Shown here one piece after another: positions 1 through 64,000 of a DNA stretch of 64,000 nt. Source of the stretch: Paraphysomonas bandaiensis (taxonomy: Eukaryota; Protista; Chrysophyceae); NCBI GenBank assembly GCA_965644295.1, contig CBFFRP010000133.1, positions 186,001-250,000 on the forward strand, given 5' to 3'. Position 1 is the stretch's first letter, and the number at the start of each line of letters is the position of its first letter. Both the position numbers and the translations under genes were made by a program. The notes under the pieces were generated by a model that was given only the letters and a program-made list of their open reading frames with translations, ran no database searches and had not been told where the DNA came from.

Positions 1-497
1 GTGTTATCATATTCTATGCGTGTTCAAAAAATTCATGTTTTTTATGGGACAATATTTTCTGAATAGAAGGAATATTTTTTTCAATCTTGTTTCGTTAGCA
101 CACACAAACACGAACGACGCGAATGGATTCAGGGTGCATTATGGATATTGCATTATTATAGGTTGATAAAAAGGTAGCTGGTAGTATTTTCCCAACCAGA
201 GATCTGGTGTTGGCCGAGGCCTCGGCTTTGAATTCATATAATAGCAACTTTTAATAATTGATGACAACATATATTATTCTTTTATCTCCTATCTATGAGC
301 TACCAAAAATTCGACCATAAGATCATAAGAGTTTTTTAAATTCAATGAGTTAGATTGTGAAATCGCAAAAGATGAATGTCAATAAAAAGTCAAGAACGGT
401 GATCATTACTGACGAAAGACTAAATTCTACGCTAGGATATCAGCTGGATGACATACCAGCGTAACTTGAGTTTTTGCTATTTGGTATTTGGCACTTG

Positions 498-603
498 CTC
501 AAGGAATCTCGTCGCTTGCAGCTCATCATCTCTCTTCCCAGGGAACGAAGTTTTAAATGCAGGGTCCTCAGGAGTTTTATCTGAAAGATGTCCTCCTGCA
601 GAC
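498..603 (-). repeat. Inverted duplicate of two Copia segments (961-1015 and 773-811)
   Basis: 498-552 is the near-exact reverse complement of 961-1015, and 562-603 of 773-811. ORFs 448+ and 901- share the peptide SRNLV(A/T)CSSSSLFPGNEVL. Confidence 0.9.
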
Positions 604-2492
604 ACCTTATGCTTCGTGCATTCGGATACGGACTTCAGCTGTGTGAAACTCCAAAGTTAGTGCTCTTGGATTACAATGGAATTGTACGGGAAGCTAGGTA
701 TTCAGACAATGGAATGCCTTACGTTGAACTAAAGGACTTACTAAAATTACCGGACCTGACGAAGCATAAGGAGTCTGCAGGACATCTTTCAGGTAAGACT
801 CCTGAGGACCCATTGGAACTACTCCATAAGCGCTGTGGTCATGTTAGTACACACAAACTCCTAGATTTTTTCAAACACGGGTTATTTACGGGAAGTGGTC
901 TTACCAGAGCAAGAAGTCTAAAGGTGTCTGCAATTCTTGTGCTGAGTCCAAGATTACAAGAACTTCGTTCCCTGGGAAGAGAGATGATGAACTGCAAGTG
1001 ACGAGATTTCTTGAGAAAGTGTCTATTGATATTGGAGTATATGTTAACTGTCCGTCTCTCCAGGGATGTCGATATGTACTCATGCTGTCAGATGTGGCCA
1101 CCAAGGGACTTTAGGAATATCCTCTTAGAACCCGGGCAGCTTCTGAAATTGAAGAGTAGGTTGAGTCCATACTCCCCACGCATCCCGGTGAGCATAGACT
1201 TCCAGTATCATTCGGACTGGGGTGCGGAGCTGATGATGGCTTCTTATACCACGAGGGTCGTGGTTCGCAAAGTTCTGATCGTGGCATATAGAGCCTTAGA
1301 ATCTACTGGTCGAGAGCAGCTAGAGCTCCGTTACATATTGCTGATATGGTGTCTCTACCAATATCTTTCAACGCAGGTGGCACGAAAATCCTGCGAGCAG
1401 TGACGATGGGTGACATATTCTTTTACATTGGTGCAGGTTTTTAACGCCTATTGCTATATGATAAGACTTTCAATATGAGGAGCGATCGATGCTGACTGGG
1501 GGTGGGACCACAAAACAGTCAACGGAAGATGCCTCATCGGGGAGTGAGACCCCATGTGCCTTGCCCAAGAGTAGCGTTAGCACTGCGTCTAGAGAGACTA
1601 GTGTGTGTCCCTAGCTGTAACACTGCGAACCGGGCTGCGTTAGGCAAGAGGGTACACACCCAAAGAGTAATTACTAATGTGTCCACTCTGGGTGATATCA
1701 ACCTCGTATATGTGGGGAAGATGCCGTTAACATGTGCAAAAGGCAAATCTTCTGACCCTTCTGATTACTGGGAGCCTGAGCCTCTTCCGTGTAGTGAGGC
1801 AACCGAATGGAATGAGGCTCAAAGGGCAGAAAGGGATGTGCTATTTCAGCTGAAGGTTTTTGATGTCGTTGAAATGCAACCTAGTGGCCGTGCCCTCTAA
1901 TCCCGCTATGTCGACAAACAAAAGTAAAATAAGGACGGTTCGATTAAAAAATAAAAAGCACGGCACGTTGCACTTGGCTATGGACAGCAGACAGACATGC
2001 TGTTTCAAGCTGCAGAACTCCTTGTATGGTCTTAACAAATGTACTGTGTTCCTTGGACCTGCAACCGAATATGCTTCTAAGCCTACTCAGGCTACATGTT
2101 GTCTAATGCTGTTTTACCTGGTTATAGCCAGGACACACGTAAGAAGGGCAGTCGTTTCAGGGGAAACAACTCTGACATTCACATCTTTACAAACGCGGAT
2201 TGGGAGGGAGATGCTGCAACAAGACGATCCACAACTGGATATATTGTGTTTGCTCTGGTGGACAACTCACCTGGCAGTCCATATTACAAGTCACTTAGCT
2301 GCATTGAATCCAGTATTTCACAAACGGTCCAAACACATTGAACTAAAATAAAATAACATGTTCATTCAGAAGGACCATTCAATACTGCTATATTGTATCA
2401 TGTTGGAACTGATGACCAAACTGCCGATATATTACTAAATCTCTGTGGCGTGACTTATGAGAAGCCCAGGAAGAGATGCCTAAGAGAGGAAG
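588..2492 (+). mobile_element. Decayed, internally deleted Ty1/Copia LTR retrotransposon (pol remnants)
   Basis: Motifs occur in Copia order across broken frames: GAG-pre-integrase LELLHKRCGHVS (ORF 588), RT WNEAQRAERDVLFQLKVFDVV and KLQNSLYGL, RNase H IFTNADWEGDAATRRSTTGYIVF, NPVFHKRSKHIELK and GTDDQTADIL. A purine tract AAGAGAGGAAG at about 2482-2492 resembles a PPT. Confidence 0.9.
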
Positions 2493-2519
2493 TATACAGT
2501 TGTGGTTTACTGTATTATG

Positions 2520-3390
2520 AGAATTAATATCATGACGATATAGTTATATTTAACCACGGGCAATAAGGAGGCTATATCGTCCCGCGCTCAAATTTTGAAA
2601 CGAGGGCGAAAAGCCCGAGTTTTAAAATTTAGACAAGGGACGATACTCCTTATCCCTAGGTTAAATTGTAGCTTATTCTCATGACGTTGAAAAGTTAATA
2701 TTAGATTGTATAGCTATTTGTAGCATGCTTGCTGTATTAAGAAATAGATTTTCCTTGATTAACATTAATAACACAAATGAGAACTCTTATAGTTTTAAAT
2801 CAATGATATGTATACTGTAAGTGTGATGATAAACAGTTGAAGGTGAAAGAGAGGATTCTTATTGCCTTAATTAGCATCATCACCACATTTATATACAGCA
2901 GGCTTTACCTCTGCAAGTGCACCTGATCGAAAGATGTGTGTATGATATGAGACACACAATATCCTGAAAAGCACGATATGGCTCCAACCCTGAAAGAACT
3001 GGGTGCCAGTGCTCCTAACCACCTCTATATAGCATCAGATATGGTACTTAAACTCTCCTGTAATATTCTTGAAGTTGTTTCAAAGTCCTGGATATGAAGA
3101 CAGATCACTTGCACTGACATCGTTGTGATCTTATACAGCAGTCGAAAGATGGAAATAACTTGGAGTTGATGATCTGCTCTTGATATTTGGCTCATGATTG
3201 TTGTTTTTCTATAATTGTGTACTATAATGAAATCACGTACATATGGCTGTCATTATCATAATAAAGATAGAAGTGAGCTTCTGTTGAACCGAATATTGAA
3301 GTTGAATGTCTATATTTGCCCGGTGCTGATATGAGCGCTCTGTTGAGCCCATATCAGGTAAAAAGTAATTAAGTTATTATAAATAAGCTA
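2520..3390 (-). mobile_element. Hairpin-ended repeat element, copy A (possible decayed Crypton-type tyrosine-recombinase transposon)
   Basis: There is a ~120-bp imperfect palindrome at 2548-2666 centred on GGGC-GAAAA-GCCC and a second hairpin at 3327-3356. About 2600-3095 is homologous in reverse orientation to about 34650-35100. Minus-strand remnants SSFRVGAIS and IFRSG..AVY resemble YR catalytic boxes. Confidence 0.55.
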
Positions 3391-3807
3391 TGAAGTTAAA
3401 TTGGCAAAGAGAGAGAATTACAACCTAACAGGTTGTAATTGGAAACTCTCGAAGAGAGAGGCCCTCTTGGGGGTTTGGGGGTAAAAAGGGCTTGCCTCTC
3501 TACCGCCTCCCTGTTTTATGACAAAATGGGGATAAGTATATAGTAGTGAAACGGAATGTAGCGACCATGCAAGCTAGTGACGACGTAAACTCGTACGAGA
3601 AATGAGTGGCAGTAGAGATAACATGAAATTGGTGAACATTAAGAGGTGTTGATTATTATTATTTATAGTTCTCAGCTTTGAGTATAAGTTTACCTTCAGT
3701 TGTTAAGTTCAGTCAACTCGTACGTCGTCAAACTTTGATAAGTATGATATACAGGGGTTGCGTTTTAGTTAATTGATTTTCTTTAATAGCAATTCATTGC
3801 TAATTAT

Positions 3808-4309
3808 TGAAATTATAAAAATTGCAGTTGGGTCAGCAAATCTTAAAAACTACATATACATAGTTAAAGGTTGAATTTTAGTATAGCACAATTAACATGT
3901 ATTCAAATATTCAAATGCGTTACTTGTAAAACTGCGCGACAGGTTATGCAATTTTTGGCACGCGGTTGTGAAAAACAGTCATTTTAGTGCCTTTAATCGA
4001 CATCACAAGTGATCTCTTTCGTCCATAGGGTAGAAAAGAGCTCTTTTCATCCCGCGAATGACAATATGCGGGAACATAAAAGGTGTCGTTATCACATTTC
4101 AACGACTTGGTGCCAAGAGTAAAGCCTTTTTTCGAAGAGTTCCGTATAAGGCGCCTCTCGCTCTGCTTTATTTTTCACTACCTTATGCCAAAAAGTAGTG
4201 TTTTTACCTCCGGCTACAACAAGTCGTTTTTCTTCATCCCGACAGTTGCCCTCGGTAAAAAATTACTGTACTGAAATTGAAAAACTGCAGTTGGGACAGC
4301 AAATCATAA
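3808..4309. repeat. ~38-bp imperfect direct repeat (3808-3846 / 4272-4309), probably a non-autonomous TE relic
   Basis: TGAAATTATAAAAATTGCAGTTGGGTCAGCAAATCTTAA vs TGAAATTGAAAAACTGCAGTTGGGACAGCAAATCATAA. Confidence 0.6.
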
Positions 4310-4567
4310 TTTCAACTTTAATTGACTCCAGCTTGCTTCAATTAATAGATGAAACTTCCCATCATATTGACACTGGCAAGTAGCTATAAAACAGCATTTT
4401 CTGTTAAAATCCAATTTTTATGATAAAAACTCGAAGATTGGTAGAAGGCAATAATATTTATCTTACACTAGCAAGTGCTTCACTGAATTCCTGATTCTGG
4501 GGGGTAGCAAGCCATCGTCTTGTACCGCATTGCTCTATCACTAACTTTCGGATTCCTTAGGAGGGGC

Positions 4568-4611
4568 ATTCTAACGAAAGAATGGACGTATTCTAACGAA
4601 AGAATGGACGT
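4568..4611. repeat. Exact 22-bp tandem duplication
   Basis: ATTCTAACGAAAGAATGGACGT occurs twice in tandem. Confidence 0.95.
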
Positions 4612-5653
4612 TAACTTGTAGGAAGATTCTATGGCTTAGATATCAGTAGTCTCAGCATATATGTCCACTTCGCATACGGAACATAACCGACAAAGCGAAA
4701 ATGCTCAATAGGATTAGCCCTCTGAGTATAATGCCGGCCTCAAAACTAATACTCACAATCGTAGAAATGAAGACCAGCCATACCTCGCCAATATCGCAGT
4801 TACTGGAAACATACGATTATCTAATACAATTCATGGTAAATACAGATACTTTAAATAAACAATTTCTTAAGTACATCCAATTCCAACACCCAGTCGATGG
4901 AAAGTAATAGTATAGAAAACGAATGGTATTTATAAGAACTTTCATTCTTACAAGACCTTAAAGTAGAAGTTGCTGCCCATCACAAAACACTCCTGCTTCC
5001 AAACATCATCAACTTAAATAGTCAATATGATATCAAACCTTGAAGAGTTTTAAATATAAGGAAGTACATACGTAAAAGCACTAAATCGTTGTGCAGTATA
5101 CTTACTCATTCGACGCCAAAGTATGAGTCTTTTCCCTGCTTCACATCACTCTATGTCAGTAGGAAGTAGGAAGCCTAGATTATCGCATGTGGCAATGACA
5201 GACGCCATATAAAGCCAAGACTCGCAATTATAAAGGGCATGATGGTATTGCAGCACAGCACAGCACAGCACAGCAATCATAAGGCAGGAAGTTATTCGAT
5301 GCGATCTCAGAGGAAGTTGAAGAGCGTGTGTTTCTGGTGTTGTAGATATTCAGCGTATTTCCAACTACAAAGTATATTTTTTATGTACTACAAACTGAAA
5401 ACTATTCCTGAGGACGAGTCTCTTCAAGATCCATGTTCTTGCACTTGCACGCCTGCTATGTGCCACATGTACTGAGATATACACCATTGTAGATCTGGTC
5501 AGAACAAAAGATCGTAGTGCGAGTACAGCAGTATGTATGTATGTGTCGGGATTGGATACATATACACCCCACAAGAACACTGCACATCACGGCACAAGTT
5601 TATACTATAGACATTATACAACCCCCTCCTTTAAAGCGAACTTTTTTCCAACA

Positions 5654-6929
5654 ATGAGCCTCGGACCTTTTGCAGCTGAATTAATTGAGACCGCGAGGAG
5701 CATAGCGGCTCCTGGTAAAGGGAGTAAGTATCTGCTGCTCTGCGCTGTGGTCCCTTCACTCACTCTCTATAGTTCTTGCCGCTGATGAGTCCACTGGAAC
5801 TATTGGCAAGCGATTCGATGCCATCAATGTTGAGAACTGTGAGCCCAATAGACGCAAGTACAGACAGCTCCTCTTCACGACTGCCGGTACATATACACAT
5901 GTCGCTCTACACATATCTCTGAATAGATAGCCTGTACACATATTCCTATATGTACCCTATACATTCAGATAACTGGCCAATGTACAGGTCTTGAGGAGCA
6001 CATATCCGGCGTGATTCTGTATGAGGAGACATTGTATCAGAGCACTGATGACGGAACTCCATTTGTTGATGTTTTGAAGTCGAAGGGCATTATCCCTGGC
6101 ATCAAAGTTGATAAGGGGATTAAACCTTTAGCTGGTAGCTTTCTTGTGTACTAATTAATATTTGTAATGTTAGAATATAGGCACAAATGGTGAGTGCGTA
6201 ACCCAAGGTATGGACGATTTGGATACCAGATGTGCGAAATACTATGCACAAGGTGCTCGTTTCGCCAAATGGAGGGCAGTATTGCACATTAAAGACACAA
6301 TTGGCGCCACTCCCTCCCAGGTAGCGATTGATGAAAACGCCAATACTCTTGCGCGCTATGCTTCCATTTGCCAGCAGAATGGGCTGGTTCCGATTGTTGA
6401 ACCTGAGGTGTTGATGGACGGTGACTTCGATATTAGTGTAGCCGCCGCATGTACTGAGCGTGTAATTGCCGCTTGCTACAAAGCTCTCTCTGATCATCAC
6501 GTCATGCTCGAGGGCACCCTACTGAAACCCAACATGGTCCGGTCCGGTTCTGATGCCGCGACCCAAGCCACAGCTGATGAAATTGCTCTGGCAACAGTGC
6601 GTGTGCTGCAGCACACTGTCCCTTGCGCCGTTCCTGGTATCACTTTCCTTTCAGGAGGCATGTCTGAGGAGGATGCCTCCCTTGCACTCAATGCCATCAA
6701 CCATGCTCCCGGTCCCAGACCTTGGTCTCTGACCTTTTCCTACGGCAGGGCCCTGCAGCAGTCTTGCCTCAGAGCTTGGAAAGGTGTGGACGAAAATGTT
6801 CCTGCCGCTCAAGAAGTACTCAAGGCCCGTGCAAGAGCCAACGGCCTGGCAAATCTTGGGCAGTATACTGGTGGGGTAGGAGGCGAAGGTGCAAATACCT
6901 CTACTTTTGTCAAGAACTATACGTACTAA
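5654..6929 (+). CDS. FBA: Fructose-bisphosphate aldolase, class I (4 exons)
   Basis: [23 protein letters not shown]|[10 protein letters not shown] is joined by a GT-AG intron. It contains [20 protein letters not shown], the Schiff-base [15 protein letters not shown] and a C-terminal Tyr. No transit peptide, so probably cytosolic. Confidence 0.97.
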
Positions 6930-7159
6930 GCGCATTAGACTGTTGGTTTGGCACTGTCATGCTACTGCTCCCGTGAATGCCGTAAATAAGCACCCTAATT
7001 ACTTTTAAATTGCTTGGCTCTTGTCGTTTTCTAATGATTGCTGATACATTTGTAGATGTGGCATTACCTGTGTGAAAACGCGCTACCAGTTGACAGTGTT
7101 GTAGGCTTGGTGATCATGTGATCGTAAAACTGGAATATATGCATAGTGATGTAACTATA

Positions 7160-7240
7160 TTGCAACAGTATTGTTGGTCTAGTTAAAAAAGTATTGCAGT
7201 ATTATTATTGATGAGAAACTAGCCAACAATACTATTGCAA
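7160..7240. repeat. Short hairpin (~24-bp arms)
   Basis: TTGCAACAGTATTGTTGGTCTAGT (7160-7183) pairs with ACTAGCCAACAATACTATTGCAA (7218-7240). Confidence 0.85.
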
Positions 7241-8007
7241 GTAGTGAATGACGAATTATTTGATTATTATTATATGCGTGTAAGAGTCAAAACTAATGTA
7301 GCAAAACAATTTAACTAACTACTGCTTACCTCTGATATCCTACTATTTAGCACTACGAAAATTGCTTGTGCGTCACCGCAAGCACTAAGGTACAACCACT
7401 TTTGCTAGTTCACTCAAAGCAAGCACAGTGAGAAATGAGAAAACATATAGTGTTGATATACCTGACATGTGCTGACTTCAGGAATTTTGAGTCCTTAGGT
7501 AGGAAATGTGAGAGCTGCCCACGGACGTGTACCCTCAACTAAGTCGGACTTGCACCTTTCCATGGTGTTCTTGGGGACAAGTACTGGAGATATAACGTGA
7601 GCCGCATATATAGCAGATAATTTTCTGCTCACTCATAGCCGAATGCTTGTATGGTACAAGGAACGTTAATATATGTGTCTTGCGTAGACGTCTTTGGGTC
7701 CCGACGAATAAACACGCACCCGGGAGTGGGCCACTCAAGGGCGTCCGGGTATTGGGCTGCCTGATGTAGAAGTCAAGCAATGGGCCCACCTTAAGGACTC
7801 AAAAATCCTGAAGTTAGCAGGTGTCAGGTATATCAACGTTTTGTTTGCTCACTGCATTGGCTTTGAGTGATAAAGTGAAAGTAGTTGCACCTTTGTGCTT
7901 GCGGTGACGCACAAGAAGATATCAGAATTAAGCACTAGTTAGTTAAATTGTTTTGTTACATTAGTTCTGACTCTTACACTATTGCTAATAATTAGACATT
8001 CACTACT
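7240..8007. mobile_element. Foldback/MITE-like element with 220-260-bp imperfect inverted arms
   Basis: Arm 7240-~7503 is the reverse complement of ~7785-8007. Examples: AGTAGTGAATG/CATTCACTACT, CTTGTGCGTCACCGCAAGCAC/GTGCTTGCGGTGACGCACAAG, GTTGATATACCTGACA/TGTCAGGTATATCAAC. Confidence 0.8.
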
Positions 8008-8160
8008 ACGGACGTGTAGCCCTTCAGTGTCAAGAGGTGTGTTCTAAAATCTAACCAACATGGAATCATGTAAAACGAGAATTTCACAGAGACCTTACCA
8101 CTTCAGACCTATGCCACAATCCGCAATCACACAGAAGTTGCAACCAGAGATTAAGAGTTG

Positions 8161-8183
8161 TAACCCTAACCCTAATCGAATAG
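8161..8183. repeat. Interstitial telomeric (CCCTAA)n motif plus TCGAATAG tag, copy 1
   Basis: TAACCCTAACCCTAATCGAATAG is the exact reverse complement of 49589-49611. Confidence 0.9.
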
Positions 8184-8249
8184 TTTAACACAAATTATTA
8201 CCTACTAAAAACGACGTATAATAGAAGCCAGAAAACTTGCTCCAATTCA

Positions 8250-11200
8250 CTATATCATTATGCTCCCTAAAACAATTTCCGTTGTTCTATTCACCACATC
8301 GTGCATTTCATTTAATGTACTACAAGACTCTACAATAAATATTACGGTCCGATCTCCCAACCTGCGCGCAAGAACCCAAACACCACCTCTTTGGACAGAG
8401 GACACGCGAAGACATGCTTCACGCAGACAACCCGGAGGGGCGCCACTCCCTAAAATATAAGGTTCAGAATAAGGAAAGGAAGTACAAATCCTAATATCAC
8501 TTCAAGTGTACGTAACACAATGTGAAAATGCGAATGCCAGTGGGAAGAACAATGCATAGAATCTACCAATACTCGCAACAGATCGAACCTGTTACGACTG
8601 ACATAATGTCATTAATAGCAGCTACAACCTTCGCGGATAAACACCCTGCAAATGAAAATTTAATATTGCCATGAAAAAAAGTGTACTTCCAAGTATAACG
8701 CACCAGTGACTTGTCCAGCAGCCAAAGGGAATCGCATTCTGCTATGAAATAACTGGGGGAAAATTGTTTGCACAGTTGGGGACAGTGGGGTGGGCCAGGC
8801 ATACTGAGGAGAATGTGTACTTCTGTACACATTAGCCGCCTACAGTTATAAATATTAACTATACTGTCATCATATGTTGTCGAATCGTGAATATCAATTC
8901 CAGACACTCCCAAAAATACTTGTCCATGCTACTACCTTAAACGCCACGTTGCAGTCGTTAGAGTAAATAAACCTGAGGTAAAAGAACCAATGTCATACAT
9001 TTTTCCATATACAAAGCAACATGAGTAGAGATGTAAACTAAATGTATATCATTGTACCACCATTTAAATATCGCAAATGAAAAACCCAATACACTATCGA
9101 CCTGATACAGGGTGATATATTCACAAATACTACATCAACGAGAAATGAACCCTCTCATATAACAATCCAATTATTTACTCACCCAATTCCTTCAGGAACA
9201 TCAGTTGAAGGATAGCTGCGGTGCTTCTGAATGTATGACGACGATGATGTACTTCGAGACAAGCGGCTCTTCACTCCAACTATAAACATCGTACGTTCAT
9301 AATGTACATTACGCAATTGCACATATTGTATATAGGCAACAGAACACTTCATGCTTAGAAGGACAGTAAATATACCTTTTTCGGGAATTGGCATATTGAT
9401 AGCAGCAGTAATACTCTTTTGAAGAGCCACACACATATTTGTCAATCTACAGTGCGGCAATTCGTCGCTAGAATTTAAACCATAACGTCTACTAGAAATC
9501 TCATGGCTAGTTGGCTCATAAGGAAATTCTCCCTCCCAGTTCGGAAACAATACCAGTACCAGAAAGCTATACAAAAGAAACAGTTCGCAATATTCTAGTT
9601 AAACGATAATGACGGGAAATACATCTACAAATTTCAAAACTATGTAGGGTGAATGCAGATGACAATGCTTAAAGAAGCAACAATACCTAGCCTCTCGGTA
9701 GACGAGCGCTCTGCCCGCACACACAAAACTTGATGCATCGTCGTCCATAACATCGGGGTCTGCACAAACACAAGCAGTTAATCTATGAAGATACAGAGCA
9801 ATTGAACCACCTGGATTTACACCATCAAGACAACATCCATTAGAAGTAACAAACAGTGGCGACAATGCGCCAGCCACACCTCTACTGTTGTCATTATTGC
9901 TACAGCAGTCGCTTTCCGTATTGCCAGGAACATGGACGCGAGGACACCATATATTCCTTTCGCCACTGCACATGTATGATAGTACTAATATTGCAGAACA
10001 TAGTAAGCACAATTAGAATTCATATCAAGGCATATATATCTCACTCTCTACTGACACTACACACATCGATTATTCGTCGAATATACAACATACTACTTTC
10101 AGATACAACCGAAAATATATAAAATTTCACACATAATTATTGTAGCTAAATATATATATTTCACCTACGCGTATACAGTAGAAGTCGTAAAAGTGCAATG
10201 TATAGAAATGTCTGATTTTACCTTCACTGCAAGTGGAGCTGCATATAAAAGGCTTCGAATCAAGTTCATCGGCATTGAAAAAGACACTGTCATCTTCATT
10301 GTCATCTAGTATGTCTACAGTCCCCCAGTCCACAGAAACAAAGCCACGCCTTTCGCGGAATTTCTTAGTGATGCTCTGAGCACATGTAAACTAATTCAGA
10401 TGTTTATGTAACCCTAAGCATACATAGAGCTTACAGTCAATTCGATTCTAACACTCACATCTACATGGGCCTGTTTTTTCTTCTGCATATCGCTATTGTT
10501 ATCGGAGGCTCTACGCCTTACACTTGGGAAAGTCCTGTGTATGCAGACATCAATATTCAAACGTGTAAACAAAACCAGGATGAAAGTGATACTGCTTCCA
10601 CAAATGCAACAACTTATATAGCAAAAACGATATCATCTACACTCTTCTGAATTGCGATTTTGTCAAACCTTGATTTTTTTTGCTTTGTATCATCAACTGT
10701 AGGAGAATTGGAGACAGATTTCGTGGGCGGACTTTCACTACGCGCAGTTGCCACCTAAAAAATATATCATATTAAGAGAAGAATAAGTGCATAGCACTCA
10801 AAACCTCGCAATCTCCAATAGTTCTCGATCTGGGAATTAAATCTGCCCCATTGCTAGGTGAGAACAATAGTTCTGATATTTGCGATGCCATATCACGAGT
10901 GGCAGCATGCTCCTAAATCAAAAGCATTTTAAGGATTCTGCCTTATACTATACAATCAGCAATAACGTTATCAACACCATAACCGTGTATATACTACAGC
11001 GCAATATCAGTCTATAAGTTAACACAAATAATCGGAAAAGGCCAACACACAGCACCGATCACATCACAGATGAACAGTCATATATTTAATGATAGTTATC
11101 GATATAAAACTTCAAACTGAAAGTATATATCACAAGAGTACCTGCAACTTGATGAACTCATACAAACACAGCATGTCGCAGTCCATAAGATCATTCCACA

Positions 11201-13296
11201 AAACTTGGCCCTCATGAAGAATAAATGAGCCTGAATACAGTAGATAGCATGAGGTCGAACTGCATCACAATACTGGACGAGGTGATATAACGCACTATGA
11301 ATCTCCATCAACACGACAAGCCCACATACCCAATACGGAGTCACCAGCTGTTGTATTGATAGCCTTTCGAATTCTAGCAACCGCCTGAAAAATACTCAAT
11401 ATTATCACCTCCATTACATTTCTCATACTAACGCATTCCGAATAATATACATTATTGCAACGTATTGCAATTTACTAAATCATTGTCACATGGCCCTAAC
11501 ATAAAATCATGATGGTACTGACGTGAAAGTTGGGGTTTCCGGCAGGAGAGAAGTGCATCCCCCACATAGAATTTATTCCAGAAACCGACATGAACTCTCC
11601 AGTTGATATGTACCATGTCAAAAAGCTCTTCAACAATCGTCTAAGTTCATCAGTTCATCTTACAATAAAAAAAATGCGATAGCGATACGTTAAGCATAGC
11701 GCTCAACAAACAACATATTTTCCAATACTTGTGGCACATTTTAGATAATAACATGACACCTCTCGCATAGTCAATAGTCACTCACCGAACAAGCTTTGGT
11801 GTGTATCTACAAGTTTTGATGTCGCCATTACAAGAATCTTCAGAAATTATATCCCGTAAATATTCTTCCTAAGTGTTAAAAAGCAAATCATTACTGCCAC
11901 AAATATAGAATACAATTGTACGCAACAAGAGTAATATCACGAGTATCAAACAAAAAGTACATCATACAATTTTATTGAAGTTGCGAATACGTAAACTGTA
12001 GCCGGAGTAACGAAAATGTACTCACGTTCTTCTCAATATCTTCCTGGATCTCTTTGTACTTCAGCTCAAGTTCCTAAATACGCAGCAATAATAAGTTTCT
12101 ATCAAAAGTTTCAGAAGGCTAGCCCAAAATAAAATACAAAAACGAAACTGGTGTACCGTACCTCCACAGTCGCCGCACCACTCCTAATCCCTAAATGCTC
12201 ACTGCGCCGCTCAGAATTCATGTCTGACCCGTCTTCAACGGAACTATCGCGATTCTTAAGCACCTGTTTATACATACCCTAAGATACACACTACACGAGT
12301 TGGGAAGTGTACTTGCGAGGTACAAGAATAAAGTACGTCGACCAATCTGATAAAAAACCACAGTGGAGTAGTACATAGGTATGAAACGTACATATATCAA
12401 AACCATATCTATCAAAAACGGCTACCTCTATATCTTGCTCAATTTGAGCGCAGCTTCTGTTGAACTTTCTTATTCTCTTCCGAAGTGTACTCACTTGTTC
12501 GATGGAGTTCCAGCCATTGTTAAGTGATATCATCCTTTCAATAGCACCCATCTGGGAGGCATACACAAGGTACATTTTCTAACAAATTAACACATATATG
12601 TTAAATTTCAAAATCAGAACATCACACTAACAACTTGGCCAATCTTCTACCGTATTGATGCAATACAACGATTCCATACACACTCAATATAACATTTCAC
12701 ATGCAAAGAGAAGTATCGGCCGAATAATTTACCTTAATAGCGTCAACAAGCCCAACTCCACAAGGAGAATGCTTATAGTAGTAAGTAGATGTATCTGTCC
12801 CAATGATCCCGTTTTTGTTCTCTACGGAGACAACGATCCAAATATTCGGTTCACACTCATAAAATCCCCATATATGTTTCTGCGAACAGACATTTAGCCA
12901 CAAAAAAGTTTATACTAATTATGGCTAATGCTATGTGCAAATTCAAACATAACTAACGTAAAGCATAATTCGTGATAGTGCAAAGGATATCACTAATATC
13001 CTCGTAGTGTATCAGCTTCACCTCCATTACGACGAACTCAATCGGGTCTGGACAAAATTTCCCGGAAAACTCCATCAGCCCCTCCACCATAGTCATGCGC
13101 GACAGCTGCATTGCTCTCAGTCAGACATCATTGGCACAAATACAGCAACATTGAGCTGTACCTGCCAGTACAACGGTGTGTCTGAGGGGTGGAAGAAGAG
13201 GATCTTCTCGCCCTGCTCCTCATCTGTTGAGCTCTCATCCACACTACCCATCTGACGGTGAAATATTATCACATTAGATATTCCCGAGTCCACCAT
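8250..13296 (-). CDS. CCZ1: Vacuolar fusion protein CCZ1 (Mon1-Ccz1 Rab7 GEF subunit), many exons
   Basis: Manual splicing gives EKILFFHPSDTPLYWQ|LSRMTMVEGLMEFSGKF, FYECEPNIWIVVSV, GSFILHEGQVLWNDL..DMLCLYEFI, FIYSNDCNVAFK and GVWVLARRLGDRTVIFIVE..IMI*. These parallel the conserved CCZ1 longin blocks in order. Some internal exon boundaries are unresolved. Confidence 0.85.
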
Positions 13297-13682
13297 GCTC
13301 AGAGAGAGGGTGATTGGAAGTAGGACTAGGACTTAAATAATTGTTGTGTGCTACAGTTGTATGCGTTCAACAGTTGATGGCAGCATGTGTATATATGCAT
13401 ACCATGCCATTACCTGGAGGGTGTACATTCACATACACAGCCGTATCTGCTGCATATCATAGTAGAAGATAGCAGTATTCTACTCTGTATTCTGTATTCC
13501 ATAATTTAACAGCAAGGCCCATACATAAGAACACGCGGACATGTACAGCAGCAGTACATGCATGTTGGTGTGTATTTTAGCTGTTAATTCGAAGCAAGTG
13601 TTGAATGTGATGGCATGCCATGATATCAACACAAAGGCGCGTATTCACTCATGGAACAGAAGCAGCTGTCAATATCTGAACA

Positions 13683-16614
13683 ATGAGACTATATAACTAC
13701 CTCTTAGTTCTTTTGAATCTAGCTGTGTTAGGAGTGCTGGTGCATTTGTTCCTATTGAACGCTGGATCAGAGAGCGGTCGAGTGGTGTCAGATGTTATGT
13801 TTTTTAAGGCTCCGGCTATAAGTACATCGGTACCGGTGATCGTTAACACAACCAGAGCACATGAACAGATTAACGTACCTGAACTGAGCAGTCCAGTTGT
13901 TAAATTATTCGCAAATAGCAATAAGGTGTCTGCTGGAGATACAGTTGAGCGGATATATCGGAGTCATGTGCTTCAGACACAGCAGGCTTTTCGGGACCAC
14001 CCGTTTCATAAAATAAACATGACTATTTCACTGGAAGATTATATGGCATATTTAGCTCAGCAGAGTAATTGTGCATCGAAGCCGATATTTTTGACTATGG
14101 CTCGTGTGTCTTCTCAATTGTATGTGTTGATTGGTATCTTAATGTAGCTGTGACATTTGTATCCACATAGGTATTGGCAACTGATCGAAAATTTCTTTTA
14201 TACTATGTTAGTAATTTTATACTATGTGTTAAAGCTTACTTATAGCAATGAATGCAGGAAATATTTCGGTCATCTGGAGTGTGCAGTGATGGTGTGTGTG
14301 TCAGGTTGAAGTCCACTCACCCCATAAGTATGTATAAAATTTGTGACTTAGATCCCGTTTGCGATTTAAAATGCAAGAACCAAGACTTTCCTTGTTATAG
14401 TTTTACTTATGAAAATCCACATGCGCATACCTTTGAGCAGGTATTTTCGTATCGCATACTATAGTAACTGCTTATCGATTGTAGGTAGCTGCCATAAAAC
14501 TTCGGCACGTTGCCTTGGCTCTTCAGAAAAACGTCAGCATTATGCTTTTGGATTTGGATGTAGGGTTTCTTCGAGATCCTTTGGATCTATTTGAAGGGTA
14601 CGCCATGAATTTAACAGTGAAGTTTCAATAATATTTAAGTTTCAGGTTTCTTGAACATTCAGATGTTCAAGTACGTGAAGTTGATGTTTGGTATCATAGA
14701 TGCGATAAATATAACTGTAATTTATGCGCTATTAGGTTAGAACTCAAATGGACATAGGTTGGGCCATGGATAAGCATCAAGGAATGACATGGTTTACTTT
14801 TCCCAGAGCTAATTTTGGACTATTTCTTGTCAAGGGGTGTCCACTCTCTGCATTGGTATGGATGCAACACTATAGTTGAATTAGTCTTAGTCGTGAATGA
14901 TCACAGCTATTTCATCGAGCCTGGAACAAGTATGCGAAATGTAAGGCTACGAAGTTACGTTTATTAAGTAATATGTAGCAGTACCTCCAGAGCATAAGCG
15001 TACTGTAGCAAAAGATCAGAGTGTAATCCAGGGACAACTGTCTTTCGGAAAGTGGAGGTATGTATCATACAGAGTTGCGTAATAATGTGAGCATAATCTG
15101 TTTTAGATATGATTTAAACTTTAGTTATTTCTACCCTGGGTTCCTTCCAGGTAAAATATGCATTCTATTTATTCAGGCTGATCCTCTCTTTGTAGATACC
15201 CACCCGCGCCAAGTAATTTTTACTCCCACACTACTGTTGCACAAAGTAGAGAACTACAACGGTCATGGAATCCGCTTTGAATTAGGTCTGTATTATTGTT
15301 ATGAATGGTGTAATGTGTAATTTTAATTTAGGTGGAGTTGCCGCATTAGAGGAGATAGGGACAGCCGTTGCAGGTTCGTAGAAATGCCTCTATACTCATT
15401 GATAAATATCCTACAGTGCATGCCACGTGCTATGAGAAGACGTCGAAGCTGCATGCTCTTAAGGTTGTTTTTTACGTCTGGTGTTTTTCTCACTTGGTTT
15501 TTGAAGGCTGCGAATGCATTCTGGGCAGATGAGTACTATGCACCGACAAAGAAAACATTGACCAAAGTACTGTGTATATTGGTGTCACTCTTTCGCAGTG
15601 TTTTAACTAATACGGTAATTATAGCCACTGATGTTGCGCACATCCGTACAAGATTTACTTGACGAAGTACGAGCACTGGCTTACGTAGCACTTCGAACTA
15701 ATCGTTCGCTTATTATTCCAAACATACTACTTGGTAGATATTTAGTTTTATCATAAAAATTATGTTAAACATGATGTCAGGGACCGGCTTAGATTTACCT
15801 GGTGGAAAGCGAAGTGGTCATATATTATTTGATTATCGTGCGAATGCAAGAAATGCGAAGGTGTAGAAGTGGTCGTTCTAACTATAGGCTCTAATACTGG
15901 TTCATTGTATAGGCAATGCTGTCATATCCTCAAAAGAAATCAGTACTTTCAAGTTCACACGGGTTGAAGAATATGCCAATGTCTCATGCAGCGCGCTATG
16001 GGTAAGCTATCATTAATAGTCCCATTATATTTAGATATCTATGCAGCAATAATTTGTACTGGCCTGCTTTCCGCGCAATATATTCAACGCTCAATATGCT
16101 AGAGGTTTGTCGATACTTTCATATCATGGTTACAGAATAAGAACATGTAATGCAGATTTTGGAACCTGGGTTCTACTTCAAGATTGAAGAGCAGCTATAT
16201 CTTGATGTTCCTGATCCCGAGATTATACAGTGGACAAAACCTGACCCACCACCTTCAATGAAGAACAGCGATAACAGTAGAGCAAATTACTTGAATTCAC
16301 TTGTTGACACTGTTTCAGCTGTTGATAGCTCACGTATTGTGCTAGATATTGTTGGGCAACAAGACCCCGTACCTGGTGAAGGTAGACCATGGGATATTTA
16401 CCGTTGGGCTAGACACTCCACTAGTTCGTGGGGTGGTGCAGTCGTGAATAAGGATGGATATGTTGCTATGCCACCTTTGCCTCGCAGATTTCAAAACCTC
16501 AATGACGAGTCAACTATACCGTTTTACGAACGTGTACAAACAGGTATTCTCATGTGCGAGAAGTTTTTGCTTCCACCCAATGGAAATAGGTCGTGTTTTA
16601 ATAAATGTAACTAA
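13683..16614 (+). CDS. Type II membrane nucleotide-diphospho-sugar transferase (GT-A, DxD; Nucleotid_trans/GT77-like), >15 short exons
   Basis: N-terminal TM anchor. Spliced exons give IENFFYTM, MLLDLDVGFLRDP (DxD), RANFGLFLV and KDQSVI. Confidence 0.7.
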
Positions 16615-17157
16615 TTGTGAACCCATATTATATATCCAGTACAGTACACACGCCCACACAATCATACATCGACTTCTCTCTTCGATAATTTCTATTTCCA
16701 CCCTTGCCACTCCTCGTTTTATACTTAAAATCTCTTCATGAAGATATCCAATATATGCAATCACGACGATATGTAAAACTAACACCTGAAGAGAAACTGA
16801 ATACACTACTACAATATTGTACAACAATATTCGAGTTCTAGTGATTGTAGGGTCATTTCTGGGCTTTATTAAATATCAAATACACACCACATATGTGAAG
16901 AGTTTCCCAATTATGTGATGTATAATACACCATGCAAATAGCCCCTGAAATTGAAAGTGGTTATACCGACATACAGACAACTTTTTATTTCTCATAACAT
17001 CATGAGAGAAGTCAAAAAGAATATCTTTATAAGTAGGTTAATAGATAACGATTCCAGAAAGACAAAAAGATGCCAGAAACGGAAAACACAAACATCTGAC
17101 ATTACATGTGGGTGGAATGAACATAGAATGACACGATGATTACATAAACATAATGTA

Positions 17158-18406
17158 TCATATATGCGATGACGAGCGCCTTCGTCGAGTTGGGGATGGA
17201 GCATAAGCTCTGCTTATTCTTGGAGAAAAGGTACAATTCAAAGTTTCGTTTTTCTCAGCTTTTGATTGCATTATTTTCTTCTCTTGTCGAAGGCGTTCGG
17301 CATCAGCAGACAGTCTAACATGAACAGGGAGACTATGTGGCCTGTAATAATATCAATATTATTTCAAAATTTGAGCTCGTTATTGCATAAATAAGCGTTC
17401 TGAACAAGCTCACATAAACCACACCAGTCTTACCCCGCAAGTGCTTGAGATTTCGGATTAATAGTTGGAGAAAAGCTGCAACCATCCAGCTCGGACTCGA
17501 CCTTCATTGCAGCTAGAGTCTCATTTCTAAACTGACGATTCATCGAAAGCCTATCAAACAACGGCGGTGACTCTAAGTGCCCCCCATGGGCACCGTCTCG
17601 ACTTTCTGTCAAGTGAGTAATCTGTCGAAGCAAAATATCAAACAGTTTCACAAAGATCGAGCAATCGACTGTATACCCGCGGACTAAAAGTTAATTCCTG
17701 GTCCAATTCTTTGCGAAGTGCTTCTAGCTGAAAGCAAATTAGCTTAATAATGTAGAAATGCCCAATCTACCTCACTGGAGTCTTTACTTCGCTTCGACAC
17801 CGCATCAGCATACAATCTTGCATGCACACTACCTTCATTCTATCATGATTTAAAAATGCACAATCAACATAATATGTAAAATATATTCATACGTACAGGA
17901 TGATTCTTTCTAATGGGGATCGAACTCATTGTCTTACTTTTTCTAATCGGAGTGGGCGATTGCTTCGGGACGGCTAGCCTCGAAAATACATCTTGCTTCT
18001 TTCGAGAGGGAGATGACTTCCTATTACAGGAGCTCAACTGTGGAGTGAATGTTAATCTTGATCTCTCGTCATCAAGAAGTTTCTTCCGTTTCTCTTCTAC
18101 TCTTTTTTTGCGTGTTTCTGCGTACTTCAAGAGACGAGAGACGACACTGTGTCCTGCGTCTTTCATCTTACCCTCACTCGACTCTACACTGCATAGAGAT
18201 GGAGAAAAAGTGCACTCCTTCATAATCTCCTTCTCTCTTTGAGTCTCTGTGGCTGCTCTCATCTCTGCGCGCTTTCTCTCCTGTTGCTTAGCATGAGCAT
18301 ACAGGCGATCAAATGGGCTCCGTGCTGTCTTTAAAGCACTGGAGGGGCTGGTCGATGGAGGTGGCGGAGCGGTTGGCTCAGGCGGGCTGGGATCAGAGAT
18401 GGACAT
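17158..18406 (-). CDS. Basic coiled-coil repeat protein with recurring (F/V)xRL...CTFxP units; possibly microtubule/cilium associated
   Basis: Exons give PFDRLY..ECTFSPSL, VVSRLL..LTFTPQL, LFDRLS..CSFSPTIN and VHVRLS..NCTFSPRI. Stop is at 17158-17160. Confidence 0.7.
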
Positions 18407-18586
18407 AACAGTAGCAGATGTAACCAGCTATGATATATGCTTCACTGCTGATAGCATTTGAACACCTCTATCTGTACGAATCTACTGCTAGATTCAATTC
18501 ACCGTATACCGTAATACCAAAATAACAGCCAAATACGATTAACGAATACATATAAATATACAGTACATGTTGGTATATTGCTGTAT

Positions 18587-18767
18587 ATACATACATACAT
18601 ACATACATACATACATACATACATACATACATACATACATACATACATACATACATACATACATACATACATACATACATACATACATACATACATACAT
18701 ACATACATACATACATACATACATACCTGCACACATGCTGGTGTACATACATACATACATACATACA

Positions 18768-18798
<31 letters not shown>

Positions 18799-18887
18799 GT
18801 ACATACATACATACATGCATACATACATACATACATACATACATACATACATACATACATACATACATACATACATACATACATACA

Positions 18888-18918
<31 letters not shown>

Positions 18919-18971
18919 GTACATACATACATACATACATACATACATACATACATACATACATACATACA

Positions 18972-19003
<32 letters not shown>

Positions 19004-19174
19004 CACATACATACATACATACATACATACATACATACATACATACATACATACATACATACATACATACATACATACATAGGTGCACACATACATACAT
19101 ACATACATACATACATACATACATACATACATACATACATACATAGGTGCACACATGCTGGTGTACATACATAC
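18587..19174. repeat. (TACA)n microsatellite, ~590 bp, interrupted
   Basis: Directly visible. Interruptions recur: TGCACACATGCTGGTGTACATAC at about 18728 and 19148, and ATATGT at about 18795 and 18915. Confidence 0.99.
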
Positions 19175-19253
19175 CAGAACACGAACAGGAGTGGTGTTGA
19201 TCCATCTCATCATCTCCACACTATTCTCTCTGAACTCCCAATTTTCGTAGGGA

Positions 19254-20284
19254 ATGTCAGATAACAGGAGAGCCACTATGGCTCTGTACCGGTCATTTAT
19301 CAAGTTAGCGCATCAGATGAACAGTTCTCGTCCGATGGTCCTGCAGAGCACGCCCCCCTTATCATCCTTGCAGAGATACAGGTACTACGATCCTGTAGTT
19401 CTGAGAACTAGTATTTTAAATGGAATATGCCACGATAACTCGTATGATGCGGACGTATCCCAGTCACCCTTCATAGAGCCCAGCACCGTTAAAGATATCG
19501 TCAGAAATGCTTTCCGTAAACAAGATGCGAGTAGAGATATGAGTCAGGCTCTAACGGCGGGTTACAGTGCCTTTCGAGCGGTGTCAGCAATGCAGACACA
19601 GTCCATAAATACGAGTGTTACTGAAAGTACTTTTCAGGATATATCTGTGCGAATTATCTGTTCTGCTATATATGTCGGCCCTATCCGAGCTGTGAACAGC
19701 AATTTGATGCACCATTATGCATATCGTATACAAATAGAAAACATAAGCAAAGAGGATACAAAATTTCAAGTGTTAGGTACGTGGAGTATAGACTTGGATA
19801 TAAATGGGTTTGACTGATTAATGTATCTATTGCTCCTACTTAAATACTAGTTAATGTTCCTACAAAGATAATTTGCTTGTTAATTCCACTGTAGGAAGAC
19901 ATTGGGTTTTCACCAATGCTAGTGGAACTGTAGAAATGCAAGTTCCAAAATTTTCGGAAGGTGTTATTGGTGAAACGCCGGTTATAGAGCTTAGCAAGGG
20001 GTTTGAGTATATGAGTCAGACGACAGTGACTACTGAGGTACGTGGTGCTGTACAATATAGACATACCAATCCAATGAAAAGTATGTATTTTCTCTGCGGG
20101 CGCTTTTTGAACCTTTTGTGTTGAAGGTGGGTGGTATGTATGGGTCACTGCTACTGCTGGACACGGCCACTAATACACAGTTCGAAGCAAGAATAGAACG
20201 GTATTAAAGAATGTTTGATACCTTCATTTTCATATTTTATAACCATTGCACAGGTGCGCCTTAACCCCGATTCAATTGTCATAA
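19254..20284 (+). CDS. ApaG (DUF525) domain protein with LYR-like N-terminus (4 exons)
   Basis: YAYRIQIEN..FQVL|GRHWVFTNASG..EGVIGETPVI..GFEYMSQT is the ApaG signature. The N-terminus has ALYRSFIKLA..VRNAFR. Confidence 0.85.
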
Positions 20285-21314
20285 ATTCAGATAGTTACAT
20301 TTCGTGATTACATTCATAGCCTGCATGCTCCTGAGTTTGGTGTCAGCGTTGTTTCGTATGAGCTGTATTTTTAATAACTATTTCTTGAGATAAGCCGCAA
20401 CTATTTAACCCATTTGCAACCCATGTATAAACTAATTGATAATCTACCGACGTTCGGCTGTGAGGTGATATCGGATGACAGAGGCTTGCGAAGCAATTCA
20501 TTTAATAGGTATAAAAAATGATAATTGTTATTATTATTGATGAGGGCTGCCAATTAATCGGCTGACTTAATTTATATAGCATCATAAGCTGTATAGTTAC
20601 TGATCATAACAATCTACACCTACAGAACCATCATCGCGAATTGAATGAAATATACGTCGAGTGTGACTTGTGATATCGAAATTCATGAGTCATCAGTTTA
20701 GTAAGGTAGGTTGTGCCTGAGTCGCCAAACATCGCTTTATTCACTGCTTTTATCATGTTGGTCACTTGCCATCGCAGCTGATGACTGTTTGACACTGTCA
20801 GTGCACGGACACCTGTGGAGTGTCTAGTCTAGCGCATGATTGCAACAAGGAAGTGCATTCGATTTCATAGCGTAGGCGATTTTTCCCTGAGCTCAGAATG
20901 AGTGGGAGCGATTAGCATGTATGTATTCACATTGTTTGAGATCAGACACCGTCATGCTGTCACGTTTGGCCTCTAGACGTATGCTGAAAATGATATGTGC
21001 AAGTGGAAAGTACAGCCCAAAGGCTGTGTAATAATTCTCATAATTCTCACAAGTTTTAGCAAGAAAAACGCGATAATTCCGTTTTTTTTTACCTTTTTTC
21101 CCATTATCGACATTATTTTTGTTGTGTAAAAAAAGTTTTAGACACAGCCTGGTAGGAATTCCTGGGAACATTCCTGGCTGTGTACATACAAGTAGACTAC
21201 ACTGTATTCCTCTAACGATATTCTGGACTGCTTTTGACGCGACATCACCATCTGATCTGATGTACAGTGCAGTAGAGTTCGTACACTCACACACTGCGAT
21301 TACTCTGTAGCTCA

Positions 21315-22349
21315 ATGGAATTCACAGATTCCTCAGCGACCATTCGTGTGATGGCCAAGTGGAGAGGGAGCGTCATCTGTCTGCAGGATATCGACATGTC
21401 CTCCACATCAGTGAGAGATCTTAAGGTGATGCTGGAGGAGCAGACATCAGTATCGATCCATCGCATGAGGGTTCTTGGTCTGGATACTAAAGCCACAGAT
21501 GATAAACTGTTATCGCAATATTCGAATAAAGTGAAGAGAGGTCAGCTGCACGTGTCTGTTATGGGCACTCCAGATAACGAGATTCAGGAGTTTGAAAGCA
21601 TTGGCGAAGGAGTTCAAGAGTCAGTGTTGAATGACTTTGGTCATAACTTTACCCCAGCGACAGATGAGTGGCACAAGCTCAAATATTTCACAGATAGTCT
21701 AGAGATAAATTTCATCAACGAGCCGCGAGCTGGAAAAAAACTATTAGTCCTCGATCTTGACCACACCATATTGGACTTTTCATCGAAAGGCTCGATGGAT
21801 CCAATTAAGATGAAGCGCCCATATATGGATTTTTTTCTTGAAAAGGCCTATGAGCACTTTGATATTGCTGTATGGTCACAGACTCACTGGCGTTGGGTAG
21901 AGATCAAGCTGATTGAGCTGGATATCATCAACAACCCTAGATACAAACTCTGTTTTGTGTTAGATAAAGCTAGCATGTTTCGCTGCGGCCCCAAAAAGCG
22001 TTACATAAAGCCATTGCACATAATATGGTCTAAGTTTCCTTGTCTGTGGGGAAGGCATAATACCGTTCACGTGGACGATCTTGAGCGGAACTTCGCGATG
22101 AACCCTGAAAGTGGGATATTAGTCACTGCCTTTTATCGACCTGATAGAGAGAGGAAGAAAGGAGAAGCTCGTGAGAAGACATCTGATATGGAACTGCTTC
22201 CACTGTCGTCTTATTTAAGTGAAGTTGGGGCTATGGATGACCTCAGCGCTGTCTGTCACAAAAATTGGAAGGAGAGAGCCGATGTTCTCATTCGGGGAAC
22301 TGATTCGTCCTTTCGGGAAACTGATAGTAAACCCTCGTCAATGTCTTAA
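21315..22349 (+). CDS. UBLCP1: Ubiquitin-like domain-containing CTD phosphatase
   Basis: An N-terminal UBL (KWRG..VRDLKVMLEEQTSV) is followed by a HAD/FCP1 domain: GKKLLVLDLDHT, MKRPY, IAVWSQT, KPLHIIW, NTVHVDDLERNFAMNP. Intronless. Confidence 0.93.
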   Translation: MEFTDSSATIRVMAKWRGSVICLQDIDMSSTSVRDLKVMLEEQTSVSIHRMRVLGLDTKATDDKLLSQYSNKVKRGQLHVSVMGTPDNEIQEFESIGEGVQESVLNDFGHNFTPATDEWHKLKYFTDSLEINFINEPRAGKKLLVLDLDHTILDFSSKGSMDPIKMKRPYMDFFLEKAYEHFDIAVWSQTHWRWVEIKLIELDIINNPRYKLCFVLDKASMFRCGPKKRYIKPLHIIWSKFPCLWGRHNTVHVDDLERNFAMNPESGILVTAFYRPDRERKKGEAREKTSDMELLPLSSYLSEVGAMDDLSAVCHKNWKERADVLIRGTDSSFRETDSKPSSMS

Positions 22350-23621
22350 TCGTGCAACTGACATGCATGCCGGGTGTTTGTATTTCTTAATATTTGTATG
22401 GTGATTTTTGTATATATTCCTCTAGTGCTAACGTCAGTTGAAGAAAAGGCACGCGGAGTAAAATATTCCGAAACTGCGATAATGATTTTGTTTTTATCGG
22501 GTAGTGTTCTCGTTTGTTTTCGCGTGTTATTAAATTACACTGTGTATTTACGACGCAAGATTTGAACGTAGTGTGTCCTATACATACCTGATGTAATATT
22601 TCGAGTTAGAGTCTTCTCCTCTACTATAAAAAGAGGAGAAATTGATATTAGAAGACAAAAAGATGTATTGCGCGGGGAAAAGCTTACTTCATAAAGGTTT
22701 TAGGAGGTTAATAATGAGGATGTTTGATATAACCGAATGTAACAAGTAAAACAGTTTTAGACTGGGTAGTTTCAATGAATTAACCACAACATTAAACGAA
22801 GAGCTGTCAGATCGAACAATTTGATAAATATCTACTCACTATCTTCAGACGTAAATGCTTGGTTGCTTTTTCGTCGTCGTCATCATTATGTGTGCGTGTG
22901 AAATAAATAAATGCACTACCACTGCACATCTGCGAAAATATATCGAAGGTTATTGTGGCTGGGTTAATAACTGCTTCTATTTCACAACATCGTTGTCAAT
23001 TGCCAATGTATTACATAGAGAACTATCATACATCATTTGGTGAGGACTTGCGATGGTAATGAGGAGTCTGTGATTAAATACCAGAACTTGTGTTGTAGTA
23101 TTTTACAAAGAAATTGTACTTTGAGCCATTCCCGTCCTATAGAGTGAGAAGTTTCATAATTAGCTGAAATGTGTAGTCGACTAGAGGTGAAACTCTAAGA
23201 GCTTCTAATGTGGTGCATGTTGGTGGCGTGTGTATTCAACAAAGGCAGAACGAAAATGCAGCTGGCATCGTATCCGTTGATTCCAAGAATTAAAGTTTTC
23301 TAGTATATGTACTCAATGATCCACTGATAGTTGATTACAGTAGACTTGACATTTCGTGCTAAACTCACTGTCCATGAACAGGGTGCTAGAATGGATACCT
23401 AATAGCCCATCTACATCAAACAAAAAGGAAATACAGCACACATCAGAACTGAATGTGAATTATATTCCCCTTGTCGTGAAATACTTATGACATACACCAC
23501 ATTAACTTAACGTAAGTCCACAATAAATCAAAAATATTACATGCCACAATTTTACAAAAATGTACAACAGAAAATATGAGCACTATTCTGAAGGTGGTAT
23601 ACATATATAAATATACGTGTT

Positions 23622-26600
23622 CTAGGTACAGCCTTCATCACTACGAGAGCCAGAGACTTCCAAAAACGAAAAGGGTGTGGCATCGGCGTGGTGCGGAGAT
23701 GATTTGGCACTTGTAGTGGCAGACTTGCTATCGTTATGCACAATACTAATGGAATCGGACTCGGAAAGCAATGCGGACATCAGCTCTTCTAAATCAATTT
23801 CACCATCACTATTCATATCTGTCTTAGCTATGATATCATCAACTTCCGTCCACGACACTTCTATCCCTAGGTCGAACAGAGATAGCATCAATTCGTTTTT
23901 GTCAATCGCTCCGGACTTATCTTTATCCATATAAAGAAAGAATTCCTTTGCTTGCATTGCAAAATTCGCCTTGAGATCCTCTGCTTCCTGGTGGGTGTCA
24001 ACTGAAATATCAGCCTTCGAGGACGTGTTTTCAAGGATTGACGGTATCACTGACGGTGCAATATTTTCAGGAATTCCCCAACCTATATTTATGTAATGTT
24101 TATAATAAATTATAAATTATATGCATCAATAACCGTACTTTTCGATTTTCGCCTTATCGCAGTCAAATCATGTCGCGAAAGGCCCAAGTCACTAGATCTT
24201 CTTCTCAGTCTACTTCTGTCATAAGCCATTAGGGCATTCGACCAGAATTTCTTCGTGGGGGCTATGTTAGCTGCATTAGCACGGCCGGTCAAAGATTCAT
24301 CGGACGCATTAGATATAACCGACATGAAACGTCGTTTGCGCCGCAGTCCAGGTTCTTCCAGTTCATCATCCCTACCATCTTCATTGGCATCTTCACATGC
24401 GTCTAACACATCCTCTGCAACGAGGCCCGCAATGCCGAATAAATTTCTTATCGAATCTCCATTGTATTGCCCTTCCACATCATCGGATGGTACCACGTCG
24501 CGTATATATATGTGCGGCCCCGTTTCCGTGAATAGCGATAGTAAAAACCGATATCTCTCTGAGAACGGCATCACACGAAAGAGCTTCCAAATATCCTCCT
24601 GATCGTATGAGAAAACTTCAGTTATTTGACAAGCCACTGCGTTATCGATTCTCATGCCAGTTTTTGTCATTAAACACATTTCCCCGAAATGATACCCTTC
24701 CGTGTGCTTTCCATATATCACACTGTGCTTTCGCTCTAAAATCTTTTTGGCTACTTTTCCCGCCTCGTCAAACACTGTGGGATCATTGGCTAATGTGACA
24801 TCTACCACTCCAGAGACGACGAAGAAAACACATCGACCGGTATCGCACTCAGAATACACTTCCACGTGTGGTAATAGCATCTGCATTTAGATAAATACGG
24901 TTTACAAATACGCATGTGGTAGAATGTCGTACAACACACACCTGTGACTTCAAAGCCAGAGCTATCCGTCCACGTAACGATGGGCGGCAATGGTCTACCA
25001 CTGGTATTGTACGTATTGCCCGTCGGTTCAGTTCCAGAGCCACCTCCGCTGCCATGGGGGCAGATAAACTATTGAGAAACGAACTCTTGTTATGGTCTAC
25101 TCGACGTTCTTTCCTCCACATTGTGTGGTACGTAGTCAATATCGCCGCGCCAATATCAGAATTCAGTCCACGATACCGAATGTAGTTCTCAACACTGCGA
25201 AGCTTTTCTTTAAACAGCACGGTTCCGCATTTATCGTTGTTTTCTAACAAAGATATGATTTGACCTGCAGTGTTTGCACCTAAACATCCCGCGACAATCG
25301 ATAAGAGGACCATGCCGACCATCTCCAAGTCTGTGTATGGAGCAATATCACCTACAAGTGTTACACACCAGGAGAATTAAAATAACGAATACATCAAAAT
25401 CAACACAGTCGAACTCACCATAACCCACAGATGACATCACTACCGCAATAAAATACATAGCTCGATGGTAGCAGTCCCACATTGAGACACTACACACGTC
25501 GTGCTCACCCGTTTCTTCGTTGTACGTTGCGTGTCCATCGGCAATAACCCACGTGAGTCGGTATGTGCTCTGGTAACGATGCAACAAAAAGAATAAGCAA
25601 GCTAGCCAATGATTGACAAAAACATAAAATCCTAAACACTCGACCACCATAATCGTGCATTGTTGCCAGGTCAACCCCATATTAATCAAATGCTTTTGGA
25701 CCTGATATGTATAAATTCACATTATGACAAAAAAGACAAATCGGCAACAATACCTGATTTATTCTATTGAAGAAATTTTTGAGGCGAAAAAGATGGACCA
25801 TTCGAAGCGCAAATATGTGGCGAAACTGTAAGCTGGGAAGTAGCACAAATATTTCTATAGGAATGCTCCCACATATATCCCATATCATATCCCACTTCGA
25901 CTTATACAACTTGTCGGCTGCACGGTAAGAACTTGAATCATCTAGAATGTGCACATGAAACACTTGAACTCGAATGATTAGCTCGATAATGCACAGTGTG
26001 TCGACAGTAAAGTCAACAGCCATGAAATTCTTGTAGAAGTCCACATACTTCCCAAATATAAAAGACACTTCAAAGGGGATAGTGAATGCATAGTAAAACA
26101 TCAGCAATAAGCCACATATATCGAGGACAATCTTCGCAGTTCCCCGGGGGTGTGCTAGCTTCTTCCGCCACGTTTTCTCTGGTTCTTCAACGACAGGACC
26201 AAGTATACGGGACAATTTAGATGCTCCACGACTTATAGATGCCAAATTAGCCGCAACAGCAGAATTACGTCTCTCGTTGCCTTTCTGCAATCTGGTGCGG
26301 AAGTTAATAAATTAGTGTGAGGTAAATGTCACTTCTTGCAAGCAGAAATACCTCGCCAGTGCGAGTTCAGATGCATCTGCACTGTAGTTACAATCTCGTA
26401 ATTCAGAATCGAAGTCATCTTTACGCAGCACGTAGCATACACACACCGTAGCAGCTCGTATGTTGGCCGTCCGTCTGCTTCGATACACCAAACCTGTCTC
26501 CCCAAAAAAACCTCCCTCTTGAAGCTTTGCAAACACTGTCGCTCCATCGTTGCTTAAGACCTATAGATAGCCATATAACTAAACTGTTTAAAACGAGCTG

Positions 26601-29600
26601 ATGTGCACTGCTGTGTACATAAATGCCACGAGGGAACAAAATACTCTATGCGAATATTAAAAACACCATTCTAACCTCAACACTCCCTCTGTCAATGAAA
26701 TACATCTCCTGTCCAAGATCTCCAAAAGAAATAATAATGTCTCCGGTAAAAAACATTTCCTGCTCTAATTTCATACACAAGTTCTTCAGAACTTCATCAG
26801 AGCAGAAGTCGAAAAAGGGACATTGTTTAAAGAATTTCATCTTTGTGTGCTCGCTAGTAGCCACCTGTAGTATATACATCGACGTACAGTTAGCTTTCTA
26901 CCTATATATAATGGTGCATACAATATATTACCTTCAGTGAATAAGGAAGCTCTGAAAATATAGCATTCTGTTTCAGAATAAGTTGTCCCGCATCGGTAAT
27001 TAAGAACTTCATGTAATTCGATACCTATTGCCACACAAGAATTACTTAGAACAGCACAAAGTATATAATGACTACATTATGACGAACATAGGAATTCGCC
27101 TCTACTTCCGAACTATCGTATCATCCATACCTTTTGAATAGTTTCAGGTTTCACTTTATTCACCCGCAAGTGTTGCTTTAAAATTTCCATTTGAGTTACA
27201 ATAGACGATCGATCTTCATCTAACAATGTGACCAGAGAAATAATGCTCCCTACTATCATTGCATTGATAGTGATACCGAAAAACATGGCACCGTAAACAT
27301 AACTCGTCTCATTCATATTCATGGGATACATATCTCCAACCACGTATAGCATCATAGTTGGTATAGCCCATTCCACGGATCGTATGTATCGAGAAAACTG
27401 TGATCCCCCGTCCTGCGGGAGCTTACCCATATAAATGAGAAACTGCACCCAAGTGTGGCGGAATTCACAGGCATTTCCATACATAGCATTCGGTTCATTT
27501 TCGCAGTCATGAGGATGCACCTGAATAGAACACGAAGTAATGATGAGATGACAAAATAAATAGGTGAAATTAACCTTGGAGAATAAATACAAGCCACAAC
27601 CAAGCCAATGACCCACAAGCAAACAGCAGCAAAGAACCTACGAAAAATAATAAGAACATCCACACATTCGTATCGACATGTGTTCACCTGGGCAAGTCTC
27701 ATTGTTGTAAATGAAATCTTAACCATTTCTAAAATCGATTCTGCTTGAGAATGTAATATTTCCCCCTTCAGTATCAAAAAAACCTTTGGGATCCTTAGTA
27801 TTGCCATGATTTTCAATAAACGACTTGTTGAGGCATCGATAAAAAATATCAACAGAAGTTCGTACGGAAACCGGGCCAATACATCGCCCCAAAAGTCAGT
27901 CTTATAATACATATCACGAATAATTGCAGTGTCCACTACATGCCTGCCTCCTATAGACTTTCTGAAGTATGTCCAGTTCAAGTACATGTCTAACAGGAGA
28001 ACTAAGTCGAACGCGTAGTCCAGGAAGTACAGAGAGGGCACAATATCTAATGCCAACCGCAATGGAATCATCGTCAAATTATAAACGAGAATCGCAAGCA
28101 GCATACAGTCCCAAAACATTCGACTCTTTGACCCTACTTCTAACTCCTTGCACCAGTCAAATGGTATTTTCTCAGACGCAAAATCTGTAAACATCAACAT
28201 ATTTCTGCTCCAAAACATACTCCGGAAATCAATGCTTCCAAGTGCACGTACTTTACTACTACCAGAGCTCCGATCAAGTGGACTATCACTGCCAGAGTCA
28301 CCTTGTTGTAATATAGTTTTGCGATTTTTTTTAATTTTTTCATTTAACACTTTTTGAATTCCAGAAACAACGGCCTCACTTTCAGTAGGAAACGAATCTA
28401 ATACCTGCAGTTAAAAAGTTATAATATCGTGACAAAATAGCCTGTGACAACGAAATTGTACTATAAAAACAAATAATATTATCGCTTATAATGAGGTAAC
28501 ATGACTGGAAAGTAATATCAATACCTTCTGGAATGATTCCTTCGAAAGAATGTAAGTATCCGAATAGTCACGAGCATAAGCCGAGGCTGATCGCACACCA
28601 ACCTATAGAGGCATCCATCTTCACAAATGGATAATATATTGAGGGTGTTTTATACCTTCAATAGGCAGCTCTCCCCTATGTAGTCACCGTTGACAAGAGA
28701 TGCATATACCACTTTGCGATCGGGAGATGTGACGACAATGTTGCCACTCTCAATAACAAACATTTCTTTGCCGTGCTCCCCTGCACGAACCACTTCATCT
28801 CCATCTAAGAAGAGTCTGTGATGTAAGAGCCCCAAGATCATCTCCAGCATAGGCTCAATACAGTTAGAAAAGAAAGGGATTTTTACTAACACAGACCCCG
28901 CGACAAACTTTACCACAGCCTGACGCAGTGGTTGCGGCAAACCGGCCAGTACTTCTGCTTCATTTACACCACTGGTTTTGGAAAACCTGTACTGGTAAGA
29001 GTACATAATTTTTTGCTCCATCTCAGTTGGAATTCTTTTGAATTTCATAAGACGGCCGACAGTGGCCATGTGTTCTTCAAATCGTCGCTTATCAAGGTTG
29101 TAGTTGGCCATCAATGATGCTATACTGCCGAGCAATGCATTGATGGTTTGGCACCCGCATATCAAAATCACGCAGCATAAAATCATCTCCACTAGGTTCG
29201 AGCTCGGAAGATCGGCGGTACCAGCAGATGACATCCCATTAATTGCCCTGATAGACAGAAACAAGAATCACGGATAATTCAGGTTATGGTAAGAAAAGAA
29301 CAAACACACATTACATACAAACTATACAACATTAGCCTTTTACCTACCAATATATTCCGCGTCTGTAAGGACTAAATCCATACATGCCATCATATTCCAT
29401 ATAAAGGAAATCTGATTCACTGTCCTGTATTTTCCAATTGATATCCGCCCCAAAAAGTTTGGTACTGGTGTCAGCAGTCAGTTGCCAAAGACACCCAACC
29501 CAATGGCAGAGCTGAGGACAAAAAAAGACAATTAAATACATGTAGTATCAAGTATGCATAGTAATCAGGTTCCAATACAGCATTGACTTACCAGAAATAA

Positions 29601-32314
29601 GGCAGAGTATAGATTGATAAATCGCCTAGATGTGAACGATAGCGTGTACCCCGAGGATGCCGAGAAAAACTTCTCGGCTCGGTCTGAATAATCATTCAAG
29701 CGTCCAAAATGAAGAATTTTAGATAACCGCAAAATAGGGAGATATTGGGCACCGAACCCAATAGCCAATATATCAAATGGAAAATGCCGCATCACTTCAA
29801 TGAAAACGTTATTCCTAGTGACGAAGTTCTTGAAGATATCTCGGGGTTGTACATATAAGACACTTTCATATAAATAAGAAAACGTACAGCATCTGAAAAA
29901 TAAATCTACACCAAGAGCAAAATCGATCAGAAAGCTCCAATACAAGCACACTTGATATGTGGAAAAGAAATGCGGGTTAAGTGTATCAGCGAGGAGGATA
30001 GGAATAGTGACCCAATAAAACGTCAAAGCCACAAACACGAATAAGTCCCACATATTACGAAAAGATGACGATGGTTTCATCATATCACCCCATACCGAAC
30101 GAACTTCAACCTGAAGTGCCCCTACAGACCATATCATTCTCACGGTTATCACACATTAAGATTTAACAATATACAAGCTCTAATATATCAATATAATTCA
30201 CACCATTGAAAACAGAAGAACCATAAAATAGCAATATACAAGTGGATTTATGTTCTAGATATCGTAACAGCCCCACACTCACACACAAGTAATTTGTAAA
30301 AATTACCTGTCCCCATATGAGACATATGGGACACCGCAGACGACATCCGCAGAAACCTTTGAGAAGGTTTATTCGATATCAAACCACCAGTACAGGCCGA
30401 CGCGAACTCCTCATCGGAAAGGTACATTCGGCATGTGCGTCTGAACTTCGACCGGCTCAGATACAAGATCTCACACACGCAAGCTCCGGATGAAAGAGTC
30501 GATGAGAAGACAAACTGCTGCATGAGAGCTTGGACTCCATATGCCTCACCTTGCCGCATTGCTTGAGATATTACGAAGTGAGTGCTCTTAGAATCATTGC
30601 CCTGACTTCTTTCATATATTTTAGATTCGCTTTGAGGACGATCTTGCTCTAGCTCAAACGATGCATTCGGGGATCCCATTTGCGGAGGACTGGCCGAATC
30701 AACACAATCATTCTGGTTGCTTGAGTAAACGAATGCCTCACCCCTGTGAAAAAGAAAGACGTCAATTCGCAATATTCACACCTAAGCATTCCTAAGCAAC
30801 TAAACACCTAAGTTGAAAAGAGATATATAGAGTTGCGCGGGAAAACGCTCTAGGTTTCCACTGACCTGGAAACAATATACATTCCACGAGCTTTCGTTCC
30901 AGCAGCCACAATTACATCACTAGGAGAGTACATGAAAATTTCTATGTCTTCAGCCAGCGCATTCAGAATCGCTGTGCGGAATGACCTCAAGAGTTTGATA
31001 TTCTTGAGGTAATCACGAACAGTGGCTTGCTTGATCTTACATACAATGTTATGCGGTAGTTCAACCATCAGCTGTATCACAAAAAATTAGTACCAAGCAG
31101 AATACGTACAACGACACAAAATAGTACCCGAGATTCATCCAGTCCATTTAATATTTTCCACTGATGATAATAGAATGACTTGATTCGGTCCGTGAGCTCG
31201 GTAGGTAATGATCGAAACTGAGCATATTTATTGAGATTTGATATCTGTTCGGTATATTTGGTTCTAGCAGAGTCGAAAACATTAAAGAGCAAGATCAAGT
31301 TACTTATTGCAAGGATTGCCAATACGAGAGCGAGATAGAAGTAGAACATACAAAAACTCGTCTCAGTATCAGAGATTGGAACCACATCACCAAACCCAAC
31401 AGTTTGCTATTTATAATATCAGGGGTAGAGACATTTATTCGCATTGTACTCACCTCTGTTACGACAGACCAGTACAAGGACCGTATATATCGATAATATA
31501 AAGGTTTTGTGAAACGGATATCTCCAGCAGGGCCAACTTCTGCAATCCCATCATTAGTCATCCAGGTAGCTGTGACCCCTCTATTGACCATTAGATCCAA
31601 CGCTAAGGCGTGAAATGCACAAGCGGCGACATGAGCCAGCACAATCATAAATAATGTGATTGCCAATACTCGATGAGCCGAAGCACCGAGTAAAATGTTA
31701 TTCTTTTCTAAAAACATAATTATTTTCTCCCAGTACTTTTTTAAGTAGACTATACGTAGCAGGCGCATAGCACGTAGATAGTAGTAATATCTGTAGCCGG
31801 CAAAGAACGCCGCGACTTCGAATGGAAACAACATCAGCACGTCCAATGTAAAGTATAGTCCTTTTCGACTACTAATATCTCGCCATATATTTCCTTTTGA
31901 CAAAATATCAATCGATGTATTATCATCATCCGCCATATTTTGAGTTTTTTCATACAATTTGACAACTGTCTTATACGCGGACACTGTGTCCTCTCGTTGA
32001 CTGTCCTCGGGACAAACTCTGTTGAGGGGCGTACGATACGAAAGGCCACGCATTGCGCCTGCAGATCGGAATATTTCTTTCACAGAGCGCTTGATTCTCG
32101 ATAGCCTTACGTTCCAAAATAAATCCACTAGGAAGAATATGTCGACCGCATAGTCCAGAAATAAAGCAATCCAGTGGCCCGAATGATACGCAACATGCGT
32201 TTGAAAGCCGAATCGGAATGCGATGGAACATATGTAATAAATAGTAAAAAACAGTCGACACACTTCCAGCAGCGGTATCGCATATGATGACGTCATTGTG
32301 TCGAACATAGTCAT
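23622..32314 (-). CDS. Four-repeat (6TM-pore-CNBD)x4 cyclic-nucleotide-domain K+-type channel (tetraKCNG/CNGK-like) with C-terminal EF-hand pair
   Basis: Four S1-S6/C-linker/CNBD modules. The inter-repeat junctions splice in frame through GT-AG introns. Pores read TVGFGD, SAGTAD, LYVVGD and SVGYGD. EF loops are DKDKSGAIDKNE and DMNSDGEIDLEE. Confidence 0.88.
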
Positions 32315-32879
32315 GTACTGGGAGGTAATATCAAACTACCTGTTCGCTATATAAATAAGACCGGGGTTAGCTGCCATCGACAGAGGAAGATACTTATATC
32401 CAATCTATAATTGGTATGTTAGGGTCCAGGTATACTGTGAGGAGTAGCATCACCTGAGAGCTGTCATGATATAGTGATGTGCCGCATCGTAACTGTTAAT
32501 ATCATGTACATGCATGTATATGTCAGCAGAAATCATTCCACTACACCTACACACGTATGGTATACACGCACTATACAGCGTATACAGTCGACTCACACTG
32601 CAATGCAAAACGATCCTGTATATACACGAATTCCCTACTAGATACGACCCTTTTCTACACTTTCATCAAACGAATCTAGAATTGTATTTTCGTGCTTTTT
32701 TCTCTAAAATCTCCTATTTTCCATCTATGAAAACTACGTCCTACTGCCTGTAGAGCACGGTAGTACTGATGGTCATCAATACACTCATATGTCCAGCATG
32801 ACTTTGCTGTGCAGGTAGCAGTGCGGCATAGTGAACAGAGAGCATCAGACATCATCTACTACACACCTTATCCTCAACA

Positions 32880-34015
32880 ATGCCTACATTTGATCGTGAT
32901 CTCATTGAGTCGATCGAGAGGTGTCTTCTCTTTTTCGGAGAGATCAGCGGCACGGACACAGATGATAGAATATACGACAATCTTACTGATATGTGGGATT
33001 TTGAGCTTGGCAATAATTCCACTGGATCAACTTGGTATTCGAAGGCATATGACTACTGGGAGAGTGAAGAGAATTGTCCAGTTACTGATGACGGTGTGTT
33101 AGGTGGATATGGACATGTTACGGATGCCGATGTCAAGGACTCCAATGCTTTCTTGGATGAGATATTAGCATCCAGTAATCTCAAATCTTTTGAAAAAGTT
33201 GCAGGTAAGCAAAACTAGCAGCGTCATGTGTAATTTATATTTGGGATATTTTTGCTTCAATGTAATGTACTGTTTGTGATCCAGATTGCGGAGCGGGAAT
33301 CGGTCGTGTCAGCAAGCACTTACTGTTGCCTCGGTGCGCCAATGTCGACTTAGTTGAACAAAGTCCCCGGCTTTTGCAAGCATCAGCAGAATATATAGGA
33401 CCGGACAGTAGTCGTACTAGCTGCATCTGTACTAACCTTCGAGTAAGTTCTGATTCGCACGATGTTTTATAATTTCATTTTAATCTCAGGACTTTACACC
33501 GGAACCTGATACATATGATCTGATATGGGTGCAATGGGTTGTAGGCCATCTACATGATGAGGACTTCATATTATTTTTCCGAAATTGTGCCCGCGGTCTT
33601 AAGCCCAATGGCGTAATTGTATTGAAAGACAACTGTGCCGATGACTGGACATTTGTGGTTGACAAGACCGACAGCAGCGTATCCAGGTGCGTATGAGATT
33701 CCGTATAAATTGGTTTTATATCAGTCGTATGAAAATGGTAGTGTGTTTGCCAAGTGTTATATTTGTTTTTTCAGTATCATGGTTGTGACTTGTTAATTTT
33801 CACCACTTGCTTCTATTCATTTCTTCATGTTGTGATTTTTGTGAAACTGCTGCCGCTTATATATGTGTGCATGCAGGTCATCGGAGTATATGAAAATATT
33901 GTTTGACTTCGCCGGTCTCAAGATCGCCTTAGCGAAGAAGCAGACCGATTTTCCAACTGAACTTTCTTCGGTTTACATGTTTGCGCTTGTTCCCAATGAT
34001 ACCGGTCATAAGTAA
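32880..34015 (+). CDS. NTMT1: Alpha-N-terminal protein methyltransferase 1 (4 exons)
   Basis: WYSKAYDYW..TDDGVLGGYG, A|DCGAGIGRV, YDLIWVQWVVGHL, LKPNGVIVLKDN, DSSVSR, QTDFPTEL..VYMFAL. Confidence 0.93.
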
Positions 34016-34649
34016 CTTATTATAGTCGTAGTGAAACCAGCTGTTGTTGTTTGTTATTGCTACTATTGTGAAGCTAGACAGTCGGAATAGTTCATATGAT
34101 TCTAGTCGTCAAGAAAAGCCATTTTTCTATCTAAACATCTAAACTATCTTCTATCACAATTTTGATACCGACCGTCGTTTATATGTGGTATATTTACACA
34201 ATTTAGGGAACCACAATGATGAGTCAACTTTCAAAAACAGATTATCAAACACTCTAAGTGTATTCCTTCCTTCGTCTGATTTAGAAAGTCATAATGTTAT
34301 AATCATCAGAACTGTTAGAAAATGACATAACTAAACAAGTCTTTCACTCTTTGCTGAGATTATTAATTATAAACATATAGCAAAATTATGATCAATATCA
34401 CTTGTCATTCACTGTCAATCACCAAATTTATGTTTTCTCAACTACCAATGATTTCCATGCAATCTTACGTATATCACGATCTTAAACGGTCAATATATTT
34501 CAGTTTCAAAACCATGATTGCTATCATGACATTAGTTCTCATGTTTTCACAATATACTTAACCACTTCTGTGTTCTTCCATTAACTGTCATAATTACAAT
34601 TCCTTAGAACTACAGCTTTCAATTGTTCTCAAACAACAAAATTTCAACA

Positions 34650-35100
34650 ATAACCAGGACTTCACAACAATACTTCAAGAATATTACTGAAGAGTTCGAA
34701 TGCCATATCTGATGCTGAAGGTGATATCATACACACAATGTTCGAATTAGTTGCACTTGCAGAGGTTAAGCGTGTTGTATATAAATGTGATTATGATGTC
34801 AACGACCACATGAAGCCTCGTGCGATTTTCTATACCTCGTCATTGCTATTTTCTCAGTTCCCTTCTGTGGTGGCTGCTGTTGAAATTTCCATTCCCTTAT
34901 GTAGATAGTATATACCATTGATTTGAAAGAATGCTTTAATTTTTCATTGTTTTCTTAATGTTAATCACGGAGCACCTACTTCCTCTTACAGCAAATAACT
35001 ACATACTTTCTTCAACATCATGAGAATAAGCTACAATTTAACCTAGGGTAAGGAGCATCGTACCTTGTTCAAATTTTAAAACCAGGGCTTTTTGCCCTCC
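34650..35100 (+). mobile_element. Hairpin-ended repeat element, copy B (homologous to 2600-3095, inverted)
   Basis: CTTCAAGAATATTAC..CCATATCTGATGCT, TATCATACACACA..TGCACTTGCAGAGGT..TGTATATAAATGTG and TCATGAGAATAAGCTACAATTTAACCTAGGG..AAATTTTAAAAC..GGGCTTTT all match the reverse complement of copy A. Confidence 0.8.
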
Positions 35101-35852
35101 TTAAGTGATACCGGGCCGAACATACATATTCGGAAACTAACAAGAAATGTAGAAGTAGAGCAGCCTGTCATACAGATCTCGCGTATTACTTCACCATATA
35201 GTGATGGAGCTTTTCGCACTTTTGTTTTAGCTATGCTGCACTGTGCTGTGCAGTCGTTGCACATTCAGTGCATAGAATACAACTTCATTGCAAGATGAAT
35301 ACGTATGTTCCTGTTAAAGAGACATGTGAATAAAAGTGGCAACACATGACACTGTTTGTGTCAAATGACCGCTGAATCGCAAGATTGCAATAGGCATTAC
35401 ACTAGTATAGATACCAATAAGAAGGAAGGCAATATCTTGAATATATCCATATCTAGATATCCATCAACACCCTGCCTGCCTGCCTGCCTGCCTCTCTGGT
35501 ATTCCATTGTATTCCTGTATTCTTGTATGTGAAATGCTCTAGAAAGTAGAAGAATGACTGTTGAGATGTTGAGATGCTGCAGTATGTATGTGTATTCCTC
35601 TTGTATTCTGTGTACACCCTCCTACTATCACATACATACATAGCACAGCACACAACATAACGGCATCACTCGTCATGGATGTATCGTATCATGCAGAACA
35701 CCTCACTGCACTTATAATATCAGTCGTTATCTATCTCTAAACAGAGAACGAGCACATCATTCACAGCGCGTGCAAGTGTCGTTATTACTTGACTTTTATA
35801 AGGACTCTTATTCACTGCGAACAGTTCGATCACATATAACTGTAATTTACGC

Positions 35853-36690
35853 ATGTTTTCTCATATTTCAGGCGATGAAACAGTTGTCTTCGGCCTCACA
35901 TCAAAAGATGCGGAGCTATGGGCACTTATATTCGGTCTTCTCGCTGTTTTTGGCGGTATATTTATGTCGTGCGCATGGTACTGTGGTACTGCGACACAGT
36001 CTGGACAACAGAGTCCGTCATACTCTGCAGCAGAGGTAGATGAAGAGTCTCCTGAAGTAGGTCTTAGCAATCCTCGTTCTGATGCGGAATTTGAAGTCGT
36101 ACACCCGTCTCTTGGTAACCAGTCGATAGTTAGTCTGGGTGATATGAGCTATAATTCCATTACTTCCAAACACTCAACGGGTTCTCGGTCCTCCCGAAGT
36201 CCAATACACACCAATGGTAGATTGTATTATTTATTATGTTTTGAATAATACGCTGTATATAGGAAATTCGTCAAGTTTCAGATCACCGTCACGTGGGAGA
36301 TCACTGACGCGAAAACTCTCTAATTCGCCAGATAGAGCGGATAAATCTTCCTCTAGCCCACCCCGAAAACATTCGAATTCTCCCAACAGAATGGACAAAC
36401 CAAGCACCGGTGCTCCGAAAAAACCGTCCAGTTCACCTGACAGGACTGAGAAACAGAGCTCCGACACACAACGTAAGCTCGCCCAGGAAGCCAGTAAACC
36501 TAGGAATCGATCTCCGCAACGAAAGAATTCTAATTCCCCTTCGAAGCCACATTCACGGTCCCCATCTCCATCCCGCTCGCCTGGTAAACATATCGCCAGT
36601 AATGCGCATTCAAAGCCACCTCTGAAATCAAGATCACCTCCGAAGTCACGTCCTCAACCAAAATCTAAGACGAGCAGTAGTAGTTCTTAG
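35853..36690 (+). CDS. Hypothetical single-pass membrane protein with Ser/Pro/Arg/Lys-rich disordered tail; 5' end unresolved
   Basis: TM segment LWALIFGLLAVFGGIFMSCAWY. ORFs 35853 and 36214 join through a GT-AG intron at about 36218-36262. Confidence 0.6.
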
Positions 36691-37356
36691 TATCCTCTTC
36701 ATATGTAGCCCAAGTGTACATATAACTTTCTGTGTTTTGTAATGAAAGTTATTAGCTAATTGTAGTTTAGTTAGAGTGTTATCGATTGTAACGATAGCGG
36801 TGTGTATAGGGAGTATCCCGCCATCATAACTTTCAGTTATATTGATTGCAGTAAATGCGTTATTAACTGGCTATAAAGTGTGTAGTTATGAAAAACGCAG
36901 TAAATATAAACTACGATTACGCGTATGTGTCAGGCGAAAATAGCTACACAGCAAGTCTAGGGAAGAATACATTACCAGCTAGATTCACTAATTACTGTAT
37001 GGGTACATTGGTCCTAACCGGGCGAGCAAACAGTATTTTAACACTACAAAATATCAAACTACACAATGTGGGTTGATACCTAGCCGTGATAAACAAATAC
37101 AAGCGACGTTTCCTGCGCCCAGTTAACAAATACTCGTACCATCATCGGGAATACATTCTTAAGAAATTAACAATGTAGTTAATACGGATTGCCTCATGTC
37201 ATTTTTAGCGGTAAGTACATATGAATAAATATTCGACACTACTATGAAACGGGAGTACGGGAGTATATAATAAAAACAAAGCATATTGACTTCAGTTTAA
37301 AGTTCTATATATGTGCTTATTACAGTGAAGTTGTTAAAACAACACAAAGCAGGTCT

Positions 37357-39171
37357 CTAAGCTACTCTCAGATATTGATTTCCTAATGTCGCAGCGGCTT
37401 CCCGATAGGCTGCGCCAAGTGCCCACTCAATATCTGATCCATCAATATTCTGCTGCACGGTGATTACCTTATTCTCATCAAACCCAATTCCATGAGTAAG
37501 AAACAGGTAAGCATACGACGCAGAAAAACACCATCGAGCATTCTGCTCTTTAGGAGACTTGTCTCGAGGAAGAGTAATAGCCACTTTGTCCCACGTTAAC
37601 CCACATACTTCCTGTGCGGAGTCTAAGAATTCCTTCGGCGAAGTTTTCAATGGAAAGCTTGTAGTGCGCTCTGAAGTGAAGAGTGGTTCGTGTCCCGCGG
37701 GCATCGTTCCCATACCACTAGCAGCGTAGAAGAAATTTTCGAATACCAAAACATTTTTCGAATGTCGCACGAATGAAGGCTGGTATATACAGTTGAAAGA
37801 TACGGTGTCAATATCTTCAGCACAGTTAGCGGACTTTTCACCATTCCGCAGAGGAAACAACAAATCTTCAACAGCTTGATGACATTTATCGGCCTTATCG
37901 TCTGAACCACCGACGACATGAAACTCCCCAACTGGTCCCGTGTACACATCTCCGCTAGTTTTACCTTGCTCTCTGAAATATCCTGGGTTCAAGCAGGGGT
38001 CAACTAATGTTGTGGTAATAGTCCCATGAGGGTCATTCTGGGTCTTTACTTGAGTAGACACAAGGTGCTTATTGAGCGCAGCACGAGCCTGATCTCCACC
38101 ATAGCCCAAGTAGGAGTGAGTGTAAAGCTGGTAGCGTTGACCCTGAATCGTAAAGGAATATTGGTAGCTCTGCTGATTGGAGGGAATATCACTGGGACTA
38201 TTGACTATTTGAGTTACCTACAAAATACGGATAAGTAAACATACATTGTAAGATAATGAACAGCGTAGCGCTGAGATTTTGTATAGTGATATAGGTATAT
38301 TTACAAAATAGAGATACAATATTCTTACATAACGATCAGCTTTACTACGAATTGTAAACTATACACGACCATCCTTTGACATACCTGTGTACTGGCACCG
38401 CCCATTTCCACGACTGCATAGGCATTTTCAGGAGTCGGAACACCCTGGGAGCTCCGGAACGGCCCTATAATACGTTTCATGTAGTTGACCGAGATCCAAC
38501 CAAAGGCTCCCTCCTCAACTCCAGGAATAACTTGGGCAAAGTCAGGTTGGAAGTAAAAAGGAGAATTTTGAGAACTGCCAAGGAAGTTTCGCACAGACGA
38601 AATAATCGCATCCCGGGAAGCATCATCCAGCATTCTCAAGCCAGCAGTGGCTTTGAGCCAAATAGGAGTACGACTCCATTCAGACTCAGGTACTTCTTCT
38701 TTCATGAAGTCAATCAAACCTCGAAGTGAGTCACCAGCCATTGTTGGGTTCGCCGCGAAGGTGCTGAGGCCAGGTCTGACCTATACACACCGTATTAGTC
38801 ATAAATCGCTATTGATAATGCTACGAATACACCTTCTTCGAAGAGTGCTTCGGAAGGATGTACAAAGGCCCTGTACTAGAGCCGAGTAAACCATATCTAA
38901 ATATATGGGCTCTGCAGCCGCTGCTGCCGGCATCAATCATCGTCAGATAGCTGTAACTTTCTTTTGGAAGATCATTTAAAGCATCTTCCGTAAGACCCGC
39001 CTGGAATACTTTTGGACTGCCAACGCTATTCGTTTGCATGATAGATACGCCCATTGTTTGGGTTGCAACCATTAAACAGTAGAATACTACGATAAAAAAG
39101 ATAACGCATGCTGCCACTTGACCGAGAGACCGCCTCAGAGGCACCCCCGGCTTGCTCTTGCTGTTATACAT
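37357..39171 (-). CDS. GDA1/CD39 family apyrase (NTPDase), type II membrane
   Basis: All five apyrase conserved regions are present: IDAGSSG, KATAGLRML, GVEEGAFGWISVNY, EMGGASTQ and EWALGA. N-terminal TM. Confidence 0.95.
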
Positions 39172-39902
39172 GCAGTCCTAGGATCTCACTTGCTGTCTAG
39201 GGTCGATCTGGTATAATAGTCGACTGATTATTGGGCGATTTAAAGCCACATAAGTGATTTTTCCACAACTGACAGGCCCATAAAAACCGGCATTTACATA
39301 GAAAACGTATATTTATAGAACGAAAAATTCAAAATTACAGATATTATTCACTCCTACGTATCGATATCGTACTTCTACATCAGGAGTATCCAGTACGTTT
39401 GTAGTCCCACTCAGTTTTGTAGGGTGGTGGAAAAAACACGATAGAGTATGAAATTCTTCCGCCCTTCTGTGTGTAGAGAGTTCCACCTCAAGCGTTTGGC
39501 AATCGGTCTCTCTATCTCCGTGTCTGAAATAACAACGCCATCAAGGTAGCGTTAGTGCACGATTAGAGTGCATATATCTTCTACTACACCGTTGATTCGT
39601 AACATCTACCGTCAAATTGTTTGTCCAAAAGTAACTGAAATCGAAATTCTTGTAAAATTCAGGGAAAAAAAATATTTACCTTCGTAATTTTTACACTCTG
39701 ATACAAAAATACAGCATAAAAATTAGAAAAAAATTGTAAAAATTCAAAAATAATTCTTGTTTAAGATCATCGCCGTCACATGCACGTGTGTATATACAGC
39801 AGCAGTATATATAGCCGCACTAGTGACCCACAGGTTCAGTAAACCCCATCAAAGCACCGATGGACCATCCTCTTGTCTTCCCACTTACACGGCTATGAGT
39901 TG

Positions 39903-42900
39903 ATGTATTTACGAGCTGTGGATATGAATTACAGTGCAGTAAATATACGCAACTGTTCAGTTATAGCCATAGCAGACAACTCCAACTTATCCGCCCACAC
40001 TTACAGTAACAACGGCTATGCTTTACTGTCGCAATGGGAACTTGATGCCGTCATACTGGATGTTCTCCTCACCCTCTCAGAGGGTGCGGATGTGGACCAC
40101 TGCAGTCTCATTGCAGCCTCCACAACGCAGTTTTTTGTAGCAGAAATAAACGCAGTCGGAACTGTCGTATCGTCCGCATCAATTCCTCATTTGAAACACC
40201 GCATGAGTGCTTCGATTCTTTCTTACCTGCCTGTGTGTGGAGTTGCCTTTTCGTTTTGTGAGGACCAAATCATTTCGTTTTCTATACGAGATCTCAAAGA
40301 CACACAGTGTTCATTGAATGACTGCTTCGTGAAGTTAGATGCTGCTCGTAAGTATGCACCAATAGATAGAGATGCCTTGCAATTAGAGAAGGTTGTGGTT
40401 CCATCTCTAACAGAGCCGTTTCTGCTGCTTATATCACGAGGTAATTATGATGTATTTTCATATATATCTACTACATTAGTCGCTTTAGTATTGTCTTATC
40501 GTTGGATATATTCTCAATTCTGATGGTTGGTAATCGTTTGTTCGTGGTGTAGCATCTTCTACCGGACTTCTTGTTATCCAGTGGTGTGCTCTTGACCCCT
40601 CGGGTTTGGACTCTTTGTATGTTTACTGGGAAACTCGTTTAACTTGCACATACATTGCATGCGAGTCACTTCCTCACCTAAACTGTGTCCTTGTGGCTAA
40701 TGCCGGTGCTGTGGATATCTATGATTGCACTGGCGTGGTAACGCGGTGTGAAATACCTTTCGTGAATTCCGCATCTGAGTCTATTACAAGTGTTGCGGTG
40801 TCAAGCCGTAACACTGATTTCCCTAGTCGATTAATACTTTCAACGACAAGGGGAAATTCATACTTGTGTATGCTTAGTATAAACGATGAAATAGGTGAAA
40901 ATAAGATCACGCTATCATTTCTATATTTGATTTTTATTAATGCGTGTATACTAATGGTTGTTATATTTTGAGCATATACTTCGACTGAGTCGATTAATAA
41001 TATTTGTAGGTGAGATAACTTTGTTGCTTAAATTATGCGGCAAAGTGGGCACGGAGTTATGTTTGTTCAACCCCTCTGGAACTACATGCTCTGCCTGCAT
41101 TCTCACCAACAATCCTGTGTTCAAATCCCGACTTCCTTTTTACCAATATATGCATGTTATATTTACTGCGGAAGAGAATGACAATTTTTCGGTGCTGTTG
41201 TTTGTGGGACACAAAGATTTCGGTACAGAACTTGTTCAGATGCACCAGTCTGATCCAGGTAGGGTGTATATATATCTCGTAGTGTGGTGATGTGTTTCCC
41301 TTGCGTGTATTATAAATTGATATGTTACCTGCGATGTGTACTGTAGATATGCAGAAAGAGGCCTCAGGGGATACGTGGACTATAAACCAGTATAGCGTTT
41401 TTGATGCAATCGTTGGTATAAAACGCGCCTGCCCAATTTCTAGGACAGGTATATTAGAGGTTGAATAGGAACAAGGGCGACATATTTGTAGTAGTAATAC
41501 TGACAGTATTTTCTGTGGATGTGATGTGTTTCACCTTTCAATAATTCATTTCCCCTACTTTTCTTTGCTAGGTTCAGTGGAATATGTCGCGTTTTCTTGT
41601 GAAGATTCCACTAAATACTCCGCCGAGGATACTGATGTGACTTCAGTTTTAACAAAGTGCTGTGTAGGGTCTGTGTTCAAGCCTACCTCATCAATGGCGA
41701 TAGACATCGCATGTGAGCACAGTGCTGATACCTTGTCCACTTTCAAACTATTTACTGTGATATGCGACCAAGCTGTGGACGCCGTACCTCTTACTGCGAG
41801 ATCGCACTCTAAGCCTTGGAGTACGATGGTTGTGATTTCGTCACGCTTACACTGTGAGACGTCACTATTGACTATCAATCACGCGGGAAAACTTCAATTA
41901 TCCATTGAGCGGTCTGATTTAGTCGTCAATCAAGAGACCATTGCATTTTTTCGAGTGACGGATAGTCTTATAGCCCAGTGTTTACATGATAGGATATTAT
42001 TGCTAGATATCAAAACGCTGCGGAAAATTAAAGAGCATCCTCTTGCCTCAACTGGTCTTAGCAGTTTTATTGGACACTGCAATTATGTACAGATGAAGTG
42101 GATGTCGTCGAGTACAGTTTTGCCGGTTACATCTTCGTTTTTTGTTGTCACTTCACTGTGCGACTGCTCTGTGTTGTCTGTAACTACGCGTGGGAATATG
42201 AACAAGGTTCTTACTAAATCAATGAGTGGGGAAATAACTGCAGCAGCAGTGTTTGGCATATTTGATGTCATTGTTGTAGTTTTGGCAATCTGGAATTCGA
42301 ATGATTTACATCTACTTTATATACCAAAACCTACAGGAGAGCAATCGAAGAGTACTAACTCACAGTACGTAGAGCGTGTGATAGCGTTGCCTAATGAAAC
42401 TGGTCCTCTAACTTGCAACCCTCAGTCCACCATTCGTCATATCCTCATAATATTGCACTCAAAGAGCCATCTCAGCGTCGTATGTGGAAATGACGATGGG
42501 AGAATATGCATCCTGAATTTTGAAGTTGATGTTACCACAAAGTTTCTCTCCGCATCGTACTCGGCGTATGTTAGCTTCGTGGTAGGCGGACTATGTAGCA
42601 TAGTTTCACATCCTTTTATGGGAGGCCAAGATACGGAACCAGATATTGCGACGGGATTTGTAGCGAATGGATACAACTGTGACTATTTATATAAATCAAA
42701 ATACAGCTCCACTCGTGACGTACTCAATAGTATACACTGGACTCGGACACTTGTAGTTCGGTCAGCCAGTGAGCACCGCGTTTGCCTGAATGCAACTCAT
42801 TCATTCGTCCCGCAATTATGTCCATATAGCTCATGCGGGTCGAAGTCTGCCCACAGCCTGCAATATGTATGGTTAGGCTGGTTTTCGAATAGTGAGGGAA

Positions 42901-44480
42901 ATAACACAATGACTATATCTCTGGGGTCTTTAAGTCATTTTTATGGCACTGAAAATCATGATACATTAACGCTCTGCCCACTGATATGTCGCCGGTTTGA
43001 ATTTCGAGTACATACTATAACGCCCTTATACGACGGGGCATTTGCTATGCTTCTTTATTCTCATCACGGTCAATTAGAAGTGAATTCTAAAGAGGTATAT
43101 GGCTTGAAGTTGATAGATACGTTAACCATGAATGCTTTGTGGGACTATAGCGGCACATCCACTCTTACCCCGATGGCTGTGTACGAGTGTCCCAATGCCC
43201 CTATCGGCCCGTCATATATATGCACATTTATTGTTGTCACAGCATGTAAAAGTCTCCAAATCTTCGGAATAAATTGCTGTCCTAAGAGTTGTACAACAAC
43301 AGTCCATTCCCTAGGTCGTGTCCATCAATCGTCTACAACCTCGGAAATTCGATGTGCCGAGTCTCTACCCCCAGACATATTGTTTGCATGCAGTGATGTT
43401 GATTTTAAGGCCTATCGGTGGTGTGTCAGCGATACAGCGGTCTGTTCACATGTATATATGGAAGAAGTGACAGTGCAGAAGTTTAAATCGCATGTAAGAT
43501 TATGAAGTTCTTGTTTGTCGCACTGTTGTGTTGTTCATCAAAACTCCATGGTGTAAGCTGTGCTTGTAGTCGTAATTTATCATCTCACGATATCTAATTG
43601 TTTGTCGTATCCATGTATAGGATATATCAGTGGTGGTGGATATGTCTTGTTGCTTATCTGATGACGGTGGAGATGTAGCACTCATATACATTTCTCTGGC
43701 CTTGGTGGGAGTAGAGGTCTGGATTTTCCATAAGAACCTTAATTTACTGGAGGTACACACAAGGTTTACGATATAGAAATGTGTATAATTTAATAAATGC
43801 TGCAAAGTTGTATCGTGCTACTATTCATAAGCTGTATTTTATGGGTTTGTCGGTGCGAATGATGTCCTCTTTCGAGAATGTTTTTAATTATCATGTACAG
43901 TACGCAACATCTATTGTTTCCAGAAATATTATTCTGGACTGTATTCGAATTCTACCGCCAACGAGATATAGCACCCAGTATGACTCAGCTGAAACTGGTC
44001 TTGACGTCCTTATACGCCCTGTAATTGGGATCGACAGGTCCTTTCTATGATATGTCTACTGCGGTGTATATGTATTGTTTTGTATATACGTATCGTATTT
44101 CGTAATGAAACTATTGTGGATTAAGATTACTTGACTAGAGAGCTGCTGTGACTACGCTCCTTGTTGATATTGACTAGACATATTGGTACTTGTTTCTGAT
44201 ATCCGTTACCACTGATTTGTATATGCATATGTACTATGCTGTAATTTAGGCCGTATTTAGGTTATCGGGAAGGGTTCTGTGTGGCAGAGGCGAAGAATTT
44301 ACTATTCAGACTTCTGATGGAAGCGGCACTGGGAAGGAGGTTATCTGCAATAATGCAGTTAATTTGTGGTTAAGTGATGTCAAAGAGTGGTGCAAGCAAC
44401 CGACACACCACTATGCCAGTTACTGTATTGTGAAAGGAGACGGGAATGTATTCACCTATAGTGTAAATATAGAGGACTAA
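39903..44480 (+). CDS. Large divergent beta-propeller protein, DDB1/CPSF160/SF3B3 family-like
   Basis: Multi-exon gene including a 659-aa ORF. QETIAFFRVTDSLIAQCLHDRILL, GEITAAAV..VVLAIWNSNDLHLL and IRHILI..SVVCGNDDGRI follow the order of DDB1 propeller-B motifs. Start codon is uncertain. Confidence 0.55.
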
Positions 44481-45092
44481 AGCTCGAGCTGTACTCATGC
44501 GAGATATATATGTGTGTAGTCAGAACGATGTATAGAATGTGTCTCTGAACTTTTATTTTTATGTAATAAATGGCGAATATTAACTAGTATTGTTTACATA
44601 GCCATAAAGTAGACATACAAAAATTGAATTAGTCTCCGACAGATCAGTTTACAAGCAATTTCGTGAACAGTGTCGTTTTTTAAAATATAGCTGTACGATA
44701 AAATGCTCTGGGACGCATAGCACACTGTTATAGTGCTATGATGCTATGAAGTAATATTTTAGCTTAGCTAGATAGCGAACTATATATACTATATTTAAAT
44801 AGACGAGGAAATATTCAGGGATCTACTCTTTTCTGATAGGCAGCTTTAAATTTTAAATCCAATAATCTATAGTATGGCTACTCCATACGGTTCTCAGCGC
44901 CAAGTCTACAGTGTATATTCGTCTCATGAAATAGCATTTATCATACCCTGGACCGTGGAATGTCTTCTATCTTCTATGTAGTAAATGAAGATACACAAAA
45001 AACGTGTGATGAAGTGCTTAATTAGCGCATATAAAGATGTCATAGCTGATCATACTCTAGCTACCACTGGTGTCCTCACCAACGCAACGTAA

Positions 45093-46515
45093 TTAAGCAT
45101 CTTCGTCGTCTAAGTCATCTAAATCATCGTCCCCACCAAATAACTCCTCGTTAACTTCTATGTTGTCCTCCTTCTTAACTTCTTCTCCTTTCGTATCATT
45201 TTTCGTAGCTTCTGCGAGTTTCCTGGCGGCTTCCTCATTCGCCATTCTCTCTTCTTCCTCAGTTGGGGCCTCTGCCACAGCGAAGAATGATAAATCCTCG
45301 CGTTCAACGTTATCAAAAACAGCAGTCTTGACAGTCACGCCATCCAATACAAACGTAGTCGTCGATGTCCGGGCGGCTTTACGACGGGCTTCTTCGTCAC
45401 GAACCTTCTGTTCGATTTCCAGCCTATTTAGTACAACATAAGACTGATTTCTTCACGATTCATACCACATATAGTCACACAATCTACAATATACCGCATA
45501 CTCCATTGTACAAAAGCATAACCATCACAGCATAAGCAGCCGACTAACAACCACAGGGAGCCAAAAAGTACAACCGTAGTGCTTACTTATGTATTTCAAA
45601 TAGTCTCTCCTGCTCCTCCTGAGCTTTTTTAGCTGCAGCTCTTTGCAGCGCTTCTTCTCTCTCCTCTCGCGCCTTCTGCTCGTTATAGTATTCAACGGCA
45701 TCCTTGTCATCCGCCGCACCTTCGTCATCCACAAACAGCGCAGAGTTGTAGTTGAAGAGCTCTTTACCGGATAAGACAGCTAGCACTACATGTTAGAAAA
45801 CGTGTACATAACCACTACATTACTCCACTTACATAAACCCTTCCCACCCTTCTTCTTTCCTTGTTCAGCTTTCATCCTGGCCTCAGCATCAGCTTGTCGT
45901 TTGGCAAGCTTATGTGCACGCCATATCGCAAATGTCTCAGCTGTGACAGGAGTGCCAGTTTTCCCTTGTGCAGCAAGTTTTGCGCGTTGTTCTTCGATAA
46001 TATCTTCTAAAGTCTTTTCCTTGAACACCTCCACTGCTTCCACCTCTACTTCTTCATAGACTGGCTGTGAGACAGTGGTTGATACAGGGTCCTCTTGAGT
46101 GTAGTCGTCATCAGAATCAGAATCATCAAATTCAATAGTAACAGCTGATTCTGCTAGACCAATTGCCTCTGCTTGCTCTTTCGCCTTTGACTTCTTTTTT
46201 CCGAATTGATTGGCGACACCTTCATTCAAGAGGAGTCGAAGCTCCTCTTCCTGTTGCTGCTTTGCGGCCTTTGCTCGTAGTTTCGACTCCTTCGCTTTGT
46301 TCTACAATCATTACATTCATAACAAACACAACACAGTCGCGAGATAATCTCACCGCATCGGCGTTCTGCTGATTCTTCACTCCAGTTTCGACCTGATTGA
46401 TGAATTTTTGCACTTTAGCAGACTTGTTTTTGTTTTTGAGTCCGAACGTGCGGTCCTCAATCACTTTCGCCTGTTTTTTCTGTTGATTTTTCTTGCTTGG
46501 CTTCTCTTTCGGCAT
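45093..46515 (-). CDS. ZC3H15: DRG family regulatory protein 1 (ZC3H15/Tma46-like), lacking CCCH fingers
   Basis: N-terminal IEDRTFGLKNKNKSAKVQKFINQV. DFRP block TLEDIIEEQR..TPVTAETFAIW..LSGKELF..LFVDD. Acidic tail EELF. Confidence 0.85.
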
Positions 46516-47146
46516 GGCTCACGACAGGAGATGTAGAGGGTCTGGTGGATGTCGATGAGTCGTTAATTGGATCTTAATATGCAGGTGTCGATCACTGCAC
46601 TCGTACAGCACTCACTGACTGATTGACTGTCTAGAAGATAATTCAATGGAATAACTGACGGATCGAATTATGTATTCGATAGCGTTATTTCAATGCATGC
46701 GATGAATCCCTGCTGGCTTCGAGGGTTTAAGAGCACACACCAACACTGACAAGCGGCAGAACAGACGGGCGGTGTTTATATATGGCGCTGAGAGGCATAC
46801 AGTATATACGGCGGTATAGTGTGGTATAATTGTAGAATCTCTAGCCACCAATAACATAACACAGAACAATGAGGAATACAGCGCTGTACTCCTGCGAATA
46901 CACCACGCACCATACCAGCGTATTTTGTCTGTATACCGTACGTATTACATGCATCAAATTATGGTGCAGAAGTGTGCGTGTGTATGAGCATACTGTACTG
47001 CACCAGCATGTCGTATAGTCGTGCCAGACACATGCAAACGACTGTACTTGGTGTGTACAGCAGAGTGGTGTACATGGTACTGTACATGATAGCAAACACC
47101 ACTATGCATCCCATGAACACGAAGTAATCCGATAGTTCCTATCAAG

Positions 47147-48655
47147 ATGACTGCAAGGGATAGCCCGGGAATCTACTTCCTGGCGTTGACCATAATCAAT
47201 GTTATGAATTTTGTTGATCGAGGGATCATTCCGGGTGCAACAGACGAGTTCACATCATTCATCGACCGAACTCTACACACCGACACACCATCACTCTATA
47301 TCGGCTTACTTCAGTCATCTTTCATCATAGGGCTGTGCATTGCATCCCCAATATTCGCGACATTATCTCATCGAACCAACATCTTTACGCTGATTGGCTA
47401 TGGGATGTCTTGCTGGACGGTTGCTGCCTTTATCTCTGGTCTGGCATTCTTCATGAAGAGCTATGAGGTGCTAGTTATTGGCCGCGTTTTATCTGGTGCA
47501 GGTGAGGCTGCATTTATGTGCTGCACGGCTCCGTGGATAGCAACCAATGCAGATGCCGACAGTAAGTCAAGATGGCTTGCTACCTTCTACTTGGCCATGC
47601 CTGTTGGGACCGCCCTGGGGTATATTTACTCATCTATCATTGCAACTTCTATTGGATGGAAATGGGCATTTTTCATCGAGGCGATTTACATGATTCCCTT
47701 CGTTGCGTTTTTGTTCGCTATGGCCTATAGATTTCCAGTTCTGAAACCGGGCGAGCGGCATTTTCCAGCGAAAGATTATGAGGATAATTTATTAAATTCG
47801 ACAGATAAAACTCTATCTGAGCAGCAATTTAATGGGAACCAAAATACAGAAGAAAATGGTACAGATCAGTCCTCGTCCCCGTCACTTTGGGAGGAGACTC
47901 GCTTAGTATGTGCCCACCCATGTTATGTTTACATAACATTTGGATATGCTGCACTTACCGCGGTTTTGATTGGTCTAGCCACTTTTGGGTCCTCTTTCTT
48001 CCTTGGACTGGGGTTGTTCGAGTCAGAAGTAGCTGCATCCACTGCCTTTGGTATAATAGTGAGTATTGCGGGCATAATTGGATTTCCTGTCGGAGGGGTC
48101 CTAGTTGACTTCTTGTCTGCTCAGAGGAAAAAGAATCACCCCGAATCTGCAGAAGCAGATCTCGTGAGTTCATCTCTGGTTATGTTGGTATCAGGCACTA
48201 TAGGTTTGGTACTGTACTGTTCGTTTTACTTTACAAGGGGGATAGTGTTGGCTCTTGGGGTAATATTTTTAGCCACCTTTGCGATATTTATATGTAATGC
48301 AGCAACAAGTATTGGGCTCATATACAGCATTCCTGTGGCTAACCGATCATTTGGTATAGCGTTCAACGTAATAGTACAACATATGCTTGGAGATGTACCA
48401 TCTCCACTTGTGGCAGGTTATCTGAAGGATCACCTTGCGAATGGATGTGTTGGAGATGATGACAAAGCCAGTACCAGTGATGCGTGCAGAGACGACGCCC
48501 CTGGTATACGACTTACCATGCTGTTAATATCTCTCTGGTTGCTTTGGTGCACTGTTTTTTATGGAGCTGCCTATGTTCATGCCCTGTCTATTGACTTTAA
48601 GAAAGATAAAACGGCGGTAACCACTGAAAGCACCTCTCGGGAACTGTCAGCTTAG
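47147..48655 (+). CDS. Spinster-type MFS transporter
   Basis: INVMNFVDRG, GLLQSSF, GRVLSGAGEA, WLATFYLAMPVGTALGY, HMLGDVPSP; about 12 TM; intronless. Confidence 0.92.
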   Translation: MTARDSPGIYFLALTIINVMNFVDRGIIPGATDEFTSFIDRTLHTDTPSLYIGLLQSSFIIGLCIASPIFATLSHRTNIFTLIGYGMSCWTVAAFISGLAFFMKSYEVLVIGRVLSGAGEAAFMCCTAPWIATNADADSKSRWLATFYLAMPVGTALGYIYSSIIATSIGWKWAFFIEAIYMIPFVAFLFAMAYRFPVLKPGERHFPAKDYEDNLLNSTDKTLSEQQFNGNQNTEENGTDQSSSPSLWEETRLVCAHPCYVYITFGYAALTAVLIGLATFGSSFFLGLGLFESEVAASTAFGIIVSIAGIIGFPVGGVLVDFLSAQRKKNHPESAEADLVSSSLVMLVSGTIGLVLYCSFYFTRGIVLALGVIFLATFAIFICNAATSIGLIYSIPVANRSFGIAFNVIVQHMLGDVPSPLVAGYLKDHLANGCVGDDDKASTSDACRDDAPGIRLTMLLISLWLLWCTVFYGAAYVHALSIDFKKDKTAVTTESTSRELSA

Positions 48656-49269
48656 CTCTGATTCAGTCTAATTTGATGTGGATGTACTCAGTAGTGATTA
48701 ATTCCCTCCTATATATCGTATTAACTTAGAACACTGTCATTTATGGAATCAGTGTGTCAGTGTGCGGATATCTATGGCCTTTTGGGTATTATCGCTTAAC
48801 CGATTGGTAAATAGGTACCTTCTATCCGTTTAAAGTATAACTTTAGAAGGTTTTCCCTTTTTTAATTTTACTAGGAAACATGCTGACCCGATACAGGCCA
48901 TAGTATATAATGTTAAATTACGCAGTAACGACTTGCTAAAATCAAGATGAGCATGCATGACTGCTTTTACCAGTGGGTCAAAATTTATTTCTCTAGAATT
49001 ACAGATTACAGCACAACAAAAAACTGCCAGGAGGCGACAACAATATATTGCCAGCAAAAGTAAATAATAATAATAATATTTTAAAGACCAATCATAAATA
49101 TGTTACAATATATTGAAATATATAGGGCGCTAAGAAGAAGAATTAGCTCGATCGGTAGTCCGTAGAGGATACAACATGATGATCAAAACCCAATAAATAT
49201 GCAGCAACTAGTACTCTAAAACCATTCCAACTCTTCATCACTTTGGTCCTTATACTCGTCATAATCAGA

Positions 49270-49700
49270 CGGTCCATCATCAATGACCTATTGCACTGTC
49301 TTTGCGGCCCACAAGTGCTTGTTGAAGCGAAGAAAGGGCAGCAATTCGAGGCGTCGTGGGGCCCTTCCTTGTCGCAAGTCGCAAGTGCGTCATGACAATC
49401 TTGGGCTGAACAAACGCTCCACAATGATAGTTGTACTGAATATGTGCTTAGTCGAGCAATACTGGGTGTCAAGCTGTCGTCCTAACTTCTTGGTGGCTCT
49501 GTTGCTTTCTAATACAGCTGCTTTCCTTTTATTTGCCACTTTGACGACCCTCTCCGGTGATTCAGCTTTTTCTTCATCCTTTCGGAATCTATTCGATTAG
49601 GGTTAGGGTTAGGCCTCCTAACCATTCTGAATCTTCACAATGGTCTTATCGAAGGTAGTACTTTGAACGATATCAGCATCTACAGAGAGATGTGAAGCTT
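49270..49700 (-). mobile_element. hAT-type transposase C-terminal pseudogene fragment
   Basis: The minus strand reads HLSVDADIVQSTTFDKTIVKIQNG, then STTIIVERLFS/KIVMTHLR. After removing a 7-bp duplication (CTTGCGA) it continues PRRLELLPFLRFNKHLWAAKTVQ, which fits the hAT dimerisation domain. Confidence 0.8.
49589..49613. repeat. Interstitial (TTAGGG)n motif plus CTATTCGA tag, copy 2, inside the hAT remnant
   Basis: CTATTCGATTAGGGTTAGGGTTAGG. Confidence 0.9.
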
Positions 49701-50686
49701 TGCATAAAAACCACTCCATGATTTGCTTCGTTGAAAACTTTATGGCACAGCCTTTGATATGCCGGCTGTGGCTCGTGATAACTATAAAGCAAGTTGTCGA
49801 AATGTCTCTACCGAATACAGTTGTATATCACAGTATAACACTACTGTACATGGTCATATGCTATCTCCCGAGAAGGATACCATCTTTTAATCAACATTCC
49901 CAATATTTGTCTAACCGCATTGACTGGAGCAAACCACCATCAAAACGTGATGGAGAAATATTAAGCATTTCGTTATTGTTGACGTATAAATACCTCTAGC
50001 TCAAGTACAATTTATATGTATACATAATCGTGATAAACTTACCGGATTATACTCAAAGTCCAATAAATCCAGGACCAAGTAAGGTAAGTACAGCGCAACA
50101 ATATTATCGGATGATTTGGTAATCCTGTTCACTTTAAAGTACTCGTGCATGTCACCAATTATTGTCTTTGTATTATGTTCAACTGAACGCTTGTGTTCCT
50201 CCCTTTCAATGTGCCATCAAGATCTTGTTCTGTAGATCCAGGAACCACACTCCTGGAAGATAAAGACATCAGCCAGACCCAACTATGCTTAACACACGAT
50301 GCATTTCTTCATACACGACAACAAGCTATCCTTTCAAAGAGTTCACGAGGCCACTAATCCCTTCCTCTATTTGCTTGGATTGAAGTTGCTTACTGTTGAG
50401 CTCGATACGGCCGATATCGATCCGTGGCGTATCGACCCATGTACGGTTATATATGTACAGCAGTACATTGTATACATACATACATACTCCTTCGAGTACA
50501 TGGATATACAGTACTATCCAGTGGTGTATCATGCTGCTGGTATACACTCTGTACACGACGTAGTGCGGTACTGCTCTATGCATCTCACCATATCAACTAC
50601 AGCTACACAGTATACTGCTGTATACATACATATGTAAATATCTACAGCAGAGTTGTACAGGCAGCAGCACACACATACATACATAG

Positions 50687-51802
<1,116 letters not shown>

Positions 51803-52739
51803 ATACCTATCGTATTCTGTCTTCATTCAGCTGGCAGTCACTGACTCTTGCCGATATTTCCTGTAGTTAGACGAGTGCCTTACCAATTTTCTTGAGCGGG
51901 AATCCACGTATAGGTGCTGCTGTGTGCTCAGTCGTCAATGTTACTTTCTGGTCTATTTTTAGCACTTTGAAAGAAAATGAATATTCTCGTCTATTGTTCT
52001 TAAGTAAGTAGTGAGAAATCAATCTGTACGCTGAGAATATTCTCGCGATATTTTGCTGCTTTGTATATAGCTTTATGAAAGTGGAGGAAATAACCAGGTC
52101 AAAACTTCTGATAAACATGCAGGGGACCAAAGACTATTAACTATCGCGTGTAATTATTACAAATAAATGCTGGTTAATATTTCCCTTGTATATTTTCATT
52201 GTATTAATTATTCCGCTAGTGTAATTTCTGTTAGTTGAAATTTTAATTATGAGTCTTCTACATGAAAGTAGTACATAGATGCATATCTCGTAACCGTGAA
52301 GTTGTAATAGAAAATATAAGCAATGTGCAATGTACACTAAAGTGATCCACCTAAGGCAATGTTAGTAGCAAAAACAAGATATTTTTCTATAATTATAACT
52401 ATGTACTATATTCTATATAGTGTATTCGATTAGATAAAAGATAAACCCATTGGTAGCCTACAGTGCAGTCTCGTTTATACTTTAATTTTTAATTTGAATT
52501 AGTACTTATATATACAATGTCGAGGCGTTTTACCTGTGGTGTCAATATCAGTGATTCAAATCGGCTAATACAACACAGAAAATATAGTGTAACAATATTT
52601 TTTAATTTATTCAATTCGATACAAATCAACATAGAATAAAAAATTCATAAACCTATGAGCATTCTTTATCACATACTCACCTGTGTATACCAAAAGCAGG
52701 CATATACTATATCCTTTGTGCACTATTTACTCACGCGTA

Positions 52740-55290
52740 CTAGAAATGCGGTACTCTGAACTTATGTCCGGACACTCCTTGTAGAGAGTTTCTTCTCTTT
52801 ACTGGTATGGGGGGGTGTTGTCCTTGGCCTGGCTTTCGTTCTGGAAATGAATTTCCCGCAAAGGAGACGGCCTTCTTCATATTTCCTCCCTTTGTATGTA
52901 GACAGCTCTTCGCACTCATATCAAGGGGCATCGAAGAAGACCTTGCCCGTGTATTACAGCTAATGCTACTATACGAAATCTTGTGGTCTCCGGAGCTCAT
53001 CAAGGGAACCGTTTCTGTTCCGGATGGAGCGGAATATAGTTCCCATGTACTGCGGTCAATCTCATCCTCCTTATCACTGTCTTCATCAGTATGAGGGGAA
53101 CGAGAGGAGCTTGATTCTGTGCTACTTTGCGTGTGACTAAACGTTATGCCAGTCAAGGTGTGGGAGGCACATGATCCTCTTGGAGGCAGGGCAGGGAGGA
53201 TATGACCAACATCACCGTCATCTACGTACATGGCGTCTATAGATCTCTTAGTGGCGCACCTCAAAACCCCACCGACTCCGACTGAAGGAAATTCATCCAG
53301 ATACCACAGCAAACCTCCAAATACCATGCCCAACAACGATAAGGCTGCAAATAGAACCTCACACTTTTGCACTCCTTTCAACATTGTCCCTTCCCTAAGA
53401 TGCGCTGTAGACGTCGAATGGTCATGATGCTGTGCATTCTCAGTCAAAACGATGGAAATAACAGCAGGGATTGCTGTCTGAGCAAGGTTTTGAGTACACG
53501 TCATCACCCCAAAAGCAAGGCCTTGAAGATGATACTCCACTAGCATAGGGACCACAGGCCATATTACGGATGCAAATATCCTGCAGATTGCGAGTGAGTC
53601 AAATACAAGATATAAGCAAACACATGTACTGGAAGTGAATGCGTATCTCATACATAACCAAACATGTGTTTATGTCCAAAGCAGTCACAACAGCCCTTAA
53701 TATCACTCAGCATAGTCCCCAGGATACAGTATAAGTACTTACGAATAGGCCAGTCCCACTAATAGCAGTGGTATCAATGGGTTTCCTGCAGAGCATGACA
53801 TCATCATGTGCGCTAAAGAAAGGAACAATGGAGCGATGAAAATTAGCACAGTTCGATGACCGATGTGGTCGACCGCTATCCCCAAAAAAGGATACAACAG
53901 AGCTGATAAAAGAAACGGAACACTCTGCAGCCTAAGAACTATTATCAGTACATCGCAGCGTTGCACATAGACTCACATACATTCAAACTTTAATATACAC
54001 ATACCATATACAACATACTGACAAATAGATAAGGACACGATTACCCATATTCTAGACTATATATAAAAACAAATGCCCAGCAATACATCACTACTACCTT
54101 GACACTAGAAATTCAACGGCATCAGCGTCTATCTGGGCTAGCTTCGAGAAATACCCCACTCTCAGTACTTCGTTAGAAATGCTTATGAACGGCACCAGCG
54201 CTCCATATGTACAAAAACAACAGAGAATAACATACCATATACGGGGGTTTTCAGACGGTGGCCAAAGTGGTCTCTTTTGTCTTTTCAAATCAGATAGGGT
54301 GATATACTCTCCGCGTGGAGATGATGGCGTGTTTGACGCTGGGGATGTGTCTGTGTCATTAAATGAATCTTTGAATGTAAGCTCTCCCTCGCTACCACTA
54401 ACACTACCTTCTTCAGGAATAGGGGGCATCATTTCGAGGCCAATATCACGTTTACTCGGCACGGAAGGAGTTCCACTATTTTGATTCTGTTCCGTACGAC
54501 CGTCTGTGTCGAGAAATGTATCGTCGTCGCTAATTGGAATAGTTCCGATTTTGGAGTTGGCAAGGGTGTTGCAGTAGGTCGTGTACTCTGTACTTGATTG
54601 GCACACGGGAGGGCTGGAATGATCTGAGTCGGAGGAATCACTATCTGAGTACGGATATAGATTTTGCTCCTTCTCCTCATATGGAGACATACATATATAG
54701 TCCGTTGCCACAATGAATACCGTTGATAGAAGAGAAAACATACACAAAAATGACCCAAACCAAAAAACAAGAGTGACACCTTTCTCAACCTCAATTATAG
54801 GGGATATCCAGTCATTTGCAGCACTACCCACCCGGGAGAGAGAGAGCAGAAGTCCCATTGCAAATGCTAATTCCTTCCCTTCGAACCATGACGACAGCAT
54901 CGTCACGATCGACACCATCAGCGATTCACCCCCAATACCAAACACAAATCTACCGAATAACATCATGTTTATATTTCTTCCCGCACAGCCCATAGAAGTA
55001 ATGAACTGTCCGACAAACACAGTGCACGAGAACACCAGAATCATACTACGATGTCCGCATACATCTATGAGGAACCCTCCGAACAACGGCAGAGCGATAT
55101 TAGGAATGCTATAGAGTATGTATAGCATATTGAAGTTGACATCGAAATATGTGACATCAGCGAAGTACTCCGAGAGCTCAGTGTAGAGCACGGAGGGGAT
55201 GTCGAAACAGTAATAGTTGCCAAAGGCGACAATACAACTGATGAACAAGATCAGCCAGCGGTATAGGGCGATGTTAGGGGGTAACTGCAT
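52740..55290 (-). CDS. MFSD1: MFSD1-like lysosomal MFS transporter (3 exons) with long acidic central loop and C-tail
   Basis: FGNYYCFDIP, LYILYSIPNIALPLFGGFLID, GRFVFGIGGESL, WFEGKELAFAMG, FASVIWP, GLAFGVMTCTQN. Confidence 0.85.
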
Positions 55291-55672
55291 CCCACTGAAG
55301 GGAGTGGGAGAGCAGTGGTGGAGAGATTGTGTTAAATAGGCAGAGAAGTGTTGCTTATATGTTCAGTATGATGATATGATACACATGCTCATACATTGTA
55401 CAGATAGAATACAGTACTGTTGTAGAGTCAAGAGGTACAATGCAGTGGTACGTGGTACACTTCAAAGTACGGTACAGTATTTCACGCCATATCTTACCAC
55501 ACAAACTATTTTCAGTTATTACAAGTCATGTCTTCTCAAGATCGTGATGAGTGGTTAGGAGAGGTTGAACCAGTCATTCTTTCCGTCGTCACGCAGATAC
55601 AACACCCAACTTCAGTCATAATTATCACTCGCCAGAGTTTATTATACACACACGTAAACCAAAGACTTAATC

Positions 55673-56884
55673 ATGATCAAGGCTCTTTTTCTGACTGCTA
55701 TGGTGGCTGCCACTGCTTCTGCAGCTGAACTGCTTAAGGCTGCTGGTGGAAAGCATATTCGCGGACAGTACATCGTCCGTCTTCGTGACAGCGAGAGTGT
55801 TGAATCTCTCCGTAGTCACATTGCAAGGATGCGTGAGGCACTCGGTATGGATGAGCTCGAGCCCCTTCACGTCTATGAGAATATGGTCAACTATAAGAAT
55901 GTTGGATATGCTGCTAAGCTCTCTGAGAGAGCTCTGACCAGACTTCTTGAGGAGGATATCGTCAGCTTCATTGAGGAGGACCGTGAAGTCACTATTGGTG
56001 ACTGTCAGGAACAGTCCAACCCTGTCTGGGGCCTTGCCAGAACCAACCACCGTGATTACAACGCCTCCGCGACCTACACTTACGACTACACCACCGGCGC
56101 CACTGGAAAGGGTGTTGATGCATATGTTATTGATACTGGTATCTACTGCGAGAACAACGACTTCGTTAACAAGAAGGTTGGATCCTGCACCTTTGGGTAC
56201 TCTTCTGTGACCAACATCATTGGCGTCGTTGATACCACTGACGGTAATGGACATGGTACCCACGTCTCTGGTACTATTGCCGGACAGACATACGGTGTTG
56301 CAAAGGAGGCTGACCTCATTGCTGTTAAAGTCATGAGCGATCGTGGATCCGGTTCTAGCAGCAATATCCTCTCTGGTATCGACTGGGTTATTGGTAATGC
56401 CAAGAAGACAAAGAAGCCTTCTGTTGCCAACCTTTCTATTGGAGGTGGATTTTCTCAGACTGAAAACGATGCCATCACCAGTGCTACTGAGGCAGGAATT
56501 ACCATGGTCGTTGCTGCTGGTAACGATGACTCCGATGCATGCGAGTACTCTCCTGCTTCTGCTCCTGCTGCTATCACTGTCGGTGCCACCGGTGACGACA
56601 ACGCCAGAGCCTACTACTCCAACTACGGCTCCTGCCTCGATGTATTCGGTCCTGGTACCGACATCACTTCTACATGGATTGATTCTCCTGATGCCACCAA
56701 CACTATCTCCGGTACCTCTATGGCTTCTCCTCATGTCTGCGGTGTTGCTGCTAAGATTTTGTCCGCCAATCCTTCCTTCTCCGTTGAGCAGGTTACACAG
56801 AAGCTTCTTAAGGACGCTACACCTGGTGTTGTGTCCGATGTGCAGGGATCTCCTAACTTGATGGTGTATGCCACCTGCAACTAA
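55673..56884 (+). CDS. Secreted proteinase K-like subtilase (S8A) with I9 propeptide
   Basis: Signal peptide, YIVRL propeptide, and catalytic triad motifs YVIDTG, GHGTHVSG and GTSMASPHV, plus oxyanion AAGN. Intronless. Confidence 0.97.
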   Translation: MIKALFLTAMVAATASAAELLKAAGGKHIRGQYIVRLRDSESVESLRSHIARMREALGMDELEPLHVYENMVNYKNVGYAAKLSERALTRLLEEDIVSFIEEDREVTIGDCQEQSNPVWGLARTNHRDYNASATYTYDYTTGATGKGVDAYVIDTGIYCENNDFVNKKVGSCTFGYSSVTNIIGVVDTTDGNGHGTHVSGTIAGQTYGVAKEADLIAVKVMSDRGSGSSSNILSGIDWVIGNAKKTKKPSVANLSIGGGFSQTENDAITSATEAGITMVVAAGNDDSDACEYSPASAPAAITVGATGDDNARAYYSNYGSCLDVFGPGTDITSTWIDSPDATNTISGTSMASPHVCGVAAKILSANPSFSVEQVTQKLLKDATPGVVSDVQGSPNLMVYATCN

Positions 56885-57495
56885 ACTTGTCTATAGTATT
56901 GTTTTAGATAATAGTTCTCTGCTTTTATTATAAAAGTAGACCAAAATTTATATTTTGAATACGGCTTTGCCGCTGTCTTCTTATCCCCGCATCAATAATT
57001 TTGTTGACGGTTGTGAATAATTAAAAATGCACCATTTTACTGCAAAATTGTGTTTACATAGTTCTTGTAGAGAGCTTCGCTCAGTAACTGTGACAAAAAA
57101 TATGTTTCATTCAAAATAGTTCCTCCATGTTGCAGTGAAGTTTGCATTCATTTGGGCAAATTGGAATAGCTTTACTATAACTCTCTCTCTATTGACCATT
57201 TTCAGATGATTAAGATCGTTGTAAGAGAAGTTTAAGTTAGTCAAACTAGATAGATTACTTTATTATGATTGTATACACAATTGTCTGTGTTGTCATGTAA
57301 CACATGTCAACAACATGATAAATTATTTCGTTCATGTCAACCACTGCTCAGCTTCCGTATCTTGAATCGTCATGATATAATACTTCAGTTTCACAGTTAT
57401 AGCTATATAGCACCTTTGACTATTGACTACGTATTACTGTTTTTCACATTGTATTTAACGTATTCTACAGTACTATCTTAGAGAACCATACGTAT

Positions 57496-58857
57496 TTGGT
57501 TTTAACCACACTCAAAAACCACACTCATCATCACAGCACAAAAAACACAAAAAAACACTGTTGTTATGTACGGAAAAAACGTAACAGTCAATTCGGACTC
57601 GACTCAAATGAAGTATGTGAATTCATATGACAGCAGCGGACAGCACTCCCAGTGACCCAATCACAGGGCAAAATGATGTGCAGGTAACTTCATTATATTC
57701 GACTCATTCTTATACTTAAAGATGTCTCCAAAGCAGAGCAGATCCAATACAAAAGAGCGCACAGAGAAGGCTGCACGACAAGCCAAAATTAGGGCTGAGT
57801 CGAAGAAGCTTCAAAAGCAGTGGAAGCTGGTTGATTTGAGACATGAATCGTTTCATTTTCCAGATTCAGACCTTCTCAGTCAATATCCAACGTTAAAGCT
57901 GCGAAGGCTAACGCTCCTGAGCATATTTCTTTAGTTTGTTACACCTGCACTTGTTACGACAATTGCCCAAGATATAGATCCTGAGCACCTCGTTTTCAAC
58001 AGAGGGGGCTCTGTGCTGATATCTGTGAGTAAGATATAGCAAGATGCGTGCTATTTGGATTCGTATTTATGGCAAACAATTCGTGTTTACTGGTGTTCAG
58101 AAGAAGGTCCGTCCACTGTGTTCAGATCTGGAATAATACCGAAAAGAGTTCAGAAGATATTATCCTACGATTTCATCGTTTGGCATACTATTTGCCGAAA
58201 CATTCACTACCAACTTTACGTTTGACAAGCTCTACTCTGAAGATGTCTCCTTGAAGCTTAAGAGTATTCTTAGAGGGATTATAAATCCGAAGCAATTTCC
58301 TGCGTTGACACGACTGGTGCAGCACGGAGTAGTTATGTGGGGAAAATAGAATGGGTATAGAACAAAAGAAAGAAGCAAGTAGTTGTGCACGCTCATAGGA
58401 AAGATGGGAAGCAACACACAGTATTAAGTAATGCGTACACGAGGCGGACAACCAAGGCCTCGACATCATATATGTATTCCTATGCGTGATGACTATTACA
58501 AGCTGTTTTATGCCTATGACAAATACAACAAGCAAATCAAACAGAGGGTGTGACCACACAGGGATGGTGGCAATGGGCGTTTGGGTGAGGCGGGAGAGCA
58601 TAATTCGTTTATGTTTGGTTGTATAATAGAAAACACTGTCAACGCATATCGTCATATAATGAATGCCGATTCCGAAGATTTTGAGTACTTTGGTTATTGT
58701 CAAACTCTAACAAACGATTTGTATATGTATGCAAGCACACTCTCTGATAGTACTATTTAGTAGAGTAATACAATAAATTTAATTGATTTGGACGTAAATA
58801 TATTACTTCTTATAAGTGTGGTTACTGACTGTGGTTAATGAGTGTGGTTAAGACCAA
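57496..58857 (+). mobile_element. Decayed TIR DNA transposon, piggyBac-like transposase remnants
   Basis: Inverted repeats TTGGTTTTAACCACACTCA (57496-57514) and TGAGTGTGGTTAAGACCAA (58839-58857), with repeated AACCACAC subterminal motifs. Stop-interrupted remnants read TLLSIFL*FVTPALVTTIA and YDKYNKQI..*PH..CIIENTVNAY. Confidence 0.6.
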
Positions 58858-59907
58858 TTCCAACACTCTCAAGGTTATGTAAATATGGTTTGACGACGGC
58901 GTTCCATTAATATTAGAGAATATTGATGGAGGTTTCGGTACCGACCCAACCATACTATCGCAACATTGATCAGTAAGTAGTGAGTGTCTTGTTCTTCTTC
59001 TAAGAAACATTAGGTTATGAGTAGGCAGAAAATTGTCAACTGACTATATATTTATGCGGGTTTCTTGAAGAAATATCTCCGGTGTTTATTTCCCAGAACA
59101 TCACTCAGAGGTGCGAGTCCGACTTCGTTGAGGTTTGAGTAAGTAAACACATCCGAATATTCCAATTTTGGTACTAGTAGTCATTAAGATCCGATTTCGC
59201 TGGCAACTGCATAGCTAATAAGTATTTCCCTCATCGTCTGAGTCATCATCGATGACGCCAGCAACAAACTTAATTGAATTACATCCAACTATAACTATCA
59301 ATTTGTTTTCAGAAAAAACATTATATGTTAATTTTGGGATCTATTATTCAACCTCTAGTCAATTTGGTGTAGTTTCATAGTCACACCAAAATTGATGTAA
59401 AAACCTAGTCAAGTAGTTGAAAACCCTAGTCATTTAATAATTCAATTTACAATGACTATAGGTTGATACTTATACTTATCAACTTAGCATCCATAATACT
59501 TATTTCAGGTTTGCCATCAAACAAGAATTGGGCAGTTTCTTGCGACCAAGTCCGGTGAAGCTTCATGGGCATTTCAGTGTGTTGTTTAGTGTATGTGAGG
59601 TGCTGCATGTTGTTTTGTCAGAGCTGTGAATTGTAATTGATATAAACATAAGTGACACTGATAAACTCTCATAAGGCAAGATTTCATGACGTTTGGTTCG
59701 AATGTTCTGTTCAGAGAACGAAGAAGAGTGGACTGTCTATGCTACTTGAGCTGTGGAGTCCTGTCTATGCTACTATAAAATATCTCGTTTTCTGTCCTCT
59801 TTAACCAGATCTATGCTTCGTTGGTTTCACTTAACCTACTGTGTGACTTAATTAGTTCTTTAGTGCGTAGTTATTTGCGAGTACAATTTATGACTAGGTT
59901 TATAACG

Positions 59908-60107
59908 CTGAAGTCAAGCAGATGTTAGGTATATATTAACATTCTGCTTTTTCGCTGCGTTTGCCTTGAGTGAATGAGCGAAAGCGCACAAGCATTCTCG
60001 AAGCGTTAAATAGTAGGGAATCAAAGTTATGCACTAGTTAGTTAGTTAAATTGCAATGCTTAATTGGTTCTGATTCTCAAACGCCCATTGCTAGTAATAA
60101 TACATTC
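59908..60107. repeat. Solo, diverged third copy of the 7240-8007 inverted-repeat arm
   Basis: CTGAAGT..AGGTATAT..CTTGAGTGAA..CGCACAAGCA..TAAATAGTAGG..CACTAGTTAGTTAGTTAAATTG..GTTCTGA..CATTC is collinear with the arms. Confidence 0.75.
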
Positions 60108-60463
60108 CAGGGCCTGATAACCATTAATGGTAATGCCATTATAATTTCCGGGACATTTTTCATTAATGCCATTATAATTTTCGCATAGCCAATATCATCC
60201 TCTCTATTGTTGCAATCGCTGTGAGAACATAGACTTATAGTTATATATCATACATGGACATATATATTTCACGTTACAGTTAAGATATTAATGGAATTTT
60301 TGGCCGGCCCGCCCATCAATATAATGTTACCAAACTCTACTCTCACTTCTATTTAACCCTGTATTTGCGTCATTACACTAAGGTACCGTTCATGAACCAT
60401 GCTTTAATAATCTAGATTACGTTTTGATGGAAATTACATTACTATTAACAAATAGATATGGCA

Positions 60464-61939
60464 CTAAAATCCCGTAGCGGTCTTACCATTATAGAAACGG
60501 GTCAACATGAATGCCGTAGTTTTGCGCTTCAACGAATAAAAGATATTTTTGTACAAAGGAAACATCGTTTTAATTTCATTATCTGAGAAGCCAGCGGCTT
60601 TCAAGACATCGATATTATGTTCACCGGGATACGCCGCACGAGATAACAAAGTAGATGGATGATTGCTCATTCGTGGTCCCAGCACAACCTGCGGTGGTAG
60701 ATTTTGTTTGTCGGGGTCAGAGTGACGCAGAAAGACATCACGTGCTTTGTGTTGGGGATGACTAGGTAGTTCCTTAATATCAAGAATGGGCTCTATGCAG
60801 GCATCGCACTCATTAGCAATGGCAACCCATTCATCGTACGTTTTGCTTCTAAAAAATTCAGCTGTTTGCTCTTTTGTTGCATTCATAAGATGTCGAGCAT
60901 TTACATGTTCGCATAGTCTCTTCCAGAAATGTGGCTCTAGTGCCCCTACGGACATGTGCTTTCCGTCTGCAGTGGTGTATATGTTGTAGTTACACAGCCC
61001 ACCATCCAGGTGCCCTGTTCCTCTTGTCTGATTAGCACCAGCAATGGACTGTGACAAAGCGTTGATACCCAGCACCATCGCAGATTCACACAACGATATG
61101 TCAACGAACTGACCCAGTCCAGTTCGATATCTCTCAAGTAGTGCGGCTTGAATTCCAATTACTCCCTGCTCGAGAAATAAGGGGATTATCAAGGTTACAC
61201 GCGATAAAACGTAGAAAAATACAAACGCAAGTGTAAAAAGCATGATATTATCCTATACTACACAGGCTTATATATGAATAGGAACATTATAGGACATTTC
61301 TATATAACACCTGCAGGGCCCCGGCAATATCAGCCCCTTGGAAACCAGGTAAGGGTGGCACGTCACCTTCACTCCCACTAATACCTAACAAACCGGCTAA
61401 AGCCATGTAATTCACATCATGGCCGGCACGCCTACGCGCTATATCAGAACAATCAAGCAGGAACACTGTCTATATCTCTACATTGCTAGTGGTCCGGTGG
61501 AGCCGTATCCTGACAAACTACAGTAAATAAGACCAGCGTTATCCTTCTTGAGCTCATCATATCCAAGACCCAGTCGATCCATAACACCGGGCCTGTTCCC
61601 TTCGACCAGAATATCATAAGAAAGGGCTATCCGACGCAGCGCATCTCTCTGTCTCTCGTTCTTGAGGTCCAGCACAATGTTCTTCTTATGCGCATTAACA
61701 GCCTCAAAAAAAGCCCCATGCTGAACATTATTTTCATATCTGCACACAAAAAGATCACATTCATAGCAGCTTGTTGCATGTCCATACTTTATTAACGGGG
61801 GGATGAAGCGAGCATAGTCCCCTTCAGGTGACTCCACTTTAACAACATCTGCTCCCAAACGAACCAGAAGATGCGTACACAGAGGACCCGGTAATAAGCG
61901 GGTTAAATCGAGTACTTTGATACCGGCTAAGGGTCCCAT
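60464..61939 (-). CDS. CoA-transferase family III (CaiB/BaiF; alpha-methylacyl-CoA racemase-like)
   Basis: GPLAGIKVLDLTRLLPGP, LGADVVKVE, DILVEGNRPGVMDRLGLGY, YCSLSGYG, AGHDVNYMALAG, VGALEPHFW. The true start may lie upstream, where an Arg-rich in-frame extension exists. Confidence 0.93.
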
Positions 61940-62265
61940 GAAGCGTATGGAGAGAAGACGCCGATGAGGTAGAGCAGAAACTGTGCGTGCCGTGTATTTA
62001 AAATGCCTGCATAGGCGGATATATACACCACTGTATACAGTGCATATACAGTATAGGTATGCAGGTATACAGTGCATATACAGCAGCAGGGCAGTCCCAG
62101 AATCTAATTAGCATAATAGATACGCCTGGACAAACTGCACAGGAATCTACCGTATACCGGTATACCGTACAGCCGTATACTGACATATACTGATGACATG
62201 GTTGGTACAGTAGTCCGTGTACTTGTGTGTGTACATTCATCGGGCTACACTTACAACAAGCAACA

Positions 62266-64000
62266 ACAAGCGTATGTCTGACTCATAATTGATGTCATTC
62301 TATTTGTTGAGGGCTCCATGATTGGTAGTGTATGTGTATATTTGTTGTTGTTTGCATGTGTGTATGTGTAGCCCGATGATTATTATAACAAGCGTATGTC
62401 TGACTCATAATTGATGTCATTCTATTTGTTGAGGGCTCCATGATTGGTAGTGTATGTGTATATTTGTTGTTGTTTGCATGTGTGTATGTGTAGCCCGATG
62501 ATTATTATAACAAGCGTATGTCTGACTCATAATTGATGTCATTCTATTTGTTGAGGGCTCCATGATTGGTAGTGTATGTGTATATTTGTTGTTGTTTGCA
62601 TGTGTGTATGTGTAGCCCGATGATTATTATAACAAGCGTATGTCTGACTCATAATTGATGTCATTCTATTTGTTGAGGGCTCCATGATTGGTAGTGTATG
62701 TGTATATTTGTTGTTGTTTGCATGTGTGTATGTGTAGCCCGATGATTATTATAACAAGCGTATGTCTGACTCATAATTGATGTCATTCTATTTGTTGAGG
62801 GCTCCATGATTGGTAGTGTATGTGTATATTTGTTGTTGTTTGCATGTGTGTATGTGTAGCCCGATGATTATTATAACAAGCGTATGTCTGACTCATAATT
62901 GATGTCATTCTATTTGTTGAGGGCTCCATGATTGGTAGTGTATGTGTATATTTGTTGTTGTTTGCATGTGTGTATGTGTAGCCCGATGATTATTATAACA
63001 AGCGTATGTCTGACTCATAATTGAAGTCATTCTATTTGTTGAGGGCTCCATGATTGGTAGTGTATGTGTATATTTGTTGTTGTTTGCATGTGTGTATGTG
63101 TAGCCCGATGATTATTATAACAAGCGTATGTCTGACTCATAATTGAAGTCATTCTATTTGTTGAGGGCTCCATGATTGGTAGTGTATGTGTATATTTGTT
63201 GTTGTTTGCATGTGTGTATGTGTAGCCCGATGATTATTATAACAAGCGTATGTCTGACTCATAATTGATGTCATTCTATTTGTTGAGGGCTCCATGATTG
63301 GTAGTGTATGTGTATATTTGTTGTTGTTTGCATGTGTGTATGTGTAGCCCGATGATTATTATAACAAGCGTATGTCTGACTCATAATTGATGTCATTCTA
63401 TTTGTTGAGGGCTCCATGATTGGTAGTGTATGTGTATATTTGTTGTTGTTTGCATGTGTGTATGTGTAGCCCGATGATTATTATAACAAGCGTATGTCTG
63501 ACTCATAATTGATGTCATTCTATTTGTTGAGGGCTCCATGATTGGTAGTGTATGTGTATATTTGTTGTTGTTTGCATGTGTGTATGTGTAGCCCGATGAT
63601 TATTATAACAAGCGTATGTCTGACTCATAATTGATGTCATTCTATTTGTTGAGGGCTCCATGATTGGTAGTGTATGTGTATATTTGTTGTTGTTTGCATG
63701 TGTGTATGTGTAGCCCGATGATTATTATAACAAGCGTATGTCTGACTCATAATTGATGTCATTCTATTTGTTGAGGGCTCCATGATTGGTAGTGTATGTG
63801 TATATTTGTTGTTGTTTGCATGTGTGTATGTGTAGCCCGATGATTATTATAACAAGCGTATGTCTGACTCATAATTGATGTCATTCTATTTGTTGAGGGC
63901 TCCATGATTGGTAGTGTATGTGTATATTTGTTGTTGTTTGCATGTGTGTATGTGTAGCCCGATGATTATTATAACAAGCGTATGTCTGACTCATAATTGA
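62266..64000. repeat. 122-bp tandem satellite, >=14 copies, runs off the window end
   Basis: CGTATGTCTG recurs at 62271, 62393, 62515 and so on. The units look identical except for a T>A change at 63025 and 63147. Confidence 0.99.

Follow-up and report, generated by a model that had tools for sequence, protein, structure and literature searches.

The two telomere-like motifs in the window (the whole stretch of 64,000 nucleotides of Paraphysomonas bandaiensis DNA that was analysed) are very probably independent scars of break repair, in which telomerase served as a patch polymerase and copied part of its own RNA. Scars of this kind occur throughout the genome. They are insertions, their sequence is that of the template and the 3' flank of one locus, and the lengths of their telomeric parts peak at the template end. 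The original prediction, that the motifs could be telomerase-mediated break-repair scars recording the RNA sequence 3' of the template, was supported by a match to a single-copy locus on C144, by the 10-nt mode in telomeric length, by a case of apparent read-through on C591, and by comparison with paralogs.

Two probable repair scars in the window

The 23-mer TAACCCTAACCCTAATCGAATAG is found exactly at positions 8161-8183 on the plus strand (site 1), and its reverse complement exactly at 49589-49611 (site 2), as originally described. Its chance expectation is negligible, with 0 matches in 100 dinucleotide shuffles when up to 3 mismatches were permitted. A scan of the window confirmed that these two sites hold its only multi-unit CCCTAA/TTAGGG runs, and comparison of the flanks revealed no relationship between the sequences beyond the two motifs, again in line with the earlier description. 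The 8-nt tag that had been proposed is indeed the same at both sites, but it did not hold up as a fixed unit, as its length varies from ~2 to 16 nt genome-wide; the 8-nt boundary had been drawn because only two examples were at hand. At both sites, the stretch matching the candidate telomerase RNA is longer than 23 nt (8161-8186 and 49589-49613). The telomeric part of site 1 exceeds the 10-nt template (Table 1), and at least one telomerase translocation would therefore have been needed to produce it. Part of the TTT at the end of the site 1 match may be microhomology from the broken end.

Table 1 Coordinates of the two scars and of the repeat copies around them in the window.
Feature	Positions	Strand	Length or remark
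Site 1, telomeric part TAACCCTAACCCTAA	8161..8175	+ (C-strand; G-strand on minus)	15 nt
Site 1, copy of the candidate telomerase RNA flank, TCGAATAG + TTT	8176..8186	+	11 nt, identical to the putative RNA directly 3' of the C144 template
Site 2, tag CTATTCGA	49589..49596	G-strand on +	
Site 2, telomeric part TTAGGGTTAGGGTTAGG	49597..49613	+	17 nt
Copy of the dispersed repeat family hosting site 2	49080..49760		at least 45 matches, 68-85% identity
Copy of another abundant repeat family	7652..8011		end ~150 bp left of site 1; scar outside

Both sites are internal, with chromosomal sequence continuing on either side for kilobases. The surroundings of site 1 are unique in the assembly from 8015 to 8480. 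The CCZ1 gene previously placed beside site 1 was not confirmed, as the ORFs at ~7500-10000 had no Pfam match; the nearest recognisable gene upstream encodes a class-I fructose-bisphosphate aldolase and ends at 6929. Pfam searches of the ORFs around both sites recovered this aldolase and an MFS transporter only.

Elsewhere in the window, ORF fragments at 588-2351 (+) resemble a degraded Copia-type retrotransposon, as judged by eye from a gag/pre-integrase-like motif (HKRCGHV) and an RNase H-like motif (ADWEGD...TTGY). A third scar is located on the same contig (C133:164388-164401; L021), 21.6 kb before the window start, and combines exactly one template length (10 nt) with a 12-nt leader, TCGAATAGTTTG.

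Scars across the genome

The original prediction depended on the tag being enriched beside TTAGGG runs genome-wide and on TTAGGG being the telomere repeat of the organism. Both expectations were borne out: the 14-mer CCCTAATCGAATAG occurs 103 times in the 62.5-Mb assembly, compared with 0 occurrences of the same pattern reversed, and the contig ends bear TTAGGG arrays. We retrieved 100 distinct sites, and both flanks were unique at most of them.

The variability of the tag was profiled at 100 junctions in which CCCTAACCCTAA precedes a non-C base, of which 93 were retained after seven array-internal variants were dropped. By hand tally, the full 8-mer TCGAATAG was present at 30/93 in-phase junctions after at least 2 repeats, and junctions starting with TC accounted for ~60/93; shorter tags (TCGA, TCGAAT, and TCGAATA) were also present in this sample. 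Slipped variants, i.e., TAA-TAGTTTGG (CCCTAA-TAGTTTGG) and TAGTTGGGTG, both match the source locus described below, and some of the diverged variants, which include TTGAATAG and TCAAATAG, are consistent with CpG decay. The "8-nt tag" is a leader of variable length, ~2-16 nt. The number of telomeric repeats at the scars ranges from <1 to >20 units, with an enrichment of run ends in the ...TTA and ...TTAG phases, and the stamp also opens many of the long terminal arrays located at contig ends.

Short interstitial scars were unevenly distributed between the contig strands (23 plus vs 55 minus, p=0.0004), and no such bias was detected for long arrays (9 vs 13) or a neutral 11-mer (17 vs 14). Because contigs should have no preferred orientation, we attach no biological meaning to this bias; their orientation in the assembly may, however, not be arbitrary, and this may be the source of the 23:55 ratio. 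Near one of the scars, at a distance of ~100 bp, two facing tRNA genes (L034:501-574, minus, and 690-763, plus; 57 bits each) were identified in a long near-perfect palindrome.

The source locus of the leader and the repeats

The bases past the tag follow the sequence TTTGGGTG, which continues the tag at one site only, the single-copy locus L027 (G000:C144 ~108716-108745, minus strand). The locus reads ...GCAUUCUCUGGAUGCAU-CUAACCCUAA-UCGAAUAGUUUGGGUG..., or more fully ...GCGUGCAUUCUCUGGAUGCAU-CUAACCCUAA-UCGAAUAGUUUGGGUGUUUGAACUCGCG.... The match to TTTGGGTG decays slowly with distance: at least 1 further nt agreed at 77/99 sites (expected 30), at least 2 at 53/99 (8.2), at least 3 at 35/99 (2.1), at least 4 at 20/99 (0.57), and at least 6 at 7/99 (0.06). 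The tag and its extension are identical to the 3' flank of the 10-nt template CUAACCCUAA (C144 108733-108724, minus strand), the relationship to be expected from TERC-ITS loci, and this template has the length of at least 1.5 telomeric repeats that a telomerase RNA calls for.

The lengths of the telomeric parts point to the same 10 nt. They show a sharp peak at 10 nt (21/100 sites, vs 7 and 4 sites for the neighbouring lengths), and the modal sequence, CTAACCCTAA, is the telomeric stretch of L027, with a U outside the telomeric repeat as its 5' boundary. Most scars have more telomeric nucleotides than the 10 of L027, in perfect register. The 5' flank of L027 was detected at one other place in the genome: 13 nt of it, TCTCTGGATGCAT, interrupt the repeats of a long telomere array on C591, in phase with them. 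We read this insert as synthesis past the 5' boundary of the template, that is, read-through. Taken with the 3' tags, it means that both template flanks of one locus are recorded beside telomere repeats. The copied portion comprises the template with at most 16 nt on the 3' side and, once, 13 nt on the 5' side, and nothing else of L027.

Scars as insertions relative to paralogs

Searches with the flanks of sites 1 and 2 returned only the sites themselves and repeat-family copies, and no empty allele of either was found in the assembly. For site 2, alignment of the repeat-family copies provided four spanning paralogs that do not have the motif. These read ...GAAATCT, followed by 37 bp (TGCAACCGCTGCTCTCTCTCTTGACGAGTCAGAGATT) and CCTCGTATCCATTCT..., and the window copy reads ...GGAATCT, followed by ATTCGATTAGGGTTAGGGTTAGG and CCTCCTAACCATTCT.... 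Relative to its paralogs, the window copy has lost ~37 bp and gained 23 nt (49591-49613). The CT at 49589-49590 that completes the site 2 tag belongs to the host repeat element in this alignment and therefore represents 2 nt of microhomology with the RNA, with synthesis starting at 49591.

Five more scars are insertions relative to paralogs, one of them (L032) a clean insertion of 19 nt and the others (L040, L045, L060, and L087) with extra filler. The paralog comparisons indicate one-step insertion at site 2 and at these five scars, and the deletion and microhomology at site 2 and the filler at L060 and L087 are junction changes typical of end joining. Because site 1 lies in unique DNA, with neither an empty allele nor a paralog, it is read as an insertion by analogy alone.

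Four of the scars (L032, L040, L060, and L087) fall within ~50 bp of one position in one abundant repeat family, near ...AAACTAACGTGAGCCGCATATATAGTCAGCAGATATTGTTCTGCC..., and two of their insertion points are at most 3 nt apart. This cluster may reflect a break hot spot associated with the activity of the element itself.

A candidate telomerase RNA gene

On evidence from within the genome, the C144 locus is a strong candidate for the telomerase RNA gene and probably is that gene; even if the assembly lacked the true gene, the sequence of that gene would still be mirrored by C144. The genome also has a gene for TERT, whose RNA-binding domain was recognised at C426 (94 bits). Folding of the 181-nt L027 core as a single sequence gave a closed domain (z-score -2.95), and 0/200 shuffles were as good. 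The predicted core is ordered as a 9-bp long-range helix (GUGUGCAAA/UUUGCACAC), a hairpin abutting the template, the template, a linker, and helices, with U-rich (UUGUUUUCUUGUUUUUUUU) and A-rich (CAAAACAAAAAA) stretches predicted among the helices after the linker. The position of the predicted boundary hairpin (GUGCAU-UCUCUGG-AUGCAU), next to the template, agrees with the 10-nt peak. From the template to the next helix, the predicted linker measures 19 nt and the longest tags 16 nt, and in this model the linker would be a physically sensible upper limit on tag length.

The Rfam model of vertebrate telomerase RNA aligned weakly at C144 (15 bits, E 0.18; family gathering score 70), covering a CR2-like segment (GUUUUUUUUCCCGCUGUACU) as well as the template. 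The same model matched 0/20 scar loci included as a control, and the match was not returned in a narrower scan of 441 nt of C144. A metagenome scan with GCATCTAACCCTAATCG for homologues yielded 25 matches, all with unrelated flanks and hence attributed to chance. The neighbour of the candidate is a divergently oriented RRP12-like gene, for whose protein the only named close homologue is that of Ochromonadaceae sp. CCMP2298 (40% identity). The RRP12-like loci of the two nearest relatives (53% and 51% identity; L147 and L148) have different neighbours and no CTAACCCTAA. Rfam, metagenome, and synteny searches therefore identified neither a curated-family match nor a conserved homologue for C144. 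A (TATG)n microsatellite of ~390 bp is located between the candidate and the RRP12-like gene (L027:1715-2100, minus; C144 ~108930-109315).

A transcript of C144, from ~108450-108800 on the minus strand, would contain CUAACCCUAAUCGAAUAGUUUGGGUG. The region upstream of the candidate has neither the motif and TATA box common to the U2 snRNA genes of this genome nor the pattern common to two U6 genes. The four U2 genes (L138-L141) share AAAAATATTTTGGGTAAAT at ~-60 and TATAAATA at ~-30. The two U6 genes (L142-L143) have a reverse tRNA B-box-like sequence, GAATCGAACC, at ~-60 together with a TATA-like box, and the upstream motifs of both gene sets may be useful as promoter definitions for this genome. 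A run of U8 inside the candidate argues against Pol III transcription, which has been reported for the telomerase RNAs of plants, ciliates, and Blastocystis (PMC8287931). The literature searched reports a telomerase RNA candidate for one stramenopile only, Blastocystis (PMC8287931).

Alternative explanations

The scars could in principle be the work of another polymerase, either a retrotransposon reverse transcriptase switching template onto telomerase RNA or a repair polymerase copying the DNA of C144 (microhomology-mediated/Pol-theta type). The genome is rich in retroelements, and the authors describing vertebrate TERC-ITS leave the enzyme open ("telomerase or another reverse transcriptase"; PMC8537989). 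We nevertheless consider this improbable, given that copying was limited to the template and up to 16 nt 3' of it, plus 13 nt 5' of it in one instance, whereas retroposition of the LINE type would begin at the 3' end of the RNA. Telomeric nucleotides beyond 10, in perfect register, require repeated realignment on the template, a hallmark of telomerase, and the sharp stop at the 5' edge of the template suits a template-boundary element.

It is highly improbable that the motif derives from a mobile element that bears or targets telomeres and ends in (CCCTAA)nTCGAATAG, either as the terminus of such an element or as a severely truncated copy of one. At first look, the edge of the motif was sharp on the tag side and variable on the repeat side, but the tag edge proved to be graded, decaying along the sequence of a single-copy locus. 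Neither flank is common to other sites, for both window sites and most of the 100, and the window sites share no element body, which tells against the telomere-bearing or telomere-targeting element that the original prediction had offered as an alternative. The other copies of the family hosting site 2 do not have the motif, and they retain the 37 bp missing here. At several loci, a subtelomeric element ends in ...GGGGGACAGCGTAT(AACCCT)n and is followed by the tag; there, however, the tag lies beyond the repeats, on the far side from the element, and so identifies the healed end onto which the element became attached. The flank decay and the paralog alignment also led us to reject the 3' end of a truncated retroelement.

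Promoters of plants and fungi are known to contain telomere-like boxes as functional elements, and a short conserved motif in ~100 copies scattered through unique DNA might suggest a functional cis-element, i.e., a telobox/Tbf1-type promoter site or a signal in the DNA for chromosome breakage and telomere addition. Such a function is equally hard to credit here, as repeat number and tag length vary, unlike those of a binding site, many copies sit inside transposon copies as insertions with deletions or filler, and the decayed variants TTGAATAG and TCAAATAG indicate no purifying selection. A signal would also be expected in the paralogous "empty" sequence, from which it is absent; with the tag missing from the pre-insertion paralog sequence, the de novo telomere addition signal initially suggested as another possibility finds no support. 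Repair by telomerase, with its own RNA as the template of the patch, is the reading that we prefer.

Comparison with known systems

The closest precedent for the scars is provided by the vertebrate TERC-ITS loci, at which telomeric repeats and a retrotranscript of telomerase RNA were inserted in one step at double-strand breaks (Nergadze et al. 2007, PMC2246262; Sola et al. 2021, PMC8537989). The junctions of these loci show deletions, filler, and microhomology (PMC2246262, PMC8537989). The vertebrate TERC fragment is 25-98 nt long, mostly derived from the scaRNA/pseudoknot domains, and inverted (41 loci, 22 species; PMC2246262, PMC8537989). In mouse, the first hexamer is preceded at 8/14 loci by a few nucleotides from directly 3' of the template, and in Xenopus, a template-adjacent fragment lies upstream in the same orientation at one locus (PMC2246262, PMC8537989). 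The scars resemble TERC-ITS in that repeats and an RNA-matching flank were inserted at breaks, with deletion, filler, and microhomology. They differ in the fragment, which is short (2-16 nt), in direct orientation, and without exception derived from the sequence immediately 3' of the template, and in number, with ~100 or more events in one 62.5-Mb genome vs those 41 loci over 22 species. The stamp is in addition found at the base of terminal telomeres, and the lineage is that of a stramenopile protist.

Chromosome healing, in which telomerase primes a non-telomeric 3' end via short microhomology, is known in yeast, human, and Plasmodium (PMC8012806, PMC5550746). The many arrays at contig ends that begin with the stamp are similar to healed ends, whereas the window sites are internal, their 15-17 nt of repeats do not extend to an end, and the extended end appears to have been rejoined. 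The literature searched did not describe healed ends with a constant stamp from the template flank, and a literature search for the tag sequence found no relevant paper.

In primates and rodents, short interstitial telomeric insertions of exact hexamers appear suddenly, with microhomology to the break end (PMC2246262, PMC7215372). These insertions normally start in the register of the template and have no non-telomeric leader, unlike the scars described here.

Telomere-attaching Penelope-like elements have a similar candidate in the subtelomeres of this genome. Gladyshev and Arkhipova reportedly described, in 2007, endonuclease-deficient Penelope-like elements that have ends with reverse-complement telomere repeats and are stacked at chromosome ends. 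The window motifs, in contrast, have no element body and are thus not copies of such an element. The repeated subtelomeric element in this genome ends in ...TTGATTGGCTTAAATTTGATTGTTAAACAGATCCACACCTCAAATGGGTAAGGAGCGATCGGGGGACAGCGTAT and leads straight into (AACCCT)n, followed by the telomerase RNA stamp and unique DNA (L011:1423-1475 and 2597-2650; L018, L051, L058, L077, and L091). In this arrangement it resembles a telomere-attaching element that has stacked on ends after healing; the candidate telomerase RNA locus has no copy of it.

Proposed mechanism and implications

We infer that C144 is expressed as the telomerase RNA gene, that TERT is the copier, and that end joining closes the break. 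A broken 3' end would pair, over 0-4 nt, with the telomerase RNA in its single-stranded stretch 3' of the template. Telomerase would then copy the linker stretch, seen as ...CTATTCGA on the G-strand, and run through the 10-nt template CUAACCCUAA up to the hairpin, which would serve as the template boundary. Translocation would follow once or twice, to give the 15 telomeric nt of site 1 and the 17 of site 2. The short extended end would be joined to the other broken end with no telomere grown, and at the stamped contig ends the patched end would have become a new telomere. Products of telomerase on non-telomeric ends would be expected to begin with CTATTCGATTAGGG.

On a broader scale, we lean towards the view that telomerase in this organism routinely starts on non-telomeric ends, using up to ~16 of the 19 linker nt, and often patches breaks, with at least 100 fixed events per 62.5 Mb, that the core of its RNA is U-rich/A-rich in a vertebrate-like manner, and that this RNA is probably transcribed by a polymerase other than Pol III. 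If true, the scars would be a natural in vivo footprint of telomerase engaging broken DNA, and they would have revealed a telomerase RNA for the ochrophyte stramenopiles, for which none is described in the literature searched.

Finding telomerase RNA from sequence is very difficult, and here repair scars point to one locus and map the template, the 5' boundary, and the accessible 3' stretch of the candidate. They also constitute a large natural sample of telomerase on non-telomeric ends, with ~100 full-tag cases and more with shorter tags. If confirmed, patching by telomerase followed by rejoining would be a potentially common mutational process in a free-living protist, and the stamp would serve as a sequence marker by which healed breaks and healed ends of chromosomes could be dated and counted.

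What the first reader, a model, noticed from the sequence alone, without database searches (positions are those of the whole stretch)
23622..32314. Single-chain tetrameric cyclic-nucleotide K+-type channel with four different pore filters
Seen: the separate minus-strand ORFs splice in frame into one protein of roughly 2,300-2,500 aa with four 6TM-pore-CNBD repeats. The filter segments differ: R1 TVGFGD, R2 SAGTAD, R3 LYVVGD, R4 SVGYGD. Known: K+ selectivity normally needs four TxG(Y/F)G loops, and the four-repeat architecture is best characterised in animal sperm CNGK/tetraKCNG channels. Inference: this is an asymmetric pore, analogous to the DEKA/EEEE ring of Nav/Cav but built from K-channel loops, with possibly altered selectivity and a possible flagellar role. 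Similar four-repeat proteins may already exist unannotated in related protists.
Basis: partly seen in the sequence, partly recalled or inferred. Interest (0 to 1): 0.8.

Follow-up and report, generated by a model that had tools for sequence, protein, structure and literature searches.

The report
Asymmetric four-repeat cyclic-nucleotide channel gene
One spliced gene encodes a 2,413-residue ion channel built from four different cyclic-nucleotide-type subunits joined in a single chain; two of its four pore loops lack the normal potassium-filter sequence, a conserved feature of an undescribed family in diatoms and related protists that arose separately from the animal sperm channel CNGK.

Summary
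Minus-strand ORFs between 32314 and 23622 splice into one 2,413-aa reading frame of 19 exons. Fifteen of the 18 introns are seen removed in single transcript contigs of 6.7-8.9 kb that cross all three inter-repeat joints. The protein is four 6TM-pore-C-linker-CNBD repeats plus a C-terminal pair of canonical EF-hands. The filters read R1 TVGFGD, R2 SAGTAD, R3 LYVVGD and R4 SVGYGD.

The deviant filters are not decay. At least 12 collinear relatives (41-69% identical), including two paralogues in this genome, keep R3 LY[VT]VGD and a deviant R2. The R2 and R3 pore loops are among the most conserved stretches of the protein.

The wider family occurs in diatoms, a pelagophyte and Cantina, always annotated "hypothetical". 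It has an invariant R3 NWALPTLVVVVIGD. Oomycete four-repeat relatives have other deviant loops.

Per-repeat trees and an AU test (p = 2e-5) place these repeats apart from animal CNGK repeats. The four-repeat design is therefore convergent, and this is not a CNGK orthologue.

Ion selectivity, ligand and cellular location, including any flagellar role, remain untested. I rate it a new variant of a known kind, of fairly high interest to channel biophysics and evolution.

The parts
23622..32314 (-). Whole coding region, 19 exons, 2,413 aa. Exons (high to low): 32314-31454, 31406-31128, 31071-30866, 30743-30307, 30121-29592, 29511-29348, 29247-28656, 28602-28525, 28404-27688, 27637-27575, 27520-27131, 27024-26932, 26864-26676, 26560-26352, 26291-25754, 25701-25419, 25351-24942, 24880-24139, 24082-23622.
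   Evidence: Spliced transcript contigs, splice-site placement, open frame.
30320..32314 (-). Repeat 1 (aa 1-590). It has S1-S6, an insert of roughly 60 aa after S2 and a canonical filter. Its CNBD is degenerate, with an insert of about 45 aa and no phosphate-binding Arg.
31386..31403 (-). R1 filter TVGFGD (aa 289-294).
28327..30107 (-). Repeat 2 (aa 600-1075). It has a deviant filter and a canonical CNBD (GES..RSA).
29211..29228 (-). R2 filter SAGTAD (aa 833-838). The aromatic residue is replaced by Thr and the second Gly by Ala.
26270..28179 (-). Repeat 3 (aa 1125-1610). It has a deviant filter and a canonical CNBD (GET..RRTA).
27332..27349 (-). R3 filter LYVVGD (aa 1367-1372). The Thr is replaced by Leu and the first Gly by Val.
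24470..26182 (-). Repeat 4 (aa 1640-2150). It has a canonical filter. Its CNBD keeps the Arg but is followed by I-D instead of T/S-A.
25347..25431 (-). R4 filter SVGYGD (aa 1873-1878), interrupted by the predicted intron 25352-25418 after GY.
23754..23978 (-). C-terminal EF-hand pair (aa 2296-2370). Both loops, DKDKSGAIDKNE and DMNSDGEIDLEE, fit the canonical Ca2+-binding pattern.
   Evidence: Pfam EF-hand_1/7. The pair is present in orthologues P0003 and P0178-P0181 and in L001.
30122..30306 (-). Intron inside the R1-R2 linker, removed in the transcript contigs.
26292..26351 (-). Intron inside the R3-R4 linker, removed in the transcript contigs. The R2-R3 linker lies inside exon 28404-27688.
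32835..33700 (+). Divergent upstream neighbour, an NTM1-type methyltransferase (Methyltransf_PK). It leaves about 520 bp for the channel promoter and no room for further upstream coding exons.

Best explanation
Shown: the locus is one expressed, intron-rich gene for a single-chain pseudo-tetrameric channel of the CNBD-channel superfamily (the group holding SthK, CNG, HCN and KCNH). It has four diverged 6TM-pore-C-linker-CNBD repeats, 20-25% identical to each other, followed by a pair of EF-hands whose loops fit the Ca2+-binding pattern. It belongs to an undescribed stramenopile family. That family's four-repeat layout arose by two rounds of duplication (R1 groups with R3, R2 with R4), independently of animal CNGK. 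Its third pore loop is never a canonical K+ filter. In this subclade the second loop is also deviant, so only the neighbouring R4 and R1 contribute TxG[YF]GD strands. Inferred: the four repeats surround one pore. The pore opens when cyclic nucleotide binds to the two repeats with intact binding sites (R2 and R3, the same two that carry the deviant filters). The EF-hand pair provides Ca2+ feedback. R2 lacks the second glycine and R3 the first glycine of the filter, so the four-fold carbonyl cage of a K+ channel cannot form. The pore is therefore most likely a weakly selective cation pore rather than a strict K+ pore (my odds about 55%).
For: One transcript: single contigs of 6.7-8.9 kb lie over 25420-31419 with 14 GT..AG introns removed, and the same joints appear in a run of another study. 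The frame is open for 2,413 codons.

Superfamily: Pfam finds Ion_trans, cNMP_binding and EF-hand. The closest solved relatives are SthK (E = 1.5e-26) and LliK (9e-35), then CNGA, TAX-4 and HCN, with the match spanning pore, C-linker and CNBD.

Family: the exhaustive search returned 6,169 hits, dozens of them 2,000-2,900 aa long with four matched stretches. P0002, P0003, P0007, P0009 and P0178-P0185 align collinearly over the full length.

Conserved asymmetry: R3 is LY[VT]VGD and R2 is [ST][AST]G[VTSA][ACG]D in every subclade member examined, including the genomic orthologues L001 and L003 and two paralogues in this genome. The R3 and R2 pore loops fall in the 98th and 88th percentile of 25-aa conservation windows. 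R3 is VVVIGD throughout the diatom, pelagophyte and Cantina branch.

Independent origin: in the tree all four CNGK-type repeats form one clade (100), while the stramenopile repeats cluster by position. The AU test rejects a joint R3 clade, with delta lnL 93.7 and p = 2.1e-5.

CNBD states: the GE...R[ST]A motif is kept in R2 and R3. The Arg is lost in R1 across the family. R4 is atypical.

Strain differences: 4 synonymous and 2 conservative changes.
Against: No electrophysiology, ligand-binding or localisation data exist for any member, so gating and selectivity are inference only. K+ transporters of the Trk/Ktr/HKT type select K+ with four unequal loops that each keep a single glycine (my own knowledge), so loss of K+ selectivity is not certain. 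Contigs cannot prove a single mRNA molecule. One contig (X10) runs about 1.5 kb beyond the ATG into the neighbouring gene's territory, which shows that contigs can bridge genes. The last intron (24083-24138) is only predicted. The trees were made with the 'quick' method (SH-aLRT only), some branches are long, and the AU group was named after a tree had been seen. The stramenopile identity of the genome rests on unchecked scan notes and on the named relatives of this protein.
Confidence: 0.8

Rival explanations
1. The asymmetric pore is still K+-selective. The backbone carbonyls of the two canonical strands, together with the retained glycine in each deviant strand, are enough, as in Trk/Ktr/HKT transporters. 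The channel would then hyperpolarise the cell on a cyclic-nucleotide rise, as CNGK does.
For: R1 and R4 keep TVGFGD and SVGYGD. R2 keeps the first Gly and R3 the second Gly. The Asp after the filter is kept in all four repeats. The pore helices are well conserved.
Against: Every characterised K+-selective member of the 6TM/2TM P-loop channel class keeps G-x-G in all four strands (my own knowledge). Fechner 2015 (PMC4749565) lists GYG or GFG as the CNGK hallmark. The Val at the first Gly position in R3 is incompatible with the left-handed backbone conformation needed there (my own knowledge).
Confidence: 0.3
2. It is a true orthologue of animal sperm CNGK/tetraKCNG, inherited from a common four-repeat ancestor whose filters later drifted.
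For: The overall layout is the same, four 6TM-CNBD repeats in one chain.
Against: All four CNGK repeats form their own clade, with single-repeat channels as neighbours. The stramenopile repeats form position-specific clades elsewhere in the tree. The AU test gives p = 2e-5 against a joint R3 clade. BLAST against CNGK-type proteins is not collinear.
Confidence: 0.04
3. The central pore no longer conducts. The protein would act as a cyclic-nucleotide/Ca2+ sensor, or conduct through a voltage-sensor domain as reported for HCNL1 (PMC7306766, seen only as a title and abstract).
For: Two of the four filter strands are non-canonical. S4 carries few charges.
Against: The pore helices, deviant filters and S6 segments are among the best conserved parts of the protein. 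That argues for a working pore.
Confidence: 0.1
4. The region holds two to four adjacent single- or double-repeat genes, or a decaying copy, and the long frame is an artefact of the model.
For: Contigs can bridge neighbouring genes: X10 extends past the ATG.
Against: There is no stop codon in 2,413 codons. Two of the three inter-repeat linkers contain introns that are spliced in frame, and the third lies inside one exon. More than 12 full-length collinear orthologues come from independent assemblies. Strain differences are mostly synonymous.
Confidence: 0.02

Closest known systems
CNGK / tetraKCNG (cGMP-gated K+ channel of sea-urchin, ascidian and fish sperm; also in choanoflagellates; Bonigk 2009 and Fechner 2015, PMC4749565)
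   Same: Both are single polypeptides of four 6TM-pore-C-linker-CNBD repeats, and in both not all CNBDs are functional. ApCNGK is gated through its third CNBD alone. Here R2 and R3 look competent.
   Different: The origin is independent. CNGK has GYG or GFG in all four repeats and fairly similar repeats (29-37% identical). Here two repeats lack the motif and the repeats are 20-25% identical. This subclade adds a C-terminal EF-hand pair. K+ selectivity is not expected to be retained.
[quoted passage not shown] 2020, PMC7576140)
   Same: Both are SAR-lineage CNBD channels with covalently linked, specialised repeats. The grouping of R1 with R3 and R2 with R4 fits a two-repeat intermediate.
   Different: This protein has four repeats, not two. 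That paper found no tandem CNBD channels in diatoms or other ochrophytes and did not describe deviant filters. I did not place the two-repeat proteins in my tree.
Prokaryotic CNBD K+ channels SthK and LliK (PDB 6CJQ, 5V4S), and CNGA, TAX-4 and HCN
   Same: They are the closest solved relatives by sequence (E = 1e-26 to 1e-34) across pore, C-linker and CNBD. The 6TM + C-linker + CNBD module is presumably the same non-swapped type.
   Different: Those are homotetramers, or 3:1 heterotetramers, of separate subunits with four equal or near-equal filters.
Four-domain Nav/Cav/NALCN channels
   Same: Both have a 4 x 6TM single chain with repeats specialised by position and an asymmetric selectivity filter.
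   Different: They are not homologous at family level: they have no C-linker or CNBD, and their filter is a ring of single side chains (DEKA, EEEE, EEKE) rather than K-type strands. PMC6259924 states that only the Nav/Cav/NALCN lineage became asymmetric. This family is a counter-example.
Trk/Ktr/HKT K+ transporters (my own knowledge, not tested here)
   Same: Four unequal P-loops in one chain, each with a reduced filter motif.
   Different: They use 2TM-type MPM units with no voltage-sensor domains and no CNBD. The fold context is unrelated.

Membership tests
CNBD-channel superfamily (SthK/CNG/HCN/KCNH type) | 6TM voltage-sensor plus pore module with a P-loop | tested here: met
   Pfam finds Ion_trans or Ion_trans_2 in R1, R3 and R4 of the window protein. 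Orthologues P0002, P0003 and P0004 score four Ion_trans stretches. The four repeats align over S1-S6.
CNBD-channel superfamily (SthK/CNG/HCN/KCNH type) | C-linker and cyclic-nucleotide-binding domain directly after S6 | tested here: met
   cNMP_binding is found in R2, R3 and R4. The R2 exon aligns to SthK residues 199-391 (E = 1.5e-26), and R3 of P0003 aligns to LliK (E = 9e-35). The R1 CNBD is recognisable only by alignment.
CNGK / tetraKCNG | Four 6TM-CNBD repeats in one polypeptide | tested here: met
CNGK / tetraKCNG | Canonical GYG or GFG K+ signature in the pore of every repeat (PMC4749565) | tested here: not met
   R2 is SAGTAD and R3 is LYVVGD. CNGK-type hits (Anneissia, Branchiostoma) have GYGD or GFGD in all four repeats.
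CNGK / tetraKCNG | Descent: each repeat groups with the corresponding CNGK repeat | tested here: not met
   The CNGK repeats form a separate clade. AU test p = 2.1e-5.
CNGK / tetraKCNG | K+-selective, cGMP-activated current | not testable with these tools
   This needs electrophysiology.
Stramenopile four-repeat CNBD channels, branch 'A' (unnamed; diatoms, Chrysophaeum, Cantina, marine metagenomes) | Full-length collinearity, with each repeat inside the position-specific clade | tested here: met
   A_R3 and A_R4 are single clades at 100. A_R1 and A_R2 are single clades at 93 and 90 in the reduced set. BLAST is collinear.
Stramenopile four-repeat CNBD channels, branch 'A' (unnamed; diatoms, Chrysophaeum, Cantina, marine metagenomes) | Non-canonical R3 loop on a conserved pore helix (N/E-W-A-[IL]-P-T ... 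x-V-x-G-D) | tested here: met
   The window has EWAIPTMMLYVVGD. The family has NWA[IL]PTLVVVVIGD.
Four-domain Nav/Cav/NALCN | Single-residue selectivity ring (DEKA, EEEE, EEKE), no CNBD, homology to Cav/Nav repeats | tested here: not met
   The best solved relatives are CNBD channels, not Nav or Cav. Each repeat carries a C-linker and CNBD.
EF-hand Ca2+-binding pair | Two 12-residue loops with D-x-[DN]-x-[DS]-G-x-I-D-x-x-E | tested here: met
   Pfam EF-hand_1 scores E = 3e-10 with two stretches. The loops are at aa 2313-2324 and 2349-2360. The pair is conserved in P0003 and P0178-P0181.

The most novel reading that the evidence does not exclude
Stramenopiles, including diatoms, independently converted K-channel-type CNBD subunits into an obligately asymmetric 4 x 6TM channel. 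On this reading the conserved glycine-less strands (R3 in the whole family, R2 as well in this clade) retune the pore away from K+, towards Na+ or Ca2+. That would be a second, independent 'Nav/Cav-like' transition, here under dual control by cyclic nucleotide (R2 and R3 sites) and Ca2+ (EF-hands).
Probability: 0.35. Interest if true: 0.85.

Novelty: new variant of a known kind. Interest (0 to 1): 0.68.

Why it matters
Three reasons.

1. It tests the four-fold symmetry rule of K+ filters. Evolution has here held three-plus-one and two-plus-two mixtures of canonical and glycine-less strands under strong constraint. These are ready-made objects for asking how many canonical strands selectivity needs.

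2. It contradicts two published generalisations. One is that four-repeat CNBD channels are confined to animals and choanoflagellates, with no tandem forms in diatoms (PMC7576140). The other is that only the Nav/Cav/NALCN lineage evolved positional asymmetry (PMC6259924).

3. It identifies a large, expressed and completely unannotated channel family in ecologically dominant marine protists. The family could link cyclic-nucleotide and Ca2+ signalling to membrane potential.

Tried and rejected
**Splice sites guessed from consensus.** These were wrong at several joints: a 38-nt intron guessed at 31109/31071, 30282/30121, and a single long intron between R2 and R3. They also missed three small exons (28602-28525, 27637-27575, 27024-26932). 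The transcript contigs replaced them.

**Upstream coding exons.** None were found. A divergent methyltransferase gene starts about 520 bp upstream, and orthologue L001 also starts about 12 residues before S1.

**Rfam scan of the window.** It returned nothing.

**dN/dS.** Not computed. The nearest sequences outside this species are at most 69% identical in protein, so synonymous sites would be saturated. I used conservation percentiles and six strain differences instead.

**Names for the closest relatives.** All members of the subclade come from metagenomes or Logan assemblies.

**'Single-repeat' hits close to R2** (P0034, P0035, P0046 and others). These nest inside the R2 clade and are fragments of four-repeat genes, not separate channels.

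**Structure and complex prediction.** Not run. The full chain exceeds the 1,200-residue limit, the tools return no pore geometry, and assembly of four covalently linked repeats was not in doubt.

**Search of earlier scan findings by words.** Nothing was returned.

**Flagellar role.** No evidence was found. The only hint is that the orthologue on metagenome scaffold L001 lies beside a dynein heavy-chain gene. That is neighbourhood only, and it is not the case in this window.

**Organism identity.** Not determined; run and organism names were coded.


Full report
**1. What is in the sequence**

The region 23.6-32.3 kb carries many short minus-strand ORFs in alternating frames. Pfam recognises ion-channel pore and voltage-sensor pieces, cyclic-nucleotide-binding pieces and a terminal EF-hand pair in them.

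I laid four transcriptome-like public runs on 25420-31419. Single contigs of 8,859, 7,931 and 6,664 nt (runs X8-X10) cover the whole stretch with 14 segments skipped. Each skipped segment is bounded by CT..AC on the plus strand, which is GT..AG on the minus strand. Shorter contigs of run X12, from another study, show the same joints. A loose end at 31408 supports one more intron (31407-31453).

Placing the cuts on GT..AG and adding three predicted introns downstream gives one open frame of 2,413 codons. It runs from ATG 32314 to the stop at 23624-23622, in 19 exons, with introns of 47-185 nt.

- The R1-R2 and R3-R4 linkers each contain an intron that is spliced in frame. The R2-R3 linker lies within one exon.
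- Upstream, a divergent NTM1-type methyltransferase gene begins at about 32835 (+). Downstream, a NIF-type phosphatase gene ends at 22349 (+). The gene is therefore bounded on both sides.
- The short N-terminus is matched by the orthologue in L001.
- Caveat: contig X10 extends about 1.5 kb past the ATG, so contigs can bridge neighbouring genes. The single-mRNA claim rests on contig continuity together with the uninterrupted frame and the full-length orthologues.

**2. Anatomy**

The four repeats align over S1-S6, the pore helix, the filter, the C-linker and the CNBD. They are only 20-25% identical to one another.

| Repeat | Filter | Residues | CNBD phosphate-binding cassette |
|---|---|---|---|
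| R1 | TVGFGD | 289-294 | Arg lost in every family member; about 45-aa insert |
| R2 | SAGTAD | 833-838 | Canonical, GES..RSA |
| R3 | LYVVGD | 1367-1372 | Canonical, GET..RRTA |
| R4 | SVGYGD | 1873-1878 | Arg kept but followed by x-[DE], a family-wide peculiarity |

- Relative to T-V-G-Y-G, R2 loses the aromatic residue and the second glycine. R3 loses the threonine and the first glycine.
- In a ring R1-R2-R3-R4, the canonical strands (R4, R1) are neighbours, and so are the deviant ones (R2, R3).
- The two repeats with deviant filters are therefore the two with the best binding sites.
- Each S4 carries only 3-4 basic residues.
- The C-terminus holds two EF-hand loops that fit the canonical pattern.

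**3. Relatives**

I ran the exhaustive profile-free search with the R2 pore-to-CNBD exon. The word search cannot see proteins more than 1.75 times the query length, and the claim turns on orthologues. It gave 6,169 hits, among them dozens of proteins 2,000-2,900 aa long with four matched stretches.

BLAST shows full-length collinearity with P0002 and P0003 (41-43% identity), P0007 and P0009 (about 32%), and, from a later word search, P0178-P0185 (41-46%). All of these come from metagenomes or Logan assemblies. They are unnamed or carry only an automatic label.

- Genomic orthologues on metagenome contigs (L001, L002, L003) are 50-69% identical.
- The window's own genome (62.6 Mb) holds two further paralogues, on contigs C126 and C217.

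**4. Are the deviant filters conserved?**

Yes. In every member of the subclade:

- R1 is QTVG[FY]GD.
- R4 is SVGYGD.
- R3 is LYVVGD or LYTVGD.
- R2 is TSGVAD, TSGSCD, TTGVCD, TTGTAD, SAGTAD or TAGAGD. The first glycine and the aspartate are kept and the aromatic residue is lost. The second glycine is replaced by Ala or Cys in all but the TAGAGD paralogue, which keeps it.

Across ten full-length members that are about 50% identical overall, the 25-residue pore-loop windows score 0.81 (R1), 0.73 (R2), 0.81 (R3) and 0.80 (R4) mean pairwise identity. These are the 98th, 88th, 98th and 97th percentiles of all such windows.

**5. The wider family**

A larger branch has R1 T[TV]GFGD, R2 TVGYGD, R4 [ST]VGYGD and an invariant R3 NWA[IL]PTLVVVVIGD. 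Its named members are listed below.

- Proboscia (MMETSP0174)
- Thalassiosira profunda, T. exigua and a Thalassiosira sp.
- Cyclotella cryptica
- The pelagophyte Chrysophaeum taylorii
- The bigyran Cantina marsupialis

All are annotated 'hypothetical protein' or similar.

Other four-repeat branches carry different deviant loops, for example R3 VVCFGD or VDCFGD and R1 TLGQGD or LGYYD. They include Platysulcus tardus, Lagenidium giganteum and Albugo candida.

Hits from animals (Anneissia, Branchiostoma, the CNGK type) have GYGD or GFGD in all four repeats.

**6. Relation to CNGK**

I built a per-repeat maximum-likelihood tree (156 repeat sequences, quick method, SH-aLRT support).

- All four repeats of the animal-type proteins fall in one clade (support 100), next to single-repeat channels.
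- The stramenopile repeats fall in position-specific clades. R3 of branch A groups with R3 of the oomycete and Platysulcus branches (97), and R2 with R2 (94). R1 also groups with R1, but more weakly (80). R4 of branch A is not resolved as sister to the oomycete and Platysulcus R4 clade.
- The R1 and R3 sets join each other, as do R2 and R4. This is the pattern expected from two rounds of duplication.
- A 51-sequence subset gives the same picture.
- An AU test rejects a tree that holds all R3 repeats together, stramenopile plus CNGK: delta lnL 93.7, p = 2.1e-5.

I conclude that the four-repeat design evolved independently of CNGK. The limits are the quick search, some long branches, and no choanoflagellate or fungal (BeCNG1) sequence known to be in the set.

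**7. Literature**

- Fechner et al. 2015 (PMC4749565) define CNGK by the four-repeat layout with GYG or GFG in the pore, and report gating of the sea-urchin channel through the third CNBD alone.
- Pozdnyakov et al. 2020 (PMC7576140) report four-repeat CNBD channels only in animals and choanoflagellates. They report two-repeat tandems in oomycetes and dinoflagellates, and none in diatoms, labyrinthulomycetes or brown algae.
- Fux et al. 2018 (PMC6259924) state that CNGK repeats are nearly identical and that only the Nav/Cav/NALCN lineage became asymmetric.
- A 2024 survey of diatom Ca2+ channels (PMC11085791) does not describe this family.
- Within the searchable library I found no description of these stramenopile four-repeat channels or of their deviant pore loops.

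**8. How it most likely works**

Shown: one gene, four unequal repeats, CNBD-channel homology (SthK E = 1.5e-26, LliK E = 9e-35), conserved asymmetry, and EF-hands.

Inferred:

- The repeats enclose one pore.
- Cyclic nucleotide acts through R2 and/or R3.
- The EF-hand pair confers Ca2+ feedback.
- Two strands cannot adopt the canonical filter backbone, so strict K+ selectivity is unlikely (about 55% weakly selective cation pore, about 30% still K+-selective, about 10% non-conducting or another route).

A flagellar role is unsupported.

**9. Verdict**

The gene is a member of an undescribed but widespread family. I rate it a new variant of a known kind (single-chain CNBD channels). It is interesting mainly for the conserved, position-specific loss of the K+ filter signature and for the convergent origin of the four-repeat design.

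Noticed in passing
G000:C126:81160-88491 (+) = L004; G000:C217:195442-202916 (-) = L005: The same genome holds two further paralogues of this subclade. C126 has R2 TSGVAD and R3 LYVVGD. C217 has R1 TVGYGD, R2 TAGAGD and R3 LYTVGD. More distant CNBD-channel loci lie on C386 and C146.
   Followed up: partly
P0103 (Lagenidium giganteum DAZ97230.1), P0120 (Albugo candida CCI10172.1), P0015 (Platysulcus tardus): Oomycetes and a basal stramenopile have four-repeat CNBD channels with other deviant loops (R1 TLGQGD or LGYYD, R3 VDCFGD, VVCFGD or LVGSKE). The literature I read reports only two-repeat tandems in oomycetes. The published two-repeat forms may be a separate family or partial gene models.
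   Followed up: partly
P0115 (2,262 aa, unnamed): Its repeats 1-3 group with repeats 2-4 of another four-repeat branch (P0077, P0093, P0132, P0133). Its repeat 4 groups with R1 of the window's family. It is either a circularly permuted channel or a chimeric assembly.
   Followed up: no
L001:1-6484 (-), beside the orthologue at about 6955-15969 (+): On a marine metagenome scaffold the orthologous channel gene lies next to a dynein heavy-chain gene (DHC_N1, DHC_N2, AAA modules). This is neighbourhood only and is not repeated in the window.
   Followed up: no
window 32835-33700 (+) and 21315-22349 (+): The neighbours are an NTM1-type N-terminal methyltransferase (Methyltransf_PK, split by short introns), divergent from the channel gene, and a NIF/FCP-type phosphatase, convergent with it.
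   Followed up: partly
window 25821, 25858, 26123, 28327, 28889, 29925: Six single-base differences separate the window from the transcript contigs. Runs X8-X10, labelled as another organism or strain, show all six; run X12, labelled organism A, shows five of them and has no coverage at 29925. Four are synonymous. Two are conservative (R1760H, I1748L).
   Followed up: yes
window 18468-19303, both strands: Several overlapping ORFs of 227-254 aa sit on both strands of the same 0.8-kb stretch. This may be a repeat or low-complexity region. I did not examine it.
   Followed up: no
window 30560-30700 (aa about 455-510) and about 31960-32080 (aa about 80-140): R1 carries two inserts absent from the other repeats. 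One is about 45 aa, Ser/Gln/Asp-rich, inside the beta-roll of its degenerate CNBD. The other is a loop of roughly 60 aa after S2.
   Followed up: no
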